Assembly (NCBI GenBank): GCA_016793485.1
Contig: JAEULZ010000016.1
Coordinates: forward strand, 155,837 to 219,836
DNA: 64,000 bases
Direction of reading: 5' to 3'
Source: Mesorhizobium sp.
GTDB lineage: Bacteria > Pseudomonadota > Alphaproteobacteria > Rhizobiales > Rhizobiaceae
Made by a program: the position numbers and the translations under genes. Shown in pieces: positions 1 to 64,000 of this stretch. Under the pieces are notes generated by a model. The model ran no database searches, was not told the origin of the DNA, and saw nothing but the letters and a program-made list of their open reading frames with translations. Positions within the stretch are counted from its first letter, which is position 1, and the number at the start of each line of letters is the position of its first letter.

Positions 1-6
1 TTTCCT

Positions 7-198
7 ATGCCGATTATTCGTGTCGAGCTTATCGAGGGACGAACGATTGAACAGAAGCGTGAGTTTGCCGAAGTTGTGACGCGAGAGGCCGCTCGTATTC
101 TGCGTTGCACGCCCGATGCGATCAATATCCTGTTTGCCCCTGTTGCACTCAACGAATGGGCGATCGGCGGCAAACTGGCAAGCGACCCGAAAGAATAG
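7..198 (+). CDS. 4-oxalocrotonate tautomerase family protein
   Basis: 63 aa; starts M-P-I-I-R-V-E-L-I-E-G-R-T-x-E-Q-K with the catalytic Pro1 pattern; ends W-x-I-G-G. Confidence 0.9.
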   Translation: MPIIRVELIEGRTIEQKREFAEVVTREAARILRCTPDAINILFAPVALNEWAIGGKLASDPKE

Positions 199-1197
199 CT
201 ACCGCCCCAATGCGGTCTTGAGATTGGGGCTGAGAAGCTCGACCTCTCCGGCAAAGCCGGCCAGCGCCTGGGAAATCAGCGAAAGGTCGCAATCCGCGCT
301 GTGGCCGCGCGCGTAACCCTCGATTGCACCGCTGCCGGGATAGCGGCCCTGCGGATGCCGGTAGAGATCCATCCCCGCGATCACGAGACGACGCGGCTTC
401 AGGGCCGCCGCCACCGCGATCATCAGCGCGCCATTGGTCGGAACGAGAGGCGCGCTCATATCCGCGATAGCCGGCGATAGTTCGTCGACGAAGAGATAGC
501 CGGCGCGCGGCGGCCGGAATGCGAGGAGGTGCTGCGCAAGCACCCGCCTGCCACCCATGGCGCACGGAAAGACAAGGATCGGTCGCAGTCCATCCGGAGG
601 CTGGTCGGGATCGGCAGTGAACACGGCATCCGGCCGACGAAATTTTCCGCGCACCTGCCATGTCCAGTTGACCCTAAACAGCGTCGCGTCGGAGTAACGA
701 TCAAGGGCTGTGTCCTCGGAGCTCGGCCCGTTGCCCAGGCAGAGGATTGTTTCGGGAGAACCAAGCGCGCCATTCAACGCCGCGATCGAGGTTAGTCTGC
801 GCGAACCAAAGAAAGGCAGCAGCGAAGCGACGCATGCGCCAATAGCATCGGCTGCGGGCTCAGTCCTGGCCGGAAGCCCGTCTATCGTGGTGGAGACAAG
901 ATCCGAATTCGCGCTCCCATCAATCACCAGCGCAATGCCGCGTCTGTGCCGTCGGCTCCCGGCAAGCGACGAATCCCTCACCACGCGCTCATGGCTGAAG
1001 CGCTGGCGCGCTTTCTCGTGATCCGCGTCGGGCACGGCGATGATCAGGTGGTAGTCCGCGCGGCGGCGCAACGCGGTATCGATGGTCGGCCACAGCGCCT
1101 CAACATCGTTCAACGAGCCTTCAAGCAGGATCGCCGGGCGCCGGTCTGGCGGCTGGCCGGGAGGATCAACAATGCCAAGCCATGCGGCGAGCGTCAC
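199..1197 (-). CDS. hypothetical protein, possibly glycosyltransferase-like (LPS/surface-glycan related)
   Basis: 332 aa; ILCLGNGPS and PTNG...IAGMDLY motifs resemble sialyltransferase-like/LpsA-type folds; function is inference. Confidence 0.45.
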   Translation of the reverse strand: MTLAAWLGIVDPPGQPPDRRPAILLEGSLNDVEALWPTIDTALRRRADYHLIIAVPDADHEKARQRFSHERVVRDSSLAGSRRHRRGIALVIDGSANSDLVSTTIDGLPARTEPAADAIGACVASLLPFFGSRRLTSIAALNGALGSPETILCLGNGPSSEDTALDRYSDATLFRVNWTWQVRGKFRRPDAVFTADPDQPPDGLRPILVFPCAMGGRRVLAQHLLAFRPPRAGYLFVDELSPAIADMSAPLVPTNGALMIAVAAALKPRRLVIAGMDLYRHPQGRYPGSGAIEGYARGHSADCDLSLISQALAGFAGEVELLSPNLKTALGR

Positions 1198-1224
1198 GGC
1201 GCGCTCCCCGCACGGTGATTGCGG

Positions 1225-2694
1225 TCAGGCGTAGTTGATATACATCGTCTTCTTCTGGAAATACGCATCCAGTCCGTACTTTCCGTCTTCGCCGCCGATG
1301 CCGCTGTCCCTGATCCCGGCATGGTGGGCATGGACAGCGTCGCCGCCCGGCCGATTGACGTAGATTTCGCCGAATTTCAGCTCGCGCACCAGCCGCATCA
1401 TGCGCCGCATGTCCTTGGTGAAGACGTAGGCCGACAGGCCATAGCGGGATTCGTTGGCGAGACGCAGGCCTTCGTCGAAATCGGTCACGGTCATGATCGG
1501 CACGACGGGACCGAACACCTCGTCCTGCATGATGCGCATCTGGTTGTCGTTCACCGACATGACGGTCGGCTCGTACCAGTGCCCCCGCGCAAACTCCTCT
1601 CCCGGCATACGCTTTCCGCCTGTCAGGATTTCAGCCCCTGCCTGGGTTGCCTGCTCGACCATGCGCTCGACCTTTTCCAACTCCGGCTTGCTGAATTTCG
1701 GGCCGACATCCACAAGCGTCGTCGGATCGCCGACCTTCAGACCCTTCACCGCGTGGATAAAGCGCTCGGTGAATTCGGCGGCCACCTTCCGGTGAACATA
1801 CATGCGCTCGTTGCAGATGCAGATCTGCCCGCAATTCTCGAAGCGAGAGAGCACCGCCGCGCGGACCGCCGCCGGAATGTCTGCATCCTCAGCGACGATG
1901 AACGGCGCCTTGCCACCCAGCTCGAGCCTGAGCAGCTTCAGGTCGTCGGCCGAATTGCGGAAGATTTCCTTGCCCGCTCGTACGCTGCCGGTCAGCGTGA
2001 TCAGGCGCGGGATGGGATGGCGCACGAGCGCCGAGCCAAGCCCTTCGCCGGTGCCGCTGACGACATTGATCACGCCGGGCGGAAAATCCGCCTGTACCGA
2101 AAGCTGCGCGATCTCAAACGCCGAGATCGGCGTCCCCTCATGCGCCTTCACCACGACGGTGTTGCCAGCAATGAGGGCTGGGCCAATTTTGCGGCACATC
2201 AGGCCGGCCGGGTAGTTCCATGCTGTCAGCGCAAGCACTACGCCATGCGCGACACGCTGGATCCAGACCTGCTCGTCCGGCATATCGGAGGGGATGATGT
2301 CGCCGGTAATACGCCGCGCTTCCTCGGCAGCGTAGGTCAGGTAAAGCGCCGCAACTTCGATCTCGCCACGCGCCTCCTGCAGCGGCTTGCCTTGCTCGGC
2401 GACGACGATGCGCGCCAGCCGTTCACGATTTTCGAGAATGAGCCTTGCGAGGTCTTTCAGCAGTTGGCCCCGTGACGCAGGCGGCAATGCTTCCCACGCC
2501 GGCTGCGCCGCGCGCGCCGCGACCAGCGCACGGTCGGCGTCATCGGGGCTGCCGTTCGGCACAGAGGCAATTACCTGCTCCGTCGCGGGATTCTCGACGT
2601 CGATCCATTCCTTCACGGTGGATTCGACCCACTGGCCGCCGATGAAATGCTTGTAGCGGTCGACACCCTTCACGAGTTCTTTCATCGCAGGCAT
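1225..2694 (-). CDS. NAD-dependent aldehyde dehydrogenase, AldA (lactaldehyde/glycolaldehyde dehydrogenase)-like
   Basis: LELGGKAP (catalytic Glu), NCGQICIC (catalytic Cys), EVFGPV; start placed at MPAMKEL (2694) because the longer ORF overlaps dctM. Confidence 0.9.
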   Translation of the reverse strand: MPAMKELVKGVDRYKHFIGGQWVESTVKEWIDVENPATEQVIASVPNGSPDDADRALVAARAAQPAWEALPPASRGQLLKDLARLILENRERLARIVVAEQGKPLQEARGEIEVAALYLTYAAEEARRITGDIIPSDMPDEQVWIQRVAHGVVLALTAWNYPAGLMCRKIGPALIAGNTVVVKAHEGTPISAFEIAQLSVQADFPPGVINVVSGTGEGLGSALVRHPIPRLITLTGSVRAGKEIFRNSADDLKLLRLELGGKAPFIVAEDADIPAAVRAAVLSRFENCGQICICNERMYVHRKVAAEFTERFIHAVKGLKVGDPTTLVDVGPKFSKPELEKVERMVEQATQAGAEILTGGKRMPGEEFARGHWYEPTVMSVNDNQMRIMQDEVFGPVVPIMTVTDFDEGLRLANESRYGLSAYVFTKDMRRMMRLVRELKFGEIYVNRPGGDAVHAHHAGIRDSGIGGEDGKYGLDAYFQKKTMYINYA

Positions 2695-2738
2695 GCGTGG
2701 TCTTCTTTCTTGGACGTTGTCGAAAGCAGTTTTTATTC

Positions 2739-4049
2739 TCAGCCGGCAGGCAATCGGAGCGGTTCGTATCCCATCATTTCCGGCAGGAAGAGGGTGATGC
2801 TCGGGAAGAAGACGAGCACGAAGAGCAGGGCAATCAGCACGAAGAGGAATATCCACAATTCCTTCGTGATTTCCGCCACCTTGATCCCCGAGACGCCAGC
2901 TATCAGGAAGACGAGTTCGCCCATCGGCGGCGTCACAAGACCGATCATCATGTTGACGACCGACACGACGCCGAAATGAACCGGGTCGATGCCGAGCGCG
3001 ATGACGGTCGGCATCAGGATCGGCACGATGATCAGGAGCATCAGCAGAGTGTCGAGAAACGCACCGAGGACCAGGAACAGCAGCGTCACGACCAGCAGGA
3101 ACATGGACGGCGACATGTCGAGCCCCGTCATCCATTCTCCCATGTATTTCGGAATCTGCTCGGCCGCCACGATCCAGTTCATGACCAGCGCGCCGGCGAT
3201 CGTCACCGCGACGATGCCTGTCGCCCGCGAGGACTCGACAAGCACCTTGTAGAGGTCGGCGAAGCTGAAGGAGCGGTACCACAGGAAAGCGAGCAGGAGG
3301 CCCAGCATGGCGCAGACAGCCGCCGCCTCTGTCGGCGTGACCGCACCGCTATAAATGCCTCCCAGCATGATCGCGGGAATCATCAGCGCCGGCAGCGCAG
3401 TAAAAGTTGCGCGCACCGCCTCGTTGATCGTCGGCGGCACTTCCGTGGGAAAGTTACGGCGGCGGGACAGGTAGACGACGACGCCCGATTGCGCGGCGGC
3501 AAGCAGCAGGCCAGGAATGATACCGCCGATGAAGAGGTAGCCAATGGAGGTGTTGGTCACCACGCCGTAGAGGATCATCGGGATCGAAGGCGGAATAATC
3601 GGCCCGATAATCGCCGACGTGGTCGACAGCGCGGCGGAGAAGCCGGGCGAATATCCCGCCTTGACCATCATGTCGACTTCCAGCTTGCCCGGGCCGGCAG
3701 CGTCGGCAAGGGCGCTGCCGCTCATGCCCGAGAAGATGACGCTCGCCACAATATTGACGTGAGCCAACCCCCCACGGAAACGGCCGACCAGCAGGTTCGC
3801 GAACTGGAACAGGCGATCGGTTATCTTCGACGCGTTCATGATCTCCGCGGAGAAGATGAACAGCGGAACTGCCATAAGCACGAAGCTGCTGTACAGCCCA
3901 TTCAGGCTCTGCGACGCGACCAGTCCGATGTCCTGGCCCGTCATGAACAGGTACACGATCGCCGAGGCGAGCATGGCGTGGCCAATCGGCATACCCAGGA
4001 AGGACCACGCGAAGAACAGGAAGAACATGACATAGGCTGCGAAGCTCAT
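2739..4049 (-). CDS. dctM: TRAP transporter large permease
   Basis: GMSGSALADAA and IGPIIPPSIPMILYG motifs, many TM helices; start MSFAAY at 4049. Confidence 0.93.
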   Translation of the reverse strand: MSFAAYVMFFLFFAWSFLGMPIGHAMLASAIVYLFMTGQDIGLVASQSLNGLYSSFVLMAVPLFIFSAEIMNASKITDRLFQFANLLVGRFRGGLAHVNIVASVIFSGMSGSALADAAGPGKLEVDMMVKAGYSPGFSAALSTTSAIIGPIIPPSIPMILYGVVTNTSIGYLFIGGIIPGLLLAAAQSGVVVYLSRRRNFPTEVPPTINEAVRATFTALPALMIPAIMLGGIYSGAVTPTEAAAVCAMLGLLLAFLWYRSFSFADLYKVLVESSRATGIVAVTIAGALVMNWIVAAEQIPKYMGEWMTGLDMSPSMFLLVVTLLFLVLGAFLDTLLMLLIIVPILMPTVIALGIDPVHFGVVSVVNMMIGLVTPPMGELVFLIAGVSGIKVAEITKELWIFLFVLIALLFVLVFFPSITLFLPEMMGYEPLRLPAG

Positions 4050-4053
4050 GGCC

Positions 4054-4581
4054 CTAGAGCTCCGCTTGCCATTCACGGCCCAACAGGCGGCGAACGCGGA
4101 TCGCGGCCCCTATGACAACCGCGAGCATGAAGATAACGAAACAGGAATAGACGAGATCCATGGGAAGCTTGAGCAGCATCGTCGTGCGTCGACCGAGGAA
4201 CAGAACGTAGTCGACCACGCCCGGCATCGCCGCCAGGAAGATAAGACCAAGGGTGGCTGTGTTGACGATGGCGACCACCCTTCGCGCACGGGGAGGAAAC
4301 CTGTTGTATAGAAGGTCGAACAGAATGTGCTTGCGTTCGCTGACGAGTATGCCGCTGCTCCAGAACACAACCCAGACATAGGCGATGGAACACAGTTCCA
4401 GCGACCAGGAAATCGGAAAGTTAAAGACATACCGGCTGATGATCTGGATCATGAAACCGATGAACATGACTGCGAAGAAGAACGCAGACATGCCCTCACC
4501 GAAACGCATCCAAAGGCCGAGCCAGCCCTGCGGCTTGGCGGGCTCGGGGCCCGCCTCCGCGATGTATTCCTGAACACTCAC
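4054..4581 (-). CDS. dctQ: TRAP transporter small permease
   Basis: 175 aa, 4 TM, ISRYVFNFPISWSLEL and HILFDLL motifs; between dctP and dctM. Confidence 0.9.
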   Translation of the reverse strand: MSVQEYIAEAGPEPAKPQGWLGLWMRFGEGMSAFFFAVMFIGFMIQIISRYVFNFPISWSLELCSIAYVWVVFWSSGILVSERKHILFDLLYNRFPPRARRVVAIVNTATLGLIFLAAMPGVVDYVLFLGRRTTMLLKLPMDLVYSCFVIFMLAVVIGAAIRVRRLLGREWQAEL

Positions 4582-4584
4582 TGT

Positions 4585-5613
4585 CTATGCGGCCTGAATG
4601 CGCTCAAGCAGGCCCGGCGGCCAGGATTTGGCGAAATCCGAACCGGCGAAGGCATCGAGAACCTTCTTGCGGAACGCGGCAACGTCAGGAGTCACGACCG
4701 TAACGCCCTTGCCCTCAAGGAATGCGACGCCTTCCTTCTCCGTGCCAAGCACGCCCGCGTCGTTGAACGCCTTGGCTTCGGCCTCGGCGGCTTCGATCTG
4801 CGCCTTCTCCTCGTCAGTCAAGCTGTTCCAGAAGCCTCCGGCAAAGGTGAAGAACGTGTTCGAGACCATGTGATTGGTTAGGACGACGCCCTTGGCAACC
4901 TCGTAGAACTTGTTCGAGATGATATCCGGGAGCGGGTTCTCCAGCCCATCGATCGTGCCCGTCTGCAGGGCGAGGTAGATTTCCTCGAAGGACAGCGGAG
5001 TCGCGTTCGCGCCGAGCGCATTGCCGAGGAACTGCCAAGCTTCCGAACCCGGCATGCGCAGCTTCAGCCCCGCGAGGTCGGCCGGAACCTTAACGTCCTT
5101 TGGCTCGCGCAACATGACCTGACGGCTGCCAAGATACTGGCTGCGGACGATCTGGAGGTCGAGGTCCTTGGCGACCCGCTCCTTGTATTCCTTGCCGATA
5201 TCACCGTCATAGACCGCGTCCAGATGTGCCGCGTCGCGCATGAGGTAACCGGTCGTGAAGATCGAGTATTCGGGTATCAGCTCGGTGATGTCCTGCGGCG
5301 AGATCATAGCCACCTCGAGGTTGCCGCGCTGCATCGCCTCGATTTCGGTGCCCTGACCAAACAACGTGCCGTTGAAATGAATCTGGACGTCGAACTTGCC
5401 GGGGGCCGCCGCCTCAAGGGACTCTTTAAACTTAACCAGCGCTTTCGACTGCCACTCATCGGCGGAACCCGGCGTCGAAATCCGGATGACCTTCGCTTGG
5501 GCGAATGCTGCTCGCGGCAGGAATGTAGCGCCGGCCAACCCAGCGGCGACGCCTGCCAGGACGGTCCTGCGGCTTATCCCTTGTCCGGGCGGCGAAGAAA
5601 GCATTTTTGACAT
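4585..5613 (-). CDS. dctP: TRAP solute-binding protein with Tat-type signal
   Basis: SRRTVL twin-arginine signal; DLAGLKLRMP, EIYLALQTGTIDGLENP motifs. Confidence 0.93.
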   Translation of the reverse strand: MSKMLSSPPGQGISRRTVLAGVAAGLAGATFLPRAAFAQAKVIRISTPGSADEWQSKALVKFKESLEAAAPGKFDVQIHFNGTLFGQGTEIEAMQRGNLEVAMISPQDITELIPEYSIFTTGYLMRDAAHLDAVYDGDIGKEYKERVAKDLDLQIVRSQYLGSRQVMLREPKDVKVPADLAGLKLRMPGSEAWQFLGNALGANATPLSFEEIYLALQTGTIDGLENPLPDIISNKFYEVAKGVVLTNHMVSNTFFTFAGGFWNSLTDEEKAQIEAAEAEAKAFNDAGVLGTEKEGVAFLEGKGVTVVTPDVAAFRKKVLDAFAGSDFAKSWPPGLLERIQAA

Positions 5614-5700
5614 TTCTGGACCCCTCTAGAGCTTCTGATTTCTTGGCGGGCGGGCACTCCCCTGCCCTTGCGACAGGAAGGCTCACATACAGAGGGACAG

Positions 5701-5745
5701 GCGTCAAGATAAATGTTGACAATGTGCAATCAATCATCATTTCTC
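5701..5745. promoter_or_regulatory. divergent promoter region with TTGACA and a TGT-N2-ACA palindrome
   Basis: AT-rich patch AAATGTTGACAATGTGCAATCAATCATCATT between divergent dctP and dapA-like genes; TTGACA at 5716-5721. Confidence 0.5.
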
Positions 5746-5791
5746 TGAAACCAAGCAGCCGCTGCAAGGCTGACCGAACAGCGGACCAGCA

Positions 5792-6802
5792 ATGACGGCG
5801 AATTCGGATATGACAGAAGATGGCCTTCCGGCGCGGGAATGCCTTGCTGTAGCCGCGGCCACGCCGGTGACTGCCGACTTCGCTCCCGACCACGCCTTGC
5901 TGGCGCAACACTGCGCGATGCTGCTGGGTTCTGGCTGTGACGGCATCGCGCTTTTTGGAACGACAGGCGAGGGTCCGGAGTTCACTGCCGCCGATCGTAA
6001 GGCCGGGCTTGAAGCGGTTCTGGGCTCAGGCATTGCCCCCGGGAAACTGGTCGTGTCCGCCACGGCCCTGTCGATCGGCGAGACTGTCGATGTTGCGCGT
6101 CATGCGGTCGACGCGCGCGTCGACAGTATTCTCCTGATGCCACCCTGCATGTTCCGCTCGAACATAACGGCGGAGGGCACTTACCAATTCTATGCAACGG
6201 TGATCGACCGGATCGCACGCGATGACCTGCGGCTTTGCCTCTATCATTTCCCGGACATCTGCGGCGTGCCGCTCACGCCTCCCATCGTGCGCCGTCTCGA
6301 CGAGGCGTTCCCGGGCATCATCACCGGCGTCAAGGACAGCGGCGGAGACTTCGGCTTCACGGAATCTATGATCCGCTCCTGCGGTCATCTGCGTATCTAC
6401 ACCGGCAGCGAGATTCACATCCCGCAGGCTCTTGCGGCCGGAGCCTACGGAACGATTTGCGGACTAGGCAATATCATGCCGCGCCTGCTGAGGACGATGT
6501 TCGACGCACCCACCGCATTCGATCGCAGGCTTCTCGTGCCTCTCATCACATCCGGCGACCTCATCCTCTCGCGCCAGTCATTCGGTGCTTCCATCAAATC
6601 CGTGCTGGCGCAGGTGTCGGGGGAGGCGTCCTGGGCGCGCATGCTGCCGCCCCAGGAAGAATTGCATCACCCTGAGCGCGGATGGATGGTGGCGGATTTC
6701 GAGCGCTGGGAAAGATCGCTGCCTCCTTCTCTACGCAGCTTCTATGTTGATGATGCGCTCGCGGTGCAGGACAATGTCCTGCCGCTTCGGCGAGCCTTGT
6801 GA
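5792..6802 (+). CDS. DapA/class I aldolase family protein
   Basis: FGTTGEG, LYHFP and GVKDSGG (Schiff-base Lys) motifs. Confidence 0.85.
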   Translation: MTANSDMTEDGLPARECLAVAAATPVTADFAPDHALLAQHCAMLLGSGCDGIALFGTTGEGPEFTAADRKAGLEAVLGSGIAPGKLVVSATALSIGETVDVARHAVDARVDSILLMPPCMFRSNITAEGTYQFYATVIDRIARDDLRLCLYHFPDICGVPLTPPIVRRLDEAFPGIITGVKDSGGDFGFTESMIRSCGHLRIYTGSEIHIPQALAAGAYGTICGLGNIMPRLLRTMFDAPTAFDRRLLVPLITSGDLILSRQSFGASIKSVLAQVSGEASWARMLPPQEELHHPERGWMVADFERWERSLPPSLRSFYVDDALAVQDNVLPLRRAL

Positions 6803-6825
6803 CCTTTTCAGGAAGGAAGACGAAA

Positions 6826-7743
6826 ATGGCGTTATGGAGCGGCGTGTTTCCCGCGGTGACGACAAAGCTGCGGCAGGACGGCAGCATAGATATCGAATGG
6901 ACGCAGCGCAGCATCGACCGCCTGATTGCATCAGGTGTCTCAGGCATCATCGTCCTGCCCATGCTCGGGGAAAACGCGTCGCTTGCGATGGAAGAACGCG
7001 AAACCGTTATCCGCGCAGCGAAGGAAGCCGTCGCGAGCCGCGTGCCCCTTCTGAGCGGCCTTGCTGAAGTTTCGACAGCTGCCGCGGCAGCCTCGGCCCG
7101 CCACTACGAAAAGCTTGGTGCACAGGGCCTGATGGCGTTCCCCTCGATCGCCTACAAGAGCGACCCCCGCGAGACGGTTGCATGGTACAAGGATCTCGCC
7201 GCTTCCTGCGGTCTGCCGATCATGATCTACAACAATCCGATCGCCTATGGCGTCGACGTCACGCCGCCGATCCTCTCGCAACTGGCAGACACTCCTTCCA
7301 TCGTCTGTATCAAGGAAGAATGCGGAGATATCCGGCGTGTCACGGACCTCTACAATGCCTGCGGCGACCGCTTCTCGATCTTCTGCGGCGTCGATGACCT
7401 GATCCTCGAAAGCGTGGCGCTCGGCGTTACCGGCTGGGTCTCGGGCATGACCAACGCTTGGCCAGAGGAATGCGTCGCCCTCTTCAATCTCGCCAGAAGC
7501 GGCAAATACGACGAAGCGCGCGCGCTCTACCGCATAATGACCCCAGCCTTTCACCTCGACACGCATGTGAAGCTTGTCCAGTACATCAAGATGGCCGAGC
7601 ATCTCGTCTACGGCGCGCCGGAATGGGTGCGCAAACCAAGGCTGCCGCTCGAAGGCGCCGAGCGCGATTTTGTCGTCTCCGTGATCCGCGATACCATCGC
7701 CAGCCTCGCCGCGCGGGCGGCTCCTGTTCGCGCGGCCTCCTGA
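6826..7743 (+). CDS. DapA-family protein, similar to 1-pyrroline-4-hydroxy-2-carboxylate deaminase (HypD/LhpC type)
   Basis: WSGVFPAVTT N-terminus, YNNP, CIKEECGD, GWVSGMTNAWP; start MALW at 6826; substrate is inference. Confidence 0.75.
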   Translation: MALWSGVFPAVTTKLRQDGSIDIEWTQRSIDRLIASGVSGIIVLPMLGENASLAMEERETVIRAAKEAVASRVPLLSGLAEVSTAAAAASARHYEKLGAQGLMAFPSIAYKSDPRETVAWYKDLAASCGLPIMIYNNPIAYGVDVTPPILSQLADTPSIVCIKEECGDIRRVTDLYNACGDRFSIFCGVDDLILESVALGVTGWVSGMTNAWPEECVALFNLARSGKYDEARALYRIMTPAFHLDTHVKLVQYIKMAEHLVYGAPEWVRKPRLPLEGAERDFVVSVIRDTIASLAARAAPVRAAS

Positions 7744-7754
7744 GAGGGATCGCC

Positions 7755-8558
7755 ATGGCGCATGCCTTGAACCCTTCGCCTGCGGCAGTAACCGGCGCAT
7801 CGTCCGGCACGAACCAGCCGGATCTCGACTCAGCCGAAATCTGGCAGGCACGCGCGGACCTTGCCGCCTGCTTCCGCATGGCGGCGCGTTACGGCCTGGA
7901 AGAGGGCATCTGCAACCACTTCTCAGCTGTCGTGCCAGGCTATGACGACCTCTTCATCGTCAATCCCTATGGCTACGCCTTTCGGGAACTGACGGCTTCG
8001 AAGCTCTTGATCTGCGATCTGCATGGCAACGTCGTATCAGGCGAGGGTCAGCCAGAGGCGACAGCCTTCTACATCCATGCCCGCATTCACAAACGCATTC
8101 CGCGCGCCCGTGTGGCGTTTCATACGCACATGCCCTACGCCACGGCCTTGTCGATGACCGAAGGAGATCCCCTGATCTTCGCGGGCCAGACATCGCTGAA
8201 ATTCTATGGCCGCACGGCGTTCGACCGCGACTACAACGGCCTTGCGCTCGACGAAAGCGAGGGAGATCGCATCGCCGCAGCCGCAGGCGATGCGGACATC
8301 ATATTCATGAAGAACCATGGCGTGATGGTGCTGGCGCCGAACATCGCCGAGGCATGGGACGACCTCTACTATCTGGAGCGCGCCGCCGAAGTGCAGGTTC
8401 TGGCTCTGTCGACCGGCCGCGACGTAAAGCCCGTCGATCCGGCGATTGCGGAAAGAGCATATCGGCAGATGCGTGAGGGCGATCCCGAATCGGCGAGGCT
8501 ACACCTCGCTTCCGTGCGTCGTCAGCTGGATGTCGAAGAGCCCGACTATGCGCGTTGA
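7755..8558 (+). CDS. class II aldolase/adducin family protein
   Basis: EEGICNHFS, FYIHARIH, FHTHMPYA, MKNHGV metal-binding motifs; start MAHAL at 7755. Confidence 0.88.
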   Translation: MAHALNPSPAAVTGASSGTNQPDLDSAEIWQARADLAACFRMAARYGLEEGICNHFSAVVPGYDDLFIVNPYGYAFRELTASKLLICDLHGNVVSGEGQPEATAFYIHARIHKRIPRARVAFHTHMPYATALSMTEGDPLIFAGQTSLKFYGRTAFDRDYNGLALDESEGDRIAAAAGDADIIFMKNHGVMVLAPNIAEAWDDLYYLERAAEVQVLALSTGRDVKPVDPAIAERAYRQMREGDPESARLHLASVRRQLDVEEPDYAR

Positions 8559-9356
8559 TTGTCAACGTTTCGGAGCACGACCGTGACAGCCGGTCGTGTC
8601 GCGCTGGTTACCGGAGGCTGCAGCGGCATCGGGCTGGCAACGGCTCGATCACTGGCGAAGGACGGGCTCGCCGTCGCGATCATGGACCGCGTGGTCGAAG
8701 ATGCACAGGGACTAACCGACGAGCTCAAGTCGCTCGGCGCACCTGCGGCTCGCGTGGTCGGTGGTGACCTTGCTGCGATCGAAGCACACGATGGAATATT
8801 GGACGACATCGAAGAAGCGCTCGGGCCCATCGACCTCCTCATCAACAATGCGGGCGTGCCCGCCAAGGTACGCGGTGACCTCCTGCAACTTCAGCCGGAT
8901 TCATTCGACCATGTCCTCGGCATCAATCTGCGCGGCACCTTCTTCCTGACCCAGAACGTCGGCAGGCGCATGGTCGCCCGTCCACGCACCGAAGGGCATG
9001 CTCGATCGATTATCGTCATCTCTTCCGTCAGCGCAACGATGGCCTCGCCCGAGCGCGGCGAGTATTGCCTGTCGAAGTCTGCCCTGCCGATGCTCGTGAA
9101 GCTGTTTGCCCTGCGGCTGGCCGAACATGGCATTGGCGTTTTCGAGATCAGGCCGGGAATAATTCGCACGCCCATGACTGCCGGCGTCGTGGCCCGCTAC
9201 GATCCGTTGATCGAAGGCGGGCTTGTCCCATCGGGACGATGGGGTGAGCCGGAAGATATCGCCCGGGCCGTCAGCCTCCTCGCGCGCGAGGACCTGTCTT
9301 TTGCGACAGGCTCGGTCATCGCAGCCGACGGCGGTCTCTCCATCGCCAGGCTTTGA
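8559..9356 (+). CDS. short-chain dehydrogenase/reductase
   Basis: VTGGCSGIG, LINNAG, YCLSK (YxxxK); start uncertain. Confidence 0.9.
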   Translation: MSTFRSTTVTAGRVALVTGGCSGIGLATARSLAKDGLAVAIMDRVVEDAQGLTDELKSLGAPAARVVGGDLAAIEAHDGILDDIEEALGPIDLLINNAGVPAKVRGDLLQLQPDSFDHVLGINLRGTFFLTQNVGRRMVARPRTEGHARSIIVISSVSATMASPERGEYCLSKSALPMLVKLFALRLAEHGIGVFEIRPGIIRTPMTAGVVARYDPLIEGGLVPSGRWGEPEDIARAVSLLAREDLSFATGSVIAADGGLSIARL

Positions 9357-9382
9357 TGCTCTGCGATCGGACTACGGCTGCT

Positions 9383-10495
9383 TCACCCAGCGTGCGTCAG
9401 TGAAAGAAATGGCTCGCCCAGCGTCTCCGGCAACACGTCGATGCCTAGTCCATCGCCATCAGGAATTCCCATGCGGTTTCCGATGACAGGTGGCTCGTTC
9501 GACGCGGTGCGGATCGTCACCCATTGATGGAAGGCGATCGCGTGCGAGCGGCGTTCCTCCGGCGTGGAAAGCGACAGGTGGGCCATCGCAGCCGTATCGA
9601 TCTCGGCGCCGCCCGTATCCTCGACGGTGATCATAAAGCCCATCTCGGCCGCGAGATCGCGCAGCAACCGTGTCTTGGAAACGCCGCCGATCCGGGAAAT
9701 CTTCAGAGTCAAACCGTCGGCCAGACCCATCCGGTGGATGGCAATCAGATCCTCGAGTTTCTCGACGGACTCGTCGAGCACCATCGGCTTGTTGCAGGCT
9801 CGCCGCACGGACATGTTCTCTTCCAGCGTCCGGCAGGGTTGCTCGAAGACGTAGTCGACATCGCGCGTAGCGTCCACGAACTGACGCGCCTTCAGGGGCG
9901 TCCAGCCTGCATTCGCATCGCAGAAGATCACGGTGCCCTTGGGCACAACACCGGCAACGGCATGGAGGCTTTCGATGTCGCCGTGGACATCGCCGCCGAC
10001 CTTCACCTGGATGCGCCGGTACCCCTCATCCATGATCCGTCGGGCATGCGCAGCCATGGAGTCGGGTGTGCCATGCGTGACGACCTTGTAGAGTTCCGCT
10101 GTGTCGCCCTCGCGTCCCCCGAGCATGGTGACAAGCGGGACGCCTGCGCCTCGGGCGGCAAGATCCCAGCACGCCATGTCGATCGCCGACTTGATGTAGG
10201 GATGGCCGGCAAAGACCGTGTCCATCAGCCGGCCAATCTGCGCGAGCGCTCGCGGATCGCGTCCAAGCAAATGCGGCGCGATCTCGGCCACTCCCGCTTC
10301 TGCTCCTGCCGCGAAAGCGGCCGAATAGAACGTTCCGAGAGGAGCCATCTCGCCCCATCCCGTCAGGCCATCGTCGGACGTCAGCGCGACGATAACGGCG
10401 TCGAACGCGTCAGCCGTGCGGCCCTTCGACATCCTGTAGGGACCGTCGACGAACGGTTGAAGGACGCGATAGGCTTTTACTGAACGTATGATCAC
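9383..10495 (-). CDS. enolase superfamily (MR/MLE) enzyme, similar to hydroxyproline dehydratase/epimerase subgroup
   Basis: GWGEMAP, QVKVGG (KxK-like), DANAGW, EQPC, LDES, KISRIGG motifs. Confidence 0.8.
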   Translation of the reverse strand: MIIRSVKAYRVLQPFVDGPYRMSKGRTADAFDAVIVALTSDDGLTGWGEMAPLGTFYSAAFAAGAEAGVAEIAPHLLGRDPRALAQIGRLMDTVFAGHPYIKSAIDMACWDLAARGAGVPLVTMLGGREGDTAELYKVVTHGTPDSMAAHARRIMDEGYRRIQVKVGGDVHGDIESLHAVAGVVPKGTVIFCDANAGWTPLKARQFVDATRDVDYVFEQPCRTLEENMSVRRACNKPMVLDESVEKLEDLIAIHRMGLADGLTLKISRIGGVSKTRLLRDLAAEMGFMITVEDTGGAEIDTAAMAHLSLSTPEERRSHAIAFHQWVTIRTASNEPPVIGNRMGIPDGDGLGIDVLPETLGEPFLSLTHAG

Positions 10496-10606
10496 CGGTC
10501 CGGCCCTTTTCCAATGGCGCTCAGGCAGCCATTGCGTTCATGGAAACAGGTTTGGCGCCGGCGATCTTTAGGTTTGGCGACGCGGACGGACTTCGACGTA
10601 AAATTC

Positions 10607-11224
10607 TTACTTGCGGGCAGCTCGGATCGCGCTCGATGACAGGCTGGAACGCGGGCCATGGATGAAAGTCCACGCCGGCGGCTTCATGCGGGCAAGCCGC
10701 GGCGCGGCGACCTCGTCGACGCGCGCATAATCGAAGGTCTTGGCTACCATCGACGACAGGAAGGAAAGCGTGGCTCCCGGCCGGTCGATGACGGCGATCG
10801 GAAAGGTCAGCGCAATCTCGCGCCAGCGCTGCCAGCGATGGAAGTCGCGCAGATTGTCGGCTCCCATCACCCAGACGAAATCGACGCCCGGATTGCGCGA
10901 CCGCACCAGCGCCAGCGTGTCGGCCGTGTAGCGCAGCCGATGCGCCGCTTCGAAGGCCGTGACCTTTATGCGCGGGTTGCGGGTGATCTCTTCCGAAAGC
11001 CGCAACCGTTCGCCCAGCGGAGCCAGCTCGCGCGCCGACTTCAGCGGATTACCGGGCGTGACGATCCACCAGAGCTGGTCTAGCGCCAGCCGCCTCAACG
11101 CGATCTCGGCGACATGCACGTGTCCGGCATGCGGCGGATTGAACGATCCGCCGAACAGCCCGACCTGCATGCCCTTCTCGACATGCGGCATCCGCAGGTA
11201 GCGGGATGGGACGGCGGACGGCAC
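10607..11224 (-). CDS. nadD: nicotinate-nucleotide adenylyltransferase
   Basis: GLFGGSFNPPHAGH, WVMGADNL; follows proA. Confidence 0.93.
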   Translation of the reverse strand: MPSAVPSRYLRMPHVEKGMQVGLFGGSFNPPHAGHVHVAEIALRRLALDQLWWIVTPGNPLKSARELAPLGERLRLSEEITRNPRIKVTAFEAAHRLRYTADTLALVRSRNPGVDFVWVMGADNLRDFHRWQRWREIALTFPIAVIDRPGATLSFLSSMVAKTFDYARVDEVAAPRLARMKPPAWTFIHGPRSSLSSSAIRAARK

Positions 11225-11253
11225 AGTCGTTCAGGCTATCTGGAAAAGCGGGA

Positions 11254-12540
11254 TCAAGGACGCACCTGCCCTAAGCCGCGCACGCGGTACTTGAAGGACG
11301 TAAGTTGCTCGACCCCGACCGGCCCGCGCGCATGCATCTTGCCCGTGGCTATGCCGATCTCCGCTCCCATGCCGAACTCGCCGCCATCGGCGAACTGCGT
11401 CGAGGCATTGTGCAACAGGATGGCGGAATCAATCTCGTTGAAGAAGCGCTCCACCGCCGCAGCATCCTCCGCCACGATGCCTTCGGTGTGATGCGACGAC
11501 CATGTCTCGACATGCTCGATCGCTTCGCCGACGCCCTCGACAATTTTGACCGAAATGATCGCGTCCAGATATTCGGTGCGCCAGTCTTCCTCGGTCGCTG
11601 GTTTTGCCTTCGGGAACGCAATGCGCACCTCTTCCGTCCCGCGTATTTCGCAGCCGGCGTTGTCGAGCACCTCAAGCACCGGGACGAGATGCGTCGCCGC
11701 GACTGCGCGGTCGACCAGCAGCGTCTCGGCGGAACCACAGATGCCGGTCCGCCGCATCTTGGCATTGACCGCGATCTTCACCGCCATAGCGAGGTCGGCG
11801 GAACGGTCGATGTAGAGATGGCAGATGCCTTCGAGATGCGCGAAGACAGGCACGCGCGCCTCCGCCTGAACGCGCGCCACGAGGCTCTTGCCCCCGCGCG
11901 GAATGATGACGTCGAGGTTACCGCCAAGGCCTGCGAGCATCTCGCCGACGGCGGCGCGATCCGTCAGCGGCACGAGTTGGATGGCGTCCTCGGGCAGCCC
12001 CGCCGCCTTCAGCCCCTCGACGAGGCAGGCATGGATCGCAGACGAGGAATTCAGCGAATCCGAACCGCCGCGCAGGATGACGGGATTGCCGGCTTTGAGG
12101 CAGAGCGCGCCGGCGTCGGCGGTAACGTTGGGCCGGCTCTCATAGATGACGCCAATCACGCCGAGCGGCGTGCACACGCGCTCGATCTGCAGTCCATTCG
12201 GACGGTCCCACGCGGCGATGACCTCGCCGACGGGATCCTTCAGCGCCGCGATCTCGCGAATGCCCTGCGCCATAGCATTTACGCGCTTCGCATCGAGCTT
12301 CAGCCTGTCCATCATCGCCGGCGACAGCTTTGCTTCCTCGCCATTGGCAACATCGATGGCGTTCGCCTCGAGAATCGCAGCCTCGTTGCGCAGGATGGCG
12401 TCCGCCATGGCGGCAAGCGCCATATTCTTGGCGGCGGTCGAGGCGATCGCCAGCGGTCGCGCGGCGGCCCGTGCGCGGCGGCCGATCTCGGCCATCAACG
12501 CAGCGGTGTCTGTTCCCGACTGTTCATGCGTCTTCAGCAT
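11254..12540 (-). CDS. proA: gamma-glutamyl phosphate reductase
   Basis: [52 protein letters not shown]. Confidence 0.97.
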
Positions 12541-12543
12541 GAC

Positions 12544-14819
<2,276 letters not shown>

Positions 14820-14834
14820 TCAACCAGCCGTCCA

Positions 14835-15416
14835 TCATGCCCAGTTCCTCAGGCTCTCCCAGGTGCGACGGTCGAGACGATAACGCTCGATCGGCACCTG
14901 GCCGGCGGCGAGCGAGTTCATCATCCCCTGTCCGGCATACTGGAAGCCGCATTTGTGGATCACGCGCCGCGAAGCCGGGTTGATGACCCGCACCGATACG
15001 TTGAGCACCTGGATGCGAGTTTCGCGAAAAGCGAGGTCGACAAGCGCATGCGCCGCTTCGGTGGCGAAGCCGCGCTTCCAGTAGGGTTCGCCGACCCAGT
15101 AGCCAAGCTCCAGCCCGCGATCCTTCACGTTGAGCCCGGCACAGCCGATGAACGTGCCCGTGCCGGCGAGCGTCAGCGCATAGCTGACGCCGGGACGCTT
15201 GTGCCCGGCCATCGCGATGAAGCTGCGCGCTTCCGCTTCACCGTAGGGATGCGGCATGCGGGCGAGCATCTGTGCGACGTGCAGATTGTCGGCAAGCTGG
15301 ACCAGCGCAGGAATGTCCCCTTCCCGCGGCGCTCGCATGATCAGCCGCTTCGTCACCAGAACCGGCCGCTCTATGAACGGACTTTCGTCTTCGCTGTCAT
15401 CCTTGTCGGCAATCAT
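14835..15416 (-). CDS. GNAT acetyltransferase, RimJ/RimL type
   Basis: ELGYWVGEPYWKRGFATEA, NPASRRVIHKCGF; usual position between rpmA and obgE. Confidence 0.85.
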   Translation of the reverse strand: MIADKDDSEDESPFIERPVLVTKRLIMRAPREGDIPALVQLADNLHVAQMLARMPHPYGEAEARSFIAMAGHKRPGVSYALTLAGTGTFIGCAGLNVKDRGLELGYWVGEPYWKRGFATEAAHALVDLAFRETRIQVLNVSVRVINPASRRVIHKCGFQYAGQGMMNSLAAGQVPIERYRLDRRTWESLRNWA

Positions 15417-15491
15417 CGCAGTCCCTCCAGAGCGCAAAGAAAAAGGGGAGATGGCGACCCATCTCCCCTGATCCATTTTCTGGGCTCTGCC

Positions 15492-15525
15492 AGACACCGG
15501 TTCCCGAGATGGGGCGCCGGTGTCT
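15492..15525 (-). terminator. hairpin downstream of rpmA
   Basis: AGACACCGG (15492-15500) / CCGGTGTCT (15517-15525) inverted repeat. Confidence 0.5.
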
Positions 15526-15539
15526 TGGTGCGGAACCGG

Positions 15540-15809
15540 CTACTCCGCTGCTTCCTGTGTCGGGTTTACCGACACGTAGGTACGGCCATTGGCTTTCTTG
15601 CGGAACGCGACGGCGCCGGCCTCGAGCGCAAACAGCGTATGATCCTTGCCCATGCCGACGTTCACGCCGGGATGCCAGGTCGTGCCGCGCTGACGAATAA
15701 TGATGTTGCCGGGAATGACAGCTTCGCCGCCAAACTTCTTCACGCCAAGGCGCTTGGATTCCGAGTCGCGACCGTTACGCGACGAACCGCCAGCTTTCTT
15801 ATGTGCCAT
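15540..15809 (-). CDS. rpmA: 50S ribosomal protein L27
   Basis: [16 protein letters not shown]...RLGVK. Confidence 0.99.
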
Positions 15810-15835
15810 GGTCTATCTCCTTAAGTCGCTACTCT

Positions 15836-16531
15836 TTACTCTGATTCCTTGGCGGCTGCAGCATCTTTGTCGATCTGCGCGCGCGGCGGCTTTCCGGCGA
15901 GAAGTTCCTTGGCCTGCGCCACCCACTCCTCGCGCTCGACGCGACCGCCGAGCGACAGTTCCTCGTCGAGCTTGGCAATATCGGCCTTCTTCAGCTTGGA
16001 GATCGACGCGAGCGTGCCGTAGCCGGCTTCCGTCAGCTTCTCCTTCAACACCGGGCCGACGCCGCTGATCAGCGAAATATCGTCCACGACGTCAGCCTTC
16101 GGGGCCTTCGCCTTTGCGGGCTTTGCCTTGGGGGCAACGTCGGCAAGCGCTGCCGGCGCTGCTTCGGCTTCCGCCACCTTTTCCTTCTTGGCGGCAGCCT
16201 TTTTCGCAGGCTTGGCTCCACCGAGCAGGATTTCGTCGATGCGCACAGTCGTCTCATACTGGCGATGGCCGCGGCGGCGCTTGGAGTTCTGGCGGCGACG
16301 CTTCTTGAAAGCGATGACGGTAGCTGCGCGGCCCTGGGCCACGACCTCAGCCGTCACCGACGCGCCGTCCACGAAGGGAGCACCGATCGTCACTGCATCA
16401 CCCTCGCCGTGGGCGAGCACATATCCGATTTCCACGATGTCGCCGACTTCGCCGGCGATCTTCTCGATCTTCAACACGTCATTGGCGACAACGCGATACT
16501 GCTTGCCGCCCGTTTTGATGACTGCGAACAT
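15836..16531 (-). CDS. rplU: 50S ribosomal protein L21 with C-terminal Ala/Lys-rich linker and HhH-like extension
   Basis: [12 protein letters not shown] start at 16531; GHRQ; extension [11 protein letters not shown]. Confidence 0.97.
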
Positions 16532-16803
16532 TTTTTGCCTTTCGCTGTTCGGTCGGCCTTTTCGGATGCTCGGAAGCGATCCGGCCGTCTTTTTGTCAGT
16601 CTGCGGGTTCATAAAACATCAGCGGCGCGGAGAGACCCCACGCCGGATGCGCGCCGTCCCTAGACGATGCGGCCAGTCGAGTCAAGGCGAGACGGGCATT
16701 TCCGACCTGGCGGCGACAAAGCGCGTCCGATCGTAAAATGGCCTTGTAACCGGGAAGGCGCGCCGTTATCTAGTGCCGCGCGCCAAGGCGCCGACCATGT
16801 TGC

Positions 16804-16893
16804 GGAGAAGTGGCAGAGTGGTCGAATGCACCGCACTCGAAATGCGGCATGGGTGCAAGCCCATCGGGGGTTCGAATCCCTCCTTCTCCGCCA
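16804..16893 (+). tRNA. tRNA-Ser(CGA)
   Basis: GGAGAAG/CTTCTCC acceptor stem, CCGCA-CT-CGA-AA-TGCGG anticodon arm, long variable arm, GTTCGAATC T loop, encoded CCA; 90 nt. Confidence 0.97.
16880..16893 (+). repeat. att core copy 1 (tRNA 3' end)
   Basis: CTCCTTCTCCGCCA, identical at 38212-38225 and 52567-52580. Confidence 0.93.
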
Positions 16894-16947
16894 TATTCCT
16901 ATCCTAAGCGATTGCAATCATTGCCAGATTTGTCGCGGCGGTTTTTG

Positions 16948-16970
16948 TTCCCCTGTTTCTTCCCCTGTTT
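16948..16970 (+). repeat. integrase arm-type site doublet, element 1 left
   Basis: TTCCCCTGTTT-C-TTCCCCTGTTT; exact 23-bp copy at 38071-38093. Confidence 0.8.
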
Positions 16971-17033
16971 GGCCGTTTGCGCCCTCGGTGGCCGAGCCTG
17001 TGAAGGCCCGACCACTCTGACGCCGATCGGCGG

Positions 17034-18026
17034 CTAGGCTGCCTGTGCCGTCATCAGCTTCTCGATGCGCTCGAAGTCGCAGTAGCGGGCATAGAGGCGC
17101 TGGGCGTACGTCTCCTGTCCGGCACCGGCAATCGCCTCGATCACCTGTTCAAGCGCTACCACGTCAAAGCTGACCAGTCCGTCCCGATGTGGAGCCAGCT
17201 GTTCCTGATATGCCGTGCAGGCATTGGCCACTGACCGGTTGGCGGCCGGGGCGATGACGATGAACTGTCCGCTGTCGAACAGGTCAGCGTCGATCATGGA
17301 CTGCATCAGGGCCATCTCGCGCAGCAACTGTTGATGCGGGTTGCCGAGAAGCGCCTTGTTGCCGGGCCGGGTCACGAGGCCGCTGTCGCTGGCGATCTGG
17401 AGGTGGCGCGGGTTGATGTTCCGAGGCACCGCGTCGTTGCAGCCCTCGGCATATTTCATCTCGATCGCCACGAACGTGCGCTCCCCGACCGGCGAGATAC
17501 CGGCGACGAAGATATCGACCGCCGTGAAGTCACCCGTGAAACGCGGATCGCCACGGCCAGGCGAGAACTCGAACGAGATGCCGGTCACCTGCCTGAAGGC
17601 GTCCGGGAACAGTCCGGCCATCATCTTGTCGGCAAACCGTGGATCCAGCTTGGCCGGGCCGAACAGGTTCAGGCAGAGCGTCTGGGAGGCTAGGAGGTTG
17701 GTCCGCAGGCGATGGGCGTCATAGAGCGCCCCGACCTGTCGGAAGACCAGTTCACGCGAGGCCAGATCGGCCACGGCGGGGCACATGAAGTTGCGGCCGG
17801 CGCGTCCTGCCTTGTCGGAGATGCGGCTGCCGACGATGTGGGCCTTGCCCTCACGGTCGATTAAGCGGCCGATGGGCAGGCCTTCCTCTTCGCGCCACAG
17901 GGCGGCCAAGAGGCGCAGGGCTGCACGGTATCGATCGTCCGATGCGATCAGGGTGTGGTGCTGTTTGGCGATGTCCGGTGTCACGGTCGGCACGAAGCCG
18001 GTGTCGTTGGATGGTTCGATGGTCAT
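17034..18026 (-). CDS. putative PD-(D/E)xK nuclease (PGN_0703-like putative restriction endonuclease)
   Basis: NLLASQTLCLNLFG, FTAVDIFV...FVAIEMKYAE, QQLLREMAL; family recognised from memory. Confidence 0.6.
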   Translation of the reverse strand: MTIEPSNDTGFVPTVTPDIAKQHHTLIASDDRYRAALRLLAALWREEEGLPIGRLIDREGKAHIVGSRISDKAGRAGRNFMCPAVADLASRELVFRQVGALYDAHRLRTNLLASQTLCLNLFGPAKLDPRFADKMMAGLFPDAFRQVTGISFEFSPGRGDPRFTGDFTAVDIFVAGISPVGERTFVAIEMKYAEGCNDAVPRNINPRHLQIASDSGLVTRPGNKALLGNPHQQLLREMALMQSMIDADLFDSGQFIVIAPAANRSVANACTAYQEQLAPHRDGLVSFDVVALEQVIEAIAGAGQETYAQRLYARYCDFERIEKLMTAQAA

Positions 18027-18137
18027 CAGGGTCCTCTTGAGTTTGAGACGAACACCGAAGGTTCGTTGAGGACGGCTGCGTATTGCGCGTTCGAAAAACC
18101 ATCATAATTTCTGTGTCCGCCACGAGAGGACAAGAAG

Positions 18138-19043
18138 ATGGACAGACCAGAGCGGGCGCTGACGCGCGACGACTTCATCGACGCCGAAGATTGGTATCGC
18201 TATCAACACGAAGGCGGGTTCTTGCGGCGCGTCCATCGAGGCCAGCGGTACGTGCCTGCGCTGAGTAATGGCCCGTGGGCGCAGTTGGTCAACATGACCC
18301 ATGATGTCAGGGAAAAGCCGGAGCGACAGTACAGCCGCCTTTCGACAGGATTACGGGGCAAGGAGGTTGACCTCCTCTGGAAGGCTGTCGCTTTGGCAAA
18401 CCTCCAATCACAAGTTTTGAACGTCCACGTCACAATTGCATGGTCGACTGTGGGCGTCATAGCCGAGGCAGAAGTCGCTCAAGCCAACGAGGAGTTCTTA
18501 GAGCGGATGCGTAAGCGGTTGAGCGATCTGGGCGTACCTCATGCCTGGATTTGGGTTCTGGAGCGCAAGCCGACCATAGGGCTGCACACCCACATCCTTG
18601 CTCATGTTCCCATGCGATATCATTGGGCCTTCAAGAAGTGGACGCGCAGCGGCTTTCGATCAGCGACGGGCTCGGTTCCAGTAGAGGACGGACCAAGCTT
18701 GTCGGTCATGGTGAAGACGGCCCACGATCGAGATTGCAGGCAGCAGCAGATTTGGTTCGATTATCTGGTCAAGGGTTTGAACAAGGGCGAGGTGTATCTC
18801 GACCAAAATGACGCGCGCGCACGATACGACATTGCCATGGTCGGCCGATTGAAGTTGAAAAGGCAAGGCGTGGTTTCGGTCAAACGAAGCGGATATGCCC
18901 GCGCTATAGGCCCAGCTGTCCTCGACCGGTTTCTGGCCAGATATCCATATGCGAATTATGACCTCGCAGACCGTGGACCGATCGCACACCGTTTCCTGCT
19001 CGCGGGCGAAACCTGCCGTATGATCGCTGGGCTCGACATCTAA
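18138..19043 (+). CDS. HUH-superfamily endonuclease (rolling-circle Rep-like)
   Basis: HVTIAW (motif 1-like), GLHTHIL (HUH), DYLVKG (YxxK). Confidence 0.7.
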   Translation: MDRPERALTRDDFIDAEDWYRYQHEGGFLRRVHRGQRYVPALSNGPWAQLVNMTHDVREKPERQYSRLSTGLRGKEVDLLWKAVALANLQSQVLNVHVTIAWSTVGVIAEAEVAQANEEFLERMRKRLSDLGVPHAWIWVLERKPTIGLHTHILAHVPMRYHWAFKKWTRSGFRSATGSVPVEDGPSLSVMVKTAHDRDCRQQQIWFDYLVKGLNKGEVYLDQNDARARYDIAMVGRLKLKRQGVVSVKRSGYARAIGPAVLDRFLARYPYANYDLADRGPIAHRFLLAGETCRMIAGLDI

Positions 19044-19233
19044 AGAAATGGAGGTCTGCGAGAAAGAAATGGAGGTCGATGCCTGCCATCTCATTGATTG
19101 GAATAGGAAAGGGAGAGGCGATTTTCTCTAAAAGAAATTTTCCCTGAAAATAGACCTTCCTTCCGGCGCAAAAGAGAAAGAGCGCAAGGGCGATAAGATC
19201 GTGTTTGGATAGTGATCTGATGGTGATCAGATC
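19042..19233. other. candidate origin beside HUH gene
   Basis: 15-bp direct repeat AAAGAAATGGAGGTC at 19042 and 19063; A-rich tract; hairpin GATCTGAT-GGTG-ATCAGATC at 19214-19233. Confidence 0.45.
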
Positions 19234-19307
19234 GGGAAGGGGACAAAGAAAAAATGCGCCTGCAGCGACTGGCTTGCAAGCGCATTATGCGGCGGTTCCC
19301 CGAGCGA

Positions 19308-19568
19308 TCATTCGTCGTGTTCGAGCGTGAGCGTCGGTCCCGGCAGCATTTTCAGAAGGGCGTCCAAGCCCTGCCTGGCGATCTTGGGAGCGGCGTCGCG
19401 CGTGATCCTGCCGGTGTCGGGCCAATAGTTCAGATCGCCGACCTTGAGCTGATAGATGGAGGGCCGCCAGACGGCGACCCCTCTCTGTTGCAGCGCCTTG
19501 ATTGCGGACACCATGTCGGCGGTGTCGGCGCCGTTTTGGAGCGACAGGCCCTTCGGCTTACGCGCCAT
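19308..19568 (-). CDS. hypothetical protein
   Basis: 86 aa from MARKPKG; coupled to upstream small ORFs. Confidence 0.55.
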   Translation of the reverse strand: MARKPKGLSLQNGADTADMVSAIKALQQRGVAVWRPSIYQLKVGDLNYWPDTGRITRDAAPKIARQGLDALLKMLPGPTLTLEHDE

Positions 19569-19755
19569 GATCCGGTCCCGAGCCCGCTGCCGAATAGGCT
19601 TCAAGTTCGGACAGGAACACCGGCGCCCACTCGGGTTCGACTTGGTAGAGGTCGAGGTCGCCCTGCCCTGCAAGGAACAGCAGAAGCGCCTGAACCTGCC
19701 GTGGGCACCGGTCGATGATGAGCACGCGGTCGTGGAAGTTGCGGCGTTGGGCCAT
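19558..19755 (-). CDS. hypothetical protein
   Basis: MAQRRNF..., starts 3 nt after Xis-like gene stop. Confidence 0.5.
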   Translation of the reverse strand: MAQRRNFHDRVLIIDRCPRQVQALLLFLAGQGDLDLYQVEPEWAPVFLSELEAYSAAGSGPDHGA

Positions 19756-19757
19756 GG

Positions 19758-19967
19758 TCAGTCCTCCAGCGTGATTTCGGTCAGTGGGCGGATGCGCAGC
19801 GCGTCGAGCCACGCCTGCGCCGCTGATGCCGGGATCAGCACCTTGCGCCCGGCCTTGACGGCATGAAGCCGTCCAGCCGAGATTTCGTTGAGGGTCTTGG
19901 TGCGGCCGATGCCGGCCCACTGCTGGAACTCGCGGAGCGAATACGCCCCCTTGGTGATGGTGGTCAT
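19758..19967 (-). CDS. excisionase/AlpA-like winged-helix protein
   Basis: YSLREFQQWAGIGRTKTLNEISAGRLHAVKAGRKVLI matches the HTH_17 pattern. Confidence 0.8.
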   Translation of the reverse strand: MTTITKGAYSLREFQQWAGIGRTKTLNEISAGRLHAVKAGRKVLIPASAAQAWLDALRIRPLTEITLED

Positions 19968-20104
19968 GGGTTTCTCCGTCTGACCTGCGCGACCACGATG
20001 GCGGCGCTTGATGGAGCCCATATCGGTGGGGGCGGATCGGTTGAGTCAGATGGGTCGCTTCGGAATCTTCGCCGGGTGCCATAGCGATGCGCGGCGCAAT
20101 GAAA

Positions 20105-20132
20105 AGCCCGCCAGGGCGAACCGTGGCGGGCT
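20105..20132 (-). terminator. intrinsic terminator after 488-aa gene
   Basis: AGCCCGCCA/TGGCGGGCT stem followed by TTTTC on the minus strand. Confidence 0.6.
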
Positions 20133-20156
20133 AATCGGTTTCACTTTATTACTCTC

Positions 20157-21623
20157 TTATCCGGCCTGCCGGCGACGAACGAACGGAGCGTGGTCCCGTT
20201 CAAAGTAGACGGAGGATACTGCGCCTGATGGAACCCTGCCCTCCATGGTCAAGTCGCGGCCAACCCAGGCACCCTTTATTGTTGGATCGATCGCCTGTGC
20301 GTCGCTCTTGAACTGCACGAGCAGTTCTTCGAGTAGGGTGTCAACGTCGATGGCGCCGGTGCGATAGACCCTGGCAAGCGTAGGAGCGACCATATTGAGG
20401 GTCGGAGCGGCCGTTTGGGAAGGCGTGCGCCACGGCGCGCGATTGGCATCTTGAACTATGCGCCTCATGTCGCGCTCCAAGCGAACCAATTGCTTTTCCG
20501 CGACATCCTCACAGTCGTAGGTGCCAAGCTCGAAATCGAATTGGTCGAAAGTCACGGCCGAAAGTTTCACTGCGAAGCCAGCCAGCGTTGTCGCGCGTTT
20601 CCTATATATGTGTTTCATGAGCCGGACAGCCTCGTTGTGCTTCGCCGTAAAGGCGTCAGACGCGGCTAGATAGCCGGAAGATTTCATGATCTGCCGGCGA
20701 CGCTTGTGATCGTGTTCGGCGATGGCACGGGCTTCGGCCTCACTCTCATAGACATCGAAGAGACGGCGACGTTCGGCATCTAGCGGGCGCGCGTCAGCTT
20801 TGGCTTTCTCAAACTCGTGTCCCAGCTCCACAAGTTCGGCGTCTGCGGTCTCGGTTATGTGATCCGATGCGATAGCGCCGGATGGCGGAGAAGCCAACAG
20901 CGATGCAGCCTCCGCCAGTACCGACGGCTCGTTGAGAGGGAAGTCGCCGCCGCCGGACAGCACAACGAACTTGGCAACAAAGTCCAGCGCGTCTTCCGCC
21001 GGCAACGCAAGCATGCGCCGCTCGATCTCGCAGCACTCTTTGGAGAGCGTGTTTGTAAAAGCGTCGTCCTCCTCCGGCGTCAGCGTTGGATCAACCGTGC
21101 GCAAACGCTTTTGGACGTCGTCCCAGGCTTGGAAGAGTTGAAGTAGCGGGCTCGTCGAGCGAGCAGCGGTCCTTTCGAAATAGGCCAATGCTGCGGTGGT
21201 CAGGTTCAAAGCAATCGTGTCCCCTCGCGTGTCATGCAACTCCTCCTTGACCAGGCGCAGTGCTTCGACCGCGCCCTCATGAGTGAGGGCCGGTCCGTCC
21301 CATTGCTGGAGCCGATCTGAGGCCGGACCGTACGTCTCGGCGATCGCCTTCGCTTCGCTACCGCGACCGGTTTTGGGATAGGAATGACGATTATAGGCTG
21401 CCAGCCCGTCGCGGAACGCCTTGATTGCGTCTATCAACGGATCGGTGCCGGAGGAGGGGTCGGAAACTCGTGGCGCGCAAAAGACGGCGATTGGATCGAC
21501 ATGCTGGTTCACTGCTTCATTCTCACTCTGTACTGACTCTGGCGAATTTGCCGCCGGCGTTGAAGCATCGTCCGGCTCTGAAATCGACCGGTTGGAGACC
21601 TGGTTGAGCGCTGTTTTTGCCAT
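20157..21623 (-). CDS. hypothetical protein with three tandem helical repeat domains
   Basis: 488 aa; units beginning DPLIDAI, SPLLQLF, DAELVEL and ending PALTHEGAVEAL, PAEDALDFVAK, RATTLAGFAVK. Confidence 0.7.
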   Translation of the reverse strand: MAKTALNQVSNRSISEPDDASTPAANSPESVQSENEAVNQHVDPIAVFCAPRVSDPSSGTDPLIDAIKAFRDGLAAYNRHSYPKTGRGSEAKAIAETYGPASDRLQQWDGPALTHEGAVEALRLVKEELHDTRGDTIALNLTTAALAYFERTAARSTSPLLQLFQAWDDVQKRLRTVDPTLTPEEDDAFTNTLSKECCEIERRMLALPAEDALDFVAKFVVLSGGGDFPLNEPSVLAEAASLLASPPSGAIASDHITETADAELVELGHEFEKAKADARPLDAERRRLFDVYESEAEARAIAEHDHKRRRQIMKSSGYLAASDAFTAKHNEAVRLMKHIYRKRATTLAGFAVKLSAVTFDQFDFELGTYDCEDVAEKQLVRLERDMRRIVQDANRAPWRTPSQTAAPTLNMVAPTLARVYRTGAIDVDTLLEELLVQFKSDAQAIDPTIKGAWVGRDLTMEGRVPSGAVSSVYFERDHAPFVRRRQAG

Positions 21624-21681
21624 TAGTGTTACCTCCAGTTTTGAGTGTACGGCGATGCGGAAATGATGTTGCTGGAGTGCC

Positions 21682-21984
21682 CTACGCGACGAGCGAAGAG
21701 AGCTCCTGTTCGAGCGCCTTGCGACGCCAGTCGATGTTCATTTGAAGCGGCTTGTATTTGAGGGCGTCGATCTCGGCCTTGATGGCCTCGGCACGGCGCT
21801 GTGCCGGCGTCTGGCCGGACTTGGCGTTCCTCCATGCGGCCTTGAGGCCCCACGACATGAGCAGGGCGTAAGACCATTCGCGGCCCTTGTAGGCGCGGGC
21901 GTAGCGGTGTGCCTCGCGCATGATCGCAGCGCGGTCTAATTTGGGCATACCTCCGGCGTTTGCCGGAACGATGGTGTTCGGCAT
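21682..21984 (-). CDS. hypothetical protein divergent from repressor
   Basis: 100 aa, basic; SD-like GGAG upstream. Confidence 0.65.
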   Translation of the reverse strand: MPNTIVPANAGGMPKLDRAAIMREAHRYARAYKGREWSYALLMSWGLKAAWRNAKSGQTPAQRRAEAIKAEIDALKYKPLQMNIDWRRKALEQELSSLVA

Positions 21985-22012
21985 TTACGACTCCAAAGCG
22001 GGGTTAAGCGAC

Positions 22013-22074
22013 TGATAACTACTTATCACTAGACAAGGGGTGATAGCAAGTGCATCAGTGATAAAAACTGCTCA
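22013..22074. promoter_or_regulatory. operator-like palindromes in divergent promoter
   Basis: TGATAA-CTAC-TTATCA (22013-22028) and degenerate copies at ~22041 and 22059-22074. Confidence 0.6.
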
Positions 22075-22076
22075 GT

Positions 22077-22328
22077 ATGGCGAGAAGTATGAAAACCCGC
22101 ATCAAGGCAGCACGCGACCTGCTCGGGATCACCCAGGCTGAACTATGTGAGGCGGCAAATATCCCGCTCATCACCCTGCGACGGATAGAAGGCAAACCGG
22201 AGCATGCTGGGCTGGTGTCTCAGGAGACCGTCGAGAAGGTGCGCCTCGCGCTGGAGGCATTGGGTGTCCAGTTTTTGGAGAGCGGCGATCGAGCGAAGGG
22301 CTCTGGCGTGGCGCTTCGGACAAAGTAG
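22077..22328 (+). CDS. XRE-family HTH regulator
   Basis: IKAARDLLGITQAELCEAANIPLITLRRIE...ALEALGVQF. Confidence 0.85.
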   Translation: MARSMKTRIKAARDLLGITQAELCEAANIPLITLRRIEGKPEHAGLVSQETVEKVRLALEALGVQFLESGDRAKGSGVALRTK

Positions 22329-22658
22329 TCACACGCCCCGCTTGTCCTTCCAAACGATTCTTCGGGTATAGACGACCCGCTCAATCTTTCGCTGGATCGC
22401 AACGTCAGCCATGTCGCTTGGCGGACCACCGAGCTTGAAGTCCAGTGATCCCTTGCCATCACATTGCCGGCAACGCAGGCCGGTTGCGCGGATGACGTCA
22501 TCGCATTCCATGTCGCCAAAGGCGGTCAGCAGATCGGCGATGAAATAGTATCTGAGACGCTTGCAATATGTGCATTTGATCGACGCGTACTGCCCGTTCT
22601 TCGCGGCCTCGGACAGCCAATACGCTCCTTTCCGTTTCGGCCAATATGGTTCGGGCAT
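22329..22658 (-). CDS. small zinc-ribbon hypothetical protein
   Basis: CTYC...CRQC; start MPEPYW at 22658. Confidence 0.65.
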   Translation of the reverse strand: MPEPYWPKRKGAYWLSEAAKNGQYASIKCTYCKRLRYYFIADLLTAFGDMECDDVIRATGLRCRQCDGKGSLDFKLGGPPSDMADVAIQRKIERVVYTRRIVWKDKRGV

Positions 22659-22712
22659 GCAACGAATTAGGAGCGCCGGATCGTGCCGGTCAATCCACCC
22701 GTTGACTCTTTT

Positions 22713-22727
22713 GTTCCATTTTTGTTC
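22713..22727. promoter_or_regulatory. alphaproteobacterial LexA (SOS) box
   Basis: exact GTTC-N7-GTTC (GTTCCATTTTTGTTC), next to TTGACT at 22702, between zinc-ribbon and SRAP genes. Confidence 0.75.
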
Positions 22728-22822
22728 ACTGTGCCCACATTGAAGGCTGCCGAGATGGCCTGTGCCGACTGGCCTGCCGATCGTATCAGGCCACACGCGG
22801 CCGTCTTTGAGATCATCCCCTG

Positions 22823-23179
22823 ATGTGTGGTCGGTTCACACGATACCTGTCCTGGTCGGAGATCCATCGGCTCTATCGGCTGACGGCGCCGGAAGACATC
22901 GGCCGCAACGCGCCGGCACGCTACAACATTGCGCCAACCGAGGATGTGCTGTTCGTCACGCAGGACCGTGACGGCGCGCAGAAGCTCAGGGAGGGCCGCT
23001 GGTGGCTCGTGCCGTGGTGGGCGAAGGAAACGCCCAAGGCGGCGATGTTCAACGCCCGCATCGAGACGGCAGACACATCTGGCGCCTTCAATTGCCTGGA
23101 GCCGCGAAGCCAACCCTGCCGTTGGCGAATACGGCGAACCAATGACGCTTTTTCAGGCTGGCGAGATTCCGGACTTTGA
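22823..23179 (+). pseudogene. truncated SRAP/YedK (HMCES-like) abasic-site protein
   Basis: MCGRF, RYNIAPT, WWLVPWW, FNARIET present; similarity stops at ~aa 89 (~23089), before the expected C-terminal half. Confidence 0.8.
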
Positions 23180-23202
23180 GTGAGGGCCTCTCGCGATGAG
23201 GG

Positions 23203-23772
23203 TCACAGGAGGAGTTGCGGGTTTTTCAGCAACCTCTCTGCCACATCGCCGAAAGTGTCTGCCAAGAACGCTGGGCGCGGTGCCGGCGTCTTTGGCGGGG
23301 CAATGTACCTCAAGGCAAAATCAGTCTCTTTACTGTGCAGCGGCGCCAGAAGCCGCAATTGCGCAACGATCTCAACTTCCGGAAATCGAGAGAAGTTGTC
23401 TGACCACTTCCCGCTTCGTTCGGCAGCAGACCATGCCCTTATAGCTGAGAAAATGACGAGGTCTCGCAACGACGAATTGGATGGTTCGTCCCACAGTTGG
23501 TTGAGATCGTGACCGAATTTACGGCGCACTTCGTCAACAGGTCGCCCCGCTTGGAGCATTGGAAACTTGAGCAAAAGCTCGATCCCATGGGCTATCAGGT
23601 GCAGCGTCGGTATCTTGAGCAAGTTTGGCCGTCGTTCGAACTCGGCGCTGTTCAGCAGCAGCCTAGCCGCGCTGAGATAACGGTGAGCGCCGGCAATGAT
23701 CTGCCCTTTTGGGCTATCGAGAAAGTCCAAGGGGAGCCAAAAATAGGATTGGGACGTTCTATGAACGTTCAC
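23203..23772 (-). CDS. HEPN-like hypothetical protein
   Basis: LHLIAHGIELLLK helix and RRKFGHDL (Rx4H/HDL) pattern. Confidence 0.5.
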   Translation of the reverse strand: MNVHRTSQSYFWLPLDFLDSPKGQIIAGAHRYLSAARLLLNSAEFERRPNLLKIPTLHLIAHGIELLLKFPMLQAGRPVDEVRRKFGHDLNQLWDEPSNSSLRDLVIFSAIRAWSAAERSGKWSDNFSRFPEVEIVAQLRLLAPLHSKETDFALRYIAPPKTPAPRPAFLADTFGDVAERLLKNPQLLL

Positions 23773-23918
23773 GGAACTAGGGTGGCCGTCAACCGTTGGT
23801 CAACCATTTCCAGTGTCAAAATAGGCCTTGCAGTTCCTAACAGGCCGTTTTGACGAGTGATTCGGAGAGTGCTATGCAACAACGAATCAACTGGCGCGGG
23901 GCCAGACAGGAGGGGAAA

Positions 23919-24125
23919 ATGACGGTACGGGAGGCTGCTCTCCAGGCAGTCGGCGTCGACGTGCATGCTTCTTCTTCAGACCGAAATCAGTTGTCCGGCC
24001 TGCCGGACATCTACCAAATCCCCGGTCAGGCATTTTCCGGTTATGGTGAATTCACGCCTATAACCGTGCGCTCTGACACGGTGATCTCGGATGCCCACTT
24101 GGAACGACATCAACGCCGAGATTGA
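23919..24125 (+). CDS. small hypothetical protein overlapping protease start
   Basis: strong SD AGGAGG before ATG 23919; 68 aa; 35-nt overlap with next gene. Confidence 0.45.
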   Translation: MTVREAALQAVGVDVHASSSDRNQLSGLPDIYQIPGQAFSGYGEFTPITVRSDTVISDAHLERHQRRD

Positions 24126-24993
24126 TGGTCTCGGCACGCCCAACGCGTGCGATGAAGTTCGACAAAAATATCTGCAGCAGCTCGAACGGCGCGTCGGCCG
24201 AACTGTTCTGGCGTACTATTCGGGCTTCCTCCAGAAGCGCTCTGCCGATGGCAGGTTTCACCCGGAATGCGCGATAACGGACCTCGACATGAACGGCCTT
24301 ATGGCCGTGGTTCACAATGTCGACCGGACACGCGGCCTCGATCTCATTCTTCATACACCAGGTGGAGGCATTGAGGCCGGACGCTCAGCGGTAGAGTATC
24401 TCTACAAGATGTTCGGACTGGATATTCGTGTCATCGTCCCTCACATGGCCATGTCTGTCGGGACCATGATTGCTTGTGCATCCAGGGAGATCGTGATGGG
24501 TAAGCACTCCTGCCTCGGGCCAACCGATCCTCAAGTGAAGGGCCACCCAGCGATGGGCGTTCTGTCAGAAGTGGATCGTGCCATAGCGGAAATCAAAGCC
24601 GAACAGCTTAAGGCCATACTCTGGCAGCAGGTGTTCTCGAAATATCCGCCCGCTTTCATTGCCGACTGTGAGCGGTCACTGGAAGGCACGCGAGAAATGG
24701 TCACGACCTGGCTGCGCCAAAACATGTTCGCTGCGGCGGGCGATCCTGGAGCGGCGGCGACAGAGACCGTGAACCGACTGATGGACTATGCGGGCACAAC
24801 AGAACATGGGCACCATTTCCTGATCGATAAGTGCCAGGAGATGGGACTGACCGTTGTCGCGCTGGAGGATGACCAGAACCTTCAAGAAGACGTACTAAGC
24901 GTGCATCACTCCTTTGTCGCCACGTTCGCAAAGACGCCGTCGATTAAGCTTATCCAGAACGCTGCTGGCGCCAACTGGACAGTCGCGGGCTAA
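24091..24993 (+). CDS. ClpP-fold serine protease (SDH/S49-like)
   Basis: LDLILHTPGG, VPHMAMSVGTMIA (nucleophile Ser), LGPTDPQ, EHGHH. Confidence 0.85.
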   Translation: MPTWNDINAEIDGLGTPNACDEVRQKYLQQLERRVGRTVLAYYSGFLQKRSADGRFHPECAITDLDMNGLMAVVHNVDRTRGLDLILHTPGGGIEAGRSAVEYLYKMFGLDIRVIVPHMAMSVGTMIACASREIVMGKHSCLGPTDPQVKGHPAMGVLSEVDRAIAEIKAEQLKAILWQQVFSKYPPAFIADCERSLEGTREMVTTWLRQNMFAAAGDPGAAATETVNRLMDYAGTTEHGHHFLIDKCQEMGLTVVALEDDQNLQEDVLSVHHSFVATFAKTPSIKLIQNAAGANWTVAG

Positions 24994-25010
24994 TACCAAC
25001 CAACTTTCGT

Positions 25011-25268
25011 TTACATGCCTGCGGCTGCTCTGTGCGCCTGCGCAATCAGACGGGAGATTGCGACTCGATCTGCGACCTCAGAGCACGAAAAATGCCCGTG
25101 CCGATAGGCACCATGCGCCATGCCCCGAGGAGCGCCACCCCCAGCGCCATGCATGCGACAGACATGCTTTCCCCGGACCGCAGGCGCCTTGCAGCGCAGC
25201 CCCGACCGCTTCGACTTGGCTTTGCATCTAAGCGCTGCATTCGCACGGTGCATGGGGTTAGCCTCCAT
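25011..25268 (-). CDS. HGGxSTG-like zinc-finger protein
   Basis: RCKAKSKRSGLRCKAPAVRGKHVCRMHG...GAPRG...YRHG; start uncertain. Confidence 0.7.
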   Translation of the reverse strand: MEANPMHRANAALRCKAKSKRSGLRCKAPAVRGKHVCRMHGAGGGAPRGMAHGAYRHGHFSCSEVADRVAISRLIAQAHRAAAGM

Positions 25269-25917
25269 TTTTCTCACTCCCCCCGTGCTGGACGTTGCCG
25301 ACGATCGCCTGTCCGCCCTGTTCGACGTTGACCCTTTCGACATAGACACGCTGCTCTCCTTTGGAACGATACCGCTTCAGCGCTTCCACCTGGGCGGTGA
25401 ATGTGCGGGCGAGTTTGTTGAAGGCCTTCTCGTCGGCGTCCTGCTGCAGGATGGTGGCCGCATGGGATAGCCTGCGGGAGAATGTCATCATCGCCATATG
25501 CACCGCCGCCATCTGTGCGCCAAGCATCGCTTCCACCTGGTCTCGTGGCTCAACTCCAGTGATCACCGAGATCACGAAATTGCAGGCATTCTCATCGACC
25601 TCTTGGCCGGGCGAGGCGATGTTGGCAATCTGGTTGAGCAGGCCGCTGGTGAAGTCGGCATTGCACGTTCCCATCGCCTCCATAAGCAGCGTGTAGCCAG
25701 CCGCTCCATTCGCATGGTCGATTGAGATGTGACCTTGGCCGTCCTTCTTGGTGACCTTGAGCCGTGGGACCGGGTTGGCTTTCTGGCGACGCGTATGTTG
25801 GCGACGCATAGCTTCATGCTCGAGACGGTTGGCCGGCTCATAGATCTTCTTCAGCTTCTTGTCGGTGGCGTCCTCTTCGGGCTCTGCGACAGGCACCACG
25901 TTTGACTTCCTGCTCAA
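25258..25917 (-). CDS. conserved-looking mobile-element hypothetical protein
   Basis: 219 aa; EPRDQVEAMLGAQM, KLARTFTAQVEALKRYR, VNVEQGGQAIVGNV. Confidence 0.7.
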   Translation of the reverse strand: MSRKSNVVPVAEPEEDATDKKLKKIYEPANRLEHEAMRRQHTRRQKANPVPRLKVTKKDGQGHISIDHANGAAGYTLLMEAMGTCNADFTSGLLNQIANIASPGQEVDENACNFVISVITGVEPRDQVEAMLGAQMAAVHMAMMTFSRRLSHAATILQQDADEKAFNKLARTFTAQVEALKRYRSKGEQRVYVERVNVEQGGQAIVGNVQHGGSEKNGG

Positions 25918-26252
25918 TGTCTTGTCTCCCCGATGCGGCGGATGTCTTCAGCGGCGAGTCTGGCAAGCAGGTTGACCGCATGCTCGATCATGATCTGGCC
26001 GAAGTGGTGGTAGCAGAGAGCATTCGCCCAATCGTCACGCTGCCGGCGTTCCTCGGCGACGGTGTGGCAGCCGCGGGCGAAGGCGAGGAAAGTGAACAGG
26101 TGATCGACATTGCCTGCCGGTCCATCCAGGACTCGATCGACTTCTGCCTGTAGCTCGCCGGGAATGCCGTCGCCGGTGGCCTGCGCCTCCATCCATCTCT
26201 CGATGCCGCGCATGAGATCGGGAAGGGTGGGGATGCTGATCTGGTCCGTCAT
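25914..26252 (-). CDS. hypothetical protein
   Basis: MTDQISIP start; stop overlaps next start. Confidence 0.55.
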   Translation of the reverse strand: MTDQISIPTLPDLMRGIERWMEAQATGDGIPGELQAEVDRVLDGPAGNVDHLFTFLAFARGCHTVAEERRQRDDWANALCYHHFGQIMIEHAVNLLARLAAEDIRRIGETRH

Positions 26253-26290
26253 CTTCCTTGTCTCCTGTGTTTCCGGTATTCTTCGCCACG

Positions 26291-26500
26291 ATGGCCTATG
26301 ACCACTTCCGACCACCTGAGCACTTCTCGCCGAGAGGGCGTTTCCTGTTCCGGGCGCTGTGCTGGGTGACATTCATCGTCGGTATGCTGGCCTTCAGCTA
26401 TTTCGTTGTTCCGATCATCGCGCAGTACGTTTCCCAGCCCTTTTCGGAGTGGGTAGGGAACACCATCTTCGGGCCTAAGGACGCTGCCTCCCCACGGTGA
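26291..26500 (+). CDS. small single-pass membrane protein convergent with ejection-like gene
   Basis: 69 aa from MAYDHF; hydrophobic stretch FLFRALCWVTFIVGMLAFSYFVVPIIA. Confidence 0.55.
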   Translation: MAYDHFRPPEHFSPRGRFLFRALCWVTFIVGMLAFSYFVVPIIAQYVSQPFSEWVGNTIFGPKDAASPR

Positions 26501-28563
26501 TCTCCAGCGGCCGGCGTTCCTGCTGAGGCAATGCCGGAAGCGATCCACCCCTGAGCGTCGCACCACCCGTTCCTGAAGGGTTGACCGGGACAGGCCTCGT
26601 CGTCGCGGCTCGTGCCCTGCTGGTGCGTGCAACGGCTCCTGCGCTCCGTGTGGCAGTTCCTGCAATGGCACCAAGCCCAAGCGATTCCAGAGGCCCCAGT
26701 CCACCCATATGGCCACCCCCGGCTGCGAGCGCCGTGACGATGCCCTGGGCGTACTTCTGCAGCGTCGGCATCAGCCGGTTGGCTGTGTTCGAGAAGTTCT
26801 GTCCTGAACGGTTCGGCGACATGGCGCGCATGACATTGGCATAGGCCGCCATCATCTTGCGCTCCTCCTCGGAGAACAGGACGTTGGCAACGGCACGGCC
26901 ATCGCCCTTCAGCATGCCATCCAGGTTCTTGGCGATCTGCGATGGGTTCAGCGTCTCGTCGCCGGCACGGGTTGCACGAAGCCAGAACGACTGACGGATG
27001 CCAGACCAGTGCGGGCTGTCGGCGCCGAGATGTTTTTTCAACTCCTGCGCGGTCATAAACGCACTGCCTTTCGGAGAGGCGACAGAGGTGCCCCACAGAA
27101 GCTTGCCGACCTCTTCAGGACTCATATCCTTGTCCACGATGGACCGTAGGCGCGCCTGTGCCTCATAGCGGGGATTAAGACCTGCACCCTGCTTGCGGCG
27201 CGGCTCTGCCATGGCCTTGTACTCGGACCATTTGGATCGGGCCGTCTTCAACTCGGCGAGCACATCGTCGCTGGCGCTGACAAGGCCGCGTTCAAAGATA
27301 TCATCTGTCCAGTCATCGAGCGCACGGCTGATTGACTTCAATGCAGGCGCATCCGGTCCCATCGGCGGGAAGTTCTTGCGCACAGACGAGCGCATGTTTT
27401 CGATCCACCGCAACTGGGCTTGGACACCAGACACGTCGCCGGTCTCTTTTGGAAGCCGGCCAATGTAATCGTCGATAAACTTGAGGGCTCGGGATGCTCC
27501 CTGATGGTACATCGGATCCACGACGATCTGGTCTGCATCGAGCCGCTGCCCGATAAAGCCGGGAAGGTCGCGTACGGCGTCGCCCGATACGAGCACGTCG
27601 GGATTGTTCACCGAAGCCTCATAGGCGTCCTGGCTGGCAGCCTTCAGCCCATCACGCTTTCCACGGAGCGCACCGGGCACGGTGTCATAGGCGTCAGCCT
27701 GTCCGGCAATGCGCGGCTGCTGACCCGCGATGCGACCTTGTACGTCATCGATCGACTGACCGAGTGCTGCACGCTGCGCCTGGTCGAATGCCTGCATGTC
27801 GCCCTGAGAGCGAAGCTGATCTTCGATATTGGCCTGGCTGACAGAGCGCGTCGCCTGTGCACGGGAAAGCGGGATGCCGAATTGTTCCGCCTCCGAAACG
27901 TTGGCCGCTGGATTGACGCCGGGTGCGGCATCGCCGGCGCCCTGAAATGCTCGACGGTAAAGTGCGCCACCTCCAGTGGCCAAGCTTTCTCCAGCGAGAC
28001 CAAATCCCGCTCCTATGGGCACATTGTACGCCGCGCCCTCAACTCTTTCGCGCGCGTTCTCGCCGCTACCTGCCCCATAGAGGCCTGCCGCAATGGCACC
28101 GTCTGCCGATCCACCGAGAAGACGCACCAGCCAGCCCTTGCCCGCCTGCGCCGCATTGGCAGCGAGAGACAGCCCACCCTTGGCGAGCGCGATTCCACCG
28201 CCGACGCCGCCGGCAATCTGTCCGCCGAGATGGGAATACGGGTATGCCTCGGCATCAGCATCTCCCTGAGCGGATTTCGCCGACAAGCTCATCGTACCCT
28301 TTGCCATGACCACCGGGCAGCATGCCGCCGAGAGAGCCGACCGCAGCCGCAGCCTCATCTGCGAGCCCGAATGTTGCCGTGTCAGCAAAGCCTCTCGCAA
28401 TGGCACGGGCACGACTGGGCCGATCGAGTGGATCGCTATCCTGCTGCCCGACAAGCTCAAAGCCGGCAGGTGGCGGCGGAATGTCGGATCCGCTCTGCAT
28501 GGGCACAAGCTCGAAGCCTGGAGGCGGTGCTGGGATTTGTGATGCTGTTCCGGCCATGTCCAT
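26475..28563 (-). pseudogene. large phage DNA-ejection-like protein split by a frameshift near 28269
   Basis: N-terminal ORF (PAPPPGFELV x2, ARGFADTATFGLADE) ends ...GEIRSGRC*, while the other frame continues QGDADAEAYPYS into the 677-aa ORF; removing one base joins them into ~695 aa; could be a sequencing error. Confidence 0.7.
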
Positions 28564-28568
28564 TGTCC

Positions 28569-28871
28569 TCAATGCAGGTTGCCAGTTTCGTCGGCCTGGC
28601 CGCTCGCAATCGCCATAAGCTCCTGATCGGTCATCTCGATCATCGGCCGGTTGCTGACCACGGCCATCTGCTGCATGGGCTTGCCATCGAGGCGATCAGC
28701 GATTTCCTTGATCGCAGAGACGTCGCCGGCAATGGCCTTGGTCACGAGGATCTCTGCCAGTTCGCGCAGCCTGGGCTGTCCGCTCTCGCCGGTTTCGTGC
28801 ACGGCAACGCGCAGCATGTTGGCGAAGGTCTTCTCGCTCTTGCGGCGCCCGCTGTTCGAATTTCCGGCCAT
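28569..28871 (-). CDS. terminase small subunit-like (DUF5681-like) protein
   Basis: MAGNSNSGRRK, LVTKAIAGDVSAIKEIADRLDGKPMQ, MTDQEL. Confidence 0.6.
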   Translation of the reverse strand: MAGNSNSGRRKSEKTFANMLRVAVHETGESGQPRLRELAEILVTKAIAGDVSAIKEIADRLDGKPMQQMAVVSNRPMIEMTDQELMAIASGQADETGNLH

Positions 28872-28905
28872 TTTTAATATGCCCAAGCTGTTGGTTTCAT
28901 TTGCA

Positions 28906-30720
28906 TCAGCGGACAGGGCTCCACTGCTGGCCATCCCATTCCAGTTCCTCGCCTGTCTGGGGATTACGGGCGCGCTGGCGGCCGGTGGATGAACCAGCAC
29001 CGCGAGTTGCGCCGGAGCCTTTGGGCTGATCCGGGAAAAGCGGATTGGCCTCTGACCAGCGTGCAAGCTCGTCATCGAAGCCGGCATTGATCCTGCCGCC
29101 GTTACGTTCAGCGTACTGCCGGGCAAGCTGGGCGACCTGCTGCTTGCGCTGGTTCAGCTTGCGCTGGATGCCCACCAACTGCTTGTTGCCCTGAGGGGTG
29201 TTCTGCAGGTTCGGAACCTGGTCCAGCACGAAGTCACGGTCGGCATTGGAGAAGCCGGAGCCGAGAGAACCGCCCATGCTGTCGAGAGCAGCCTGCTTGG
29301 CCATGGCGTTGAAGGTCTCGATGCTGTCGATACCGTCTGCGCCCTCGATGCCGAGTGCCTGGCCGTATCGCTTCAGAGCGGTGACGGAACCGGATGCAGC
29401 GCCCGAGTAGAAGCCCGGATCGGACATTGCCTGATCCATCACATCGAGGGCGTTGAGCGCACGCTGTGCCGTCTGCGACCCGTCCTGAATCTCCATGAAG
29501 CGCTTTGCGTAGCCCTCACCGAGCGTCTTGTCGTACCCCTTCTCGGAGCCAACGTTAACGTTGGTGGCGCTCGCCCGCTTCTGATCGAGCTGGTACTGTG
29601 CAAAACCGGGATCGCGCTGGCTGTACTGATATTCTCGCATGTCGTCAGTCGGCTTCACGTCGCCACGACGAAGCTGATCGACCTCAAGCAGAGCTTTCTC
29701 GTAAGCCAGCTTCTTCATCGGATCGCCCTGATCCTGCATGGCGGCAATACGGGACCGCGCCACGTCGATCGCCAGCGGGCGGGTGATCGGGTTCGCCATC
29801 AGCTGCTTCATCAGGGTGGGGTCGAGATTGAAGCCGCCTGTCGAGAGGGAGCCGCCCTGAGGCTGTGGCATCTGACCACTACCCATAGGCATGCTCTGCC
29901 CGACAGCGAGGTTCTCCAGCGCCCCCTGCGATGGCGATGCGCCGAACTGCTGGGCGTAGCGCTCAACCTCCTGCATGCGCGCTGCGGTCTCGCCTCCGGG
30001 CTGATCGTGACCGGCAAAGCGCCATGCCGCGTTCATCAGTTCCTGCGCTTCCTGCGGTGAGCGAGCAGCATTGAGCTTCTGGATCAGCGATGGGTCTTCC
30101 TGGACGAGGAACTGCGCCTGTGTCTCGGGCGAAGGAGAATTGGGATCGTCGCCGGCCTGCTGGGCAAACTGCTGGAGAGCCTGTAGACGTGGACCGCGCC
30201 ACGACATGATGCCGCCAGATGTTCCGGGCTGTCCGGATTGGCTGGGATCGTCCCACTGGCCAAAAGCGTTCTGCGCCTTGAAGCCGCTTTCGCGAGAGCC
30301 GGTCGCAGCTATTGCCGACAGTGCAGCCGGGTTGTTTACGCCGCCGGCTTTGACCGTGCGCATGAACCGACCGAAGATGTCACTACCCTGTGGCAGGCGA
30401 TCCTGCTTGGGCGCTGCAGTCGGCATCGGGGAGCGCTCGTCGCTGAAGCCCCGGGCGACGCGCTGGGACGGGTCCATGCCGATATCGGGCAATGGTGCGC
30501 GCGTGACCTGTCCCTGAGACGGCGCTGCCAGCGAAGCAAGGCTCATCGGCTGTTGGCCGTTCTGCTGCATGCCACCCTGGCTGAAAAGTTGCTCGGTGAG
30601 CTTGGCTGCTTCCCGCCGGTCTTTGATGCCGCGAGAGAACTCAAAACCAGTGCGGAACGCATCGTCGGCGCCACGCGAGTCGGCAAGGAAGTTGAGTTCC
30701 GGGTAGGTGATGTTAACCAC
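28906..30720 (-). CDS. phage DNA-ejection-like protein with tail-lysozyme-type domain
   Basis: AIAATGSRESGF...GIMSWRGPRLQALQQFA...PETQAQFLVQE; Q/G/A-rich; C-terminal ARNPQTGEELEWDGQQW. Confidence 0.7.
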   Translation of the reverse strand: MVNITYPELNFLADSRGADDAFRTGFEFSRGIKDRREAAKLTEQLFSQGGMQQNGQQPMSLASLAAPSQGQVTRAPLPDIGMDPSQRVARGFSDERSPMPTAAPKQDRLPQGSDIFGRFMRTVKAGGVNNPAALSAIAATGSRESGFKAQNAFGQWDDPSQSGQPGTSGGIMSWRGPRLQALQQFAQQAGDDPNSPSPETQAQFLVQEDPSLIQKLNAARSPQEAQELMNAAWRFAGHDQPGGETAARMQEVERYAQQFGASPSQGALENLAVGQSMPMGSGQMPQPQGGSLSTGGFNLDPTLMKQLMANPITRPLAIDVARSRIAAMQDQGDPMKKLAYEKALLEVDQLRRGDVKPTDDMREYQYSQRDPGFAQYQLDQKRASATNVNVGSEKGYDKTLGEGYAKRFMEIQDGSQTAQRALNALDVMDQAMSDPGFYSGAASGSVTALKRYGQALGIEGADGIDSIETFNAMAKQAALDSMGGSLGSGFSNADRDFVLDQVPNLQNTPQGNKQLVGIQRKLNQRKQQVAQLARQYAERNGGRINAGFDDELARWSEANPLFPDQPKGSGATRGAGSSTGRQRARNPQTGEELEWDGQQWSPVR

Positions 30721-30722
30721 GG

Positions 30723-30905
30723 TCAGTTGCTCCTCTGCATTGCGACAAGCGCTGCAGTCTCATCGACAACACGATGGCCGAAGCCGGTGGGAAGTGTCTC
30801 GACGCCGGGCAGTCGGCCGGCACGCGCATCAGCGATGATGCCGCCAATCGGCCGACAGTCGCGCTTGTGGCGGCTCCATAGGGCCATGAGGGTCAGGTCG
30901 CTCAC
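30723..30905 (-). CDS. small hypothetical protein
   Basis: 60 aa; start overlaps upstream stop. Confidence 0.5.
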   Translation of the reverse strand: MSDLTLMALWSRHKRDCRPIGGIIADARAGRLPGVETLPTGFGHRVVDETAALVAMQRSN

Positions 30906-31057
30906 GCGGCAATCCTCCGTGCAGCTTCCGTCGCCGTCTGGCGGAGGAAGTCGGAAAGTGTAAGCCCACGACGCCGTGCGATCTCGATCAGTTGGCGCTT
31001 CTCATCGCTACTGACACGCACCTTGATCAGCTCGTTCATGGGTTTGGTAAAGCGCAT
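30902..31057 (-). CDS. ribbon-helix-helix DNA-binding protein
   Basis: IKVRVSSDEKRQLIEIARRRGLTLSDFLR. Confidence 0.75.
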   Translation of the reverse strand: MRFTKPMNELIKVRVSSDEKRQLIEIARRRGLTLSDFLRQTATEAARRIAA

Positions 31058-31146
31058 GGCTGCCTCCAGATCGACTGGAGGCAATCTAGCATGGCTCGCG
31101 TGTCCACAGAAGTCATAAAGACTAAGTAAAACAACATGTTAAGTGT

Positions 31147-31191
31147 CGTTCAGGGACGTTCACGTGCGTTCGCAGCCGTTCCTGTGCGTAC
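31147..31191 (+). repeat. 10-bp phased CGTTC array
   Basis: CGTTC at 31147, 31157, 31167, 31177 and CGTAC at 31187. Confidence 0.75.
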
Positions 31192-31321
31192 GACTGCGCT
31201 GGCGGTACGCTTGAAAAAAAATACGAATCTGGATCAATGGGTTGCGTGCAAACAGGCAACGAGTGGGCTGTTTTTGCGCAGTGCCGTTATTGCCTTCTTA
31301 AGGAGGATGGGCCATATCTCC

Positions 31322-31400
31322 CCGTAACAACACCCGCCACGCCTCGGACGAAACTTCGGTTTCGAACTGCGCACCCCGGCGGGTTTTTGTTTTTGGCGGT
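31322..31400 (+). ncRNA. candidate abiF-type leader/antitoxin RNA
   Basis: promoter-like TTGCCT (31290)...CATATC (31313); outer stem ACCCGCC/GGCGGGT plus U-run; inner CGAAAC-TTCG-GTTTCG hairpin. Confidence 0.65.
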
Positions 31401-31423
31401 TCAGCAATCCCCGGGATACCGGG

Positions 31424-32326
31424 ATGAAGTTCACCAAGCCATCGCTTTCCATCGCGGAACAAATCGCGCGGATTGAGGCTCGTGGGATGGTTGTTCCAGA
31501 TCACGGCATCGCTACCCACTATCTTCGTCACATCAGCTATTACCGACTCAGGGCTTATTGGCTTCCTTTCGAAGACGCAGCTCCAGCTGATGGGGAACAC
31601 ATATTCAAGGTGGGAACCAGTTTTGACGATGTCTTGGCACTCTATGTTTTTGACAGGCGTCTTCGGCTCCTGATCATGGACGCGATCGAACGGGTGGAGG
31701 TATCTCTGCGCGGCTGTTGGGCGCATCATCTGGCAATGAAATATGGGCCACACGGCTACCTCGATCCGGCGCTGTACCATCATCCGGATCGCTATGCCCA
31801 ATCGTTTACGACCCTCATATCGGAGGTAGATAAATCGAAGGACACGTTCATCCTACACTACAAGCAGAAGTACGATGATCCCCAGCATCCGCCGATTTGG
31901 ATGACTGCCGAAATCATCTCGCTTGGTCAGCTTTCAATGTGGCTCAGCAACCTGAAAGAGCGCGCCGACCGCCAGGCAATAGCGAAACCCTATGGACTGG
32001 ACCAAGTTATCCTTGTCTCGCTGGCGCACCATCTCACCTACATCCGGAATATTTGCGCTCATCACGGGCGCCTCTGGAACAAGCAGGTGACGGTAAAAAT
32101 GATGGTACCCAATTCGCCTGCGAGCCTGAAACTTGCAATGAACCCGGCGTCGCAGGGGCGAATCTACAATACGCTGGCAGTGCTTGGCTATCTGCTTGGG
32201 ATAGTCGCACCCGGTACTCGCTGGCGTCAGGAACTCATAGAACTGATGGATAGCTCGCCGTTGGCGGACACAGCGGCGATGGGCTTCCCGCCAAACTGGA
32301 AGAACATGCCGGCCTGGTCAGTGTAG
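31424..32326 (+). CDS. Abi_2 (AbiD/AbiF) family HEPN abortive-infection protein
   Basis: KPSLSIAEQI, ISYYRLRAY, LYVFDRRLR, PPIW, RNICAH (Rx4H). Confidence 0.9.
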   Translation: MKFTKPSLSIAEQIARIEARGMVVPDHGIATHYLRHISYYRLRAYWLPFEDAAPADGEHIFKVGTSFDDVLALYVFDRRLRLLIMDAIERVEVSLRGCWAHHLAMKYGPHGYLDPALYHHPDRYAQSFTTLISEVDKSKDTFILHYKQKYDDPQHPPIWMTAEIISLGQLSMWLSNLKERADRQAIAKPYGLDQVILVSLAHHLTYIRNICAHHGRLWNKQVTVKMMVPNSPASLKLAMNPASQGRIYNTLAVLGYLLGIVAPGTRWRQELIELMDSSPLADTAAMGFPPNWKNMPAWSV

Positions 32327-32381
32327 GGGGTCATATAGGCGACCTTCGACCAAGCGATGGAGGAGAAGAGGACATCCCGAT

Positions 32382-34118
32382 TCACCTGCTGTTCTTGGTC
32401 GGGCGAACAACTTCGATATCGACAGTCCGGATCGAGCGTTTCGATGTCTTCGTCTCCTTGAGGCCGCCGCCTTTGATTGGAAAAAGCAGTTCGCCTTGGC
32501 CTTCGACGTGCTTTTTCGATCTTCTTGGTTGGCGGGCAGGCATTGTTGATCGGCCGACATCGGGCGGGTCGACAACGCCAGGCACCTCCAGCGCACCACG
32601 CTGAAAAAGCATGTCCACGGTTATAATCTGAATCTTTGGCACGCGCTTCGATGGAGGACCCACATCGCCCTCTGAAAACGCTTCTCTTGTCATTGGGCCG
32701 GTAGGTGGATTGAGGCAGATAAGTACGCCGAATTCGGCGTTTTCCCGCTTAATGACCGACTTCAATTTATGAACCGCATCAACACCCACATTCAATCCGC
32801 CTTTTACGGAAACCACCGCACGGTTGGGCTGTTCGATGCCGACCCGATGATATCGAATGATACCATCGATCCCGCCGTCCGCTCCGGGTTTTTCTTTGGG
32901 TAGGCCTCCTAAGGCAAACACTGCCCACTTCTGAAATTCCAACCAATCTCGTGCCGCCAGAACGCTTGCGTCGTTTGCATCGCGCGGTTGGCCGAGCACT
33001 TTGTAGGTGTCTTTCACACCGTTACCGAACGCTTCGGCCAAGCGGCTCTCAATAACATGTATTGCAAGGTAGGTGACGTCGACCCCAATCCATGCCCGCT
33101 TCAAGCGTTCAGCGGCTTCAACAGCCGTACCACAGCCGCAAAATGGATCTAGCACCACTTGCCCGGGTTCCGTAGCCGCTTCGATTATCCGCTCCAGTAA
33201 CGCGAGCGGTTTCTGCGTCGGATAGCCAATACGCTCCTTCGCTTGCGAGTTCACGGGAAAGATATCCGTCCATACATCGCCCAGGGCAACGCCCGGCCTT
33301 TGGTCCAGATAGTTCTTTAGACGCGGCATTCCACGCTTGCTGTAAACAAGTCTGCCGTCCGCTTCGAACCGCTCCATATTCTCTCTGGAATAAGCCCAAT
33401 AGCGCCCCTGCGGCGGGCGGACGCCTTTCCAATCGTAGGACGTATCGCCGCCGGGCTTAGCAGCGGTGAGGTCGCTTGTGGTGAACTGTCGGCCGGTGTC
33501 GGCCTCCTTGGAGGAATAGTGACTTGTTATGTAATCGTCGCTGAGGGGCGCAAATAGCACCTTCCATGTGCCCCGCTCCGACTTACCGTAGTAGAGAATC
33601 GTGTCGTGTGTTCGCCCGAAGCGGGACAAACCCTGAGCGGCATCACTATGAGCGCTTGTTCTTTTCCAGACAATTTCGTTTCGGAAGCATTGAACCCCGA
33701 AAATCGTATCGAGTAGCAATTTGAGGTAATGGCTGGCGGTCGGATCACAATGTAGGAAAAGGGAGCCGGAAGATTTCAGCACTCTCCGCATTTCCACGAG
33801 GCGTACGGCCATCATGGCAATGTAGGCCATCATTTTGCTGTCGCCGAACACCTTCTTGAAGGCGTCTAATAGTGCGCCGGCTTCTAGGTGCCTAGCGGCG
33901 GTTTCGTTCAACGCGCGCTGCGCATCGCGACCCCAAGTCCAAGTGTCCTCGAACGCGTGTGATTGAGCTTGAGACGGCCCGCCCCGCTTAGTTCCGTAAA
34001 GTACATTGTAGTTGGCGTTGGAGTTGAAAGGAGGGTCGAGGTATATCAAGTCGACCACCTCTGCGGGCATATTTCGGAGTACGTCTAGATTATCACCGAA
34101 ATGTAGTTCGTTCATCAC
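32382..34118 (-). CDS. beta-class N4/N6 DNA methyltransferase with C-terminal Mrr-like nuclease domain
   Basis: DLIYLDPPF, GYPTQKP, LDPFCGCGT; C-terminal GADGGIDG...VSVKGG. Confidence 0.85.
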   Translation of the reverse strand: MMNELHFGDNLDVLRNMPAEVVDLIYLDPPFNSNANYNVLYGTKRGGPSQAQSHAFEDTWTWGRDAQRALNETAARHLEAGALLDAFKKVFGDSKMMAYIAMMAVRLVEMRRVLKSSGSLFLHCDPTASHYLKLLLDTIFGVQCFRNEIVWKRTSAHSDAAQGLSRFGRTHDTILYYGKSERGTWKVLFAPLSDDYITSHYSSKEADTGRQFTTSDLTAAKPGGDTSYDWKGVRPPQGRYWAYSRENMERFEADGRLVYSKRGMPRLKNYLDQRPGVALGDVWTDIFPVNSQAKERIGYPTQKPLALLERIIEAATEPGQVVLDPFCGCGTAVEAAERLKRAWIGVDVTYLAIHVIESRLAEAFGNGVKDTYKVLGQPRDANDASVLAARDWLEFQKWAVFALGGLPKEKPGADGGIDGIIRYHRVGIEQPNRAVVSVKGGLNVGVDAVHKLKSVIKRENAEFGVLICLNPPTGPMTREAFSEGDVGPPSKRVPKIQIITVDMLFQRGALEVPGVVDPPDVGRSTMPARQPRRSKKHVEGQGELLFPIKGGGLKETKTSKRSIRTVDIEVVRPTKNSR

Positions 34119-34256
34119 CGCTGCCTCTTCCGACGCTGCGGAAAATTTACCAAGTTGGGATGATCAGGCGGTTTACCATCATGGTTACCGCCTGCTTAAC
34201 GCGGACAGCTGCGGGTCCGATGACGAAGGCGATGGAAGAGATGAGCGCGAGGTGGG

Positions 34257-34922
34257 TCATCCACGCGCACTCGTATCGCGAACGATCCTGCTGCTCAGGA
34301 GTGCGCGGCTGACGTCGCCGATCGGTACAGGGGATATGGTAGATATAGATGTGCGTGCTTTTTTCACGCCATCAACATCGCCAAACGGCCCTTTATGGCG
34401 TGCATCTTTCACGCCATTGGGGTGCTTTTTGCACGCCATGCAGTCTGGAATGGCGTGCTTTTTGCACACGTATGGCGTGCTTTTTTCACGCCGCGTTTTG
34501 TTTTTCTCGGCTGCTGCGGGCTCCCAACTCTTGAACTCGTAGGTCGGCGTCAGGGAGCGCTCGGGGAAGTCGGCTGGCAGTTCGGTAAGACGCCAGGTTG
34601 TCGCGCGACCAGCGTTTTGGAAACGAACCTTCCAATTGAACGTGCCCTTCTGGATGGCAATGATAAAGCCACGATCCTGAAGTTCCTTGAACCCGACAAT
34701 GACAGGCCTGTTGGAGCAGCCGAGCAGCTCGGCCGCCTCACGATAGGACATCGAGATGTCACCGTTGTTCATTCCGGTGAACTTCGCCCGCAACTCGATG
34801 TAGAGCAGCCGGGCATAGGGACTGAGAGACCGCCACGCGTCGGTCTTGCGAATCCAGTGGAAGAGTTGCGTATAAGCGGGGCCGCCCTTCTTATTGCCAC
34901 GACGGTCCACGCGGCTCATCAC
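34257..34922 (-). CDS. winged-helix replication initiator-like protein
   Basis: LSPYARLLYIEL...NNGDISMSYREAAELLGCS...FKELQDRGFI; iteron-like repeats inside the 3' half. Confidence 0.7.
   Translation of the reverse strand: MMSRVDRRGNKKGGPAYTQLFHWIRKTDAWRSLSPYARLLYIELRAKFTGMNNGDISMSYREAAELLGCSNRPVIVGFKELQDRGFIIAIQKGTFNWKVRFQNAGRATTWRLTELPADFPERSLTPTYEFKSWEPAAAEKNKTRREKSTPYVCKKHAIPDCMACKKHPNGVKDARHKGPFGDVDGVKKARTSISTISPVPIGDVSRALLSSRIVRDTSARG
34351..34494. repeat. five palindromic iteron-like repeats inside rep gene
   Basis: consensus TGGCGTGC-TTTTT-(G/T)CACGCCA at ~34351, 34396, 34418, 34451, 34473. Confidence 0.8.
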
Positions 34923-35428
34923 GCCACCGCCTTTCCGGGAGCGAACTCGCCAAAATGCTCTTTCTCGGCGGCGATGCGCGCGGCAATGGCATCCTCGATC
35001 TCAATGAAATGGCCGAGCGAGACCGTGCGGTTGTCGATGCCGATGTATGCCTGCCATTTCGAGGAAGCTTTGACGAAGGTTACGCCGACACGACCGCTGC
35101 CGGTATCCTTGTCAGGGCGCCGGTTGCGGGCATTCTGGAGCGGAGTGGCTTCCCGGAGGTTCTTCCACCTGTTGTCAGCCCGCATGCCGTTGATGTGGTC
35201 GATGTGATGCTGCGGCCACTCGCCCGTCATCAGCAGCCAGATCACGCGGTGGGCCTTGTAGAGCCGGTAATCGACCTCGACTTGGGTATAGCCGTGGCTG
35301 CTGCGCGTGCCCACCAGTGCACCTTTTAAAGCGCCGGGACGGGCAATGCGCCAGTTCAGGGAACCGGTCTCGGGATCGTAGACCAGAACTTCCTGGGCGC
35401 GTTCGTAGGTGAGGATTGGCTTGCTCAT
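34919..35428 (-). CDS. HNH endonuclease with AP2-like domain
   Basis: YKAHRVIW...IDHINGMRADNRWKNLR; GRVGVTF...WQAYI...LGHF. Confidence 0.9.
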   Translation of the reverse strand: MSKPILTYERAQEVLVYDPETGSLNWRIARPGALKGALVGTRSSHGYTQVEVDYRLYKAHRVIWLLMTGEWPQHHIDHINGMRADNRWKNLREATPLQNARNRRPDKDTGSGRVGVTFVKASSKWQAYIGIDNRTVSLGHFIEIEDAIAARIAAEKEHFGEFAPGKAVA

Positions 35429-35628
35429 CAGACCCTCCCGCCGATCTGTGCCAGCTCGCAGACGACGCGAGCCATGCAGGGAGAAATACGGAAGCGCTGG
35501 GCGATTATTTCCGAGGCGATTTCCGTTGCGGAGGAGGTGGCCCTGGGGTATTCGAATGGTGTCACCGCATTCGAAATTCCGAGGCCGCCGCGCTTACCAG
35601 AGCCGGCGGTTTCGTGTTTCTGGATCAT
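35428..35628 (-). CDS. small hypothetical protein
   Basis: 66 aa, in operon between Xis-like and HNH genes. Confidence 0.5.
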   Translation of the reverse strand: MIQKHETAGSGKRGGLGISNAVTPFEYPRATSSATEIASEIIAQRFRISPCMARVVCELAQIGGRV

Positions 35629-35639
35629 CGGTCACCGCC

Positions 35640-35816
35640 TTACGCCGCAACCGGAAGCGACTTCACGTAGCGTTCAAGATCCTCGACGAGGATAAGCGTG
35701 CTGCGGCCGTTCTTGCGAGGGGTGAGCTTCTTTTCCGAAAAGAGCTTGTAGATGGAGGTCCGAGAGATGCCGGTCATTTCGACCGCCTCCGGAATCGAGA
35801 CTGCGAGCTTGGTCAT
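35640..35816 (-). CDS. excisionase-like HTH protein
   Basis: SIPEAVEMTGISRTSIYKL...PRKNGRSTLI. Confidence 0.85.
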   Translation of the reverse strand: MTKLAVSIPEAVEMTGISRTSIYKLFSEKKLTPRKNGRSTLILVEDLERYVKSLPVAA

Positions 35817-35950
35817 GGGCTTGAGGTTTCTCGCCGGCAGTAAGCCGCCGGTGCGCACCCCGGCGAATACCGGAGCGTCCCTCAGATGCTGCATTTCTCA
35901 GGGCGGGGATAATCCCCAACTGCGAGAAATTTTCGACGGAGTTGCTCACG

Positions 35951-36781
35951 CTACCCGAGCGCTGTCGCGACCCTTGAACGAGAGGGCGGTTTTTCCTCAC
36001 CCGCGAGAACAGCCAAGGCTCCAACGAACCGAACAAAGTCGCTCTGCTCGCCTTCGTTCACGATCACCTTGTTGGCAGTTGCCATGCGTCCGGTGAGTGA
36101 AGTCCACACCTTCGCCACGAGCTTGACGAAGTTCGGCAATGCCGGATCATCCTGCCCTCGCGTCCTGTTCAGGAGATCACCATTCACATGTTGACTCGAG
36201 AATTCTTCGCCCGCCTCCGCAATTACAGAGAGGAGTCTCTCTAGGCTTCGCTGCTGGAAATCCGTCGCGAGCCAAACGCCGCCGTCGTCTATGAACTCTG
36301 AGCGCTCCGGGAGAAAGATGCGCTGCTTGAAAAACTCATGGAGATACCCGAGGTGGCCACGTGCTTCGGCCTTCTTAGGATCGGGGAGCCTATGGGAGTG
36401 GGCCGCGAGCTGTATCAATTCATGGCGCAGTTTGCTTGCTTGGGACGATATCCGGCCAAACATCTCTTTCACATCGTTTGGCCGCATCTCGTCGTCGTAG
36501 GTACTTCGCTCTTCGCGTTCGAATCGGTATTGATTTATGGCGAAGGCCAACCACGGCCATGCGCGTCGCACAGCGACCTGATCTGTTATCCAAGGTTCGA
36601 TCGCCTCAGCTATGTCCTCATGAAGGTACTTTTCACTGGCCTGTTCGAAAGCCGCCCGATCAAGCTGGACTCCGGGCAGATCCAAGGGCCCGCCTAGCTC
36701 TGAATACAGCTTGTCTAGCCTGGACGGGACCGCCGACAACGACGATGGCAAACGTGCCTTCCTGTGAGAAGAATCTTCCAC
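35951..36781 (-). CDS. hypothetical protein
   Basis: long ORF downstream of integrase; GTG start at 36781 chosen from SD-like GAAGG, uncertain. Confidence 0.6.
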   Translation of the reverse strand: MEDSSHRKARLPSSLSAVPSRLDKLYSELGGPLDLPGVQLDRAAFEQASEKYLHEDIAEAIEPWITDQVAVRRAWPWLAFAINQYRFEREERSTYDDEMRPNDVKEMFGRISSQASKLRHELIQLAAHSHRLPDPKKAEARGHLGYLHEFFKQRIFLPERSEFIDDGGVWLATDFQQRSLERLLSVIAEAGEEFSSQHVNGDLLNRTRGQDDPALPNFVKLVAKVWTSLTGRMATANKVIVNEGEQSDFVRFVGALAVLAGEEKPPSRSRVATALG

Positions 36782-36858
36782 CGCAACACCTTCGCGATGC
36801 ACCGATAATGACCGCAGGGAAACCGGGAGGTGCTGCCCCGGCTTGTCGGCTGGCCGGC

Positions 36859-38067
36859 CTATCCCTGCGGGTTCGCTGTTTTCTTCCTGAACTGTGTCAC
36901 GTTGCCGGCCTTCACGGCGCCGACGTAACCGGCCCACGCCGTCATCAATTTGCGGCGCTTCTCCAAGGCGGTCGCCCGCCGGTAAGCGTTCTCTGTGTCA
37001 TCGCCAACCTTGTGCGCAAGGGCGGCCTCCGCGACCTCCCGCGGAAATGAGGTTTCGTCGCCAGCCCAATCTCGGAAGCTGCTTCGAAAGCCGTGGACCG
37101 TGAAATCCACCTTCATGCGCCCCAAAAGATTTTCCATGGCCATGTTGGACAGCGGGCGTCCTTCCTTCTGGCCGGGAAACACCCAACCGTGCTTGTCGCG
37201 GACCTCGTGAAGCTCTCGCAGGATTGCCACGACGCGAGGGACAAGCGGGACTTGGTGTTCCTTGCCCGCCTTCATGCGCTTCGCAGGGATTACCCACAGC
37301 GCGGCGTCCAGATCGATTTCGGTCCAGCGCGCGCCCAGCACCTCCCCAGAGCGACATGCTGTCAGAATAAGAACCTCAAGGGCCTTCGCTGACATGGCTG
37401 CACGGTCAAGCCGCCCAACGAATGCCGGAACCTGTGTATACGGCATTGCCGCATGGTGCCCGCGCTGGAGCTTCTGACGGGGCGGGAGAACGTTCTTGAG
37501 ATGGCCGCGCCACACGGCAGGGTTTTCCCCGGTGCGCCAACCCTTCGTCTTTGCGTAGTTCAGAACGCGCTCCATGCGCCCGCGCAGCCTGGAGGCGGTT
37601 TCGTTCTTCTCATTCCAGATCGGCGTAAGAATGGACAGCACGTCGTCTGTCGTCACGAGCGAGACGCGGCGGTCGCGGATCGGGCTGCAATACTCTGTCA
37701 GGGTCATACGCCACTGGTTGCGGTGCTTATCGTTGCGCCACGACCCGCCCATGGATTCGAGAAACCTGTCAGCGCACTCACCAAAGGTCGGCTCCGCTTC
37801 CTTGGAGCGCTCGGCGATGGGGTCACGGCCGGCCTGTACCTCTGAACGACAATCCGCCGCCATAGTGCGCGCGGCCGACAGCGTGACGGCGGGATAGGAG
37901 CCCAAGCCCATTTCACGTGGAACACCGCCACGCGTCCAGAGAAAGACCCATGCCTTCGATCCGGACACGGAAACGTTGAGGTAAAGCCCGCCGCCATCGC
38001 CGTAGCGCCTGGGCTTCTTCACGCTCTTGACCTGCATGTCCGAAAGCTTGTTCAGAGGGCGGGCCAT
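36859..38067 (-). CDS. P4-type tyrosine integrase of element 1
   Basis: DGGGLYL arm-binding domain, LTACRSGE, HGFRSSFRDW, ALAH, AYRR. Confidence 0.96.
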   Translation of the reverse strand: MARPLNKLSDMQVKSVKKPRRYGDGGGLYLNVSVSGSKAWVFLWTRGGVPREMGLGSYPAVTLSAARTMAADCRSEVQAGRDPIAERSKEAEPTFGECADRFLESMGGSWRNDKHRNQWRMTLTEYCSPIRDRRVSLVTTDDVLSILTPIWNEKNETASRLRGRMERVLNYAKTKGWRTGENPAVWRGHLKNVLPPRQKLQRGHHAAMPYTQVPAFVGRLDRAAMSAKALEVLILTACRSGEVLGARWTEIDLDAALWVIPAKRMKAGKEHQVPLVPRVVAILRELHEVRDKHGWVFPGQKEGRPLSNMAMENLLGRMKVDFTVHGFRSSFRDWAGDETSFPREVAEAALAHKVGDDTENAYRRATALEKRRKLMTAWAGYVGAVKAGNVTQFRKKTANPQG

Positions 38068-38070
38068 GGC

Positions 38071-38197
38071 TTCCCCTGTTTCTTCCCCTGTTTCATGGCC
38101 GGATTATAGCGAACGATGGCGAACAACTACAGACGCAATTTCGCGGAAGCCCTTATATTCTGCGCTCGTTCTCGGATGTCAGCGAACTACGGCGAAC
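38071..38197 (+). repeat. att arm of element 1: arm doublet plus phased repeats
   Basis: 23-bp doublet 38071-38093; (A/G)GCGAAC at 38108/38118 and 38181/38191. Confidence 0.75.
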
Positions 38198-38211
38198 GCT
38201 AGCTGGTCGGA

Positions 38212-38225
38212 CTCCTTCTCCGCCA
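38212..38225 (+). repeat. att core copy 2 (junction of elements 1 and 2)
   Basis: CTCCTTCTCCGCCA. Confidence 0.93.
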
Positions 38226-38360
38226 GAACCTTCCCCTATCCATTTGGAATCATTGCGAATTAAGGATAGGGGCGAATATTTACCCCACTTCTTATCCCAA
38301 ATCGGTTTTTGCAGGGTCCGGCCATCCCACACGGCCGACTCCTCATTAAAATTGTAATCG

Positions 38361-39560
38361 TCAGGCCGGCGTCACGCTTGCGCCCGACCGGGCAAGCCGG
38401 GCCAGCAAAACTACGAGCGCAACGTTGACCAGCGCCACGGCAAACAGGACGCCAAGCATAGCGCCTTCGCCATACCCGATCAGCACCGCGCCTATCGACG
38501 GGGCGGCGGCTTGCGCGATCTGGCTTGGCATTGCCAGCTTGCCCATGAGGGCGGCGTATCTTTGCGGGTCGAACAGCACGAGCGGAAGCGCGCCGCGCGC
38601 AATGGTGTGAATGCCGTTGCCAGCGCCGTACAGAATCAGCGCCAGCGCGGTCAGTGGCAAGCTGAACAGCAAAAGGCCCAAGCCCGATGCGAGCAGGATC
38701 ACCGACGCAAGCATGGTCCAGACGGGATGATGGCGGTTGCGACCGATGGCCATTTCGGCAACCCGTGCGCCGACCTGTGCGGGACCGATCAGCGCGCCGA
38801 GGGCGACGGCCGTTGCAAGGTCCAGCCCGCGCGCCTGTAGCACCGCAAGCAGATGGACCGAGACCATGGAGGCAATCAGCGCCGCCAGCGTCAGGACGAG
38901 CGCCAGCAATGCGAATGCCCGTCTTTCCCTGCCCGTCGTGGGCACTGTAGCGCGCGGCCGGTCGGTCGGCCGGTCAATCATTGGCCGGGGAACCGAAGGG
39001 ACCGCGAAGAGGTGAAGCGGCAGACAGATGAACAGATGAATCGCGGCATAGCAAAGACATGCGCCGCGCCAGCCGTAAGCCTCCACGAGATAGGCGCTAA
39101 GCGGCCAGCAAACCGTGCTTGCGAACCCGCCGAAGAGCGTCAGCGTGGTAATGGCGCTCCGGGCCTTCGCGCCATAGAGACGGCCCAAAGTCGAAAAGCC
39201 GGCGTCGTATAACCCGGCCGACATGCCCAAGCCCATGAGCAGCCAAGCGGACAGGAAGACGGGATATGTGCCCGCCACGGCCATGAGCGTCAGCGCCGAG
39301 GCAAGCAGGACCGAACTGGCGGACAGGACCGGCCGGCCTCCATGGCGCTGAATCAATCGGCCCGTGACCGTCGATGCTAGGCCGGCGACCAGAAGCCCGG
39401 CCGACAAGCCGCCGACCACCCATGGAAGCGGCCAACCGGTGTCCGCTGACGTTGGCCCCGCCAGCACGGCCGGGAGATAGTAGGATGATCCCCACGCCAA
39501 TATTTGCGTGGTGCCGAGCGCACCGATCAGGAGCCGCCGTTGCGACGGGGCTTCGCTCAT
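38361..39560 (-). CDS. MFS transporter in ars cluster (ArsK-like)
   Basis: ALGTTQILAWGSSYYL, YDAGFSTL, TLFGGFASTV; ~12 TM; start MSEAP at 39560. Confidence 0.8.
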   Translation of the reverse strand: MSEAPSQRRLLIGALGTTQILAWGSSYYLPAVLAGPTSADTGWPLPWVVGGLSAGLLVAGLASTVTGRLIQRHGGRPVLSASSVLLASALTLMAVAGTYPVFLSAWLLMGLGMSAGLYDAGFSTLGRLYGAKARSAITTLTLFGGFASTVCWPLSAYLVEAYGWRGACLCYAAIHLFICLPLHLFAVPSVPRPMIDRPTDRPRATVPTTGRERRAFALLALVLTLAALIASMVSVHLLAVLQARGLDLATAVALGALIGPAQVGARVAEMAIGRNRHHPVWTMLASVILLASGLGLLLFSLPLTALALILYGAGNGIHTIARGALPLVLFDPQRYAALMGKLAMPSQIAQAAAPSIGAVLIGYGEGAMLGVLFAVALVNVALVVLLARLARSGASVTPA

Positions 39561-40231
39561 ACAGCGCGTGTTGCCGGGCGCAATAACCAGCCGGCCGCGA
39601 TCAGCGCCAGAAGCGCCCCGGCCAGTTGCGCGATGACGAATGCCGGAACGTCGGTCGGACGGATGCCCGCGAACGTGTCGGTGAACGCCCTTGCGACCGT
39701 CACGGCCGGATTGGCGAAGGACGTGGACGAGGTGAACCAATATGCAGCGGTGATGTAGAGGCCGACCAGCCAAGCGACGTTGGGGCGCGCCACCCGGACG
39801 GCTATCAGGATCAGCGCGACGAGGCCGAAGGTTGCCACCCCTTCGGAGAACCATTGCGGCCAGCCGCTTCGCGCCGTCGTTCCCACTTCAAGGATTGGAA
39901 GGTCAAACATAGCGTGCGCCACCATGGTCCCGGCAAGCCCGCCAAGCACCTGAAAGGTGACGTAGCCGGCAAGCTCTCCCATGGGTAGCTCGCCGCGAAA
40001 CGCGAAGGCCAGCGACACGGCCGGATTGAAATGTGCGCCAGACAACGGCCCCAAGACCGAGATTAGAACGGCCAGCGCCGCGCCGGTCGCAATGGCGTTG
40101 CACAGGAGCGCCAATGCAACGTCATCGGTAAGCCGGTCGGCCATGATGCCGGAGCCGACCACGGCGGCGACAAGCAAGCCCGTGCCCGCGCTTTCCGCCG
40201 CCATCCGGCGCGACAAACTGAACGTGTCCAT
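39557..40231 (-). CDS. aquaglyceroporin (AqpS-like arsenite channel)
   Basis: SGAHFNPAV and SFANPAV NPA motifs; in ars operon. Confidence 0.9.
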   Translation of the reverse strand: MDTFSLSRRMAAESAGTGLLVAAVVGSGIMADRLTDDVALALLCNAIATGAALAVLISVLGPLSGAHFNPAVSLAFAFRGELPMGELAGYVTFQVLGGLAGTMVAHAMFDLPILEVGTTARSGWPQWFSEGVATFGLVALILIAVRVARPNVAWLVGLYITAAYWFTSSTSFANPAVTVARAFTDTFAGIRPTDVPAFVIAQLAGALLALIAAGWLLRPATRAV

Positions 40232-40758
40232 TATCCGGCTTTGGGCGTGGTCGCGGTGGTGCCTTCCAACTGCCCAATGCCGCGCAGCTTCGCGCCGAGC
40301 GCCATGCGGTCAATCGACGCCAGCGGCAAGGACAGGAAGGCGTCTATACGGCTCTTCATGTATCGGGCGGCGAGGCTGAAAGCCCGCTCCTTCTCAATGT
40401 CGGTGCCCTCCACGGCGGCGGGGTCTTCAATGCCCCAGTGCGCCGTCATGGGCTGGCCGGGCCACACCGGGCACGCCTCGCCGGCCGCGCTGTCGCAGAC
40501 GGTGAAAACGAAATCCATCACGGGCGCGCCGGGAACCGCGAACTCGTCCCATGCCTTGGAGCGGAAACCATCTGTCGGATAGTCCAGCGCGCCAAGCACT
40601 TTCAGCGCGAAGGGATTCACCTGTCCCTTGGGCTGGCTACCAGCCGAAAAGGACCGGAAGCGGCCGGCTCCGTCCTTGGCAAGAATGGACTCGGCCAGAA
40701 TGGAGCGGGCGGAATTGCCGGTGCATAAGAAAAGCACGTTGTAGGTACGGTCAGTCAT
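40231..40758 (-). CDS. arsC: arsenate reductase, LMW-PTP type
   Basis: VLFLCTGNSARS, VCDSAAGEACPVWPG, HWGIEDP; start MTDRTY at 40758. Confidence 0.93.
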   Translation of the reverse strand: MTDRTYNVLFLCTGNSARSILAESILAKDGAGRFRSFSAGSQPKGQVNPFALKVLGALDYPTDGFRSKAWDEFAVPGAPVMDFVFTVCDSAAGEACPVWPGQPMTAHWGIEDPAAVEGTDIEKERAFSLAARYMKSRIDAFLSLPLASIDRMALGAKLRGIGQLEGTTATTPKAG

Positions 40759-41194
40759 GGGAAGCACCATTGGTTTGACGGACGAGAAGAGAAGCTGACG
40801 ACGGACAAAGCGATGCGGCCTGTCTTGAGGCCAGGATTTCCGCTGGAGCCGTCGCGCGTTCGGTTTTGACGAAGCCGAGCCGCTGGAAAAAGCCGGCTGC
40901 GGAGGTTGTGAGGAGATAGACTTGGCGCACTCCGTCGCCCGCCAGACGGACCAACAGCGCCTCCGTGATGGCTTTTCCCGCCGCCTTGCGGCGTGCATGG
41001 GGCAGGACAACAATTGAGCGGAGGAGGGCGTTGTCCCCGTATCGCTCATAGCCGCCGAACCCGATGGTTTTGCCGTTGACGACAAAACGGAAAAAGACGC
41101 CGGGCGAATCGTCCAAATCGTCCACCGGAAGGTCAGCGCCCGCAAGCGCGGCCCTCATGTCCCCGGATGGTGATGGAAGCGCCTCCGCGATCAT
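40751..41194 (-). CDS. ArsN-family GNAT acetyltransferase
   Basis: ADLPVDDL, ALLRSIVV, YLLTTSAAGFF, QAASLCPSSA. Confidence 0.8.
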   Translation of the reverse strand: MIAEALPSPSGDMRAALAGADLPVDDLDDSPGVFFRFVVNGKTIGFGGYERYGDNALLRSIVVLPHARRKAAGKAITEALLVRLAGDGVRQVYLLTTSAAGFFQRLGFVKTERATAPAEILASRQAASLCPSSASLLVRQTNGASHD

Positions 41195-41535
41195 TGGAGG
41201 GCCTTTGGCGAACAGCATGGCGCGGAAGCGGCCGGCGCACAGATTTCCGGCCGACCGGCGCAACAATCCTCCATGAGGAAGCGGATAAGGCCGGTCAGCG
41301 AATCGAACTCGGCGGAATAGACGATGGAGCGGCTATCGCGGCGCGCGCTGACCAGCCCGGCGCGCTCAAGCTCCTTCAGGTGGAAACTGACGTTGGACGG
41401 CGACACCTCTACCTGTTCAGCGATAGCGCCAGCGGCCACGCCATCGGGGCCGGCCACGACAAGCAGCCGGAGGATGCGCAATCGCGTTTCCTGTGACAGA
41501 GCGCCGAAAGCGGTTAGGGCTTGACGTTCATCCAT
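41191..41535 (-). CDS. arsR: ArsR-family repressor
   Basis: ALSQETRLRILRLL, SFHLKELERAGLV, C-terminal EDCC...EIC. Confidence 0.93.
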   Translation of the reverse strand: MDERQALTAFGALSQETRLRILRLLVVAGPDGVAAGAIAEQVEVSPSNVSFHLKELERAGLVSARRDSRSIVYSAEFDSLTGLIRFLMEDCCAGRPEICAPAASAPCCSPKALQ

Positions 41536-41536
41536 G

Positions 41537-41554
41537 TTTCAATATTCCTTGAAA
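41537..41554. promoter_or_regulatory. probable ArsR operator
   Basis: TTTCAA-TATTCC-TTGAAA palindrome in the 42-bp gap between divergent arsR and next gene. Confidence 0.6.
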
Positions 41555-41577
41555 TATCGAAATGAGGATTAGCCGAC

Positions 41578-42093
41578 ATGCTCGCGACTGACAACAGCAA
41601 AATTGACGACGTGACGATTGGGCAATTGCTGACCGCCTTGGCTGCGCGTCCCGATGCCCGTCTCGTGTTCCATTACGATGGTCGGGCGGTGAAGCCCGGC
41701 TATCATGTCACGGAGGTGAAAGCCGGCCAGTTTGCAGCGCTGGACTGTGGCGCTAACCCGGAATCGTGGACGGAGATATTCATACAGCTTTGGGACGTGA
41801 ACGAAGGCGAGCGGACACACATGCCCGCTGGCAAGTTTGCATCGATCATACGCAAGGTGTCCGACCACGTGGCTTTGGACCCGTCAGCCAAACTGACGTT
41901 CGAGGTGAGCGACGGGGTAGCGCCCATGCAGCTACACCGGGCAAGCTCTCCGTCCATCGCAGGTGACGAGATACACGTTGATCTGTCTCCACGTCCTGCT
42001 AGCTGCAAGCCTCGTGACCGATGGTTGGTAGAGCAGGCCAAGGCCGATGCGTGCTGCGGCCCCTCCAATGCCAGCGCCAAGTGTTGCGCCTGA
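41578..42093 (+). CDS. ars-cluster-associated Cys-rich protein (DUF6428-like)
   Basis: PGYHVTEVK, LDCGANPESW, ASCKP, C-terminal CC...CC. Confidence 0.7.
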   Translation: MLATDNSKIDDVTIGQLLTALAARPDARLVFHYDGRAVKPGYHVTEVKAGQFAALDCGANPESWTEIFIQLWDVNEGERTHMPAGKFASIIRKVSDHVALDPSAKLTFEVSDGVAPMQLHRASSPSIAGDEIHVDLSPRPASCKPRDRWLVEQAKADACCGPSNASAKCCA

Positions 42094-42260
42094 TAGAAGG
42101 CATGGACTTGTTGAACATGAAGGCCCCACCGGCAAAGCGGAATGATTTTCTACAAAGCGATTGAAGCCGGGTGGCCTGTGAGGCGTTGAGTCGATGCGCT
42201 CGGCGGAACCTTGATCGTTAACGCGATTGCTAAAACTTTACGGACTTTTCGGCCGCGAGC

Positions 42261-42442
42261 GGGTCCTCCGGCCACAAAATTCGCAATACGGGGCGGCGAA
42301 GCGGCGGTGTGGCTCCAGCTACAAGGTTTTTATTCGGCCGACTCCCCGACCGCGCTCGGCGTTAACAATTCGGGCGCTCCGCGCATGACCGGAAACCATT
42401 TCGGCAACGAAATGAAATCGGTCGGTTTCAAGGTCGGAAACC
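42261..42442 (+). other. lambda-type cos site (cosQ, cosN, possible cosB boxes)
   Basis: GGGTCCT at 42261-42267, 23 nt, then GGGCGGCGAAGC at 42291-42302 preceded by TACG; CGGAAACC at 42390 and 42435, GGTTTC at 42424. Confidence 0.75.
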
Positions 42443-42562
42443 GGAATGGTTTTGCGCGCCGACCCGTCCCTTGGTGGTGCCCGTTAATTATCCCTCTTCG
42501 TTCGATCTGCGTTACGTTCGCCGTCAAGAGTACGATGCGCTGCGCAAGCGCTAGCCAAGCGC

Positions 42563-42744
42563 TGCGTAGCGTACTCTTATTCTTAAGGCACTCTCACCTA
42601 ACTCACGCAGACAAAAAGCCCGGAAATCCGCCATTTCGGGCATTTTGCGTGACGTTGGCAAAATCGCCCCAAAAACGTAACGCAAAGCCTGTTTGCGTGA
42701 GGTGCGTGAGGTTGTGCGTACCGTAAAATGGGCAACGTTACGCA
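42563..42744. repeat. TGCGT(G/A) iteron-like cluster, candidate origin
   Basis: TGCGTGAG at 42694, 42703 and inverted at 42602; TGCGTGAC 42646; TGCGTA 42563, 42715; inverted copies at ~42677 and 42737. Confidence 0.6.
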
Positions 42745-45020
42745 TCCCGAATGGTCTCCGCCTCGGTGTCCTCTTCGGTCTGGAAATCGGGATTGAGTGC
42801 CCACACGTCGATCTCGTTTCGCTGCGGAGTCTTCCATTTCACTTTGATGATGGACCCCTCGTTCTCAAACGCGGCAAGCCATCCTTCGGCCTGCTTTTCG
42901 GTAATGTCGAAACGCTGCGACACGGCCACGTTAAGGCGGGCTTCCCGTCTGCCCTTGGAGGACGCCTGCCACGGCACATACTTGCCGTCATCGCCCTCGC
43001 GCCCGTCATCGATCATGCGGAGGAATTGTTGGCGGTTAAGCCAGCGCTTCGGATCATAGAAGCCCTCGGCGCTGGCAAGGTCGCGCCATATCAAAGACGG
43101 GCGCACTTCGCCGTTGCCGACCTCAAAATCTACAAGCTCCATCCACCGACCGCCGCTCTTCTTTGAGTAGTTCTGTTTGGGGTCGGTGAAGAGGGCATAT
43201 TGCTCGCGCGGACGTGGCGGCTTCAAATCCTTGTATTCGGATTCGGTCATGCCGCTGATCGTGGCGGCTACGCGGCTGGCGTCCACCTTCGCGGACGCGC
43301 CACGGATGGACGCTTGGTCACCGCCGCTACCGCCCTTCTGGAAATGATCCACGGTCAGGATGGCGCAAGGGTGTCCATCGGTGAGCGAGCGGAGGATGGA
43401 ATAAAACTCCTCCATGTCGTCATTCTCCGATTCCTTGAATCCTGTGCTGCCCTTGATGACAGGGTCCACCACGACAACACGCACGTCCCGATTTTCGATG
43501 GCCCACCGGACACCGCGACCGAGCTTCGTAAGCGCGGTCTTTCCGGTCTTTATGTCCTTGGTGGCCAGACGGATGGTGCGCTCGCCCCAAGCCATGAAAC
43601 GGTCGCCAAGCTCCGCGCGGTCAATCCCCATGGCCTGACATGCGGCGGACACGCGGCGCTCAATCTCGGGAACATCGTCCTCGCCCGATATGACCAGCAC
43701 GCGAAGCGGCGTCGGTGGCGGCTCGAACCATAGGAACGGTTTTCCGCTGGCAATCATGGCCACCATGCCCCATGCGAAAAGGCTCTTGCCCGAGCCGCCC
43801 TTTCCGCCAAGCGTGGACACCTCATTCTCAAGAAGTATGCCCTCGCAAACCCACCGTGTCGGTGGGATGGAGGCAATGTCGCACTGGCCAATGGGCGTCC
43901 AGTTTTTCTCGAACCACGCGCCCCAATCAAACGGGCCGTCTTCGCCTGTAGGTTCGTCCTCCAGCCACTCCGGGTCAACCTCACCGAACTCGGCGTCCCG
44001 TTCCGCCTTTACGATGGCAAGGGCGTTGCGGACCTGACGCTCGGCATATGCAAGCTGATCGGCGGGCGACGAATGCTTGTCAGGATCGAGCACAGATTCC
44101 GAAATACCAAATTCCTGGCCTAGCAGAATCCACAGAATCTGTTCGGGCACTACGCCGTGCCGGACGAGATTGCAGACGCCGTCGAACAACCATGCGGAGC
44201 GCGAGTCGTCGCCCTCTTTCGACTCTGGCAAGCGACCATCCATGACGATGGTAAGGGTACGCTCGTCCAGCCCGAGCGCCTCCACGTCGCATTCCTCCGG
44301 CGCTCCAAACTCAATGTCCACTTTGGCCTTTGCGGGCGCGACGACGTGGCCGAACTCGTCGGACGCATATGCATCGCCATTGCTCGAAAGAAGGCGTGTC
44401 GGAACGATGGTACGCCCGCGCTTACGCTTACGCGCATCGGGATGATTGATCGTGCCGGGCAAACGGAGGAGGTGGTCAACATTCGCGCATTGCGGTTCAC
44501 CCCCCGGATACTGACCGGCAAGCCAACGGTTCGCGCCCTCGACCTTCTCGATATTCTCCGGCGTGGCCGGAAGCGGTTCGGCAAGACGCCATAGAGCTTG
44601 GAGACCTCCGCCAGAGTCGACCAGCAACGTCGGTGGTGTCAGGGCGTCAAGCTGATCGCGCACCATGTCCTTGCGCCGGGCAAGCGATATGTCGCCAAGG
44701 CTGTCGGCCTTGTCCACGTCGATATCCGCATGAAGGAACTCGAAGACCGGAACATCGCCCTTGTGGGCACGTCCAGCTTTGCCGGTCGGCTTCGGAGCGG
44801 GATTGGGCACATAGTGCAGATTGGCCTTGCCTGCCCTCTTCTCCATCCATGCACGGGCTTTCGCCGCGTCGGTGAATGTGGCCGAGGTCACAGGTCCGTC
44901 CGGTGTGATCGCGGTCAGGTTCCACGGTCCCTTGGGACGGAGGGCTTTTAGAAAAGCGATGGCCGTATCAAGGTCGGCCTTTGGAGGATTCACGTTCATG
45001 TTCATGTCAAAGTTTCCCAT
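42738..45020 (-). CDS. primase-helicase fusion (RepB-type primase plus AAA_25/RepA-like helicase)
   Basis: HADIDVD, VDSGGGLQALW, LLRLPGTIN; Walker A GGKGGSGKS, ISGEDD, VVVVDP, TVDHFQK. Confidence 0.88.
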   Translation of the reverse strand: MGNFDMNMNVNPPKADLDTAIAFLKALRPKGPWNLTAITPDGPVTSATFTDAAKARAWMEKRAGKANLHYVPNPAPKPTGKAGRAHKGDVPVFEFLHADIDVDKADSLGDISLARRKDMVRDQLDALTPPTLLVDSGGGLQALWRLAEPLPATPENIEKVEGANRWLAGQYPGGEPQCANVDHLLRLPGTINHPDARKRKRGRTIVPTRLLSSNGDAYASDEFGHVVAPAKAKVDIEFGAPEECDVEALGLDERTLTIVMDGRLPESKEGDDSRSAWLFDGVCNLVRHGVVPEQILWILLGQEFGISESVLDPDKHSSPADQLAYAERQVRNALAIVKAERDAEFGEVDPEWLEDEPTGEDGPFDWGAWFEKNWTPIGQCDIASIPPTRWVCEGILLENEVSTLGGKGGSGKSLFAWGMVAMIASGKPFLWFEPPPTPLRVLVISGEDDVPEIERRVSAACQAMGIDRAELGDRFMAWGERTIRLATKDIKTGKTALTKLGRGVRWAIENRDVRVVVVDPVIKGSTGFKESENDDMEEFYSILRSLTDGHPCAILTVDHFQKGGSGGDQASIRGASAKVDASRVAATISGMTESEYKDLKPPRPREQYALFTDPKQNYSKKSGGRWMELVDFEVGNGEVRPSLIWRDLASAEGFYDPKRWLNRQQFLRMIDDGREGDDGKYVPWQASSKGRREARLNVAVSQRFDITEKQAEGWLAAFENEGSIIKVKWKTPQRNEIDVWALNPDFQTEEDTEAETIRDA

Positions 45021-45089
45021 GATTGCGGCGGTCGGATACGCTCATGGGAAAAGCGCACCGACCGCCATTCGGACTCCCCCAAGCCCGAA

Positions 45090-45524
45090 CTAGTGTTGAG
45101 TCTGCCCCTCGTGCGGACGGCTGACGTAGGCCAGTTGATCGGGAAGCCATTTGACCTCACCGAAGCTCGGCCGGATCACCACGGCAAAGACCATGTCACC
45201 CGGAAGAAAGAAGCTTGCGAAGGGATTGGGCGGAACACGGATAACGTGGCCCCGTGAACCTACACGCGCGCGCAAGTCGTCCATGTCGTAAGGATAGCGC
45301 TCCGCGACGACTGCGGCCGGTCGGCCTTCACGCGTCAGGAAAACGTCCCGGTGCGGCCATGGTCCGCCCCTCCAATGGGCAACCTCCAAGCCATTAAGCT
45401 CGGCCCATTCCGTTATGAGCGTGCGGCGCAAGGCGTGGTCGGCACGTATGGCGCTATCGACCTGATCGCCCGTCGCGAACTCTGAACTCGGATGGCCATA
45501 TAGGCGGTTCGGAATCTCATTCAT
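45090..45524 (-). CDS. hypothetical protein
   Basis: 144 aa in operon upstream of primase. Confidence 0.6.
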   Translation of the reverse strand: MNEIPNRLYGHPSSEFATGDQVDSAIRADHALRRTLITEWAELNGLEVAHWRGGPWPHRDVFLTREGRPAAVVAERYPYDMDDLRARVGSRGHVIRVPPNPFASFFLPGDMVFAVVIRPSFGEVKWLPDQLAYVSRPHEGQTQH

Positions 45525-45637
45525 TACGCAACTCCTGTTCGTTGAACTTTGGGTGGACGCCCCCGCACCAAGACGGTCGTGGAGGCGGGAGCGTCCTGTC
45601 CGGGGCCAAGAGCCGGATGACCCCGGAATGGTGATCG

Positions 45638-45877
45638 CTAGTCGTCGCGCCGACGTTCCTTGACGGCCTCGGCAAGGACGATTCCATGAGCGAGAATTGC
45701 CGCTGCAATCGCATTGCCATTGGTCGCGGCGAGCGCGGCCTCATAGGCATATCCGGCGTTGACGCAATCGACCGGGGAGTCGGTGTGGGTCGCGGCCTCC
45801 ATGCGCGCGGCCGGCCCGATGTAGGTCTCGGTGACGCCGGGCAAGTGCTGCCCGTTCTTGCGATGAAACGCGATCAT
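45638..45877 (-). CDS. small hypothetical protein
   Basis: MIAFHRK start overlaps upstream stop (ATGA). Confidence 0.5.
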   Translation of the reverse strand: MIAFHRKNGQHLPGVTETYIGPAARMEAATHTDSPVDCVNAGYAYEAALAATNGNAIAAAILAHGIVLAEAVKERRRDD

Positions 45878-46161
45878 GACCGGGCCTCGATTCCGTGATC
45901 GCGACAGAACGACAGAAGGCCGTTCCACCATCCAGTTCCGCCACGCGATTCCACGTGACCGTCCGTCATCGCTATGCCGTCCGGCAAAGGGTCGCGGTCG
46001 GCCAGCGGCGTACCGTCTTTCTTGCGATGCCAGCGACCGCGAAGGACGATGACCTCCTCGCGCTCCAGCCGGGCGGCACCGGCAAAGTTGGTGCGGACGT
46101 ACAATGCAGTGCCCCGGAGCGTTCCCGGCCGAACGACCGGGAGGAGGTGGTCGCGCGTCAT
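45874..46161 (-). CDS. small hypothetical protein
   Basis: MTRDHL start overlaps upstream stop (ATGA). Confidence 0.5.
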   Translation of the reverse strand: MTRDHLLPVVRPGTLRGTALYVRTNFAGAARLEREEVIVLRGRWHRKKDGTPLADRDPLPDGIAMTDGHVESRGGTGWWNGLLSFCRDHGIEARS

Positions 46162-46571
46162 GTCCGACGCCCTCCGTTCCACCGCTGATAGACCGCCGTC
46201 GCGTCGATGGAGTCGACGCGGTTCAAGGGCGGTAGGTCGTCGGCGTCTGGACCGTCGTCCGCGACCTCTACGGGCTTAGGGGCGTCATCCCTACGGCGCG
46301 CGGCCGGGGCGGCGCTCTTGCGCTTCTGGCGGCTCCAGAAATCAGACGTTGCATCCGCGATGGTGCGAGGCTTGTCGGCCATCGCGGTAATGCCAAGCGC
46401 GGCACGTGCCACGGCCGGGTCCGCTTCCTTCTGTTCGATGGTGTCGAAATAGACCGGGTCGATAGCGGCATACTCCTCGAACCGACCTTCAATGAGGTGT
46501 TCGAGGGCTTCCAAGGTGCGGCCAACAACGTAGCGCTGACCGGCGTTCATCTGCATTGCAAAGGCTGTCAT
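46158..46571 (-). CDS. hypothetical protein
   Basis: MTAFAM start; first of three coupled ORFs. Confidence 0.55.
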   Translation of the reverse strand: MTAFAMQMNAGQRYVVGRTLEALEHLIEGRFEEYAAIDPVYFDTIEQKEADPAVARAALGITAMADKPRTIADATSDFWSRQKRKSAAPAARRRDDAPKPVEVADDGPDADDLPPLNRVDSIDATAVYQRWNGGRRT

Positions 46572-46808
46572 TGTCTTGTCCTGTGCTCGGTGCGCCGCCA
46601 CGGGCGCGGGTTAATCTGTCGTGAAGCCCCCGACCAACGCACCGAGCGCCGGCCGGGAAGCCTCTAGGGAAGCCCGGCGAGTTCCCGCACGCCGAGCTAG
46701 GAGACCCCGTCGCCGGGGATAGGTTGCCGCCCCGCCCGAGCGGCGGTGGGCGGAGCGGCGTTCAGGCGCACGGGAAAGGGAACGGAGAAACCCATGCGCC
46801 TGATAGGG

Positions 46809-47792
46809 TCATGCCTTGAGCGGTTCGACTCCGAGGATGACGTGGGCCAGCGTCTCCGGCCGAAAGAACACGGAGTCGTCGCCGCGCTCCAATGCCGACC
46901 AGATGGACGCGACTTCCCGGCGCTCGGCCGATGCGACCTCACGGACCAGCTTCGCAATCTGCTTACGCTGTTCCTCCAGCGGGCCGACATATTCCTCGGG
47001 AATGCCGGCGTAATAGGCGTCAAGGTCGGCCGTGATATCGGCAATAACCTGATCGCGATTGTACCGGGCCATGAGGCCGACCACGTCGGGGACGCGGACC
47101 TTGTTGCCGGCCGATACGCCCGCCACGCCCGACAACGCCAGCGTGGGGAAGGAGACCGAACCGTCTGCACCGACGCCGAACTTGCCAGCCTTACGGTCAA
47201 TCTCGTTGACGAGGGCGGTCAGGCGGTCAACCCTCGGCAAACGCCATTCGGTTTTCAGGAGCCGGATTTCACGGGCACCCGACGCCACCTGTTCGCGCTC
47301 CTCCAGCGGATAGGGAGAATACTTTGCCGGTTCGGCCGTGGGCCTGAACGGCACAAGCGCCCCGTCCACCCAATGCTCTTGGATTTCGCGCGCAATGTTG
47401 TTCCAGACGTTGACCACGCTTATGCGCCGGGCAATGACTTTCCCGAGGCTCTCGCCGGTCGCTTCCACGGCCGAATATTTGCGCCGACGCACCGCCGAGA
47501 AGTCCTCCAGCACTTTAGCGGCGTCGGCGTGTCGCGGATCATGCGGATTGCGCGCGGCGGCGGCGGCGTTGTCCTCGTCGGTCTTCGCGCCGCTCCACTC
47601 TTCGCGGGCGCGGTCGTCTTCGGCGTGAGCGCCTTGGACCTTGGCGTTCTCCCGCGTCACCTGATCGTGGAGCGCCGTGGAGCGAACGCGCACCGGGTCG
47701 GACGGATCAAGCGCGAAAAATGCCTTGTTGAAACGGTCACCACCGTGGGGGTCTAGCCCACGCGGTTGCGCGGCGTTGTCATAGGGATTCAT
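46809..47792 (-). CDS. hypothetical protein, helical/coiled-coil
   Basis: 327 aa from MNPYDN; starts 3 nt after alpA stop. Confidence 0.65.
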   Translation of the reverse strand: MNPYDNAAQPRGLDPHGGDRFNKAFFALDPSDPVRVRSTALHDQVTRENAKVQGAHAEDDRAREEWSGAKTDEDNAAAAARNPHDPRHADAAKVLEDFSAVRRRKYSAVEATGESLGKVIARRISVVNVWNNIAREIQEHWVDGALVPFRPTAEPAKYSPYPLEEREQVASGAREIRLLKTEWRLPRVDRLTALVNEIDRKAGKFGVGADGSVSFPTLALSGVAGVSAGNKVRVPDVVGLMARYNRDQVIADITADLDAYYAGIPEEYVGPLEEQRKQIAKLVREVASAERREVASIWSALERGDDSVFFRPETLAHVILGVEPLKA

Positions 47793-47794
47793 TG

Positions 47795-48013
47795 TCAGAT
47801 TTCCTTGGTTCGGGTTGGAAGATTGCGCAGATACGCGTCGATTTCCGATGCCCGCCAAGCAATGATGCGCGCGCCGACTCTGACCGGCGCGGGGAAGCCC
47901 GACTTGTCGTCTTCCATGCGCCGACGAATTGTCGATTCGCTGACCGCAACGCGCCTGACTACTTCGTCAATCCGTAGCAGGCGCTCGTGGTTGTCTGTCG
48001 TGTTTGCGTTCAT
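47795..48013 (-). CDS. alpA: AlpA-family regulator
   Basis: LLRIDEVVRRVAVSESTIRRRM...FPAPVRVGARIIAWRASEIDAYL. Confidence 0.9.
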   Translation of the reverse strand: MNANTTDNHERLLRIDEVVRRVAVSESTIRRRMEDDKSGFPAPVRVGARIIAWRASEIDAYLRNLPTRTKEI

Positions 48014-48122
48014 TGCTTGGCGTCCATCTGAATAGACGGCAACTAAGCTCGCAAAGCACAGTAATTGAAGGACGAAACTGCCAAACGGCAAAATAGACCG
48101 AAATGACTTTGCAGTCTTTTTC

Positions 48123-49601
48123 CTACAGCTTGGCCTCTATTGCCGCATAGGCCAAACGCCTGACCGCTGCAATCCAGTCAGTCCGGCGCGTCCAAGTGCT
48201 GACGGTCTCCGGCGTCACGCCGGCCTGTTTTCGGATGCGTTCGACGCGCTCCGAAAGCTTTTTGCGCGCGGCGAGCTTGACGCTCTTCCGGCGCTCGGCG
48301 TGCTTGATGTTCTCCGGGCGTTTGTCCCATTCGCTGTCACCCGGCATATCGTCCTTGTGACAGTCCGCTATCCACCCGACGAAGGACTGTAGCGCCTGCT
48401 TGTGCCATTGCGGCGATAGCGGGTCGGGCGCGGGGTCTTTGAACTCGGAGGCGAAGTGGGTAGCTACGCCAAGAAGCCATTGCGCCTCGGCGTCCACCTC
48501 ACCTTGGCGCGCCCATGTCGCAACGTCGTCCGCGATGATACGCGCATGGTGGGCGAGCGCCCGGCGATATGCGGTCAGGTTTTCGATTCCCGAAGTCGTC
48601 GGAGTCTTCGTTTCGCGCTCCACCACTTCGTGGTGCAATCCGCCCTTGCCATCGTCCAGCATCAACACGCGGGCAACGGACCAGACAACGCCACGCGGAA
48701 CCGGGAGGCCGTGCTGATCGAACCACAAGACCACGTCGAACAGGTTGCATCGTAGCGGGCGCGTCGGGTCATCCTTGGCGCTCTTCGCCTTTACGTAGGT
48801 GGTGGCGCGTAGGCGTTCGACCTCGTCGGCAATCGCGAGCGCGTGGGCTATCACTGACCGGATGGCATTCTCGCGGTCGGCCTCCCAACGGTCCCGCTCT
48901 ATCTCGCGGGCGTCTTCCTTATCTTCGTGGGCGTCAACGGCTTCGCGGTGCCCGGTCCAATCTCCCGCCGCGCGTGCCTTCGCAATGGCGTCCAGTTCAC
49001 GCCGCAACGCCCTAGCGTCCACCACGGGCGGAGGAGCCGCCAGCGCCGCCGTGGCGTCGGGGAACGGGTCGGCCGGGTCCTCCAGCTTCAAGTCATTCTG
49101 AATCGTCCGCGCGGACACGCCAAGCGCATGGGCGATGGTGGCCACGTCGGCCGTGGCGCGCATAGCCTTGGCGCGCGGTGCGCGCAAAACGGTGTCCGCG
49201 TGCTTGCTGATCGACATTGCGCGGCCGAGCGCCCGCATGACCTCATACGGTTGCCGCATGTCGTTCGCGGCGTGGAAGGCGAAAAGGCGATAGGCTTCCA
49301 CCGGCAAGGCAAGTGCGCGTTGCGGCAACGCCATGACCTCCAGCGCCGACATGCACGCGGCTCCGGGGCGAAGCGTGTTGCGCGGCCTGTCCGTGTCCAG
49401 CGCGGCGGCGCGGCGCTCTTCCACATGGGCGGCGTTCAGCTTCGCAAAGGCTTCACGCTTGCCGGCGTGGTAGTCGTGAAGGAAAGCGAGTTCACCGTCC
49501 GCATAGAGCGCGCGGCTAGTCGTGTCACGGCCACGCCCGGCGCGGCGATGCTGCAACGCTTCAAGCTCTTCGTCCGTGAGACTGTTTTCCGTCAAGTTCA
49601 T
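48123..49601 (-). CDS. large hypothetical protein with HTH and coiled coil
   Basis: 492 aa; VATIAHALGVSARTIQNDL followed by charged helical segment. Confidence 0.7.
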   Translation of the reverse strand: MNLTENSLTDEELEALQHRRAGRGRDTTSRALYADGELAFLHDYHAGKREAFAKLNAAHVEERRAAALDTDRPRNTLRPGAACMSALEVMALPQRALALPVEAYRLFAFHAANDMRQPYEVMRALGRAMSISKHADTVLRAPRAKAMRATADVATIAHALGVSARTIQNDLKLEDPADPFPDATAALAAPPPVVDARALRRELDAIAKARAAGDWTGHREAVDAHEDKEDAREIERDRWEADRENAIRSVIAHALAIADEVERLRATTYVKAKSAKDDPTRPLRCNLFDVVLWFDQHGLPVPRGVVWSVARVLMLDDGKGGLHHEVVERETKTPTTSGIENLTAYRRALAHHARIIADDVATWARQGEVDAEAQWLLGVATHFASEFKDPAPDPLSPQWHKQALQSFVGWIADCHKDDMPGDSEWDKRPENIKHAERRKSVKLAARKKLSERVERIRKQAGVTPETVSTWTRRTDWIAAVRRLAYAAIEAKL

Positions 49602-49662
49602 CGCCAGATAATAACTCGGAACCGGGCGGAATTACAGCGCATGGACTTGGCGTTGCTGCCAC

Positions 49663-49899
49663 ATGGTCCAGCGCGTTGCGGGGGCGAATGTCCGGCGTTG
49701 GGTTTTACAGGCGGGCCGGGCCAATGAGGCGCTGGACTGTAGGGTGTACGCCTATGCGGCGTTGCACGGCATGTACCATACGCGCCGGCTCAAGCTGGAG
49801 CGTCAGGCCCAAGCGCTCGCGGAGCTTATCGAACTGGCGCGCGCCAAGGTGAAGCCGGAACCGGTGCGCGGGCGGCGGATACGGGGGCGGATGCTATGA
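49663..49899 (+). pseudogene. C-terminal remnant of lambda gpA-type terminase large subunit
   Basis: W...ANEALDCRVYAYAAL nuclease-domain motif; no upstream ATPase region, no SD. Confidence 0.8.
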
Positions 49900-49973
49900 C
49901 TCTATTGCTTGGCGTGACAGTCGTTCTTTTCGCGCTGGCCGTGGTGTTGCTTTTGAGCCTCCTTTGGGAGTGA
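49896..49973 (+). CDS. 25-aa hydrophobic micropeptide (below ORF-track cutoff)
   Basis: MTLLLGVTVVLFALAVVLLLSLLWE; ATG overlaps the terL-remnant TGA. Confidence 0.4.
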   Translation: MTLLLGVTVVLFALAVVLLLSLLWE

Positions 49974-50103
49974 CTAAGGGAAAGAGTTCTGTCGGAAATC
50001 CGACAAAACTAAAGCAAGCGCGGTTTTCGACCGAAAAGCCCTTTGCTAAAGATTGGACCGATGGCGAAAAATGCCCGTCTCCGCAAAAGACTAGGAGACA
50101 GCA

Positions 50104-50322
50104 ATGGCCACGGCCGACGAACTGAACGCCCAATTGACTGCCCTCAAGAAGGCCCGCGCCTCGGGCGCATTGGTCATCCGGCACGGAGACACGCAAGTGA
50201 CCTACCGTTCCATTGCGGAACTCCAGAAGGCCATTGACGCAATCCAGAATGAGCTTGACGCGCTGACCGGCAAGCGGAAGCGCGGCCCGCGCTACGTCAG
50301 ACAGGACAGGAGGGGGCTTTGA
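50104..50322 (+). CDS. gpW-like head completion protein
   Basis: LTALKKARASGALVIRHGDTQVTYRSIAELQKAI; SD AGGAG; between terL and portal remnants. Confidence 0.8.
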   Translation: MATADELNAQLTALKKARASGALVIRHGDTQVTYRSIAELQKAIDAIQNELDALTGKRKRGPRYVRQDRRGL

Positions 50323-50699
50323 ACAGCTTCGTGACGCGCACCGCGCAACGGGTCTTCGCCCGGTTCTTCGGCCCGGCCGGACAGAACGAGCGCTTTGAGG
50401 GTGGCAACCCGGCCGGCCGTCGTCTGGCCTCTATCCCCTCCAATTCACTGGCCATCAACACCCTGATTCGTACCTACGGCAAAACGGTGCTTGGCCGGAG
50501 CCGTTACCTTTGCACGAACAACCCCTATGCGGTGTCCGCCAAGGAACAGTGGATAGCGTCCTTGGCCGGCTCCAGTTTCGCCGGATTTCCGGCGAAACTC
50601 CCGACAACGAAAAGGGGCCAACGGACCCCCTTCCTGAAACGATGCGGAGCGCGGTCTATTCGGTCGGCGCGGCCCCCTCCACCTTGGGCACGGTGGTGA
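50319..50699 (+). pseudogene. 5' fragment of lambda-family portal gene
   Basis: FEGG...GRRL...GRSRYLCTNNPYA; similarity ends ~50573, after which the frame runs into the integrase 3' end. Confidence 0.75.
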
Positions 50700-51915
50700 C
50701 GTAGGTTGTCCATGCGTCCATGTATGTGCGTCGGCCTTCCGGGTCGGGGTCGTCGTGGTGATATGCCCTTTCGGTCTTGGTGCCGATCACATGGGCGAGC
50801 GATTCCTCCGCAAGGTCCCATGGCATTTTCGCTTCCTTGCGTGCCCATATGCGGAAAGCGGACCTGAAACCGTGGGGCGTGATGTGCCCGAGCTTCATGC
50901 GCCGTAGCAGCATGGCAAAGGCCATGCCGGACAGCGGGCGATCTTTCTTCTGACCGGGGAATACGTAGTCGGAAAGCTTGGCGGCGCTACGGTCCCGAAC
51001 GATCTGCACCGCACGGGGCGAAAGCGGGACTATGTGTTGCCGGTTGGCTTTCATCCTGTGCGCTGGAATAGTCCAGAGTGCCTTGTCCAAATCGAACTCG
51101 GACCACGTCGCCCCGAAGACCTCACCGGAGCGGGAGGCCGTGAGGATAAGGAACTCCAGCGCGCGCGCCGCCATTGCCTCCGCGCCCTGTAGGCGCTTCA
51201 CGAAAGCCGGAACGTCTTTGTATTCCATCGCCGCATGGTGTTGAGCTTCCGGGCGCTTCCCGAGTGCGTTTTTCAGTCCCGACCACTTGGCCGGGTTGTC
51301 ACCTTTGCGCCATTCCTGTGTGGTCGCATAGGCGAGGACGTTTTCGATGCGCCCTTGAATCCGGGAAGCGGTCTCGGCCTTCGAGTCCCAAATGGGCATG
51401 AGAATGGCAAGCACGTCCTTCTGACTAACGTCCGATACGCGCTTGGCGCGTATGCTGGAGCAGTACGCGTCCCCGAGCGTCATCTTCCATTGCGCCCGGT
51501 GCTTTTCGTTCCGCCACTCCTTGGCAATGGGCGACTCGGTCAGGAACGAGTCGACCGCCTCCGCGAACGTGGGAATAGCCTTGTCCTTGTCGCGCTCGGC
51601 TATGGGGTCCAGCCCCTCCGCAATCGCGGTGCGCGCGGCGGATGCTTTCTCACGGGCAGACGCAAGGCTGATAGCCGGATAGGGGCCGAGACCCATTTCG
51701 CGGCGCTTGCCACCGTTGGGCACCCACATGAACACCCAATTCTTGGAACCGGGCTTGCGAGGGGCCTTCAGGTCGTCCGTGGGCGCTTTGCTGGAGGGCC
51801 AAACGACTAGGTACAGCCCGCCGCCGTCCGAATGCCTGCCCGGCCCTTTGGACTGGACGGCCTTGTCCGTCAGCTTGTTAAGGGTGTGCGGACCCGCCTT
51901 CTTGTGCTTGCCCAT
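50656..51915 (-). CDS. P4-type tyrosine integrase of element 2
   Basis: DGGGLYL, EMGLGPYP, LTASRSGE, HGFRSAFR, SLAH, AYHH; many blocks shared with integrase 1. Confidence 0.96.
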   Translation of the reverse strand: MGKHKKAGPHTLNKLTDKAVQSKGPGRHSDGGGLYLVVWPSSKAPTDDLKAPRKPGSKNWVFMWVPNGGKRREMGLGPYPAISLASAREKASAARTAIAEGLDPIAERDKDKAIPTFAEAVDSFLTESPIAKEWRNEKHRAQWKMTLGDAYCSSIRAKRVSDVSQKDVLAILMPIWDSKAETASRIQGRIENVLAYATTQEWRKGDNPAKWSGLKNALGKRPEAQHHAAMEYKDVPAFVKRLQGAEAMAARALEFLILTASRSGEVFGATWSEFDLDKALWTIPAHRMKANRQHIVPLSPRAVQIVRDRSAAKLSDYVFPGQKKDRPLSGMAFAMLLRRMKLGHITPHGFRSAFRIWARKEAKMPWDLAEESLAHVIGTKTERAYHHDDPDPEGRRTYMDAWTTYVTTVPKVEGAAPTE

Positions 51916-51916
51916 G

Positions 51917-52114
51917 TCATACTCCCCCGAAGATATTGCGCCGGGCGCGCGCCACGGCTTCCACGTGGTGGCGTGTGTAGAGCCGGCGAAGACCGAGCGG
52001 CGTGGTCATGTAGCATTCCCCGCGCACGATGCGGATTGAAGCCTTTGCGACCTGATACTCGCGCCAGTTATGCCCGTGGGCTTTCAAGATGCGGTTAAGG
52101 AGCGCGCGCATCAA
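51917..52114 (-). CDS. small hypothetical protein
   Basis: 65 aa; stop 1 nt before integrase start. Confidence 0.5.
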   Translation of the reverse strand: MMRALLNRILKAHGHNWREYQVAKASIRIVRGECYMTTPLGLRRLYTRHHVEAVARARRNIFGGV

Positions 52115-52389
52115 ATCGCCTCCCGGCCGAAGATGCGCTCGGCTCCGTGGACGGTTTCGCGGCCGGCGTTCTTGCCGGTGAGGGTCAGGACGACTTGCGC
52201 GTTCGATACCGGGACGCGGGCGACAAGGCGCGACGTGCCATCGAAGCGCACGACAAGCGCGGCGGCGGCGCGGCGACGGCCCTCAAACGAAAACCGGATT
52301 GAGCCGCGAATGATGGTGCCGCTTGCGGTGGCCAGCGCTTCGCCGGACGCCTCGAAGGTAGACGGGTCGATAAGGGTTGAAACGGTCAT
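52111..52389 (-). CDS. small hypothetical protein
   Basis: 92 aa; SD GGAGG; ATGA overlap with next ORF. Confidence 0.55.
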   Translation of the reverse strand: MTVSTLIDPSTFEASGEALATASGTIIRGSIRFSFEGRRRAAAALVVRFDGTSRLVARVPVSNAQVVLTLTGKNAGRETVHGAERIFGREAI

Positions 52390-52424
52390 AAGTCATTGCC
52401 TCCGTGTTGAACGAAGGCTGACGG

Positions 52425-52553
52425 CTACCCCCCTTTTCACCCCATTTTCAAATTGGGTATCAGTGGTATCTAGTGACGGCTTGTGACAGGATAATGTGGC
52501 CCAAAGCCTTGCAAATCAAGGGCTTTTGAAAACTCATGACGGCCACTTACGGC
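52425..52553 (+). repeat. att arm of element 2: arm doublet plus phased repeats
   Basis: TACCCCCCTTTTCACCCCATTT (52426) resembles TACCCCACTTCTTATCCCAAAT (38281), 16/22; TGAC(G/A)G pairs at 52474/52484 and 52537/52547. Confidence 0.65.
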
Positions 52554-52566
52554 TTAGTGTGAAGGA

Positions 52567-52580
52567 CTCCTTCTCCGCCA
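52567..52580 (+). repeat. att core copy 3 (outer boundary)
   Basis: CTCCTTCTCCGCCA. Confidence 0.93.
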
Positions 52581-52706
52581 GTCTTCTCGCCCTTCCCGCC
52601 TTAGCTTTGTCCAGTTTTCTTGCCTCCGGTTGAGGATCCGCGTTTGGAGGCAACGGAGAGTTGGGTCCGTCACGTGGCGCGCCTGCTCCGATGGCTTCCG
52701 GTGCAT

Positions 52707-53285
52707 TCAGTCGATTGCGGCCACAGCCTTTTCAAGTCCGAAGAGAGGGGCTCGCAAGTGAATGGGCTCGTGCGCCGTATACTCGATCACGACCGGCTCA
52801 CCGCGTCTAATTTCGTCACGCAGCCTTGGGCCGAGCGAGATCGTGGCGACGCAGATCTGGGCGTCGCATCCATTGACTCGAACCTTGATGGACGGCCCCT
52901 TTGAAAGCTTGAGAAGTATACTGCCGGACGGACCAATACTGGATGGCGCACGCAGTATGAAAGCCGGGTTGCCCGCCTGCGTCGCGGCAAGTGACCAACT
53001 GAAGACCGTCGCCCCTGCCCCATCGACGAAGCTTTGCGTCACGTTGCATATTTTCGTGCGCGCCTTGAGGTTTTCGTCGCACACGAGCGTCCAGTTGGCG
53101 AAAGGCTGAAAAGTGCGCCGGACCTCCCCTAGCGATGCGCCACCAGGGATTGCGATGTCGGGCGGCTTGACGCGATAGGACATTTCCTCGGCGGAGGCTT
53201 CGGCAGGCATGGCGTCGGCGAACGACGCGAGCAACGGTATCAGCAGGATCGCGCGGGTTACTCCTTCATGCAGCGCCCGGCCCAT
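52707..53285 (-). CDS. invasion-associated locus B (IalB) family protein
   Basis: signal peptide; FANWTLVCDE...ICNVTQSF; CDAQIC; start at 53285 uncertain. Confidence 0.75.
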   Translation of the reverse strand: MGRALHEGVTRAILLIPLLASFADAMPAEASAEEMSYRVKPPDIAIPGGASLGEVRRTFQPFANWTLVCDENLKARTKICNVTQSFVDGAGATVFSWSLAATQAGNPAFILRAPSSIGPSGSILLKLSKGPSIKVRVNGCDAQICVATISLGPRLRDEIRRGEPVVIEYTAHEPIHLRAPLFGLEKAVAAID

Positions 53286-53289
53286 GATC

Positions 53290-55524
53290 TCAATTGAGTG
53301 TGATGCTGAGTCCCGCGCCGCCGCCAACCGAACCGTCGGCCATGGTCGCGGCCGCATTGGCTCTGACTCGCCCGCCCTCACTTGTGTAGCCTGCGCCGAA
53401 AGCCGTAGCGCTTTGCCCGCGCCACAGACCGCCGCCAACGCCGATGCTGAATTTGCCGGGCGTGTCGTCGTAGCGTATCGACGATGCGGCCAACCCGATC
53501 GCGGCGGCCAGCCTGGCTTCGTCGCGGACGCCTGAAATCTCGCCCGACAATTGCGATATGCGCATGTCGGTGTATTCGTTGGCGATGTTGATGACTTCCT
53601 CGTTCGCATTGAACAGGAGCGTGTCCGAATAGGTGTTTGCCTGGATCAGCACATCGGCCAGCCCACCCTCCAGCTGGGCGAGGTTAACTGCGTCGGTTTG
53701 GTCGACGCCGGCGGCGACGTTCTTGAGGACGACCGGCGCATTTGGGTCGCCGCCAAGCAGCGTGACCGTGTTGGTCTTGTTGCCCGACAGGTCGAGGTCG
53801 TATTGAACTGCATTGTCCGAAAGTTCTGCTAGCGCGACGTTGGTGTCGTGAAGCTGCGAGCCGTTGACAGCGTCCGTCGAGGTTTCGTCCAGCAGGGCAG
53901 GCCGCAGGTTGGTGATGGTGGTTCCCGAGGCACCCTCCAGCGTTATGGTATCCTTGGCCGCTCCCTCGATGCCATCATAGCGAACGGCCCTGTCGGTGAC
54001 TTCGCCGATCGACGTGTCGATGTTGTCAATGCGCGTGTTGATATTGGTGACTTCGCTATCGACGGCTTCGAATGCGTTGTAGACAGTGCCGTAGTCGCTG
54101 CCCTGGATCGTGTAGGTCGGGCCGTTCACGGTTCCGTCGGAACTGACCGTGGCGCCGCCGCCGAGATGATCTGCCACGCTTTGTGAGGCGCCATGGAGCT
54201 GCGAACCGTTCACTGCGTCGCCTGACGTCGCACTGATTTCGCCGTCTGCGAGGTTTCTGATCGTCGTGCCGTTCGAGCCTTCGAGCGTGATTGTGTCTTT
54301 GGCGTCGCCCTCAGCGCCATCATAACGTACAGCGCGATCACTGACTTCATTCACGGCGCTATCGATGTTGTCGATGCGAGTGTTGACGTTTGTAATCTCG
54401 CCATCGACCGCGGAGAATGCACTGGAAATCGTCGTGTGGTTGCCGCCCTGTATTACATAGGTCGGGCCTGTGACGGTGCCGTCGACATTGACGGTTCCGC
54501 CGCCAAGATGGTTGACGACGCTCTGCGAGACGCCGAAGAGCTGCGAGCCATTGACGGCTTCATCCGAGGTCGCATTGACCACACCGTCCGCGAGATTTGC
54601 GATCGTCGTGCCTGCGGGCCCCTCGAGTGTGATGTGGTCCTTTGCTACCGCATCGTAGCGGATGGACCATTGCGCCAGCCCCTCGAGCTGGCTGACGTTG
54701 ACAGCGTCTGTGGAGGCCGAGCCTGCGGCGACATTGGTGACGCGGCGTTGGATCGAGGCATTGCCGACAGAAAATTCTCCGGCCGCAGTCGATCCGGCAA
54801 TCGCACCGAGCCCCGGATTGTAGGCAGGGTTCGAGAGGATCGCCGTGGTTTGCGATCCAGCACCGATGGCAACGCTGTTGGCGGCGGTAACGCCGGCTCC
54901 TGCTCCTATGGCAATGGACCCCGTAGCATTGGCGCCGACGGTTGCGCCCGTGCCCAAGGCAATTGAACTCGTTGCGCTGGCATCGGTTTCTGCGTTGTTG
55001 CCGATCGCAATTGAATTGATCTCGCCCGCGTCAGCCTCCTGCCCGTTCGCGCCGAGGCCCGTGACCTGGTTGCCGCCGATCGACACACCCTTCTCAGTGT
55101 CGAGCGTTACGCCATCGGCCGTCATGATGCAGTCGTCGGTCGGGCCGACAATGACCCCGTTAACGTCGAGCACCGAAAGCGTGATCGGGTCTCCTGCCGC
55201 AGCCGTCGCGAGCAACCCGGCCACGTCCACCGAAGCAGCCGGCGGTGGATTGAAACCCAACACTCCAAGCGCGCCCGAAATCAGTGGAACGTTGCCGATG
55301 ACGTTGACCGCCGCGAGAGTGCTGTTCAGCACACCCTGGATTGGCACCACCGCGCCGGTGACGACCGGACTCATGATGTCGGTCACCACAGAGGGGCGGA
55401 GGCTGACCCCTGAGCAGGCGCTCACAACGGATTGGGCAGACGCCACGTTGGCCTTCAAGACCAGCGCAATGCCCATTGTAAGAGCCAAAGGAAGAATTCT
55501 TTTGCTAGCCATTGCTTGCAACAT
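53290..55524 (-). CDS. trimeric autotransporter adhesin (YadA-like)
   Basis: SIAIG head repeats, STDAVNVSQL/DAVNGSQL neck repeats, C-terminal anchor ending GAGLSITLN; SD GGAGG before 55524. Confidence 0.92.
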   Translation of the reverse strand: MLQAMASKRILPLALTMGIALVLKANVASAQSVVSACSGVSLRPSVVTDIMSPVVTGAVVPIQGVLNSTLAAVNVIGNVPLISGALGVLGFNPPPAASVDVAGLLATAAAGDPITLSVLDVNGVIVGPTDDCIMTADGVTLDTEKGVSIGGNQVTGLGANGQEADAGEINSIAIGNNAETDASATSSIALGTGATVGANATGSIAIGAGAGVTAANSVAIGAGSQTTAILSNPAYNPGLGAIAGSTAAGEFSVGNASIQRRVTNVAAGSASTDAVNVSQLEGLAQWSIRYDAVAKDHITLEGPAGTTIANLADGVVNATSDEAVNGSQLFGVSQSVVNHLGGGTVNVDGTVTGPTYVIQGGNHTTISSAFSAVDGEITNVNTRIDNIDSAVNEVSDRAVRYDGAEGDAKDTITLEGSNGTTIRNLADGEISATSGDAVNGSQLHGASQSVADHLGGGATVSSDGTVNGPTYTIQGSDYGTVYNAFEAVDSEVTNINTRIDNIDTSIGEVTDRAVRYDGIEGAAKDTITLEGASGTTITNLRPALLDETSTDAVNGSQLHDTNVALAELSDNAVQYDLDLSGNKTNTVTLLGGDPNAPVVLKNVAAGVDQTDAVNLAQLEGGLADVLIQANTYSDTLLFNANEEVINIANEYTDMRISQLSGEISGVRDEARLAAAIGLAASSIRYDDTPGKFSIGVGGGLWRGQSATAFGAGYTSEGGRVRANAAATMADGSVGGGAGLSITLN

Positions 55525-55993
55525 CATTACCTCCATACGTTAGCTATATCATTGCAAGAGATGGTCAACAATTGGTAACTGAACAATACGTCAACACGAC
55601 TGACTTATGGCCATCGGCGAGAAGTAGAATTTATTCAAGTATACAATCTGCCGGTGCGATTAACATTTGTTATCGTGGATCGAAGAACATCTTCATGCTT
55701 CAAAATAACGGTCGCGCAAATTGTCAACTTGATCTGCGGAGTCCGCAACGGCGGTGTTGTTCGTGACGAGGGTCGCCGGTTCTGTGTCATGGAACAGTTG
55801 AAGGAACCTCGCGCCGGAAGACCCCGGTTCCGAGAACGACAGAACAGGATCCGCTGGCCTCCACTTGTGGAGAGGGCTAATCCGGCCAAAGAATAGTCAG
55901 GACGTCGCGCCTGTGGATTTCGCCGCCGCCAGGAGCGGTATTGGCAGACTCCGCTCTGCCTCCGGGTCCCAGTACAGATCGCAGTACAGATCC

Positions 55994-57067
55994 TCAGGCT
56001 GGCGCGAAGATCTCTTCAACCCAAAGCATCGCCTCACGCACATCCACAGCGGCAATCTGGCGCGGGAAGTGGCGGATATGCGGAGCCGTCATCGTCAGTT
56101 CGGCAATCTTGTCCACTGTCGCGCTATCCGCCGGAGCGGCTAGCTCGGCGAGGCTGCGCGGCAGACCGACCTTTTCGTAAAACTCCGCCAGCGCCAAGAT
56201 TTCTTTTTCCGGACGTCCTTCGAGCCTGATCTGCACGATGTTCGCGTAGGCGACCTGGAAGCCGTGCAGGGTGTCGGCATACACCTTCACCGCGGTCAGG
56301 CCGCGGGTCATCGAATGCGCGATGGAGAGACCACCGCTTTCGAACACAAGGCCGCTCATAAGCACGGTGGCTTCGACGACCTTTTCGAAAGTCTCGTCCG
56401 GCACGCCACGGTCGATCGCGGCAAGCGCGCCCTCGGCGTGCTCCAGAAGGATTCCGTGGCATGCCCGCCCGAGCGTCACAGCAGCCAAGGAGGATTTCCC
56501 TCCGAAGACGTTGATCCCGCCGGCATTCGCGCAGGCATCGACTTCGTAGACCTTGCCGATCGCGTCGCCGATCCCTGACACGAAGAGCTTTCTCGGCGCA
56601 CGGGCAATGACCGCTGTATCGACGAGGACAAGCGCCGGATTGCGGCGCATCTTCTCGACCCCGAGCATACGATGGTTTTCATCGTACATGACATAATTGT
56701 GGCTGGTCGGCGCATCCGTTGAGGCGATGGTGGGTATGGTCACCATCTGCGCGCCGGTGCGGTTGGCGAGCGCCTTGCCAGCATCGATGCATTTGCCTCC
56801 ACCTGCGGAGGCAATGATGGGCGCATCTCCGGCCAACTGCAGGAGCCTGTCGACCTCCTGTGGCGTGCATTCTCCCGAAAAGCGGAGCTGCCTCGCGTCG
56901 ATGCCGGCCTCTCTGCACGACGCAGCGATCGCTTCGCCGTAATTGTCCTGGATCAGGGGATCGAGCACGAACACCGCAGAAGGGCCGATCCGGCCTATTT
57001 CCGCACCGATGCTGGAAAGAGCGCCTGCTCCCTGAACATAGCGCGTCGGCGAGCCGAATATGATCAT
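55994..57067 (-). CDS. glycerol dehydrogenase-like (Fe/Zn-containing ADH family)
   Basis: SPTRYVQG, GGGKCIDAGK, PTIASTDAP, SGIGDA, AHSMTRGL, HGFQVA. Confidence 0.88.
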   Translation of the reverse strand: MIIFGSPTRYVQGAGALSSIGAEIGRIGPSAVFVLDPLIQDNYGEAIAASCREAGIDARQLRFSGECTPQEVDRLLQLAGDAPIIASAGGGKCIDAGKALANRTGAQMVTIPTIASTDAPTSHNYVMYDENHRMLGVEKMRRNPALVLVDTAVIARAPRKLFVSGIGDAIGKVYEVDACANAGGINVFGGKSSLAAVTLGRACHGILLEHAEGALAAIDRGVPDETFEKVVEATVLMSGLVFESGGLSIAHSMTRGLTAVKVYADTLHGFQVAYANIVQIRLEGRPEKEILALAEFYEKVGLPRSLAELAAPADSATVDKIAELTMTAPHIRHFPRQIAAVDVREAMLWVEEIFAPA

Positions 57068-57160
57068 TGCCCGATAATCCTCCCGGTCGTGCAGGCTCTT
57101 TGCATACGGTGCACCACCCAGGATCCACCATACCGAATCTAGCTATCGGACACGCGCGCT

Positions 57161-57199
57161 CAAATCAAGTATGATCCATGATGCATCATACTTGATTTG
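57161..57199. promoter_or_regulatory. perfect 15-bp inverted repeat in divergent promoter
   Basis: CAAATCAAGTATGAT-N9-ATCATACTTGATTTG. Confidence 0.7.
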
Positions 57200-57286
57200 T
57201 CGAAAGCCTGCTTTTATGGTCCGCGCCGGGTTACGCCATCCGAGCGACGTTAGCGGCCGGAGGCTCGACCTCGGGAGGAGAAAGAA

Positions 57287-58372
57287 ATGACCGAAAGGCG
57301 AAATGCCCTCGTAGTCGGGTCCACCGGCATCGTTGGTGGCAACATATGCGAGAGGCTGCTGGCGGACGGCTGGGTCGTGCACGGCCTGGCGCGGCGACCT
57401 GAACGGTCGCCCAAGGGGACTGAACCATTAGCGGCCAACCTCAATGACAGGCAGGCCGTGGCCGATGCGCTCTCCCGTGCCGGACCTATAACCCATCTTT
57501 TTCAGGCAAGCTGGACGCCAGCCGATACCGAAGAAGAAGCTTGCAAGATCAACGCACAGCAGCTGTCCAACGTTCTGGATGGATTGCAGGCGGCTGGCCA
57601 TACCGTCGAGCATGTCGTGCTGATCACCGGCGTGAAGCACTATCTCGGGCCCTTCAAGGATTTCGGCCGCTACCTCCCCGATACGCCTTTCCTGGAAGAC
57701 ACGCCGCGACTGCCGATCCCGAATTTCTACTACGACCAGGAGGACGTTCTGTTCGCAGCCGCCAAGCGCGACGGCTTCACCTGGAGCGTTCATCGCCCGA
57801 ACGCGATCGTCGGTTTCGCCGTCGGCGCGCTGATGAATCACGGCCTGACGCTCGCCTGCTATGCTTCCATCTGCCGCGAGACCGGACGGCCATTTGCCTT
57901 CACCGGTGTGCAGGAACAGTGGGACATGCTGACCGAGATCAGTGACGCGCGCCTCATCGCCCGGCAGGCGGCCTGGGCCGCGACGACGCCGGAGGCTGCC
58001 AACAAGCCCTACAACACCGGCAATGGCGACGTTTTTCGCTACAAGCGGATGTGGAAGATCATCGCCGACCATTTCGGCCTTGACGCGCCGACGTACGACG
58101 GCCGCCAGCAGAGCCTGCAGGAATTGATGGCCGACGCCGATCCCATCTGGCGCTCCATGGCGGAAAAATACGGACTGGCCGAGCCGGACATTTCGCGCCT
58201 CGCGACATGGTGGCACACCGACGCCGACTTCGGCCGCAAGGTCGAGTGCATCTCGGACATGACGCGCAGCCGCAAGGCGGGCTTCCTCGACTACCAGTCC
58301 TCCACCGACACCTTCCTCGACCTGTTTCGCCGTCTCGAGGACGAGCGGATCATACCGCGTTTCGAACGATAA
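57287..58372 (+). CDS. SDR, progesterone 5-beta-reductase-like (PRISE) subfamily
   Basis: VVGSTGIVG, LITGVKHYLG, NFYYDQED, WSVHRP. Confidence 0.85.
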   Translation: MTERRNALVVGSTGIVGGNICERLLADGWVVHGLARRPERSPKGTEPLAANLNDRQAVADALSRAGPITHLFQASWTPADTEEEACKINAQQLSNVLDGLQAAGHTVEHVVLITGVKHYLGPFKDFGRYLPDTPFLEDTPRLPIPNFYYDQEDVLFAAAKRDGFTWSVHRPNAIVGFAVGALMNHGLTLACYASICRETGRPFAFTGVQEQWDMLTEISDARLIARQAAWAATTPEAANKPYNTGNGDVFRYKRMWKIIADHFGLDAPTYDGRQQSLQELMADADPIWRSMAEKYGLAEPDISRLATWWHTDADFGRKVECISDMTRSRKAGFLDYQSSTDTFLDLFRRLEDERIIPRFER

Positions 58373-58422
58373 AGGCCGACCGAATTGCTTCGCCGGCATC
58401 GCATGACAGCAAGGAGAGCGAC

Positions 58423-59307
58423 ATGACATCGCAAACGGGCACAGTCGCGCCCGCCCGGAACAGCTACGCGCCGGACCAGGCCACAATCGACCGGCTGCGC
58501 GAGCGTGCGCAATTCATCCGGCTGGAAACAGTGCGCCTGATCGATATCGCTAAGACCGGTCACTACACCTCGGTCTTCTCGGCGGCGGAAGTCTTCTCGG
58601 CGCTCTATTACGACGTGATGAAGCTGCGCAAAGGCGAGCCCAAATGGGACGAGCGTGATCGCTTCACCATCGGCAAGGGCCATGCGGCCGTCGGCCTGTT
58701 CCCGATCTATGCCGATCTCGGCTTCTTCCCGACTGAATGGCTGGACGACTACACGCGCCTGGGCAGCCCGCTCGGCGATCATCCGGACATGAGCAAGGTG
58801 CCCGGCGTCGACTTCTCGTCAGGCTCCATCGGACATGCGCTCTCGAATGCGATCGGCATCGCATTGGCGCAGCGCTGGACCGGCAAACCCTATTCCGTCT
58901 TCTGCATGATGGGCGACGGCGAGATGCAGGAAGGCCAGGTTTGGGAAGCGGCGCTGTTCGCCGCGCAGAACAAGCTCGGCAAGCTGATCGGCATCGTCGA
59001 CCGCAATGGGTTCCAGCTCGATGGCCGCGTCGACGACGTGATGGCGATCGAGCCGCTCGACGAGAAATGGCGTTCCTTCGGCTGGGAAGTCCATACGGTC
59101 GATGGCCACGACATCGCCGCCGTAACCGAGCTGCTTCGCCGCCTGCGCGCCGACGATACGCGCAACCAGCCCGCCATGGTCATCTCGAAGACCCTCAAGG
59201 GCCGAGGCGTCTCTTACATGGAGACCGAGCCGGGCTGGCATCTCGGCTGGCTCGACCCCTCCGACGCCGAAGAGGCGATCGCTGAAATCAAGTCGCAGGT
59301 GATCTGA
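58423..59307 (+). CDS. transketolase-like, N-terminal (TPP-binding) subunit
   Basis: KGHAA, GSIGHALS, MGDGEMQEGQVWEA; start MTSQTG at 58423. Confidence 0.9.
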   Translation: MTSQTGTVAPARNSYAPDQATIDRLRERAQFIRLETVRLIDIAKTGHYTSVFSAAEVFSALYYDVMKLRKGEPKWDERDRFTIGKGHAAVGLFPIYADLGFFPTEWLDDYTRLGSPLGDHPDMSKVPGVDFSSGSIGHALSNAIGIALAQRWTGKPYSVFCMMGDGEMQEGQVWEAALFAAQNKLGKLIGIVDRNGFQLDGRVDDVMAIEPLDEKWRSFGWEVHTVDGHDIAAVTELLRRLRADDTRNQPAMVISKTLKGRGVSYMETEPGWHLGWLDPSDAEEAIAEIKSQVI

Positions 59308-59308
59308 G

Positions 59309-60295
59309 ATGAACGGACCGAAGTCGCCAAACTCCTGGCAGTATCGCGGGCTCAACATGAAGAACCCCGGTCTCGACCATCTGTCGAACGGGCTCATCGA
59401 TCTCGTGAAGGCAGGGCATAATGTGGTAGCGGGTTCCGCCGACCTGCAATATTCGAATGGCCTCAACCGCTTTGCGGCCGCCTACCCTGACCGCTACATC
59501 TCCTTCGGCATTTCCGAGCAGAACATGGTGTCCGTGGCCGCCGGTATTGCGACCACTGGCGTTGTCCCGTTCGTCGCGACCTTCGCGTCGTTCCTCGGCC
59601 TGCTCGCCTGCGAGCAGATCCGCATGGACGTGGCCTACGGCGGCCAGCCCGTACGCCTGATCGGCCACCATACCGGCATCTCGCTCGGCTTCTACGGAAC
59701 CTCGCACCATGCGACCGAAGACATCGGCACGATGCGCTCGATCGCCGACCTGACGGTCGTTTCGCCTTCCGACGGCGCGCAGCTCGAGGCGGTCATCGCC
59801 GCTTCCGCCGAATGGGACCAGCCCATCTACATCCGCATCGGCCGTGGCCGCGATCCGGTGGTGTATGAAAGCCGTCCGTCGTTCAAATTCGGCAAGGCCC
59901 ATGTTCACGGCTTCGGCGAAGACCTGACCATCATTGCCTGCGGGATCACGGTCCATGCCGCGCTTGAAGCCGCAGCCGCGATGAAGGCCGAGGGGCGCTC
60001 TGTAGGCGTCATCGACATGGCCTCGATCAAGCCGCTTGATCGCGACGCGATCATTGAGGCGGCGGATCGCTCCCGCACCGGCAAGCTGATGACCGTCGAG
60101 GAGCACAATGTGCTTGGCGGGCTCGGTGCGGCAGTTGCAGAAGTCCTGACCGACGAGGGCAAGGGCATCCGGCTGAAGCGTCACGGCATCTACGACGAAT
60201 ACAGCCTGATCGCGCCGCCCACCCATCTCTACGCTCACTACAAGCTCGACGGTGCAGGCATCCGCGAGGTGGCGGAAGGATTTCTGCGCGGCTAG
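59309..60295 (+). CDS. transketolase-like, C-terminal subunit
   Basis: GISEQNMV, SHHATED, YIRIGRG, TVEEHNVLGGLG. Confidence 0.9.
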   Translation: MNGPKSPNSWQYRGLNMKNPGLDHLSNGLIDLVKAGHNVVAGSADLQYSNGLNRFAAAYPDRYISFGISEQNMVSVAAGIATTGVVPFVATFASFLGLLACEQIRMDVAYGGQPVRLIGHHTGISLGFYGTSHHATEDIGTMRSIADLTVVSPSDGAQLEAVIAASAEWDQPIYIRIGRGRDPVVYESRPSFKFGKAHVHGFGEDLTIIACGITVHAALEAAAAMKAEGRSVGVIDMASIKPLDRDAIIEAADRSRTGKLMTVEEHNVLGGLGAAVAEVLTDEGKGIRLKRHGIYDEYSLIAPPTHLYAHYKLDGAGIREVAEGFLRG

Positions 60296-60321
60296 AACGT
60301 CCGGACCAGGAGGATCTTTCC

Positions 60322-61011
60322 ATGAAGACTGCAATTGTAACGGGTGGCGGCACCGGCATAGGCCTCGCCACCTGCCATCGCCTTGCCGCGGCGGGCTACA
60401 GGATCATCGCCGGGGGGCTGGATCAGGAGGGAGATCTACCTACCGGTTCGGAGTTCATCTCGACGGATGTGACCAAGCAGGCGGATCTCGACGCTCTCGT
60501 CGCGAAAGCCGATCGGGTCGATGCGCTGGTGAACTGCGCCGGCATTCTTCGCCAGGAGCGCGAATGGGGCGTGGAAGACTTCAAGTTCGTCCTCGACGTC
60601 AATCTTACGGCCAGCCTCGCGGCGGCCACCACAGCCCGGGAGAAGCTGCGCGACGCACGTGGATCGATCGTCAACATCGCGTCGATGTGGAGCTACTTCG
60701 GCTCCCCGAAATCGCCGGCCTATGCCTCTTCGAAGGGTGGCATCGTGGCGCTCACCCGCTCGATGGCGGTAGCCTGGGGAGCCGAGGGCATACGGGTCAA
60801 CGCGGTCGCGCCCGGCTGGGTTCTTACCCGGATGGCAATGGGCGCAAAGACCGACCCTTCGCGTGAGCCGAAGATCACGGCGCGCATCCCGCTCGGTCGC
60901 TGGGCGGAACCGTCCGATATCGCCAATGTCATCGCCTTCCTCGTGTCGGACGAAGCAGCCTATGTACATGGCGTCGTCCTGCCGGTTGACGGCGGTTATT
61001 CCATCGCCTGA
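60322..61011 (+). CDS. short-chain dehydrogenase/reductase
   Basis: TGGGTGIG, VNCAG, YASSK. Confidence 0.9.
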   Translation: MKTAIVTGGGTGIGLATCHRLAAAGYRIIAGGLDQEGDLPTGSEFISTDVTKQADLDALVAKADRVDALVNCAGILRQEREWGVEDFKFVLDVNLTASLAAATTAREKLRDARGSIVNIASMWSYFGSPKSPAYASSKGGIVALTRSMAVAWGAEGIRVNAVAPGWVLTRMAMGAKTDPSREPKITARIPLGRWAEPSDIANVIAFLVSDEAAYVHGVVLPVDGGYSIA

Positions 61012-61158
61012 ACCCGTCGTTCCCTCCCGTCAGCAGACGGCAATCCCGCATAGTAACCCCTCGTTGCTGGAGCGGCGAGCTCCGGCATGCCACAAGGGCA
61101 TGCACGGCCGGGTCATTGCAGACTCGGCCGATTGCGTGATCGAAGGGAGGGCAAGGAT

Positions 61159-62607
61159 ATGGCGGCTGTTACCAAGGACCTGCTGAACACATACATCGAA
61201 TCCGATGGGCTAGGCCTGGCTGAACTGGTCAATCGCGGGGAAGTCTCTCCGGCTGAACTGGTCGAGGCTGCGATCCTTGAGATCGAGAAGCTCAACCCCT
61301 CTCTGAACGCGGTCATCCACAAGCTCTACGACATGGGTCGCGAGTCAGCCGAGACGGTTGACCGCAAGGCGCTGTTTGCCGGCGTGCCCTATCTGCTGAA
61401 GGAACTGGCGACGTCCTGGAAAGGCGCTCCGAACACAAACTCCTCACGCTACCTCAAGGACGTGGTCGCGGACTTCGATGCAGAAGTCGTGACGCGCCTG
61501 AAAAAGGCTGGCTTCCTTCTCGTCGGCAAATCGAACGCTCCCGAAAACGGCTGGTCGATCTCGACCGAACCGAAGCTCTACGGCGCGACGGTCAATCCAT
61601 GGCGGGCCGACGCAACGGCGGGCGGTTCGAGCGGCGGCTCCTGCGCAGCGGTCGCATCGAGGATGGTTCCGATTGCTGAATCGAGCGATGCTGCCGGCTC
61701 CATTCGTGTTCCCGCGTCCTGTTGCGGCGTGCTTGGCCTGAAACCGTCGCGCGGCCGTGTCACGATGGCGCCGTTCGCGGATGTCTGGCACGGCGGCGCT
61801 TATTTCCTGGCCAATACAAGGACAGTCCGCGACACCGCAGCCTATCTCGACGCTGTATCTGGCGCACTGCCGGGCGACCCCTACCAGCCACCCGTGCCAG
61901 AGCGGAGCTGGCTTGAACTCTCGCGCGAAGCCCCGAAGAAGCTTCGTGTGGCCTTCACCGTAACGCCGCCGGAAGGCCGTGCGATCGACCCGGAGGTCAA
62001 GCAGACCGTCCTCGACACTGTGAAGGTCCTGCAACAGCTCGGCCATGACGTCGAAGAACACGATATCTCCCTCGACTCGGACGATGCATGGAAGACCTAC
62101 ACGCACATGAGTTGCGTCCAGACGGCCGCGATTTTCGAGTGGCTGTCGGCCATCGTCGGCCGCCCTGTTACTCCCAATGACGTCGAGCCCATAACCTGGG
62201 CGATCATCGAGCGCGGACGGGCGACTGATGGCATCAGGCATATCTCGGACGTCGAGAAGGTCCGCCAGCTCGGACGCTCGATCGCGCTCGACCTGAATGC
62301 CTATAATATCTACCTGACCCCCACTCTGACCCAGCTTCCGCGGCCGGTCGGTTTCTACGACATGTCGATGACCGATCTCGATGCCTACAACGCCCTCTGG
62401 ACCGACGGCGCCTTCACATTCCCCTTCAACATGTCCGGACAGCCGGCCATGTCGATCCCTGTTGGAATGTCGCGGAGTGGTCTGCCGATCGGCGTGCAGG
62501 CGGTAGCCCGGTACGGAGACGAGGCGACCATCCTGGCGCTGGCTTCAGTGCTTGAGCAGGAGATGCCGTGGGAGGGCCGACGCCCTCCCGTCGTCGCCTC
62601 TGCATGA
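61159..62607 (+). CDS. amidase signature family enzyme
   Basis: LLKE, GGSSGGS, SDAAGSIRVPASCCG; start MAAVT at 61159. Confidence 0.92.
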   Translation: MAAVTKDLLNTYIESDGLGLAELVNRGEVSPAELVEAAILEIEKLNPSLNAVIHKLYDMGRESAETVDRKALFAGVPYLLKELATSWKGAPNTNSSRYLKDVVADFDAEVVTRLKKAGFLLVGKSNAPENGWSISTEPKLYGATVNPWRADATAGGSSGGSCAAVASRMVPIAESSDAAGSIRVPASCCGVLGLKPSRGRVTMAPFADVWHGGAYFLANTRTVRDTAAYLDAVSGALPGDPYQPPVPERSWLELSREAPKKLRVAFTVTPPEGRAIDPEVKQTVLDTVKVLQQLGHDVEEHDISLDSDDAWKTYTHMSCVQTAAIFEWLSAIVGRPVTPNDVEPITWAIIERGRATDGIRHISDVEKVRQLGRSIALDLNAYNIYLTPTLTQLPRPVGFYDMSMTDLDAYNALWTDGAFTFPFNMSGQPAMSIPVGMSRSGLPIGVQAVARYGDEATILALASVLEQEMPWEGRRPPVVASA

Positions 62608-62614
62608 CAGACGA

Positions 62615-64000
62615 CTATCCCCTGCCGTAGCGCTGCCTCAGGTGCTCTGTGAAATAGCGCGCGGAAAGCTTCTCGCCTGTCGCGCGCTCCATCAGTTCAG
62701 GCGTCGACCAGCGGGAGGCTTGCGACCAGATGTGGGTTTGACGCCAGTCGTTCACGGCATCGAACCGGCCCTTGGACAAATCGTCGTCCACGGAAGCGTG
62801 TTCGCGCTTGAGCGCTGACCATTGCTGCGCTGCCATCATGGCGCCGAGCGTGTAGGACGGAAAATAGCCGAACGCGCCGCCGGGCCAGTGCACATCCTGC
62901 ATCGGCCCGTCGGCGAAATTGCCCTCCGTCGAAAGCCCGAGATAATCGCGCATCTTCGTGTCCCACGCATCGGGAATATCGGCGACTTCGAGCCGTCCCG
63001 AGACAAGCTCCTGTTCCAGTTCGTAGCGCAGGATGACATGCAACGGATAGGTCACCTCGTCCGCATCGACCCGGATCAGGCCGCGCTCGACGTGATGCAC
63101 ATGGGGCAGGATATCTTCGGTCGACCAGTCCTCGCCGAGATGCTTTTCGACGACAGGCAGCGCCCATGTCCAGAAGGCCGGATTGCGGCCGAGCTGCTTT
63201 TCCACGAACAGGCTCTGGCTCTCATGCACCGACATGCCCCGCGCCTTGCCGAGCGGCCAGTGCGCCCATTCGGCGGGCAGGTTCTGCTCGTAGAGCGCGT
63301 GGCCTGTCTCGTGCAGCACACCCATCAGCGCCGAGAGAAATTCGCTGGTTTTGTAGCGCGTCGTGATGCGCACGTCGGTTGGCACACCGCCACAGAACGG
63401 ATGATGCGAGACTGACAGGCTGCCATGCGTCAGGTCGAAGCCGACGGCCGCCATCATAGCGAGGCCGAGTTCGCGCTGCTTCTCGATCGCATAATTGCCT
63501 GACAGGGGTTTGAGCGGTCTTTTCGCCAGCCTTTCCTCTTGGACAGCGAGCGCTTCCGGGACGAATTCCTTGAGGAATCCCTTCAACTCGACAAAGACCG
63601 GATCGATGTCGGCGACACGATTGCCCGGATCATATTGCTCCATCAGCGCATCGTAGTGACCGAGCCCGAGCCTGTCGGCGCGCATCGCCGCTTCCTCGCG
63701 CACCAACGACACCACGTTTTCGAGCGACGGCAGGAACGACGCCCAGTCGTTCTTCGCCCTGAGGTCGCGCCACAACTGTTCGGATCGCATGCGCGCCGTC
63801 GTCTGCTTCTCGACAAATTCCGCCGGCAGGCAGGTGAGGTTGGAGTATTGCCGACGAAATTCGCGCAACGCCGCCTGCTGGTCGTCGTTCAGGTCCTCGG
63901 CGGCAGCCGCCTCAATCCAGTCGGCAATCTCCGGTGCGGTCGCCTGCCGGTGCAGCATGCCCGCAAGCGAGGCCATAGCCTCCGCGCGCTTCTCGCCCCC
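62615..64000 (-). CDS. M32 carboxypeptidase (5' end outside window)
   Basis: HPFC, HETGH (HEXXH), HESQS, RVDADE, QDVHW, FPSYTLG. Confidence 0.93.
   Translation of the reverse strand, partial: GGEKRAEAMASLAGMLHRQATAPEIADWIEAAAAEDLNDDQQAALREFRRQYSNLTCLPAEFVEKQTTARMRSEQLWRDLRAKNDWASFLPSLENVVSLVREEAAMRADRLGLGHYDALMEQYDPGNRVADIDPVFVELKGFLKEFVPEALAVQEERLAKRPLKPLSGNYAIEKQRELGLAMMAAVGFDLTHGSLSVSHHPFCGGVPTDVRITTRYKTSEFLSALMGVLHETGHALYEQNLPAEWAHWPLGKARGMSVHESQSLFVEKQLGRNPAFWTWALPVVEKHLGEDWSTEDILPHVHHVERGLIRVDADEVTYPLHVILRYELEQELVSGRLEVADIPDAWDTKMRDYLGLSTEGNFADGPMQDVHWPGGAFGYFPSYTLGAMMAAQQWSALKREHASVDDDLSKGRFDAVNDWRQTHIWSQASRWSTPELMERATGEKLSARYFTEHLRQRYGRG

Follow-up and report, generated by a model that had tools for sequence, protein, structure and literature searches.

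Among the known families of PICI- and P4-like phage satellites, some redirect packaging or the size of the capsid (Sid/Psu, CpmAB, TerS, Rpp, Ppi) and others (cf-PICI) build capsids; full-text literature searches found none of them with genes for ejection or internal-virion proteins. The marine VEIMEs (virion-encapsidated integrative mobile elements) are small and capsid-less and are packaged as concatemers in native-size helper capsids (PMC9618062). The 64,000-nt stretch of Mesorhizobium sp. DNA analyzed here (the window, to which all coordinates refer) includes a mobile island of about 21.3 kb (16880-38225), inserted in a tRNA-Ser gene of this alphaproteobacterium. The island shares with PICI/P4-like satellites the att-flanked location in a tRNA gene and the size of 12-21 kb, a tyrosine integrase, an AlpA/HTH_17 regulator, a replication initiator or primase of its own, accessory defence genes and the lack of a full virion gene set; it differs from them in having neither a capsid-size gene nor a credible TerS gene. 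What it is proposed to contribute to morphogenesis is a pair of internal-virion ('ejection') proteins of its own, rather than redirection of capsid size or packaging. Because it and at least 11 capsid-less relatives keep, under purifying selection, a gene pair in common with the module by which short-tailed phages inject DNA, the island probably represents a type of phage satellite not described before, one that brings its own injection proteins.

The island boundaries were defined by direct-repeat analysis (Table 1). The 3' end of the tRNA gene includes a 14-bp core that is repeated at the other end of the island, and an arm-type repeat, TTCCCCTGTTTCTTCCCCTGTTT (repeat family D2), has copies at 16948 and 38071. 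The capsid-less element of the initial annotation is supported as a discrete, att-flanked integrative island. Domain and profile searches throughout the island agreed with that annotation in detecting no capsid, portal, TerL or tail gene. Among the backbone genes, the one coding for the AlpA/HTH_17-type protein shows 59-82% identity in five RHH-type loci and 43% in one more, and the HNH_3 endonuclease-like protein shows 89% identity in locus L032 and 71% in L002. No pac or cos site was found for the island and no helper phage was identified. There was no sign of excision or over-replication, the island depth being equal to the flank depth in three metagenomes. A truncated SRAP gene indicates some decay. 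The ClpP-like serine protease matched head-maturation-protease models only far below their cut-offs, and is the sole faint structural echo within the island.

Table 1. Location of the island features within the window.
Feature	Position	Strand	Match or remark
attL core CTCCTTCTCCGCCA	16880..16893	+	3' end of tRNA-Ser(CGA), 16804-16893; repeat family D3
ClpP-like SDH-type serine protease, cargo	24091..24993	+	Not kept in related elements
HGGxSTG-like small protein	25011-25349	-	NF041373, 25.7 bits, below cut-off 29
p219, 219-aa ORF	25258-25917	-	Very large family without assigned function
p112, conserved small protein	25914..26252	-	Inside 152-aa ORF; homologues 109-119 aa
p695, homologue of second ejection protein	26475..28563	-	phrog_5880; frameshifted in the window
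100-aa DUF5681-like ORF (earlier 'TerS-like')	28569-28871	-	DUF5681, E 1.4e-3, 19.5 bits, cut-off 27.5
p604, 604-aa protein	28906-30720	-	Phage_lysozyme2 PF18013
p60, conserved small protein, 60-aa ORF	30723-30905	-	49-75% identity in 9 loci
RHH (ribbon-helix-helix) protein, first gene of the operon	30902-31084	-	Pfam NikA-like, 35.9 bits (cut-off 27); RHH_1, 22 bits
AbiD/Abi_2, defence cargo	31424-32326	+	AbiD, 4.9e-72
N6/N4 methyltransferase fused to Mrr-like nuclease, defence cargo	32382-34118	-	
Replication-initiator-like protein	34257..34922	-	phrog_270, 1.3e-7
Five 18-nt iterons GCGTGCTTTTTTCACGCC, putative origin	34353-34492		Repeat family D1
HNH_3 endonuclease-like protein	34919..35428	-	Domain match
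AlpA/HTH_17-type regulator or excisionase	35640..35894	-	Domain match
Tyrosine integrase	36859..38067	-	Arm-DNA-bind_3, Phage_int_M, Phage_integrase
attR core	38212..38225	+	Repeats tRNA 3' end; repeat family D3

The genes that the initial annotation placed in one leftward operon are all present on the minus strand, but the one coding for the ~695-aa protein is broken by a GC deletion and a 112-aa gene, located between those of p695 and p219, had been overlooked. The conserved order is RHH-p60-p604-p695-p112-(p219-HGG). The RHH gene is kept at the head of the operon in 10 of 11 related loci. The p219 family is common outside this operon too, and its usual partner is the HGGxSTG-like protein, whose domain is fused to an HTH in locus L031. 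For the 100-aa ORF between p604 and p695 the TerS-like label is weak: its DUF5681 match is below threshold, it has no terminase match and it is missing from most related operons. It is an accessory insertion outside the operon core.

The tail-lysozyme motif previously noticed in p604 corresponds to a Phage_lysozyme2 match at amino acids 130-258 (31.9 bits, cut-off 28.2). From the N- to the C-terminus the protein includes a helix, the muralytic domain (amino acids ~110-260), a helical C-domain (amino acids ~300-570) and a three-strand tail, NPQTGEELEWDGQQW; the C-terminus reads ...RARNPQTGEELEWDGQQWSPVR. phi29 gp13, a tail-associated cell-wall-degrading enzyme, has a lysozyme domain to which the muralytic domain of p604 is similar (structure comparison, probability 0.99-1.0). 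Identities were found with the 598-aa protein of podovirus contig L004 (62%, p604 amino acids 308-567), the 549-aa protein of prophage L007 (49% by tblastn, amino acids 1-347; reciprocal 54%, amino acids ~58-347), and the 744-aa protein of Rhizobium phage RHph_N2 (42%, amino acids 111-259).

The second protein, p695, starts with MDMAGTASQIPAPPPGFELV...PPPPAGFELV and is characterized by an N-terminal PPPGFELV motif present twice, by hydrophobic segments rich in glycine and by a large body of helices. Its PPPPGF repeats and the NPxTGE..EW..W C-terminal tail of p604 always co-occur. In the window the gene is interrupted at about 28269, leaving 98/105 aa of the N-terminal part and a C-terminal frame of 597 aa; the two parts match consecutive phrog_5880 positions and align in two frames to intact 700-aa homologues. 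The cause is a 2-nt deletion, GC being absent after 28269. The same study has a run, X3, whose contigs include the GC and an intact 696-aa ORF; runs X1 and X2 have the broken allele of the window. The frameshift is a 2-nt polymorphism; since the gene is frameshifted in two of the three samples, the island of the window may be non-functional for the role proposed below. The family phrog_5880 is common to p695 (9e-11), an intact homologue (3e-24) and the RHph_N2 675-aa protein (4e-97). A model of the p695 family (pLDDT 76.5) had no match among solved structures, and its 45 BFVD matches at E<=1e-3 were all large phage proteins, many with a fused muralytic domain, including an 'Injection protein' and LT_GEWL, M15B, SleB and SLT fusions. 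Longer members of the p695 superfamily (6335 members in all) have SLT, glucosaminidase or Hydrolase_2 domains at the N-terminus.

A search for capsid-less elements with the same gene set, as the initial annotation had suggested, located the operon RHH-p60-[muralytic+C-domain]-p695-p112(-p219-HGG) in at least 12 capsid-less loci including the island, and this recurrence in at least 11 other loci indicates that the gene set is not a product of chance. The 12 loci differ in their integrases and insertion sites (the L002 element, of 17.2 kb, occupies a tRNA-Lys site and has 49-nt repeats), and the operon is consistently linked to integrase, AlpA, replication modules and att sites. The 142 ORFs of eight capsid-less loci yielded integrases and primases, and portal, capsid and terminase families were absent from the families listed for them. 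When 68 phage genes were compared with the capsid-less loci, only the two ejection genes matched, together with a tail-fibre gene in L008. The operon dN/dS values across these loci were 0.08-0.27 with dS saturated (p604, 0.18-0.27, and p695, 0.08-0.13, both with dS saturated; p60, 0.14-0.23; p112, 0.08-0.23). Judged by these ratios, the gene pair is under purifying selection in capsid-less loci. The alternative named in the initial annotation, that close homologues occur only in complete prophages and that this locus bears deletion scars, does not hold, because the same cassette recurs in many capsid-less elements under such selection.

The ejection-protein identity given in the initial annotation was upheld in part, by a homologous pair in the podovirus injection slot and by phage folds. 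In podovirus structural modules, counterparts of p604 and p695 are encoded where P22 has its injection proteins, between head-completion/nozzle genes and tail fibres. In L007, a Mesorhizobium P22-like prophage, the genes for TerL, P22_portal, capsid and Phage_stabilise (gp10 family) and three small genes are followed by the pair (549 aa with lysozyme2, then 671 aa) and then by tail genes. Podovirus contigs L004-L006 include an SU10 adaptor, a 606-aa protein, an acetyltransferase and an S74 fibre, then the pair (598 and 556 aa), a tail fibre and a pectate-lyase spike; in RHph_N2 the 744-aa protein precedes the 675-aa one. The pair was found at the same position in about 45 IMG/VR loci, and no capsid-less relatives were among the IMG/VR viral contigs retrieved. 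The L004 556-aa protein, an alternative second protein, belongs to phrog_26400, 'DNA ejection protein' (1e-29). The second slot takes three types of protein (p695, L004-556 and L007-671), each mirrored in a real phage lineage, a pattern that exchange with helpers would produce. What could not be sustained is relatedness to P22 gp16/gp20 or T7 gp15/gp16, with which there was no sequence-profile similarity (hhalign, probabilities <=3.8%), and therefore we infer that p604 and p695 are ejection proteins from gene position, domain architecture, the PHROG label and the fold matches to phage proteins.

The reading of the island as a PICI-like satellite of Rhizobiales podoviruses, equipped with ejection proteins of its own, has in our estimation an even chance of being right. 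Growth of a helper podovirus (41-46 kb class) in the cell would be accompanied by excision and replication of the island and expression of the operon. Both proteins would enter helper procapsids via the domains common to phage proteins, possibly docked together by the p604 tail and the p695 repeats, and would exit through the tail at the next infection. Peptidoglycan would then be opened by the p604 lysozyme domain, and p695, through its helical body and its hydrophobic helices rich in glycine, would help form a channel across the envelope. Particles with island DNA would in this way own a working, island-made ejectosome, and the foreign proteins, if incorporated into helper particles, may impair them (interference). 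The initial annotation had also suggested that island proteins may be loaded into helper heads and may change the host range or poison the helper.

A less probable explanation, to which we give some weight, is that the function is interference or defence only. The ejection homologues would be dominant-negative decoys that co-assemble into procapsids of infecting podoviruses or sit in the envelope, leading to non-infectious progeny or blocked incoming DNA, and the island would not spread in modified particles; the host population would be protected, as by the adjoining AbiD and restriction-modification cargo. The operon does adjoin these defence genes, the domains common to phage proteins are retained, no packaging function was recognized, and in L029 the operon has no integrase within 10 kb upstream. 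Its consistent association elsewhere is with a mobile, satellite-like backbone of integrase, AlpA, replication genes and att sites, however, and a decoy has no need of a muralytic domain, yet purifying selection keeps it. The tail-fibre gene added to the operon in one relative would have no purpose unless particles are used.

It is rather improbable that the pair has a non-virion envelope function, in which a lysin and a channel were co-opted for capsid-independent DNA release or uptake (mobilization, vesicles, lysis), with the NikA-like RHH protein as a relaxosome-type accessory. The RHH match is above the NikA-like cut-off and is accompanied by weak MbpA/MobA matches, but RHH families cross-match, and the CopG, RelB and TacA models were also matched. 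A weakly matching rolling-circle Rep-like ORF (18138-19043) and the glycine-rich hydrophobic segments of p695 are consistent with such a function, against which no relaxase, coupling protein or T4SS gene was found in the island or its relatives and the p695 fold relatives are all phage proteins. The module is not a plasmid feature, being practically missing from a set of 72,556 plasmids. A decaying remnant of a deleted podovirus prophage, its two leftover genes without current function, would account for their phage origin, the p695 frameshift and the truncated SRAP gene but is very improbable and largely refuted at the family level, as non-phage neighbours (RHH, p60, p112, p219, HGG) flank the pair in 12 loci with differing integrases and sites, none of 66 other phage genes is kept even as fragments (the L008 tail-fibre gene apart), the dN/dS values are low with dS saturated, and the frameshift is polymorphic.

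The reading we prefer, a satellite with ejection proteins of its own, can be compared with four further systems. Marine VEIMEs have a similar integrase, AlpA and primase backbone, but ejection proteins, tail fibres and lysozymes are not mentioned in the main text describing them (PMC9618062); VEIMEs are encapsidated, whereas for the island family encapsidation is a hypothesis. The P22 'injection proteins' gp7/gp20/gp16 hold the slot that p604 and p695 homologues have in phages, following the gp10-family gene and the small head-completion genes and preceding those of the tail; in both cases the proteins are large, partly hydrophobic and mostly helical and come as a pair or triple, although hhalign probabilities were only 3.8% to gp16 and 0.1% to gp20. 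To our knowledge, P22 gp20 and gp16 have no muralytic domain, unlike p604. The T7 proteins gp14/gp15/gp16 are also encoded between nozzle and tail-fibre genes, with a muralytic domain attached to, or encoded beside, a very large helical body, and the gp16 transglycosylase is paralleled by the N-terminal SLT, glucosaminidase and SleB-type domains of the p695 superfamily; the island differs in the lack of profile similarity to gp15/gp16 or of a matching solved structure, and in that its muralytic domain is of the Phage_lysozyme2 type and lies on the first protein. The closest pair in a cultured phage is RHph_N2 gp013 (744 aa) and gp014 (675 aa). These two proteins, annotated only as hypothetical, are encoded within a full structural module and do not have the NPxTGE..W tail and the PPPPGF repeats, but they share with the island pair the lysozyme2 domain, a phrog_5880 second protein, and the same adjacent position and order.

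The ejection-type operon lies within an island of approximately 21.3 kb (nucleotides 16880-38225 of the window), which was delimited by the repeated 14-base end of a tRNA-Ser gene, the arm-type repeats found inside both ends, and the integrase gene located beside the right repeat. The G+C content is lower in the island than in its flanks. Inward from the integrase the minus strand codes for a 328-aa protein, an AlpA/HTH_17 protein, an HNH_3 protein and a replication-initiator-like protein, the gene of which includes iterons (GCGTGCTTTTTTCACGCC, nucleotides 34353-34492) that are the probable origin. Iteron-like repeats of other sequence (CGGAAACC...) are found inside or just past the 3' end of unannotated 241- and 226-aa genes in two related loci (L002 and L030, respectively), at the position matching that of the initiator-like gene. 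A defence hotspot, whose AbiD and methyltransferase-nuclease genes are not common to related elements, separates the replication module from the ejection operon, and a cargo arm that includes a SRAP pseudogene fragment completes the island. None of the ORFs between 16.9 and 38.2 kb matched capsid, portal, TerL/terminase or tail families. The island has the features of a PICI-like backbone, i.e. att repeats, integrase, AlpA-type regulator, initiator and origin, with no virion-building gene set. The ClpP-like protease encoded next to the operon was considered as a prohead protease and discarded, as its scores were far under the cut-offs and it is absent from the relatives.

Features of the island and of its ejection-type operon (nucleotide positions in the window)
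Feature	Position	Strand	Remarks
tRNA-Ser(CGA) gene	16804-16893		
attL/attR core	repeat copy 38212-38225		last 14 bases of tRNA-Ser (CTCCTTCTCCGCCA); copies 21.3 kb apart
Arm-type repeat			23 nt; directly inside both island ends
Cargo arm		either	~8 kb; ClpP-like SDH protease, truncated SRAP, XRE regulator, unknowns, Rep-like ORF, PD-(D/E)XK nuclease
SRAP (SOS-response-associated peptidase) fragment	22823-23179		118 aa, first 91 of 214 profile positions
ClpP-like SDH-type serine protease	24091-24993	opposite to operon	adjoins operon; PF01972 1.9e-19; phrog_11747 3e-73
HGG	25011-25349	minus	HGGxSTG-like
p219	25258-25917	minus	
p112	25914-26252	minus	
p695	26475-28563	minus	frameshifted in the window
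DUF5681-like	28569-28871	minus	100 aa
p604	28906-30720	minus	muralytic domain and helical C-domain
p60	30723-30905	minus	
RHH	30902-31084	minus	ribbon-helix-helix
AbiD and N6/N4 methyltransferase fused to Mrr-like nuclease	31424-34118	plus (AbiD), minus (fusion)	AbiD, PADLOC 4.9e-72
Replication-initiator-like protein		minus	phrog_270; five 18-nt iterons in 3' end of gene
Tyrosine integrase	36859-38067		adjoins right repeat

Other regions of the window were also inspected. To the right of attR, nucleotides 38361-42093 include genes for an MFS transporter, a MIP channel, a low-molecular-weight phosphatase (ArsC-like) fusion and a DUF6428 protein, which suggests a cluster for resistance to arsenic or metalloids. 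Nucleotides 42700-51915 correspond to another small integrative element, whose tyrosine integrase (50656-51915) is accompanied by a 760-aa RepB-primase/AAA_25 protein (42738-45020); no structural genes were seen among its ORFs scanned. A 748-aa YadA-type trimeric autotransporter adhesin (53290-55536) adjoins an IalB-like protein (52707-53609).

The operon was described correctly in the initial annotation, apart from the following points. The first concerns p695, which was taken as one ORF and is split in the window, where the N-terminal 98 codons are out of frame with the remaining 597. Each part matched phrog_5880 and intact homologues of 700 aa, at positions that are consecutive. When contigs of four runs of the source study, a bioreactor metagenome, were aligned on this region, one run (X3) had two extra bases (GC) after nucleotide 28269 and coded for a 696-aa p695 that reads through and is 78% identical over its full length to the homologue P0242, while two others (X1 and X2) had the broken allele of the window. 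The lesion at 28269/28270 can therefore be described as a GCGC-to-GC contraction of recent date for which the population is polymorphic, and is neither old decay nor an obvious assembly error.

The second correction is that the TerS-like label of the 100-aa ORF is not supported, since its DUF5681 score (19.5 bits) is below the cut-off (27.5), it had no terminase match, including to the TerS family models, it is missing from most related operons, and the island has no TerL for a TerS to adjoin. In one related locus (L031, 11400-16050) the p695 homologue is followed by genes for an 841-aa Peptidase_M23 protein and an HTH protein and by two DUF5681 genes, so that DUF5681 is a recurrent feature of these elements. 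The best PHROG TerS match of one L031 DUF5681 protein had an E value of 0.022, and the single paper found on DUF5681 reports a member among the structural proteins of a Salmonella phage. The C-terminal part of the L031 HTH protein matches the HGG family (phrog_3678), and by sequence the HGG domain is probably DNA-associated. In the window, HGG scored 25.7 bits against NCBIfam NF041373 (cut-off 29), its motif reads HGAGGGAP, and a literature search on HGGxSTG returned nothing relevant. RHH matched a NikA-like model (35.9, cut-off 27), and no relaxase was found in the island or its relatives, so that this protein is left without a MOB relaxosome partner. The p219 family is very large and unannotated (3872 matches at E<=1e-3, of which many come from contigs about 1 kb long), and p219 had no match when the PDB was searched by sequence. 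Members also occur away from the ejection cassette, beside defence genes in L027 and beside transposases in L028. A TerS-like packaging pair formed by p219 and HGG was rejected because the family is huge, occurs across unrelated islands and was not seen in phage genomes. A promoter and terminator scan was at background level.

The AlphaFold model of p604 (mean pLDDT 75) shows an N-terminal long helix, a muralytic domain, a helical C-domain and a small three-stranded C-terminal tail. The muralytic domain, which is modelled with confidence, matched Pfam PF18013 (Phage_lysozyme2) over amino acids 130-258 (31.9 bits, gathering cut-off 28.2), and its nearest solved folds are the putative phage protein 7r6s and the lysozyme domain of the phi29 tail protein gp13; no solved relative of the helical C-domain was found in the PDB with Foldseek. 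Across 226 homologues of p604 the C-domain is constant and the N-terminal enzyme varies, being a lysozyme2, an M15 peptidase, a glucosaminidase or a SleB-type hydrolase. The p695 family consists of 57 tight clusters of intact proteins of 690-760 aa, for which the model (pLDDT 76.5) is mostly helical with glycine-rich hydrophobic helices near both ends. Foldseek matched this model to no solved structure in the PDB and to 45 predicted viral structures in BFVD (E<=1e-3), all of them large phage proteins, one named 'Injection protein' and several with LT_GEWL, M15B, SleB or SLT domains. An exhaustive HMM search gathered a superfamily of 6335 representatives (255 at E<=1e-30); of ten longer members that were scanned, four have an SLT, a glucosaminidase or a Hydrolase_2 domain at the N-terminus, the same architecture, a muralytic domain followed by a large helical body, as the T7 gp16-type internal virion proteins. 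The superfamily has neither a Pfam family nor a solved structure, and the compact and conserved copies of the putative satellites offer an entry point for its study.

The initial annotation had likened these proteins to P22 and T7 ejection proteins, and the comparison holds for gene position and domain architecture and fails at the level of sequence profiles. The p695 family profile aligned by hhalign to P22 gp16 and gp20 with probabilities of 3.8% and 0.1%, and to T7 gp16 and gp15 with 0.07% and 0.3%, respectively; for the P22 proteins, blastp gave an E value of 0.02 in a database of 12 proteins. Since there is no profile relationship to T7 gp15/gp16 or P22 gp16/gp20, p604 and p695 are called analogues of the T7 and P22 ejection families, i.e. 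proteins that would work alike, and not members of them.

Homologues of the pair are located in two clearly distinct settings, of which the first is the structural modules of phages. In a Mesorhizobium P22-like prophage or phage (L007) the genes for TerL, P22_portal, scaffold, capsid and the gp10-family Phage_stabilise are followed by three small genes, a 549-aa protein (lysozyme2), a 671-aa protein and the tail genes, and the homologues thus fill the slot that in P22 holds the injection proteins gp7/20/16. In podovirus-like contigs of 42-45 kb (L004-L006) the order is SU10 adaptor, 606-aa protein, acetyltransferase, S74 fibre, 598-aa protein, 556-aa protein, fibre and pectate-lyase spike, and the same placement was found in about 45 further IMG/VR loci. 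This position is like that of T7 gp15/gp16, which combine a muralytic domain and a large helical body and are coded between the nozzle and fibre genes. Rhizobium phage RHph_N2 has a 744-aa protein followed by one of 675 aa that belongs to phrog_5880, as does p695, and the 556-aa protein of L004 belongs to phrog_26400, annotated as 'DNA ejection protein'. A tblastn search of 50,697 phage genomes with p604 hit three Rhizobium phages, only through the lysozyme domain, and with p695, p219 and the DUF5681 ORF it gave no or marginal matches only.

A search for att-flanked elements with the same gene set and no capsid had been proposed, and a profile search of genome contigs with a tight alignment (A2) recovered the operon in capsid-less loci. 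Twelve distinct loci (the window, L002/L003, L008, L009-L013, L029, L030, L031 and L032) have the order RHH, p60, enzyme with C-domain, p695-type protein and p112, usually followed by p219 and HGG; they include a marine alphaproteobacterial MAG (L008), five Mesorhizobium genomes (L009-L013) and a Manganibacter (L030), in which about 12.5 kb extend from the integrase to HGG. Mesorhizobium sp. Root157, M. denitrificans LA-28, Mesorhizobium sp. L-8-3 and Manganibacter manganicus are cultured carriers (L010, L012, L013 and L030). The L002 element lies between 49-nt repeats of a tRNA-Lys end located 17.2 kb apart, and relatives of the island carry DUF3987 or Toprim primases. In a second capsid-less type, from Hoeflea, Ruegeria and others, an integrase is joined to a protein with the p604 C-domain and to one of the L004 556-aa type (L017, L019 and L021); L019 also has HNH and primase genes, and L018 has the integrase and the pair. 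When 142 ORFs from eight capsid-less loci were compared with Pfam, integrases, primases and host genes were listed, with no portal, capsid or terminase among the 25 of 35 families shown. The cassette is essentially absent from plasmids. When 68 genes of three reference phage modules were compared with the capsid-less loci only the two ejection genes matched, the sole exception being a tail-fibre gene within the operon of L008. This gene (8208-9218) codes for a 337-aa tail-fibre/tail-collar protein (phrog_8763 1e-40; Pfam Collar) and lies between p60 and the p604-like gene.

These loci could be independent deletion remnants of prophages, the phage origin of the two ejection genes being compatible with such a history. 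Three observations rule this out. The dN/dS values between the window and L032, L002, L029 and L030 were 0.08-0.13 for p695, 0.08-0.23 for p112, 0.11-0.23 for p219, 0.14-0.23 for p60 and 0.18-0.27 for p604, synonymous sites being saturated (dS 1.0-2.5); the non-phage neighbour genes are the same across loci with different integrases and insertion sites; and the second protein of L029 is of the type of the 671-aa protein of L007, 64% identical to the phage protein, but located within the same operon frame. Homologues are not confined to complete prophages with deletion scars left in the window, and recur in capsid-less loci under purifying selection. Taken together, the data favour a maintained module, which would exchange ejection genes with phages.

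In all twelve RHH-type loci the C-terminus of the first ejection protein reads R(A/T)(R/T)N(P/G)xTG(E/Q)..(E/I)(W/F)(D/N)G..W.PV and the second starts with one or two PPPPGF(E/V/I)(L/M/I) motifs, and this includes L029, though its second protein resembles a phage protein without the motif. Phage-type loci other than L074 have no such tail at the corresponding place. L074 (IMGVR_UViG_3300005511_000015; 10001-10700) is a 46-kb viral contig with a head-protein gene, in which the first ejection protein has a similar tail, ATNPKTGQTLTFRNGKWQ, at its end and the second begins with ...LPPGFVLD, a single LPPGF motif. At least one phage lineage thus has the motif pair and is a candidate for the helper type. 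In the model (pLDDT 84-88) the tail forms a three-strand meander with two tryptophans, reminiscent of modules that bind proline peptides, such as the WW and GYF domains; PPG-phi is the classical GYF ligand. We propose that the NPxTGE..EW..W tail and the PPPPGF repeats may dock the first protein to the second. A third PPGF-type motif, (R/G)(G/E)APPGFP(A/T)(A/V), is present in these islands, within a protein of about 300 aa adjoining the integrase in L002 (5507) and L030 (4869) and in unannotated genes of L008 (4066), L010 (4240), L011 (1409) and L013 (931); the 328-aa protein of the window does not have it.

From the anatomy, homology, recurrence and selection described here we infer that the island may behave as a PICI-like satellite for which a podovirus of the 41-46 kb class would serve as helper. 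Upon induction, its p604 and p695 would be incorporated into helper procapsids through the domains that they have in common with the phage proteins, and at the next infection they would be ejected and act as lysin and channel to the benefit of the island, helper interference being a likely by-product. As judged from sequence, the chances that the island is a satellite with its own ejectosome seem about even. We regard as rather doubtful the more specific reading that the ejectosome itself is the hijacking device of podovirus satellites, the island's own protein pair, coupled by a private interface of the WW-like tail and the PPPPGF repeats, replacing that of the helper and so choosing which particles can deliver DNA and, in some members, to which target cells, as could be suggested by the tail-fibre gene of L008 and the extra M23 lysin of L031. 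No pac or cos site and no packaging device was recognised in the island, which has the sub-threshold DUF5681 ORF and an HNH_3 gene. Island depth equalled flank depth in three metagenomes with no junction contigs, a search of four runs found no excision or empty-site contigs, and p695 is broken in two of three samples.

A family that supplies DNA-delivery proteins would, if true, add a new attack point to the conflict between satellites and helpers and imply that ejection proteins are exchangeable in trans between genomes. It would also provide a natural system for the study of how ejection proteins are incorporated into procapsids and matched to the host envelope, both of which are poorly understood for podoviruses. 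To our knowledge satellites are essentially uncharted in Rhizobiales, and this would be the first family defined there, in Mesorhizobium and relatives, bacteria of importance to symbiosis and bioreactor communities. The satellite families that we know of all act on capsid assembly or size, DNA packaging or helper gene expression, or build their own capsids. A full-text literature search gave no description of a satellite that carries ejection or internal-virion proteins, and the main text of a survey of marine VEIMEs covers capsid-assembly, TerS and HNH functions with no ejection protein, lysozyme or tail fibre (PMC9618062). The backbone of the island is that of known Gram-negative satellites and its cargo of ejection-type genes is not, and the element can be regarded as a putative phage satellite whose hijacking module would be of a new type.

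What the first reader, a model, noticed from the sequence alone, without database searches (positions are those of the whole stretch)
31285..32326. AbiF-type HEPN toxin with a structured upstream RNA: probable RNA-antitoxin (type III-like) system
Seen: a promoter-like TTGCCT...CATATC, then a ~70-nt unit with outer stem ACCCGCC/GGCGGGT and U-run, an inner C(UUCG)G-capped 6-bp hairpin, a second possible partner TGGCGGT at 31394, and a CCCGG-GATA-CCGGG hairpin abutting the ATG. The protein keeps the RNICAH HEPN motif. Known: AbiF/Abi_2 genes are associated with a conserved cis-encoded RNA motif that acts as antitoxin in characterised cases, and AbiF is proposed as an ancestor of Cas13. Inference: an alphaproteobacterial variant with terminator-based autoregulation.
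Basis: partly seen in the sequence, partly recalled or inferred. Interest (0 to 1): 0.75.

Follow-up and report, generated by a model that had tools for sequence, protein, structure and literature searches.

The report
AbiF toxin with its RNA antitoxin
This is an ordinary but intact copy of a known phage-defence module: a small RNA-cutting toxin (AbiF) preceded by the short hairpin RNA that keeps it switched off, carried on a phage-like mobile element in an alphaproteobacterium.

Summary
Observation confirmed and main interpretation supported, by homology only; no function was tested. ORF 31424-32326 is a full-length AbiF/Abi_2 HEPN protein: Pfam 1e-58; E 7e-54 and TM 0.88 to PbAbiF, PDB 8VZ6. 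The RNICAH motif aligns to the catalytic R210/H215.

At 31333-31384 lies the abiF RNA motif (Rfam RF03085). It scores 32.2 bits, below the 37-bit cut-off, only because a 23-nt UUCG-capped hairpin is inserted in its terminal loop. The core matches relatives that pass the cut-off and has the same layout as the RNA upstream of PbAbiF.

Across 79 homologous loci from many phyla the hairpin always sits just upstream of abiF. Its pairs covary strongly (8 of 10 pairs compensatory; 5 of 6 in the inserted hairpin). A promoter -10 box usually lies 5-7 nt before a conserved AACAACA 5' end. A U-tract follows the outer stem everywhere, so the terminator design is family-wide, not alphaproteobacterial.

Predicted product: a ~65-70-nt RNA (about 31325-31392), with abiF made only by read-through. 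The proposed second partner TGGCGGT is chance. The hairpin touching the ATG recurs in relatives but is weakly supported.

The cassette sits in a ~21-kb element integrated at tRNA-Ser. No RNA-seq covers this organism. It is a new member of a known kind.

The parts
31289..31318 (+). Sigma-70-type promoter. The -35 is (A)TTGCCT at 31289-31295. The -10 is CCATAT(C) at 31312-31318.
   Evidence: TTGC and C(C/T)AT are invariant or near-invariant at fixed spacing from the RNA in 31 alphaproteobacterial relatives. In 79 loci, -10-like hexamers peak 5-7 nt before the conserved AACAACA. The generic E. coli-consensus scan did not call it.
31324..31394 (+). Predicted primary small RNA, about 65-70 nt. It consists of a 5' single-stranded AACAAC (31326-31331), the abiF-motif hairpin and a U5GU5 tail. 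The ends are inferred, not measured.
   Evidence: Own covariance model gives 68.9 bits, E 5e-18. The 5' AACAAnA is at least 90% conserved in 79 loci. The U-tract is conserved.
31332..31384 (+). abiF RNA motif (Rfam RF03085 architecture). P1 is 31332-31338 with 31378-31384. Bulged A at 31339. P2 is 31340-31342 with 31369-31371. The 3' bulge CACCCC is at 31372-31377.
   Evidence: Rfam gives 32.2 bits against a cut-off of 37. P1 plus P2 are 99.1% paired over 75 distinct sequences, with compensatory changes in 8 of 10 pairs and 0 of 500 shuffles as good. The core layout matches the RNA upstream of PbAbiF.
31349..31364 (+). P3, a clade-specific extension hairpin CGAAAC-UUCG-GUUUCG inserted in the terminal loop of the motif.
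   Evidence: 5 of 6 pairs show compensatory changes and 99.5% of cells are paired in 31 alphaproteobacterial loci. G-U is the commonest pair at one position, so the structure is read on the + strand RNA.
31378..31394 (+). Intrinsic-terminator-like end: the GC-rich P1 3' arm directly followed by UUUUUGUUUUU.
   Evidence: The 12 nt after P1 hold a mean of 8.5 T in 79 loci against 2.5 in background. 97% of loci have at least 7 T against 1.4% of background windows. Not measured experimentally.
31410..31423 (+). Hairpin CCCGG-GAUA-CCGGG abutting the AUG. The only SD-like purines (GGGA, 31413-31416) lie half in the stem and half in the loop. Possible translational damper.
   Evidence: In most of the 31 alphaproteobacterial relatives the predicted fold pairs to within 3 nt of the start codon; the clearer hairpins differ in sequence and often carry GGAG or GAGG in the loop. 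The mean z-score is only -1.0. Weak support.
31424..32326 (+). abiF gene, 300 aa, an Abi_2/AbiD/F HEPN toxin.
   Evidence: Pfam Abi_2 at 1.1e-58. PADLOC AbiD at 4.9e-72. PDB 8VZ6_A at E 7e-54 over residues 2-298. AF2 model with pLDDT 86 and TM 0.88 to 8VZ6_A.
32045..32062 (+). HEPN catalytic motif R208-N-I-C-A-H213.
   Evidence: It aligns to PbAbiF R210...H215. R210A+H215A inactivates PbAbiF, and R202/H207 substitutions abolish AbiFCd toxicity (PMC12373285). The residues are invariant in 15 homologues.
16880..38225 (.). Integrative phage-like element of about 21.3 kb that carries the cassette. It is inserted at the 3' end of tRNA-Ser(CGA).
   Evidence: The tRNA lies at 16804-16893. The direct repeat CTCCTTCTCCGCCA occurs at 16880 and 38212. 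Exact 23-nt arm-like repeats lie at 16948 and 38071. The integrase is at 36859-38067(-). A tail-lysozyme-domain protein, an HNH protein and a methyltransferase are present.

Best explanation
This is a self-contained AbiF / abiF-RNA module: a type III-like toxin-antitoxin and abortive-infection system carried as a moron-like cassette on a ~21-kb integrative phage-like element.

Proposed mechanism:
1. A constitutive sigma-70-type promoter starts transcription at about 31325.
2. The first ~60 nt fold into the abiF hairpin. It has P1, a bulged A, P2, a clade-specific UUCG-capped P3 and a conserved 3' bulge CACCCC.
3. The GC-rich P1 is followed directly by U5GU5, so most transcripts terminate there. 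This gives a ~65-70-nt RNA in excess.
4. A minority of transcripts read through into abiF. Translation may be damped further by a hairpin touching the AUG.
5. AbiF, a HEPN RNase with R208/H213, dimerises. Each monomer binds one hairpin RNA, whose bulge occludes the composite active site.
6. When RNA supply or stability drops, or a phage trigger acts, free AbiF cleaves RNA and arrests growth.

Shown here: protein and RNA homology, covariation, and conserved placement of promoter, RNA and U-tract.

Inferred from the characterised relatives: RNA binding, toxicity, neutralisation, the trigger and the phage-defence role.
For: Protein:
- Abi_2 at 1e-58.
- End-to-end match to PbAbiF 8VZ6 at E 7e-54.
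- AF2 model at TM 0.88, and 8VZ6 is the only significant PDB hit.
- The HEPN R/H motif aligns and is invariant.

RNA:
- Rfam abiF hit.
- The core sequence matches relatives that pass Rfam's cut-off, L035 at 55.2 bits and L066 at 45.6 bits.
- One hit per locus, always upstream on the same strand, in 79 of 80 loci; the one without (L030) has no upstream sequence. There were no strong hits elsewhere in 494 kb.
- Covariation is seen in P1, P2 and P3.
- The locus encoding the very protein of 8VZ6 has the same hairpin plus a U-rich tail just upstream, at 58.5 bits.

Architecture:
- Conserved promoter.
- Conserved U-tract.
- No neighbouring gene is conserved with the cassette.

Literature:
- RCd22 neutralises AbiFCd in cis and in trans, and transcription terminates prematurely (PMC12373285).
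- The AbiF ncRNA blocks the HEPN site (PMC13064643, PMC12737573).
Against: - No transcript data exist for this organism.
- Metatranscriptome contigs for two relatives were uninformative about a short RNA.
- The Rfam score is below the curated cut-off (32.2 against 37).
- The simple terminator scan did not call the site.
- The leader's folding energy is not exceptional (z -0.99).
- Toxicity, RNA binding and any phage phenotype are untested for this clade.
- The protein is only about 33-38% identical to the characterised PbAbiF and about 29% to the C. difficile phage homologue.
Confidence: 0.82

Rival explanations
1. The hairpin is only a cis-acting transcription attenuator or leader. It limits abiF expression by termination. 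The released RNA has no trans function and does not bind the protein.
For: P1 plus the U-tract looks like a terminator in nearly all loci. In C. difficile the cis effect alone suppresses toxicity under laboratory conditions (PMC12373285).
Against: A bare terminator needs no conserved sequence. Yet the bulge CA, the loop CUC and the 5' AACAA are at least 90% conserved across phyla. The same motif is the RNA bound in the solved PbAbiF complex locus. RCd22 acts in trans (PMC12373285). In an Ensifer plasmid the promoter and RNA remain intact although the toxin gene is deleted.
Confidence: 0.1
2. The module is a functionally decayed or domesticated remnant. The protein is no longer toxic, and the RNA is conserved only through recent common descent.
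For: No functional data exist for this clade. The element looks small for a complete prophage (about 21 kb; no capsid or terminase was recognised).
Against: The ORF is full length with every invariant family residue, including the HEPN R/H. Homologues span 42-86% identity, with compensatory RNA changes that indicate purifying selection on the structure.
Confidence: 0.05
3. The main role is element maintenance, that is post-segregational addiction of the integrative element, rather than defence against other phages. The molecular mechanism would be the same.
For: The cassette sits inside an integrative element. Homologues occur on rhizobial megaplasmids. PMC12373285 discusses prophage maintenance as an alternative.
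Against: Lactococcal AbiD/D1/F give phage resistance (PMC13064643). PADLOC classes it as AbiD. The two roles are not exclusive.
Confidence: 0.3

Closest known systems
PbAbiF-AbiFr (Prevotellaceae AbiF bound to its ncRNA; PDB 8VZ6; Zilberzwige-Tal et al., Cell 2025, as cited in PMC12373285 and PMC12737573)
   Same: The protein is the same length (300 aa) and aligns end to end (E 7e-54; TM 0.88). The RxxxxH residues align. One abiF-motif hairpin lies directly upstream, with P1, a bulged A, P2, a loop starting CUC and a 3' bulge starting CA, followed by a U-rich tail.
   Different: Identity is about 33-38%. The window RNA has a 23-nt insertion forming a UUCG-capped P3. Its bulge is CACCCC rather than CAAAUG(U), and its 5' tail is AACAACA rather than ACUAGAA. 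The leader to the AUG is longer (40 nt against 18 nt) and includes a start-proximal hairpin. The promoter is proteobacterial. Some Prevotellaceae loci carry two motif copies (L088, L161), whereas this one has a single copy.
AbiFCd-RCd22 of Clostridioides difficile prophage phi027 (PMC12373285)
   Same: It is an Abi_2 HEPN toxin on a prophage. An upstream ncRNA carrying the RF03085 motif is co-transcribed from one promoter. Premature termination yields an abundant short RNA plus rare read-through mRNA.
   Different: RCd22 has two abiF motifs plus a separate terminator hairpin (about 100-130 nt). Here one motif is itself the terminator hairpin (about 65-70 nt). The window protein matches the C. 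difficile phage homologue at about 29% identity. The C. difficile gene sits inside the lysis module, whereas this one lies between a tail-lysozyme-domain gene and a methyltransferase gene near the integrase end.
Lactococcal AbiD / AbiD1 / AbiF (PMC13064643, PMC11381338)
   Same: Same Pfam and PADLOC family. The upstream non-coding sequence is required for function or for tolerating the gene.
   Different: Plasmid-borne in Firmicutes and distant in sequence. The phage phenotypes are known there and unknown here.
Classical type III TA systems (ToxIN, CptIN, TenpIN)
   Same: The logic is shared: a protein RNase toxin is neutralised by a cis-encoded structured RNA, with a terminator between RNA and toxin setting the ratio.
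   Different: Those antitoxins are tandem repeats processed by the toxin into units that form heteromeric rings. Here there is a single, non-repeated hairpin, and the toxin has an unrelated HEPN fold.

Membership tests
AbiF / Abi_2 (PF07751) HEPN toxin | Abi_2 domain above Pfam's gathering score | tested here: met
   199.1 bits against a cut-off of 25.6, covering profile positions 1-184 of 184. PADLOC AbiD at 4.9e-72.
AbiF / Abi_2 (PF07751) HEPN toxin | Full-length homology and the same fold as the solved PbAbiF | tested here: met
   8VZ6_A at E 7e-54, residues 2-298 aligned to 6-299. AF2 model with pLDDT 86.2, TM 0.88/0.89 and rmsd 2.8 A. It is the only PDB hit with E below 0.001.
AbiF / Abi_2 (PF07751) HEPN toxin | HEPN R-phi-x-x-x-H catalytic motif with a polar residue after R | tested here: met
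   R208-N-I-C-A-H213 aligns to PbAbiF R210...H215. It is invariant in 15 homologues.
AbiF / Abi_2 (PF07751) HEPN toxin | Homodimer with a composite active site; RNase activity; toxicity | not testable with these tools
   Only a monomer model was made. Activity needs experiment.
abiF RNA motif (Rfam RF03085) | Score at or above Rfam's gathering threshold (37 bits) | tested here: not met
   32.2 bits, and the site is not listed in the gathering-mode scan of the window. The shortfall comes from the 23-nt loop insertion. L035 has the same core and a short loop and scores 55.2. Other long-loop relatives score about 32.
abiF RNA motif (Rfam RF03085) | Hairpin architecture: 6-7-bp GC-rich P1, bulged A, 3-bp P2, variable terminal part and an asymmetric 6-nt 3' bulge beginning CA, supported by covariation | tested here: met
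   99.1% of cells are paired, 8 of 10 pairs have compensatory changes, and slid controls give at most 47% paired. The layout matches the Rfam consensus alignment and the PbAbiF locus.
abiF RNA motif (Rfam RF03085) | Located immediately upstream of an abiF/Abi_2 gene on the same strand | tested here: met
   In the window it lies 40 nt before the ATG. 79 of 80 related loci have one hit upstream on the same strand; the one without (L030) has no upstream sequence.
Type III toxin-antitoxin system | RNA antitoxin binds and neutralises the protein toxin directly | not testable with these tools
   Inferred from PbAbiF-AbiFr and RCd22-AbiFCd (PMC12373285, PMC12737573, PMC13064643).
Type III toxin-antitoxin system | Transcription terminator between the antitoxin RNA and the toxin gene | tested here: inconclusive
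   The sequence signature is strong and conserved: GC-rich P1 followed by a U-tract, 8.5 against 2.5 T per 12 nt. The generic scan did not call it, and no 3'-end data exist.
Type III toxin-antitoxin system | Antitoxin encoded as tandem direct repeats processed by the toxin (ToxI/CptI/TenpI style) | tested here: not met
   There is a single copy. No second strong hit occurs in the window and no tandem repeat lies in 31050-31440. This is typical of AbiF systems and does not count against AbiF membership.
CRISPR-Cas type VI (Cas13) | Two HEPN domains in one large effector plus a CRISPR array with variable spacers | tested here: not met
   The protein is 300 aa with a single HEPN domain. There is no repeat array nearby and the RNA has no variable segment. 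It is related only as the proposed ancestor class.

The most novel reading that the evidence does not exclude
In this proteobacterial lineage the antitoxin hairpin is itself the intrinsic terminator. AbiF binding to the nascent P1 and bulge could therefore directly tune read-through into its own gene. That would make a protein-responsive attenuator that fixes the toxin:antitoxin ratio. The clade-specific P3 extension could act as a specificity determinant that insulates co-resident AbiF systems from cross-neutralisation. The start-codon-abutting hairpin would add a second, translational brake.
Probability: 0.2. Interest if true: 0.5.

Novelty: new member of a known kind. Interest (0 to 1): 0.27.

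Why it matters
AbiF-RNA modules were characterised only in 2025, and they are the proposed ancestors of Cas13. According to the papers read here, the tested examples come from Prevotellaceae, C. difficile and Lactococcus.

This locus and its 78 relatives show that a large proteobacterial branch uses one compact design. It runs from the promoter through a 5' AACAACA and a single abiF hairpin that doubles as the terminator, to the toxin gene.

Standard annotation misses part of this. Of the 11 instances scored with Rfam's curated threshold (the window and ten relatives), only two passed. PADLOC reports a single-gene 'AbiD'.

The practical value is better annotation, through a broader covariance model. 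It also offers a compact, well-defined RNA-protein pair from alphaproteobacteria for comparative work. It does not change the current picture of how these systems work.

Tried and rejected
1. Alternative pairing of the P1 5' arm with downstream TGGCGG as a switch. It is not conserved: 10 of 79 loci against 8.7 expected. It also lies downstream of the terminator. Rejected.

2. An outer helix P0 between the 5' AACAAG and the 3' CUUGUU of the U-tract. It is 86% paired in 31 loci, but there is no covariation and shuffles do as well. Left open.

3. A second abiF motif copy, as in RCd22. There is none in the window or in any of the 80 genome loci. The weak hit at 20096-20144 is a plain GC-rich hairpin.

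4. The 14-nt exact repeat of the motif's 3' half at 35852-35865 (D15). It lies inside an excisionase-like ORF, lacks the 5' arm, and one such repeat is expected by chance.

5. The 8-nt complement 31275-31282 with 31366-31373. It lies upstream of the promoter and is expected by chance.

6. RNA evidence. No RNA run holds the window. Metatranscriptome contigs for relatives L003 and L020 cover the leader and CDS at flat, low depth or are long DNA-like contigs, so they say nothing about a short RNA.

7. Conserved gene neighbours. None was found.

8. The original description of the motif (PMC5737381). The motif is not mentioned in the main text and no supplement is held.

Full report
**Observation**

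- TTGCCT lies at 31290-31295 and CATATC at 31313-31318.
- The outer stem is ACCCGCC (31332-31338) paired with GGCGGGT (31378-31384), followed by T5GT5 to 31394.
- The inner hairpin CGAAAC-UUCG-GUUUCG lies at 31349-31364.
- TGGCGGT lies at 31394-31400.
- CCCGG-GATA-CCGGG lies at 31410-31423 and touches the ATG at 31424.
- The 300-aa ORF runs to 32326 and carries RNICAH at residues 208-213.

**The protein**

The ORF is an Abi_2 protein (Pfam 1.1e-58, whole profile). PADLOC calls it AbiD (4.9e-72). It aligns end to end with chain A of PDB 8VZ6, 'PbAbiF dimer bound to ncRNA', at E 7e-54, and R208/H213 fall on R210/H215.

An AlphaFold2 model (pLDDT 86.2, pTM 0.85) superposes on 8VZ6_A at TM 0.88 and 2.8 A. 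8VZ6_A is the only significant PDB match.

The family is very large. There are 3063 hits at E up to 1e-20, and the closest named ones come from Nitratireductor, Rhizobium, Mesorhizobium and Sinorhizobium. R, H and the surrounding RNICAHHGRLWNKQ are invariant in 15 homologues.

**The RNA**

Rfam's abiF model (RF03085) matches 31333-31384 at 32.2 bits. That is below the 37-bit gathering score, and the alignment shows a 23-nt insertion in the terminal loop. A gathering-mode scan of the whole window therefore lists only the tRNA.

I fetched 80 genomic loci encoding homologues at 42-77% identity, from Alpha-, Beta-, Gamma-, Delta- and Epsilonproteobacteria, Acidobacteria, Cyanobacteria, Nitrospirae, Bacteroidota and Firmicutes. 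In 78 of them a scripted scan recovers the complete hairpin 20-120 nt upstream of the gene. The other two, L010 and L030, are cut by a contig end.

The consensus is AACAAcA-CCCGCC-A-CGC-CUC...GCG-CAccnn-GGCGGG-UUaCUUUUUU.

Counting pairs on the 79-sequence alignment gives these results:
- 99.1% of cells are paired.
- 8 of 10 pairs show compensatory changes. Examples are CCCCCC/GGGGGG, CCUCUC/GAGAGG, CCUGCC/GGCAGG and CGC/GCG changing to AGG/CCU.
- 0 of 500 shuffles reach the observed values.
- All slid controls fall below 48% paired.

The 23-nt insertion is a real helix. In the 31 alphaproteobacterial loci that carry it, 5 of its 6 pairs show compensatory changes and 99.5% of cells are paired. 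G-U is the commonest pair at one position, which puts the structure on the + strand RNA rather than in DNA. Other lineages carry different extensions at the same place (L041, L043, L047, L048, L076, L050). A variable distal stem is thus a family trait.

A covariance model built from the alignment scores the window site at 68.9 bits (E 5e-18). It finds nothing else of note in 64 kb. It finds exactly one site per locus in 79 of 80 loci and no second copies. These matches are by construction. The informative point is the absence of other hits in about 1 Mb of searched strand.

Rfam's own model passes its cut-off for L035 (55.2 bits) and L066 (45.6). It gives about 32-34 bits for the long-loop relatives and for L026 and L042. 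It misses L050, L072 and L079 at E up to 0.1.

**Link to the solved complex**

Using the PbAbiF sequence printed, I found metagenome contigs that encode the identical protein (L082, L083). Directly upstream lies ACUAGAA-CCCGCC-A-AGC-CUCUCAACGAU-GCU-CAAAUG-UGCGGG-UCGUUUUAUUUUU, and 18 nt further on comes the ATG. This scores 58.5 bits on RF03085.

The window RNA has the same layout. It differs in P3, in the bulge sequence (CACCCC) and in the 5' tail.

If PbAbiFr is numbered from the A seven nt before P1, then C32 and U38 fall at the first and last positions of this 3' bulge. Those are the nucleotides said to block the active site (PMC12737573). This numbering is my inference. The window equivalent of the first position is C31372. 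The CA that opens the bulge is conserved: C in at least 90% of the 79 sequences and A in all of them.

**Promoter, ends and terminator**

In the 31 alphaproteobacterial leaders, TTGC (-35) and C(C/T)AT (-10) are invariant or nearly so, at fixed distance from the RNA. Over all 79 loci, -10-like hexamers pile up 5-7 nt before AACAACA. The RNA should therefore start at about 31324-31326.

The 12 nt after P1 contain on average 8.5 T, against 2.5 in background. 97% of loci have at least 7 T, against 1.4% of background windows.

P1 plus the U-tract is thus a terminator-like signal across the whole family, and a U-rich tail is also present at the PbAbiF locus. It is not an alphaproteobacterial novelty. 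The predicted RNA is about 65-70 nt. Its MFE structure reproduces P1, P2 and P3 at -24 kcal/mol.

The generic terminator scan misses the site because of its loop-length rule.

**The rest of the leader**

The proposed second partner TGGCGG is not conserved.

In most alphaproteobacterial relatives the predicted fold pairs to within 3 nt of the start codon. The clearer hairpins differ in sequence and often have GGAG or GAGG in the loop. The folding z-scores are modest, with a mean of -1.0. I treat this as a plausible translational damper, not an established part.

**Context**

- tRNA-Ser(CGA) lies at 16804-16893.
- Its last 14 nt recur at 38212.
- Exact 23-nt repeats, probably integrase arm sites, lie just inside both ends.
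- A tyrosine integrase lies at 36859-38067(-).

These features delimit an integrated element of about 21.3 kb. It carries:
- a tail-lysozyme-domain protein,
- an HNH protein,
- a replication-initiator-like protein,
- a methyltransferase fused to an Mrr-like domain,
- a ClpP-like protease,
- a PD-(D/E)XK nuclease.

abiF is the only + strand gene among - strand neighbours. None of those neighbours recurs beside abiF in the 80 related loci. Promoter, RNA and gene therefore travel as one cassette.

Rhizobial megaplasmids carry the whole cassette at about 70% DNA identity. Sequenced phages carry only distant homologues, all below 60% identity and mostly from Firmicutes.

**Mechanism and comparison**

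The literature establishes the following:
- The C. difficile RNA RCd22 has two abiF motifs plus a terminator. It lowers abiF expression by premature termination and neutralises the toxin in cis and in trans by direct binding (PMC12373285).
- The PbAbiF dimer binds two ncRNAs that block the HEPN site (PMC12737573, PMC13064643).
- Lactococcal AbiD/F members need their upstream sequence (PMC13064643).

By homology, the window module should work the same way. It has one motif per transcript, as in PbAbiF, and the motif itself serves as the terminator.

Binding, toxicity, the trigger and the biological role (defence or element maintenance) are inferred.

**Verdict**

The finding is real and correctly interpreted, but it belongs to a known kind. 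The points of modest interest are:
- the family-wide fusion of hairpin and terminator,
- the conserved 5' AACAACA, which lies outside the Rfam model,
- the clade-specific P3,
- under-detection by Rfam's threshold.

**What could not be obtained**

No RNA run holds the window. Metatranscriptome contigs for two relatives were uninformative.

Noticed in passing
window 16880-16893 and 38212-38225; 16948-16970 and 38071-38105: The 3' end of tRNA-Ser(CGA) (CTCCTTCTCCGCCA) is duplicated 21.3 kb away. Exact 23-nt repeats (TTCCCCTGTTTC x2) lie just inside both ends. These look like attL/attR cores with integrase arm sites, delimiting a ~21-kb integrative phage-like element.
   Followed up: partly
window 34353-34492: Five copies of an 18-nt palindromic unit GCGTGCTTTTTTCACGCC at irregular 22-45-nt spacing (D1). 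They lie at the 3' end of the replication-initiator-like ORF 34257-34922(-). They are iteron- or origin-like.
   Followed up: no
window 31147-31186: Four CGTTC boxes spaced exactly 10 nt apart (CGTTCAGGGA CGTTCACGTG CGTTCGCAGC CGTTCCTGTG). They lie between the divergent 60-aa ribbon-helix-helix gene (30902-31084, -) and the abiF promoter. This may be an operator array for the RHH protein.
   Followed up: no
L081 2501-2666 (Ensifer adhaerens Corn53 plasmid AB, NZ_CP030264.1): The promoter, the complete abiF RNA and the first eight or so abiF codons (MKFTKPS...) are intact. The rest of the toxin gene is gone, replaced by the end of a convergent 411-aa gene. This is an orphan antitoxin RNA locus.
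   Followed up: partly
L088 794-830 and 932-968; L161 819-855 and 933-969: Some Prevotellaceae relatives of PbAbiF carry two abiF motif copies 114-138 nt apart upstream of the gene. Neither the 80 genome loci nor the window have two copies.
   Followed up: no
L020, L021, L022, L023, L077 (about 2860-3010): Nearly identical promoter-RNA-leader sequences occur in five Rhodobacterales records: an Arenibacterium plasmid, Pseudodonghicola, Celeribacter, Rhodovulum and a MAG. This suggests recent horizontal spread of one cassette.
   Followed up: no
window 32382-34118 (-): A 578-aa fusion of an N6/N4 DNA methyltransferase with a C-terminal Mrr_cat / inactive-REase-like domain. It converges on abiF with a 55-nt gap. 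It may be a second defence or anti-restriction gene of the element.
   Followed up: no
window 17034-18026 (-): A PD-(D/E)XK_13 / REase-ARP nuclease (Pfam 6.7e-87) lies directly inside the left end of the element.
   Followed up: no
window 20096-20144: A GC-rich hairpin GCCCGCCA...UGGCGGGC lies between two - strand ORFs. It gave a weak hit to my RNA model on both strands (16-17 bits). It looks like an ordinary bidirectional terminator, not an abiF motif.
   Followed up: partly
L001, L011, L020, L026, L042, L050, L072, L079 (motif sites): Rfam RF03085 at its curated threshold detects only 2 of 10 tested relatives, although all have the covarying hairpin. The long-loop subtype and the AAGGC...CCUCAAAC subtype fall below it.
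   Followed up: partly

Follow-up and report, generated by a model that had tools for sequence, protein, structure and literature searches.

The 64,000-nucleotide stretch of DNA analyzed here (the window), from a Mesorhizobium-like genome, contains an intergenic motif that, on sequence comparison, is very probably homologous to functional phage cos sites. With less assurance, the evidence favors the reading that positions 42255-42307 are a genuine lambda-type cos core, and that the island that surrounds them, termed E2, is a helper-packaged satellite. E2 is probably a cos-type, PICI-like satellite. It carries the packaging signal of a phage without encoding the enzyme that acts on it, and it therefore probably depends on a hijacked helper phage for its spread. 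The elements at and around the motif are as follows.

42255-42297, + strand: block homologous to the cos of the uncultivated phage L112, by local alignment
42261-42267, + strand: cosQ-like heptamer GGGTCCT, identical to lambda cosQ
42268-42290, + strand: spacer between cosQ and cosN, 23 nt ending in ATACG, equal in length to that of lambda
42291-42302, + strand: predicted 12-nt cohesive end GGGCGGCGAAGC (cosN), with the nicks placed by homology
42322-42334, - strand: A+T-rich IHF-like site AATAAAAACCTTG with 1 mismatch, at +32 to +44 from the predicted nick
42390-42454, + strand: two CGGAAACC boxes and a GGTTTC box, the R-sites of the original prediction

The elements that had been named in the original prediction (GGGTCCT, ATACG, GGGCGGCGAAGC and GGCGG) were all borne out in sequence and position. 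GGCGG lies directly 3′ of the predicted cohesive end at 42291-42302, and the full cosN region of E2 extends from about 42286 to 42307. The prediction had described a 23-nt spacer and then ATACG; the spacing is correct, but ATACG is not separate from the spacer, as the 23 nt include it. The lambda sequence was re-read from NC_001416, where the right end reads ...ACGGGTCCT followed by 23 nt ending in TTACG, then GGGCGGCGACCT and CGCGG, and the left end begins GGGCGGCGACCTCGCGG. The comparison was upheld against this record: E2 and lambda are identical at 17 of the 22 positions from -5 to +17 and at 7/7 positions of cosQ, and the distance from cosQ to the nick is equal. Positions 1-9 of the E2 cosN are those of lambda, while positions 10-12 differ (AGC in E2, CCT in lambda). 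cosQ is highly conserved, as is the left half of cosN (GGGCGG...), whereas base pairs 7-12 are variable (PMC4669245). A CG precedes the left nick in E2, and the right flank, where CG is the conserved dinucleotide, is GG in E2 and GC in the phages L003 and L005. Two-fold symmetry around cosN, counted from the sequence, is 6/16 in E2 versus 10/16 in lambda. The right flank and the lower symmetry count against a cos function in E2; true phage sites of the same cos subtype as E2 deviate likewise in flank CG and in symmetry.

The original prediction had held that the motif should occur upstream of terminase genes in related phages, and this was seen in alphaproteobacterial phages, where it stands before terS and a gpA-type terL. 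The pattern GGGTCCT-N23-GGGCGGCGAAGC was found in three IMG/VR contigs, which belong to two phages with a TerL identity of only 44%, and all 12 nucleotides of the E2 cosN are the same as in the putative cosN of phages L003/L004/L065 and L005. In both phages a DUF1441/Nu1-like terS is located 83-100 nt downstream of the predicted nick, and it is followed on its 3′ side by a gpA-type terL (PF05876 and PF20454) and a lambda-family portal gene; the L003 phage is also present as a prophage within a 627-kb contig. A wider family of cos sites was recovered with a relaxed pattern and by following TerL homologues. The same architecture is present in L013, L017, L067, L068, Sinorhizobium phage phi3LM21 and a Mesorhizobium captivum prophage, and in the uncultivated alphaproteobacterial phages and the M. 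captivum prophage it is located 80-250 nt upstream of terS and gpA-type terL. Across this family cosQ is invariant upstream of terS/gpA-terL, the spacing is 22-23 nt and cosN is variable; the spacing is exactly 23 nt in lambda, L003, L005, L013, L017, L066, L068 and L112. In Rhodobacter phage RcCronus, for which a 13-nt 5′ overhang was defined experimentally (PMC8601537), GGGTCCT stands 19 nt upstream of that overhang, GGTTCCTTCGCGC.

The closest cos sequence to that of E2 is found in L112, a phage of 61% G+C in which terS, a gpA terL and a lambda-family portal gene lie downstream of cos. The alignment spans 43 nt, reading GCGAGCGGGTCCTCC--GGCCACAAAATTCGCAATACGGGGCGGC in the window and GCGAGCGGGTCCTCCCTGGCCTGAAAA-TCG-TATACGGGGCGGC in L112, and its indels (+2, -1, -1) sum to zero, so that the 23-nt spacing is kept. 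The local alignment score is 50, compared to 21.6±2.4 for shuffled sequences (0/1000 reach 50) and to 20.0±2.7, with a maximum of 28, for the 59 other loci that meet the same search pattern. Outside the search pattern, a further 23 positions match between E2 and L112, which is an 11-sd outlier among the pattern-matched controls. The assignment of the window site to true phage cos sites is made because of this alignment and because the architecture precedes terS/terL in phages. The TerL relatives of L112 belong to prophages of Maricaulis, Oceanicaulis and Glycocaulis (Maricaulales), not of Mesorhizobium, and the L112 proteins show no relation to the gpA′ fragment of E2.

The simplest competing account is that a G+C-rich genome happens to hold GGGTCCT and GGGCGGCGA 23 nt apart, for reasons unrelated to packaging. 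Large databases do yield such patterns. A scan of 596 Gb of reference genomes, a collection that does not include the host genome, gave 33 matches to the 19-nt pattern (cosQ, N23, GGGCGGCGAAGC); all of the matches were unrelated, coding or due to chance, with none near a terminase gene or E2 genes, which corresponds to a chance rate of about 5e-11 per base. In two other pattern searches the spurious fraction was 11/18 and about 45/60, and many other famous motifs could have been recognized in place of this one. Position weight matrices (PWMs) built from nine phage cos sites also fail to single out the window site or to separate it from simulated sequence: with all columns it scores 11.3 versus a simulated maximum of 6.4±3.3, and with the "informative" columns 8.6 versus 12.0±2.6. 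The matrices do not pick the site because the E2 spacer deviates from the phage spacers and is over-penalized; the PWM results were therefore set aside, and reliance was placed on exact-pattern statistics and on the L112 alignment. The window has a single match to the 16-nt pattern GGGTCCT-N23-GGGCGGCGA, which was derived from lambda, against about 2e-4 exact matches expected per window (analytic, from base composition); no match with at most 1 mismatch occurred in 100 dinucleotide shuffles of the window, and 0.18 matches are expected when up to 2 mismatches are allowed. Since these counts, the outlying similarity to L112 outside the search pattern, and the intergenic position of the site in a mobile element holding gpA, gpW and portal fragments all stand against a coincidence, we consider chance to be extremely improbable. 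Other searches returned little. A blastn search of the cos region against 50,697 phage records gave noise only, the scan of metagenome contigs with the 19-nt pattern returned the L003 prophage as its sole match, and patterns from the E2 right flank, CGGGGCGGCGAAGCGGCGG and GGGCGGCNNAGC-N11-14-CAGCTAC, gave chance matches only.

The motif is located in the second of two tandem islands. Housekeeping proteins group at 90% identity or more with those of Mesorhizobium sp. VNQ89 / M. quangtriensis. The window has a tRNA-Ser(CGA) gene at 16804-16893, and exact copies of its 3′ end, CTCCTTCTCCGCCA, are present at 38212-38225 and 52567-52580; these copies delimit islands E1 (21.3 kb) and E2 (14,355 bp), the latter being integrated at tRNA-Ser. 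Genes of E2 are mostly on the minus strand, and its layout is as follows.

38209-38226, + strand: attL, 18-nt repeat GGACTCCTTCTCCGCCAG, which contains the tRNA-Ser 3′ end
38361-42093: cargo consisting of an MFS transporter, an LMWP/ArsC-like phosphatase, ArsR and DUF6428
42094-42496: non-coding "cos module" of 403 bp between the ars cargo and the origin
about 42500-42745: iteron-like origin with TGCGTGAG/CTCACGCA and AACGTAACGCA repeats
42738-45005, - strand: primase-helicase with an N-terminal RepB_primase domain and AAA_25
47795-48013, - strand: AlpA-family regulator (PF05930, E 2e-10)
48123-49601, - strand: 492-aa ORFan p492, with a weak HTH and a weak match to the C-terminus of Mu Gp27
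49663-50699, + strand: lambda-like head-gene remnant gpA′-gpW-portal′
49663-49899, + strand: gpA nuclease C-terminal remnant (PF20454, E 4e-7)
50104-50322, + strand: intact gpW-like gene, 72 aa (own gpW HMM, E 5.7e-10)
50319-50699, + strand: portal N-terminal fragment (PF05136, E 7e-4)
50656-51915, - strand: tyrosine integrase
52564-52581, + strand: attR, the same 18-nt repeat GGACTCCTTCTCCGCCAG; 14,355 bp from repeat to repeat

E2 thus holds a site-specific integrase with flanking att repeats, alpA, and a primase with its own origin, and its size falls within the roughly 10-15 kb taken as the yardstick for a Gram-negative PICI. The context that had been predicted for the motif (a primase, an origin, a gpA remnant in the orientation of cos, and a 14.4-kb unit) holds on re-annotation. 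A 327-aa protein and four small proteins are encoded between the primase and alpA regions, and two small ORFs adjoin the integrase gene. The ORFan p492 has one weak relative only among 1.84 billion representative proteins. The three phage pieces, namely the truncated gpA′ and portal′ and the gpW-like gene, look like inert debris; the gpW-like product shares 32% identity with W of the M. captivum prophage. Beyond these pieces, E2 has no genes for a terminase, a capsid or a tail.

The position of the motif permits another account, in which 42094-42496 is a replication or regulation segment, consisting of a protein site that flanks the origin or of terminators for the convergent DUF6428 and primase genes, and its likeness to cos is incidental. 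The segment does adjoin the iteron origin and lies between convergent genes, and terminator-like hairpins are present at 42308-42323 and at 42422-42444, the latter being followed by a T-run. This account is nevertheless improbable, as the origin module is kept in relatives that do not have the cos segment, the specific homology is shared with phage cos sites that precede terminase genes and not with origins, and the segment matches no Rfam family. Across the region, Rfam returned only a sub-threshold rliI match, which lies in the origin region.

The original prediction had also proposed that the CGGAAACC and GGTTTC boxes downstream of cosN could be R-sites of a cosB, and this part was not supported. 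The CGGAAACC boxes are located at 42390-42397 and 42435-42442 and the GGTTTC box at 42425-42430. Two occurrences of the 8-mer in 667 nt are no more than chance allows, the boxes are not conserved in L069 (a related island) or L112, and two of them make up the hairpin at 42422-42444. A cosB was taken to consist of R sites that bind TerS, optionally together with an IHF site, at 50-170 bp to the right of cosN and adjoining terS, and no recognizable one was found to the right of the E2 cosN. In terms of IHF, the window has 14 matches to the site with 1 mismatch versus 15.7 expected, and only the position of the listed one, at +32 to +44, is suggestive. The sequence directly downstream of cos is taken up by the origin and by the primase 3′ end. 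Neither an Rpp-like gene nor any + strand ORF that matches a family was found there, and no TerS-like protein is encoded anywhere in the window. For p144, a 144-aa candidate Rpp/TerS, the PDB sequence search was empty and the AF2 model was of low confidence, with a pLDDT of 53.

Relatives of E2 that share its integrase and/or primase were compared for the presence of the site. The primase identities to E2 are 62% for L056, 46% for L057 and 43% for L058. L056 has the same ACTCACGC iterons downstream of its primase gene, and one of the E2 relatives carries a Mob-type gene; a cos-like site is absent from all three. A backbone relative in metagenome X4, 90-97% identical, ceases to align left of 42497, which places the cos module within a variable cargo zone. 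In a further island, L069 (primase 53% identical), GGGTCCT-ctccggcctataggatcaacgtc-GGGCGGCACAGC occurs with the N23 spacing in an intergenic position 1 kb past the primase gene. Across the 57 kb of relatives scanned, only about 3e-3 occurrences of an exact cosQ with N23 and GGGCGGC would be expected; the local alignment of L069 to E2 is not significant by itself. L069 is suggestive, from its sequence, of a second cos-bearing primase island. It has the same cos subtype as E2 (GGGTCCTC..CCGGCC..N..GGGCGGC) at a different position and on the opposite strand relative to the primase gene. E2 has no accessory proteins in common with L069, L056 or L057 beyond the integrase and primase, and the presence of cos is only partly a conserved trait of this island family. 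It is a tentative idea, and one to which we assign a rather low probability, that the cos core is a small, independently captured cassette that turns alphaproteobacterial int-primase islands into satellites. In that case targeting would be unlike that by Rpp, possibly through p492 or a cosB-independent entry, and the cosQ-N23-cosN grammar would be ancient and class-spanning among gpA terminases.

The same observations can be read in another way, namely that the site is a genuine phage cos left behind by recombination with a lambda-like prophage, and that E2 is a mosaic in decay, or an island with another mode of transfer (for example conjugative mobilization), and does not use cos. The truncated head-gene fragment on the same strand, which shows that phage DNA can be carried in E2 with no role, is consistent with such an origin, as are the absence of cos from L056, L057 and L058, the Mob-type gene that one relative has instead, the situation of cos in the variable cargo region, and the failure to find a cosB, an rpp gene or a helper. 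Several features of E2 argue against it. Only a non-coding cos region of about 400 bp has been kept; no terS, terL or NusG remnants flank cos, and 42094-42496 has no Pfam or Rfam match. A distance of 7.4 kb, which takes in the entire satellite core, separates the cos site from gpA′, and L069 has the same cos subtype at another position and in another orientation. Furthermore, the spacer differs from that of L112 by indels that compensate one another, yet cosQ, the spacing and the left cosN half are all intact, which is a signature of constraint and not of drift. A compatible terminase would also cut even a relic with these features. On these grounds we regard a relic as unlikely, although it is the rival explanation to which the most weight is given, and the preferred reading is still that of a cos core in a helper-packaged satellite.

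The original prediction had suggested a search of the host genome and its relatives for prophages with the same cosQ-cosN. Across the collections, and across the metagenomes in which E2 is present, no helper prophage with an E2-type cos turned up. The environments of the L003 and L005 phages are other than that of E2. No contigs at least 80% identical to the gpA′-W-portal′ remnant of E2 were present in runs X1-X4, and a search for the donor phage by means of gpW gave one uninformative locus.

Under the preferred reading, a lambda-like helper phage with a gpA terminase would infect the cell or be induced, and would trigger the excision of E2 by Int and AlpA. E2 would then replicate from its own iteron origin by means of the primase-helicase, giving rise to concatemers. 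The gpA-type TerL of the helper would nick the E2 cosN, with a 12-nt 5′ overhang at 42291-42302 as the probable product, and cosQ would let the translocating terminase recognize and cut the terminal cos. About three copies of E2 (43.07 kb) would fill a helper head of 41-47 kb; three copies per head are expected because E2 has no capsid-size genes. For comparison, L156, a near-twin of L112, is on a contig of 45.3 kb.

Satellites that hijack phage cos packaging have been established experimentally mainly in enterobacteria, Pasteurella and staphylococci, and to our knowledge none has been demonstrated so far in the bacterial class of E2. If the proposed reading is true, gene transfer by cos satellites would extend to the Hyphomicrobiales, the rhizobia-type bacteria of soil and bioreactors, with arsenic resistance as cargo. 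The conservation of the cosQ heptamer and of its distance from the nick in alphaproteobacterial gpA-terminase phages also aids in locating the genome ends of uncultivated phages, and E2 supplies a concrete 400-bp fragment with exact predicted termini.

In comparison with phages, E2 has in common with the lambda cos the cosQ heptamer, the 23-nt distance, positions 1-9 of cosN and the CG to the left of the nick. An A+T-rich tract lies just 3′ of cosN in lambda, L112 and E2 alike. E2 differs from lambda in having neither an R3-I1-R2-R1 cosB nor Nu1/A genes downstream, and in having an alphaproteobacterial host. With L112/L156 (IMG/VR 3300032373_000086 and 3300032253_000004) it shares GCGAGCGGGTCCTCC, GGCC, AAAAT, CG and ATACG/GGGCGGC; unlike E2, L112 has TTTGC in the right half of cosN and TTGAC repeats in its cosB region. 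RcCronus, phi3LM21 and the M. captivum prophage have gpA-type TerL proteins that are 41-47% identical to that of L003, with GGGTCCT upstream of their ends or of terS. Unlike E2, each of them is a complete phage or prophage and encodes a terminase; in RcCronus the overhang is 13 nt long and begins 19 nt after cosQ, and the cosN of the M. captivum prophage (GGGACAGCGAGG) and that of phi3LM21 both differ from that of E2.

Among satellites, P4 (helper P2) resembles E2 in being integrative and in having int, alpA-type regulation, a large primase-helicase and a helper-type cos, and it uses helper capsids. P4 uses the 19-nt cos of the P2 type, and its sid, psu and delta make small capsids. Pfam and PHROGs searches of the E2 proteins returned no sid, psu or delta, and the cos of E2 is not of the P2 type but lambda-type, so a P4-like satellite was rejected. 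A capsid-forming PICI was likewise rejected, as E2 has no capsid gene or terS and, of the genes expected, retains no more than the N-terminal part of a portal gene together with a gpW-like gene.

The closest resemblance is to the E. coli PICIs EcCICFT073 and PICI-A (PMC6092414, PMC6739421, PMC9026076), which are known from experiment, whereas E2 is described here from its sequence. The E. coli PICIs depend on Rpp, a TerS mimic that is encoded just downstream of cos (PMC9026076), and E2 has no rpp beside its cos. Its replication protein is of a different type (RepB_primase and AAA_25), it has one cos where the E. coli PICIs have two, it carries arsenic-resistance cargo, and its host belongs to another class. 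Published cos-PICIs keep cosQ and cosN without the cosB of the helper and are packaged in full-size heads by cos skipping (PMC9026076, PMC6092414); in the case of EcCICFT073, three copies of the island are contained in a full-size capsid and the terminase skips two cos sites (PMC6092414). E2 is like these islands in that it has int, alpA and a primase module but no terminase, in that its cosQ and cosN resemble those of a helper while the helper cosB is missing, and in that it lacks capsid-size genes, so that multimers in full-size heads are expected. At 14.36 kb, E2 has roughly a third of the length of a phage genome of 41-47 kb.

The cosQ heptamer of lambda, GGGTCCT(TCC), is kept 19-23 nt upstream of experimentally defined or putative cohesive ends in alphaproteobacterial phages that carry the lambda-type large terminase gpA. 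This conservation was seen in the phages RcCronus (loci L061/L062) and phi3LM21 (L063) and in a Mesorhizobium captivum prophage (L066), and the cosN sequence differs among the three despite the conserved cosQ. The conserved cosQ is an aid for predicting the genome ends of uncultivated phages. A comparison of two such phages, L156 and L112, the latter with the cos closest to that of island E2, showed that their small terminase subunits are 98.9% identical, while their cosN sequences (GGGCGGCTTTGC in L156 vs GGGCAGCTTAGC in L112) are mismatched at positions 5 and 10. Even the "constrained" left half of cosN is thus able to vary in the L156/L112 clade.

Within E2, a remnant of phage head genes is wedged between an ORFan and the integrase:

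48123-49601, minus strand: p492, an ORFan of 492 aa
49663-50699, plus strand: truncated gpA C-terminus, intact gpW-like gene and portal N-terminus

The reading frames of the remnant remain open, and the gpW-like protein is 32% identical to the W protein of the M. captivum prophage. Among 1.84 billion representative proteins, p492 has one weak relative (E 1e-5), and its only domain matches, to an HTH and to the Mu Gp27 C-terminus, are both below threshold. The p492 protein may have a function specific to E2.

E2 lies beside a second island, E1, and is followed on its right by an adhesin gene:

16894-38225: E1, 21.3 kb, forming a tandem pair with E2 at one tRNA-Ser
36859-38067: E1's own integrase
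53290-55536, minus strand: YadA-type trimeric autotransporter adhesin, directly right of the attR of E2

E1 has the look of a defence island, possibly one of phage ancestry. It encodes a PD-(D/E)XK nuclease, an Abi_2 protein, an N6_N4 methylase-Mrr fusion, an HNH endonuclease and a ClpP-like SDH protease. A phage-tail-lysozyme domain is present in another of its proteins, of 604 aa. A palindromic 18-mer, GCGTGCTTTTTTCACGCC, occurs five times within E1 (34353-34492, spaced by 22-45 nt); these copies could be operators or iterons.

The adhesin gene has internal repeats of ~343 nt. Bioreactor metagenome assemblies have contig breaks inside the E2 primase gene (44568-44580) and just past attR (52591-52603); the latter, seen in assembled contigs alone, could result from heterogeneous island occupancy.

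A 19-nt sequence, CGGCCGCGAGCGGGTCCTC, is common to positions 42250-42268 and three related viral contigs (L152, L153, L157). Neither a cosN nor a terminase was found near the match in these contigs, and the match is probably a coincidental similarity within coding sequence. The pattern scan also yielded, incidentally, four IMG/VR contigs of 10-13.5 kb (L095, L097, L103, L126) that carry an integrase at one end and contain a lambda-type cos but lack gpA. The L103 region is annotated in E. coli chromosomes with terS and a ClpP/capsid fusion protein. These four contigs are probably capsid-forming PICI-like satellites.
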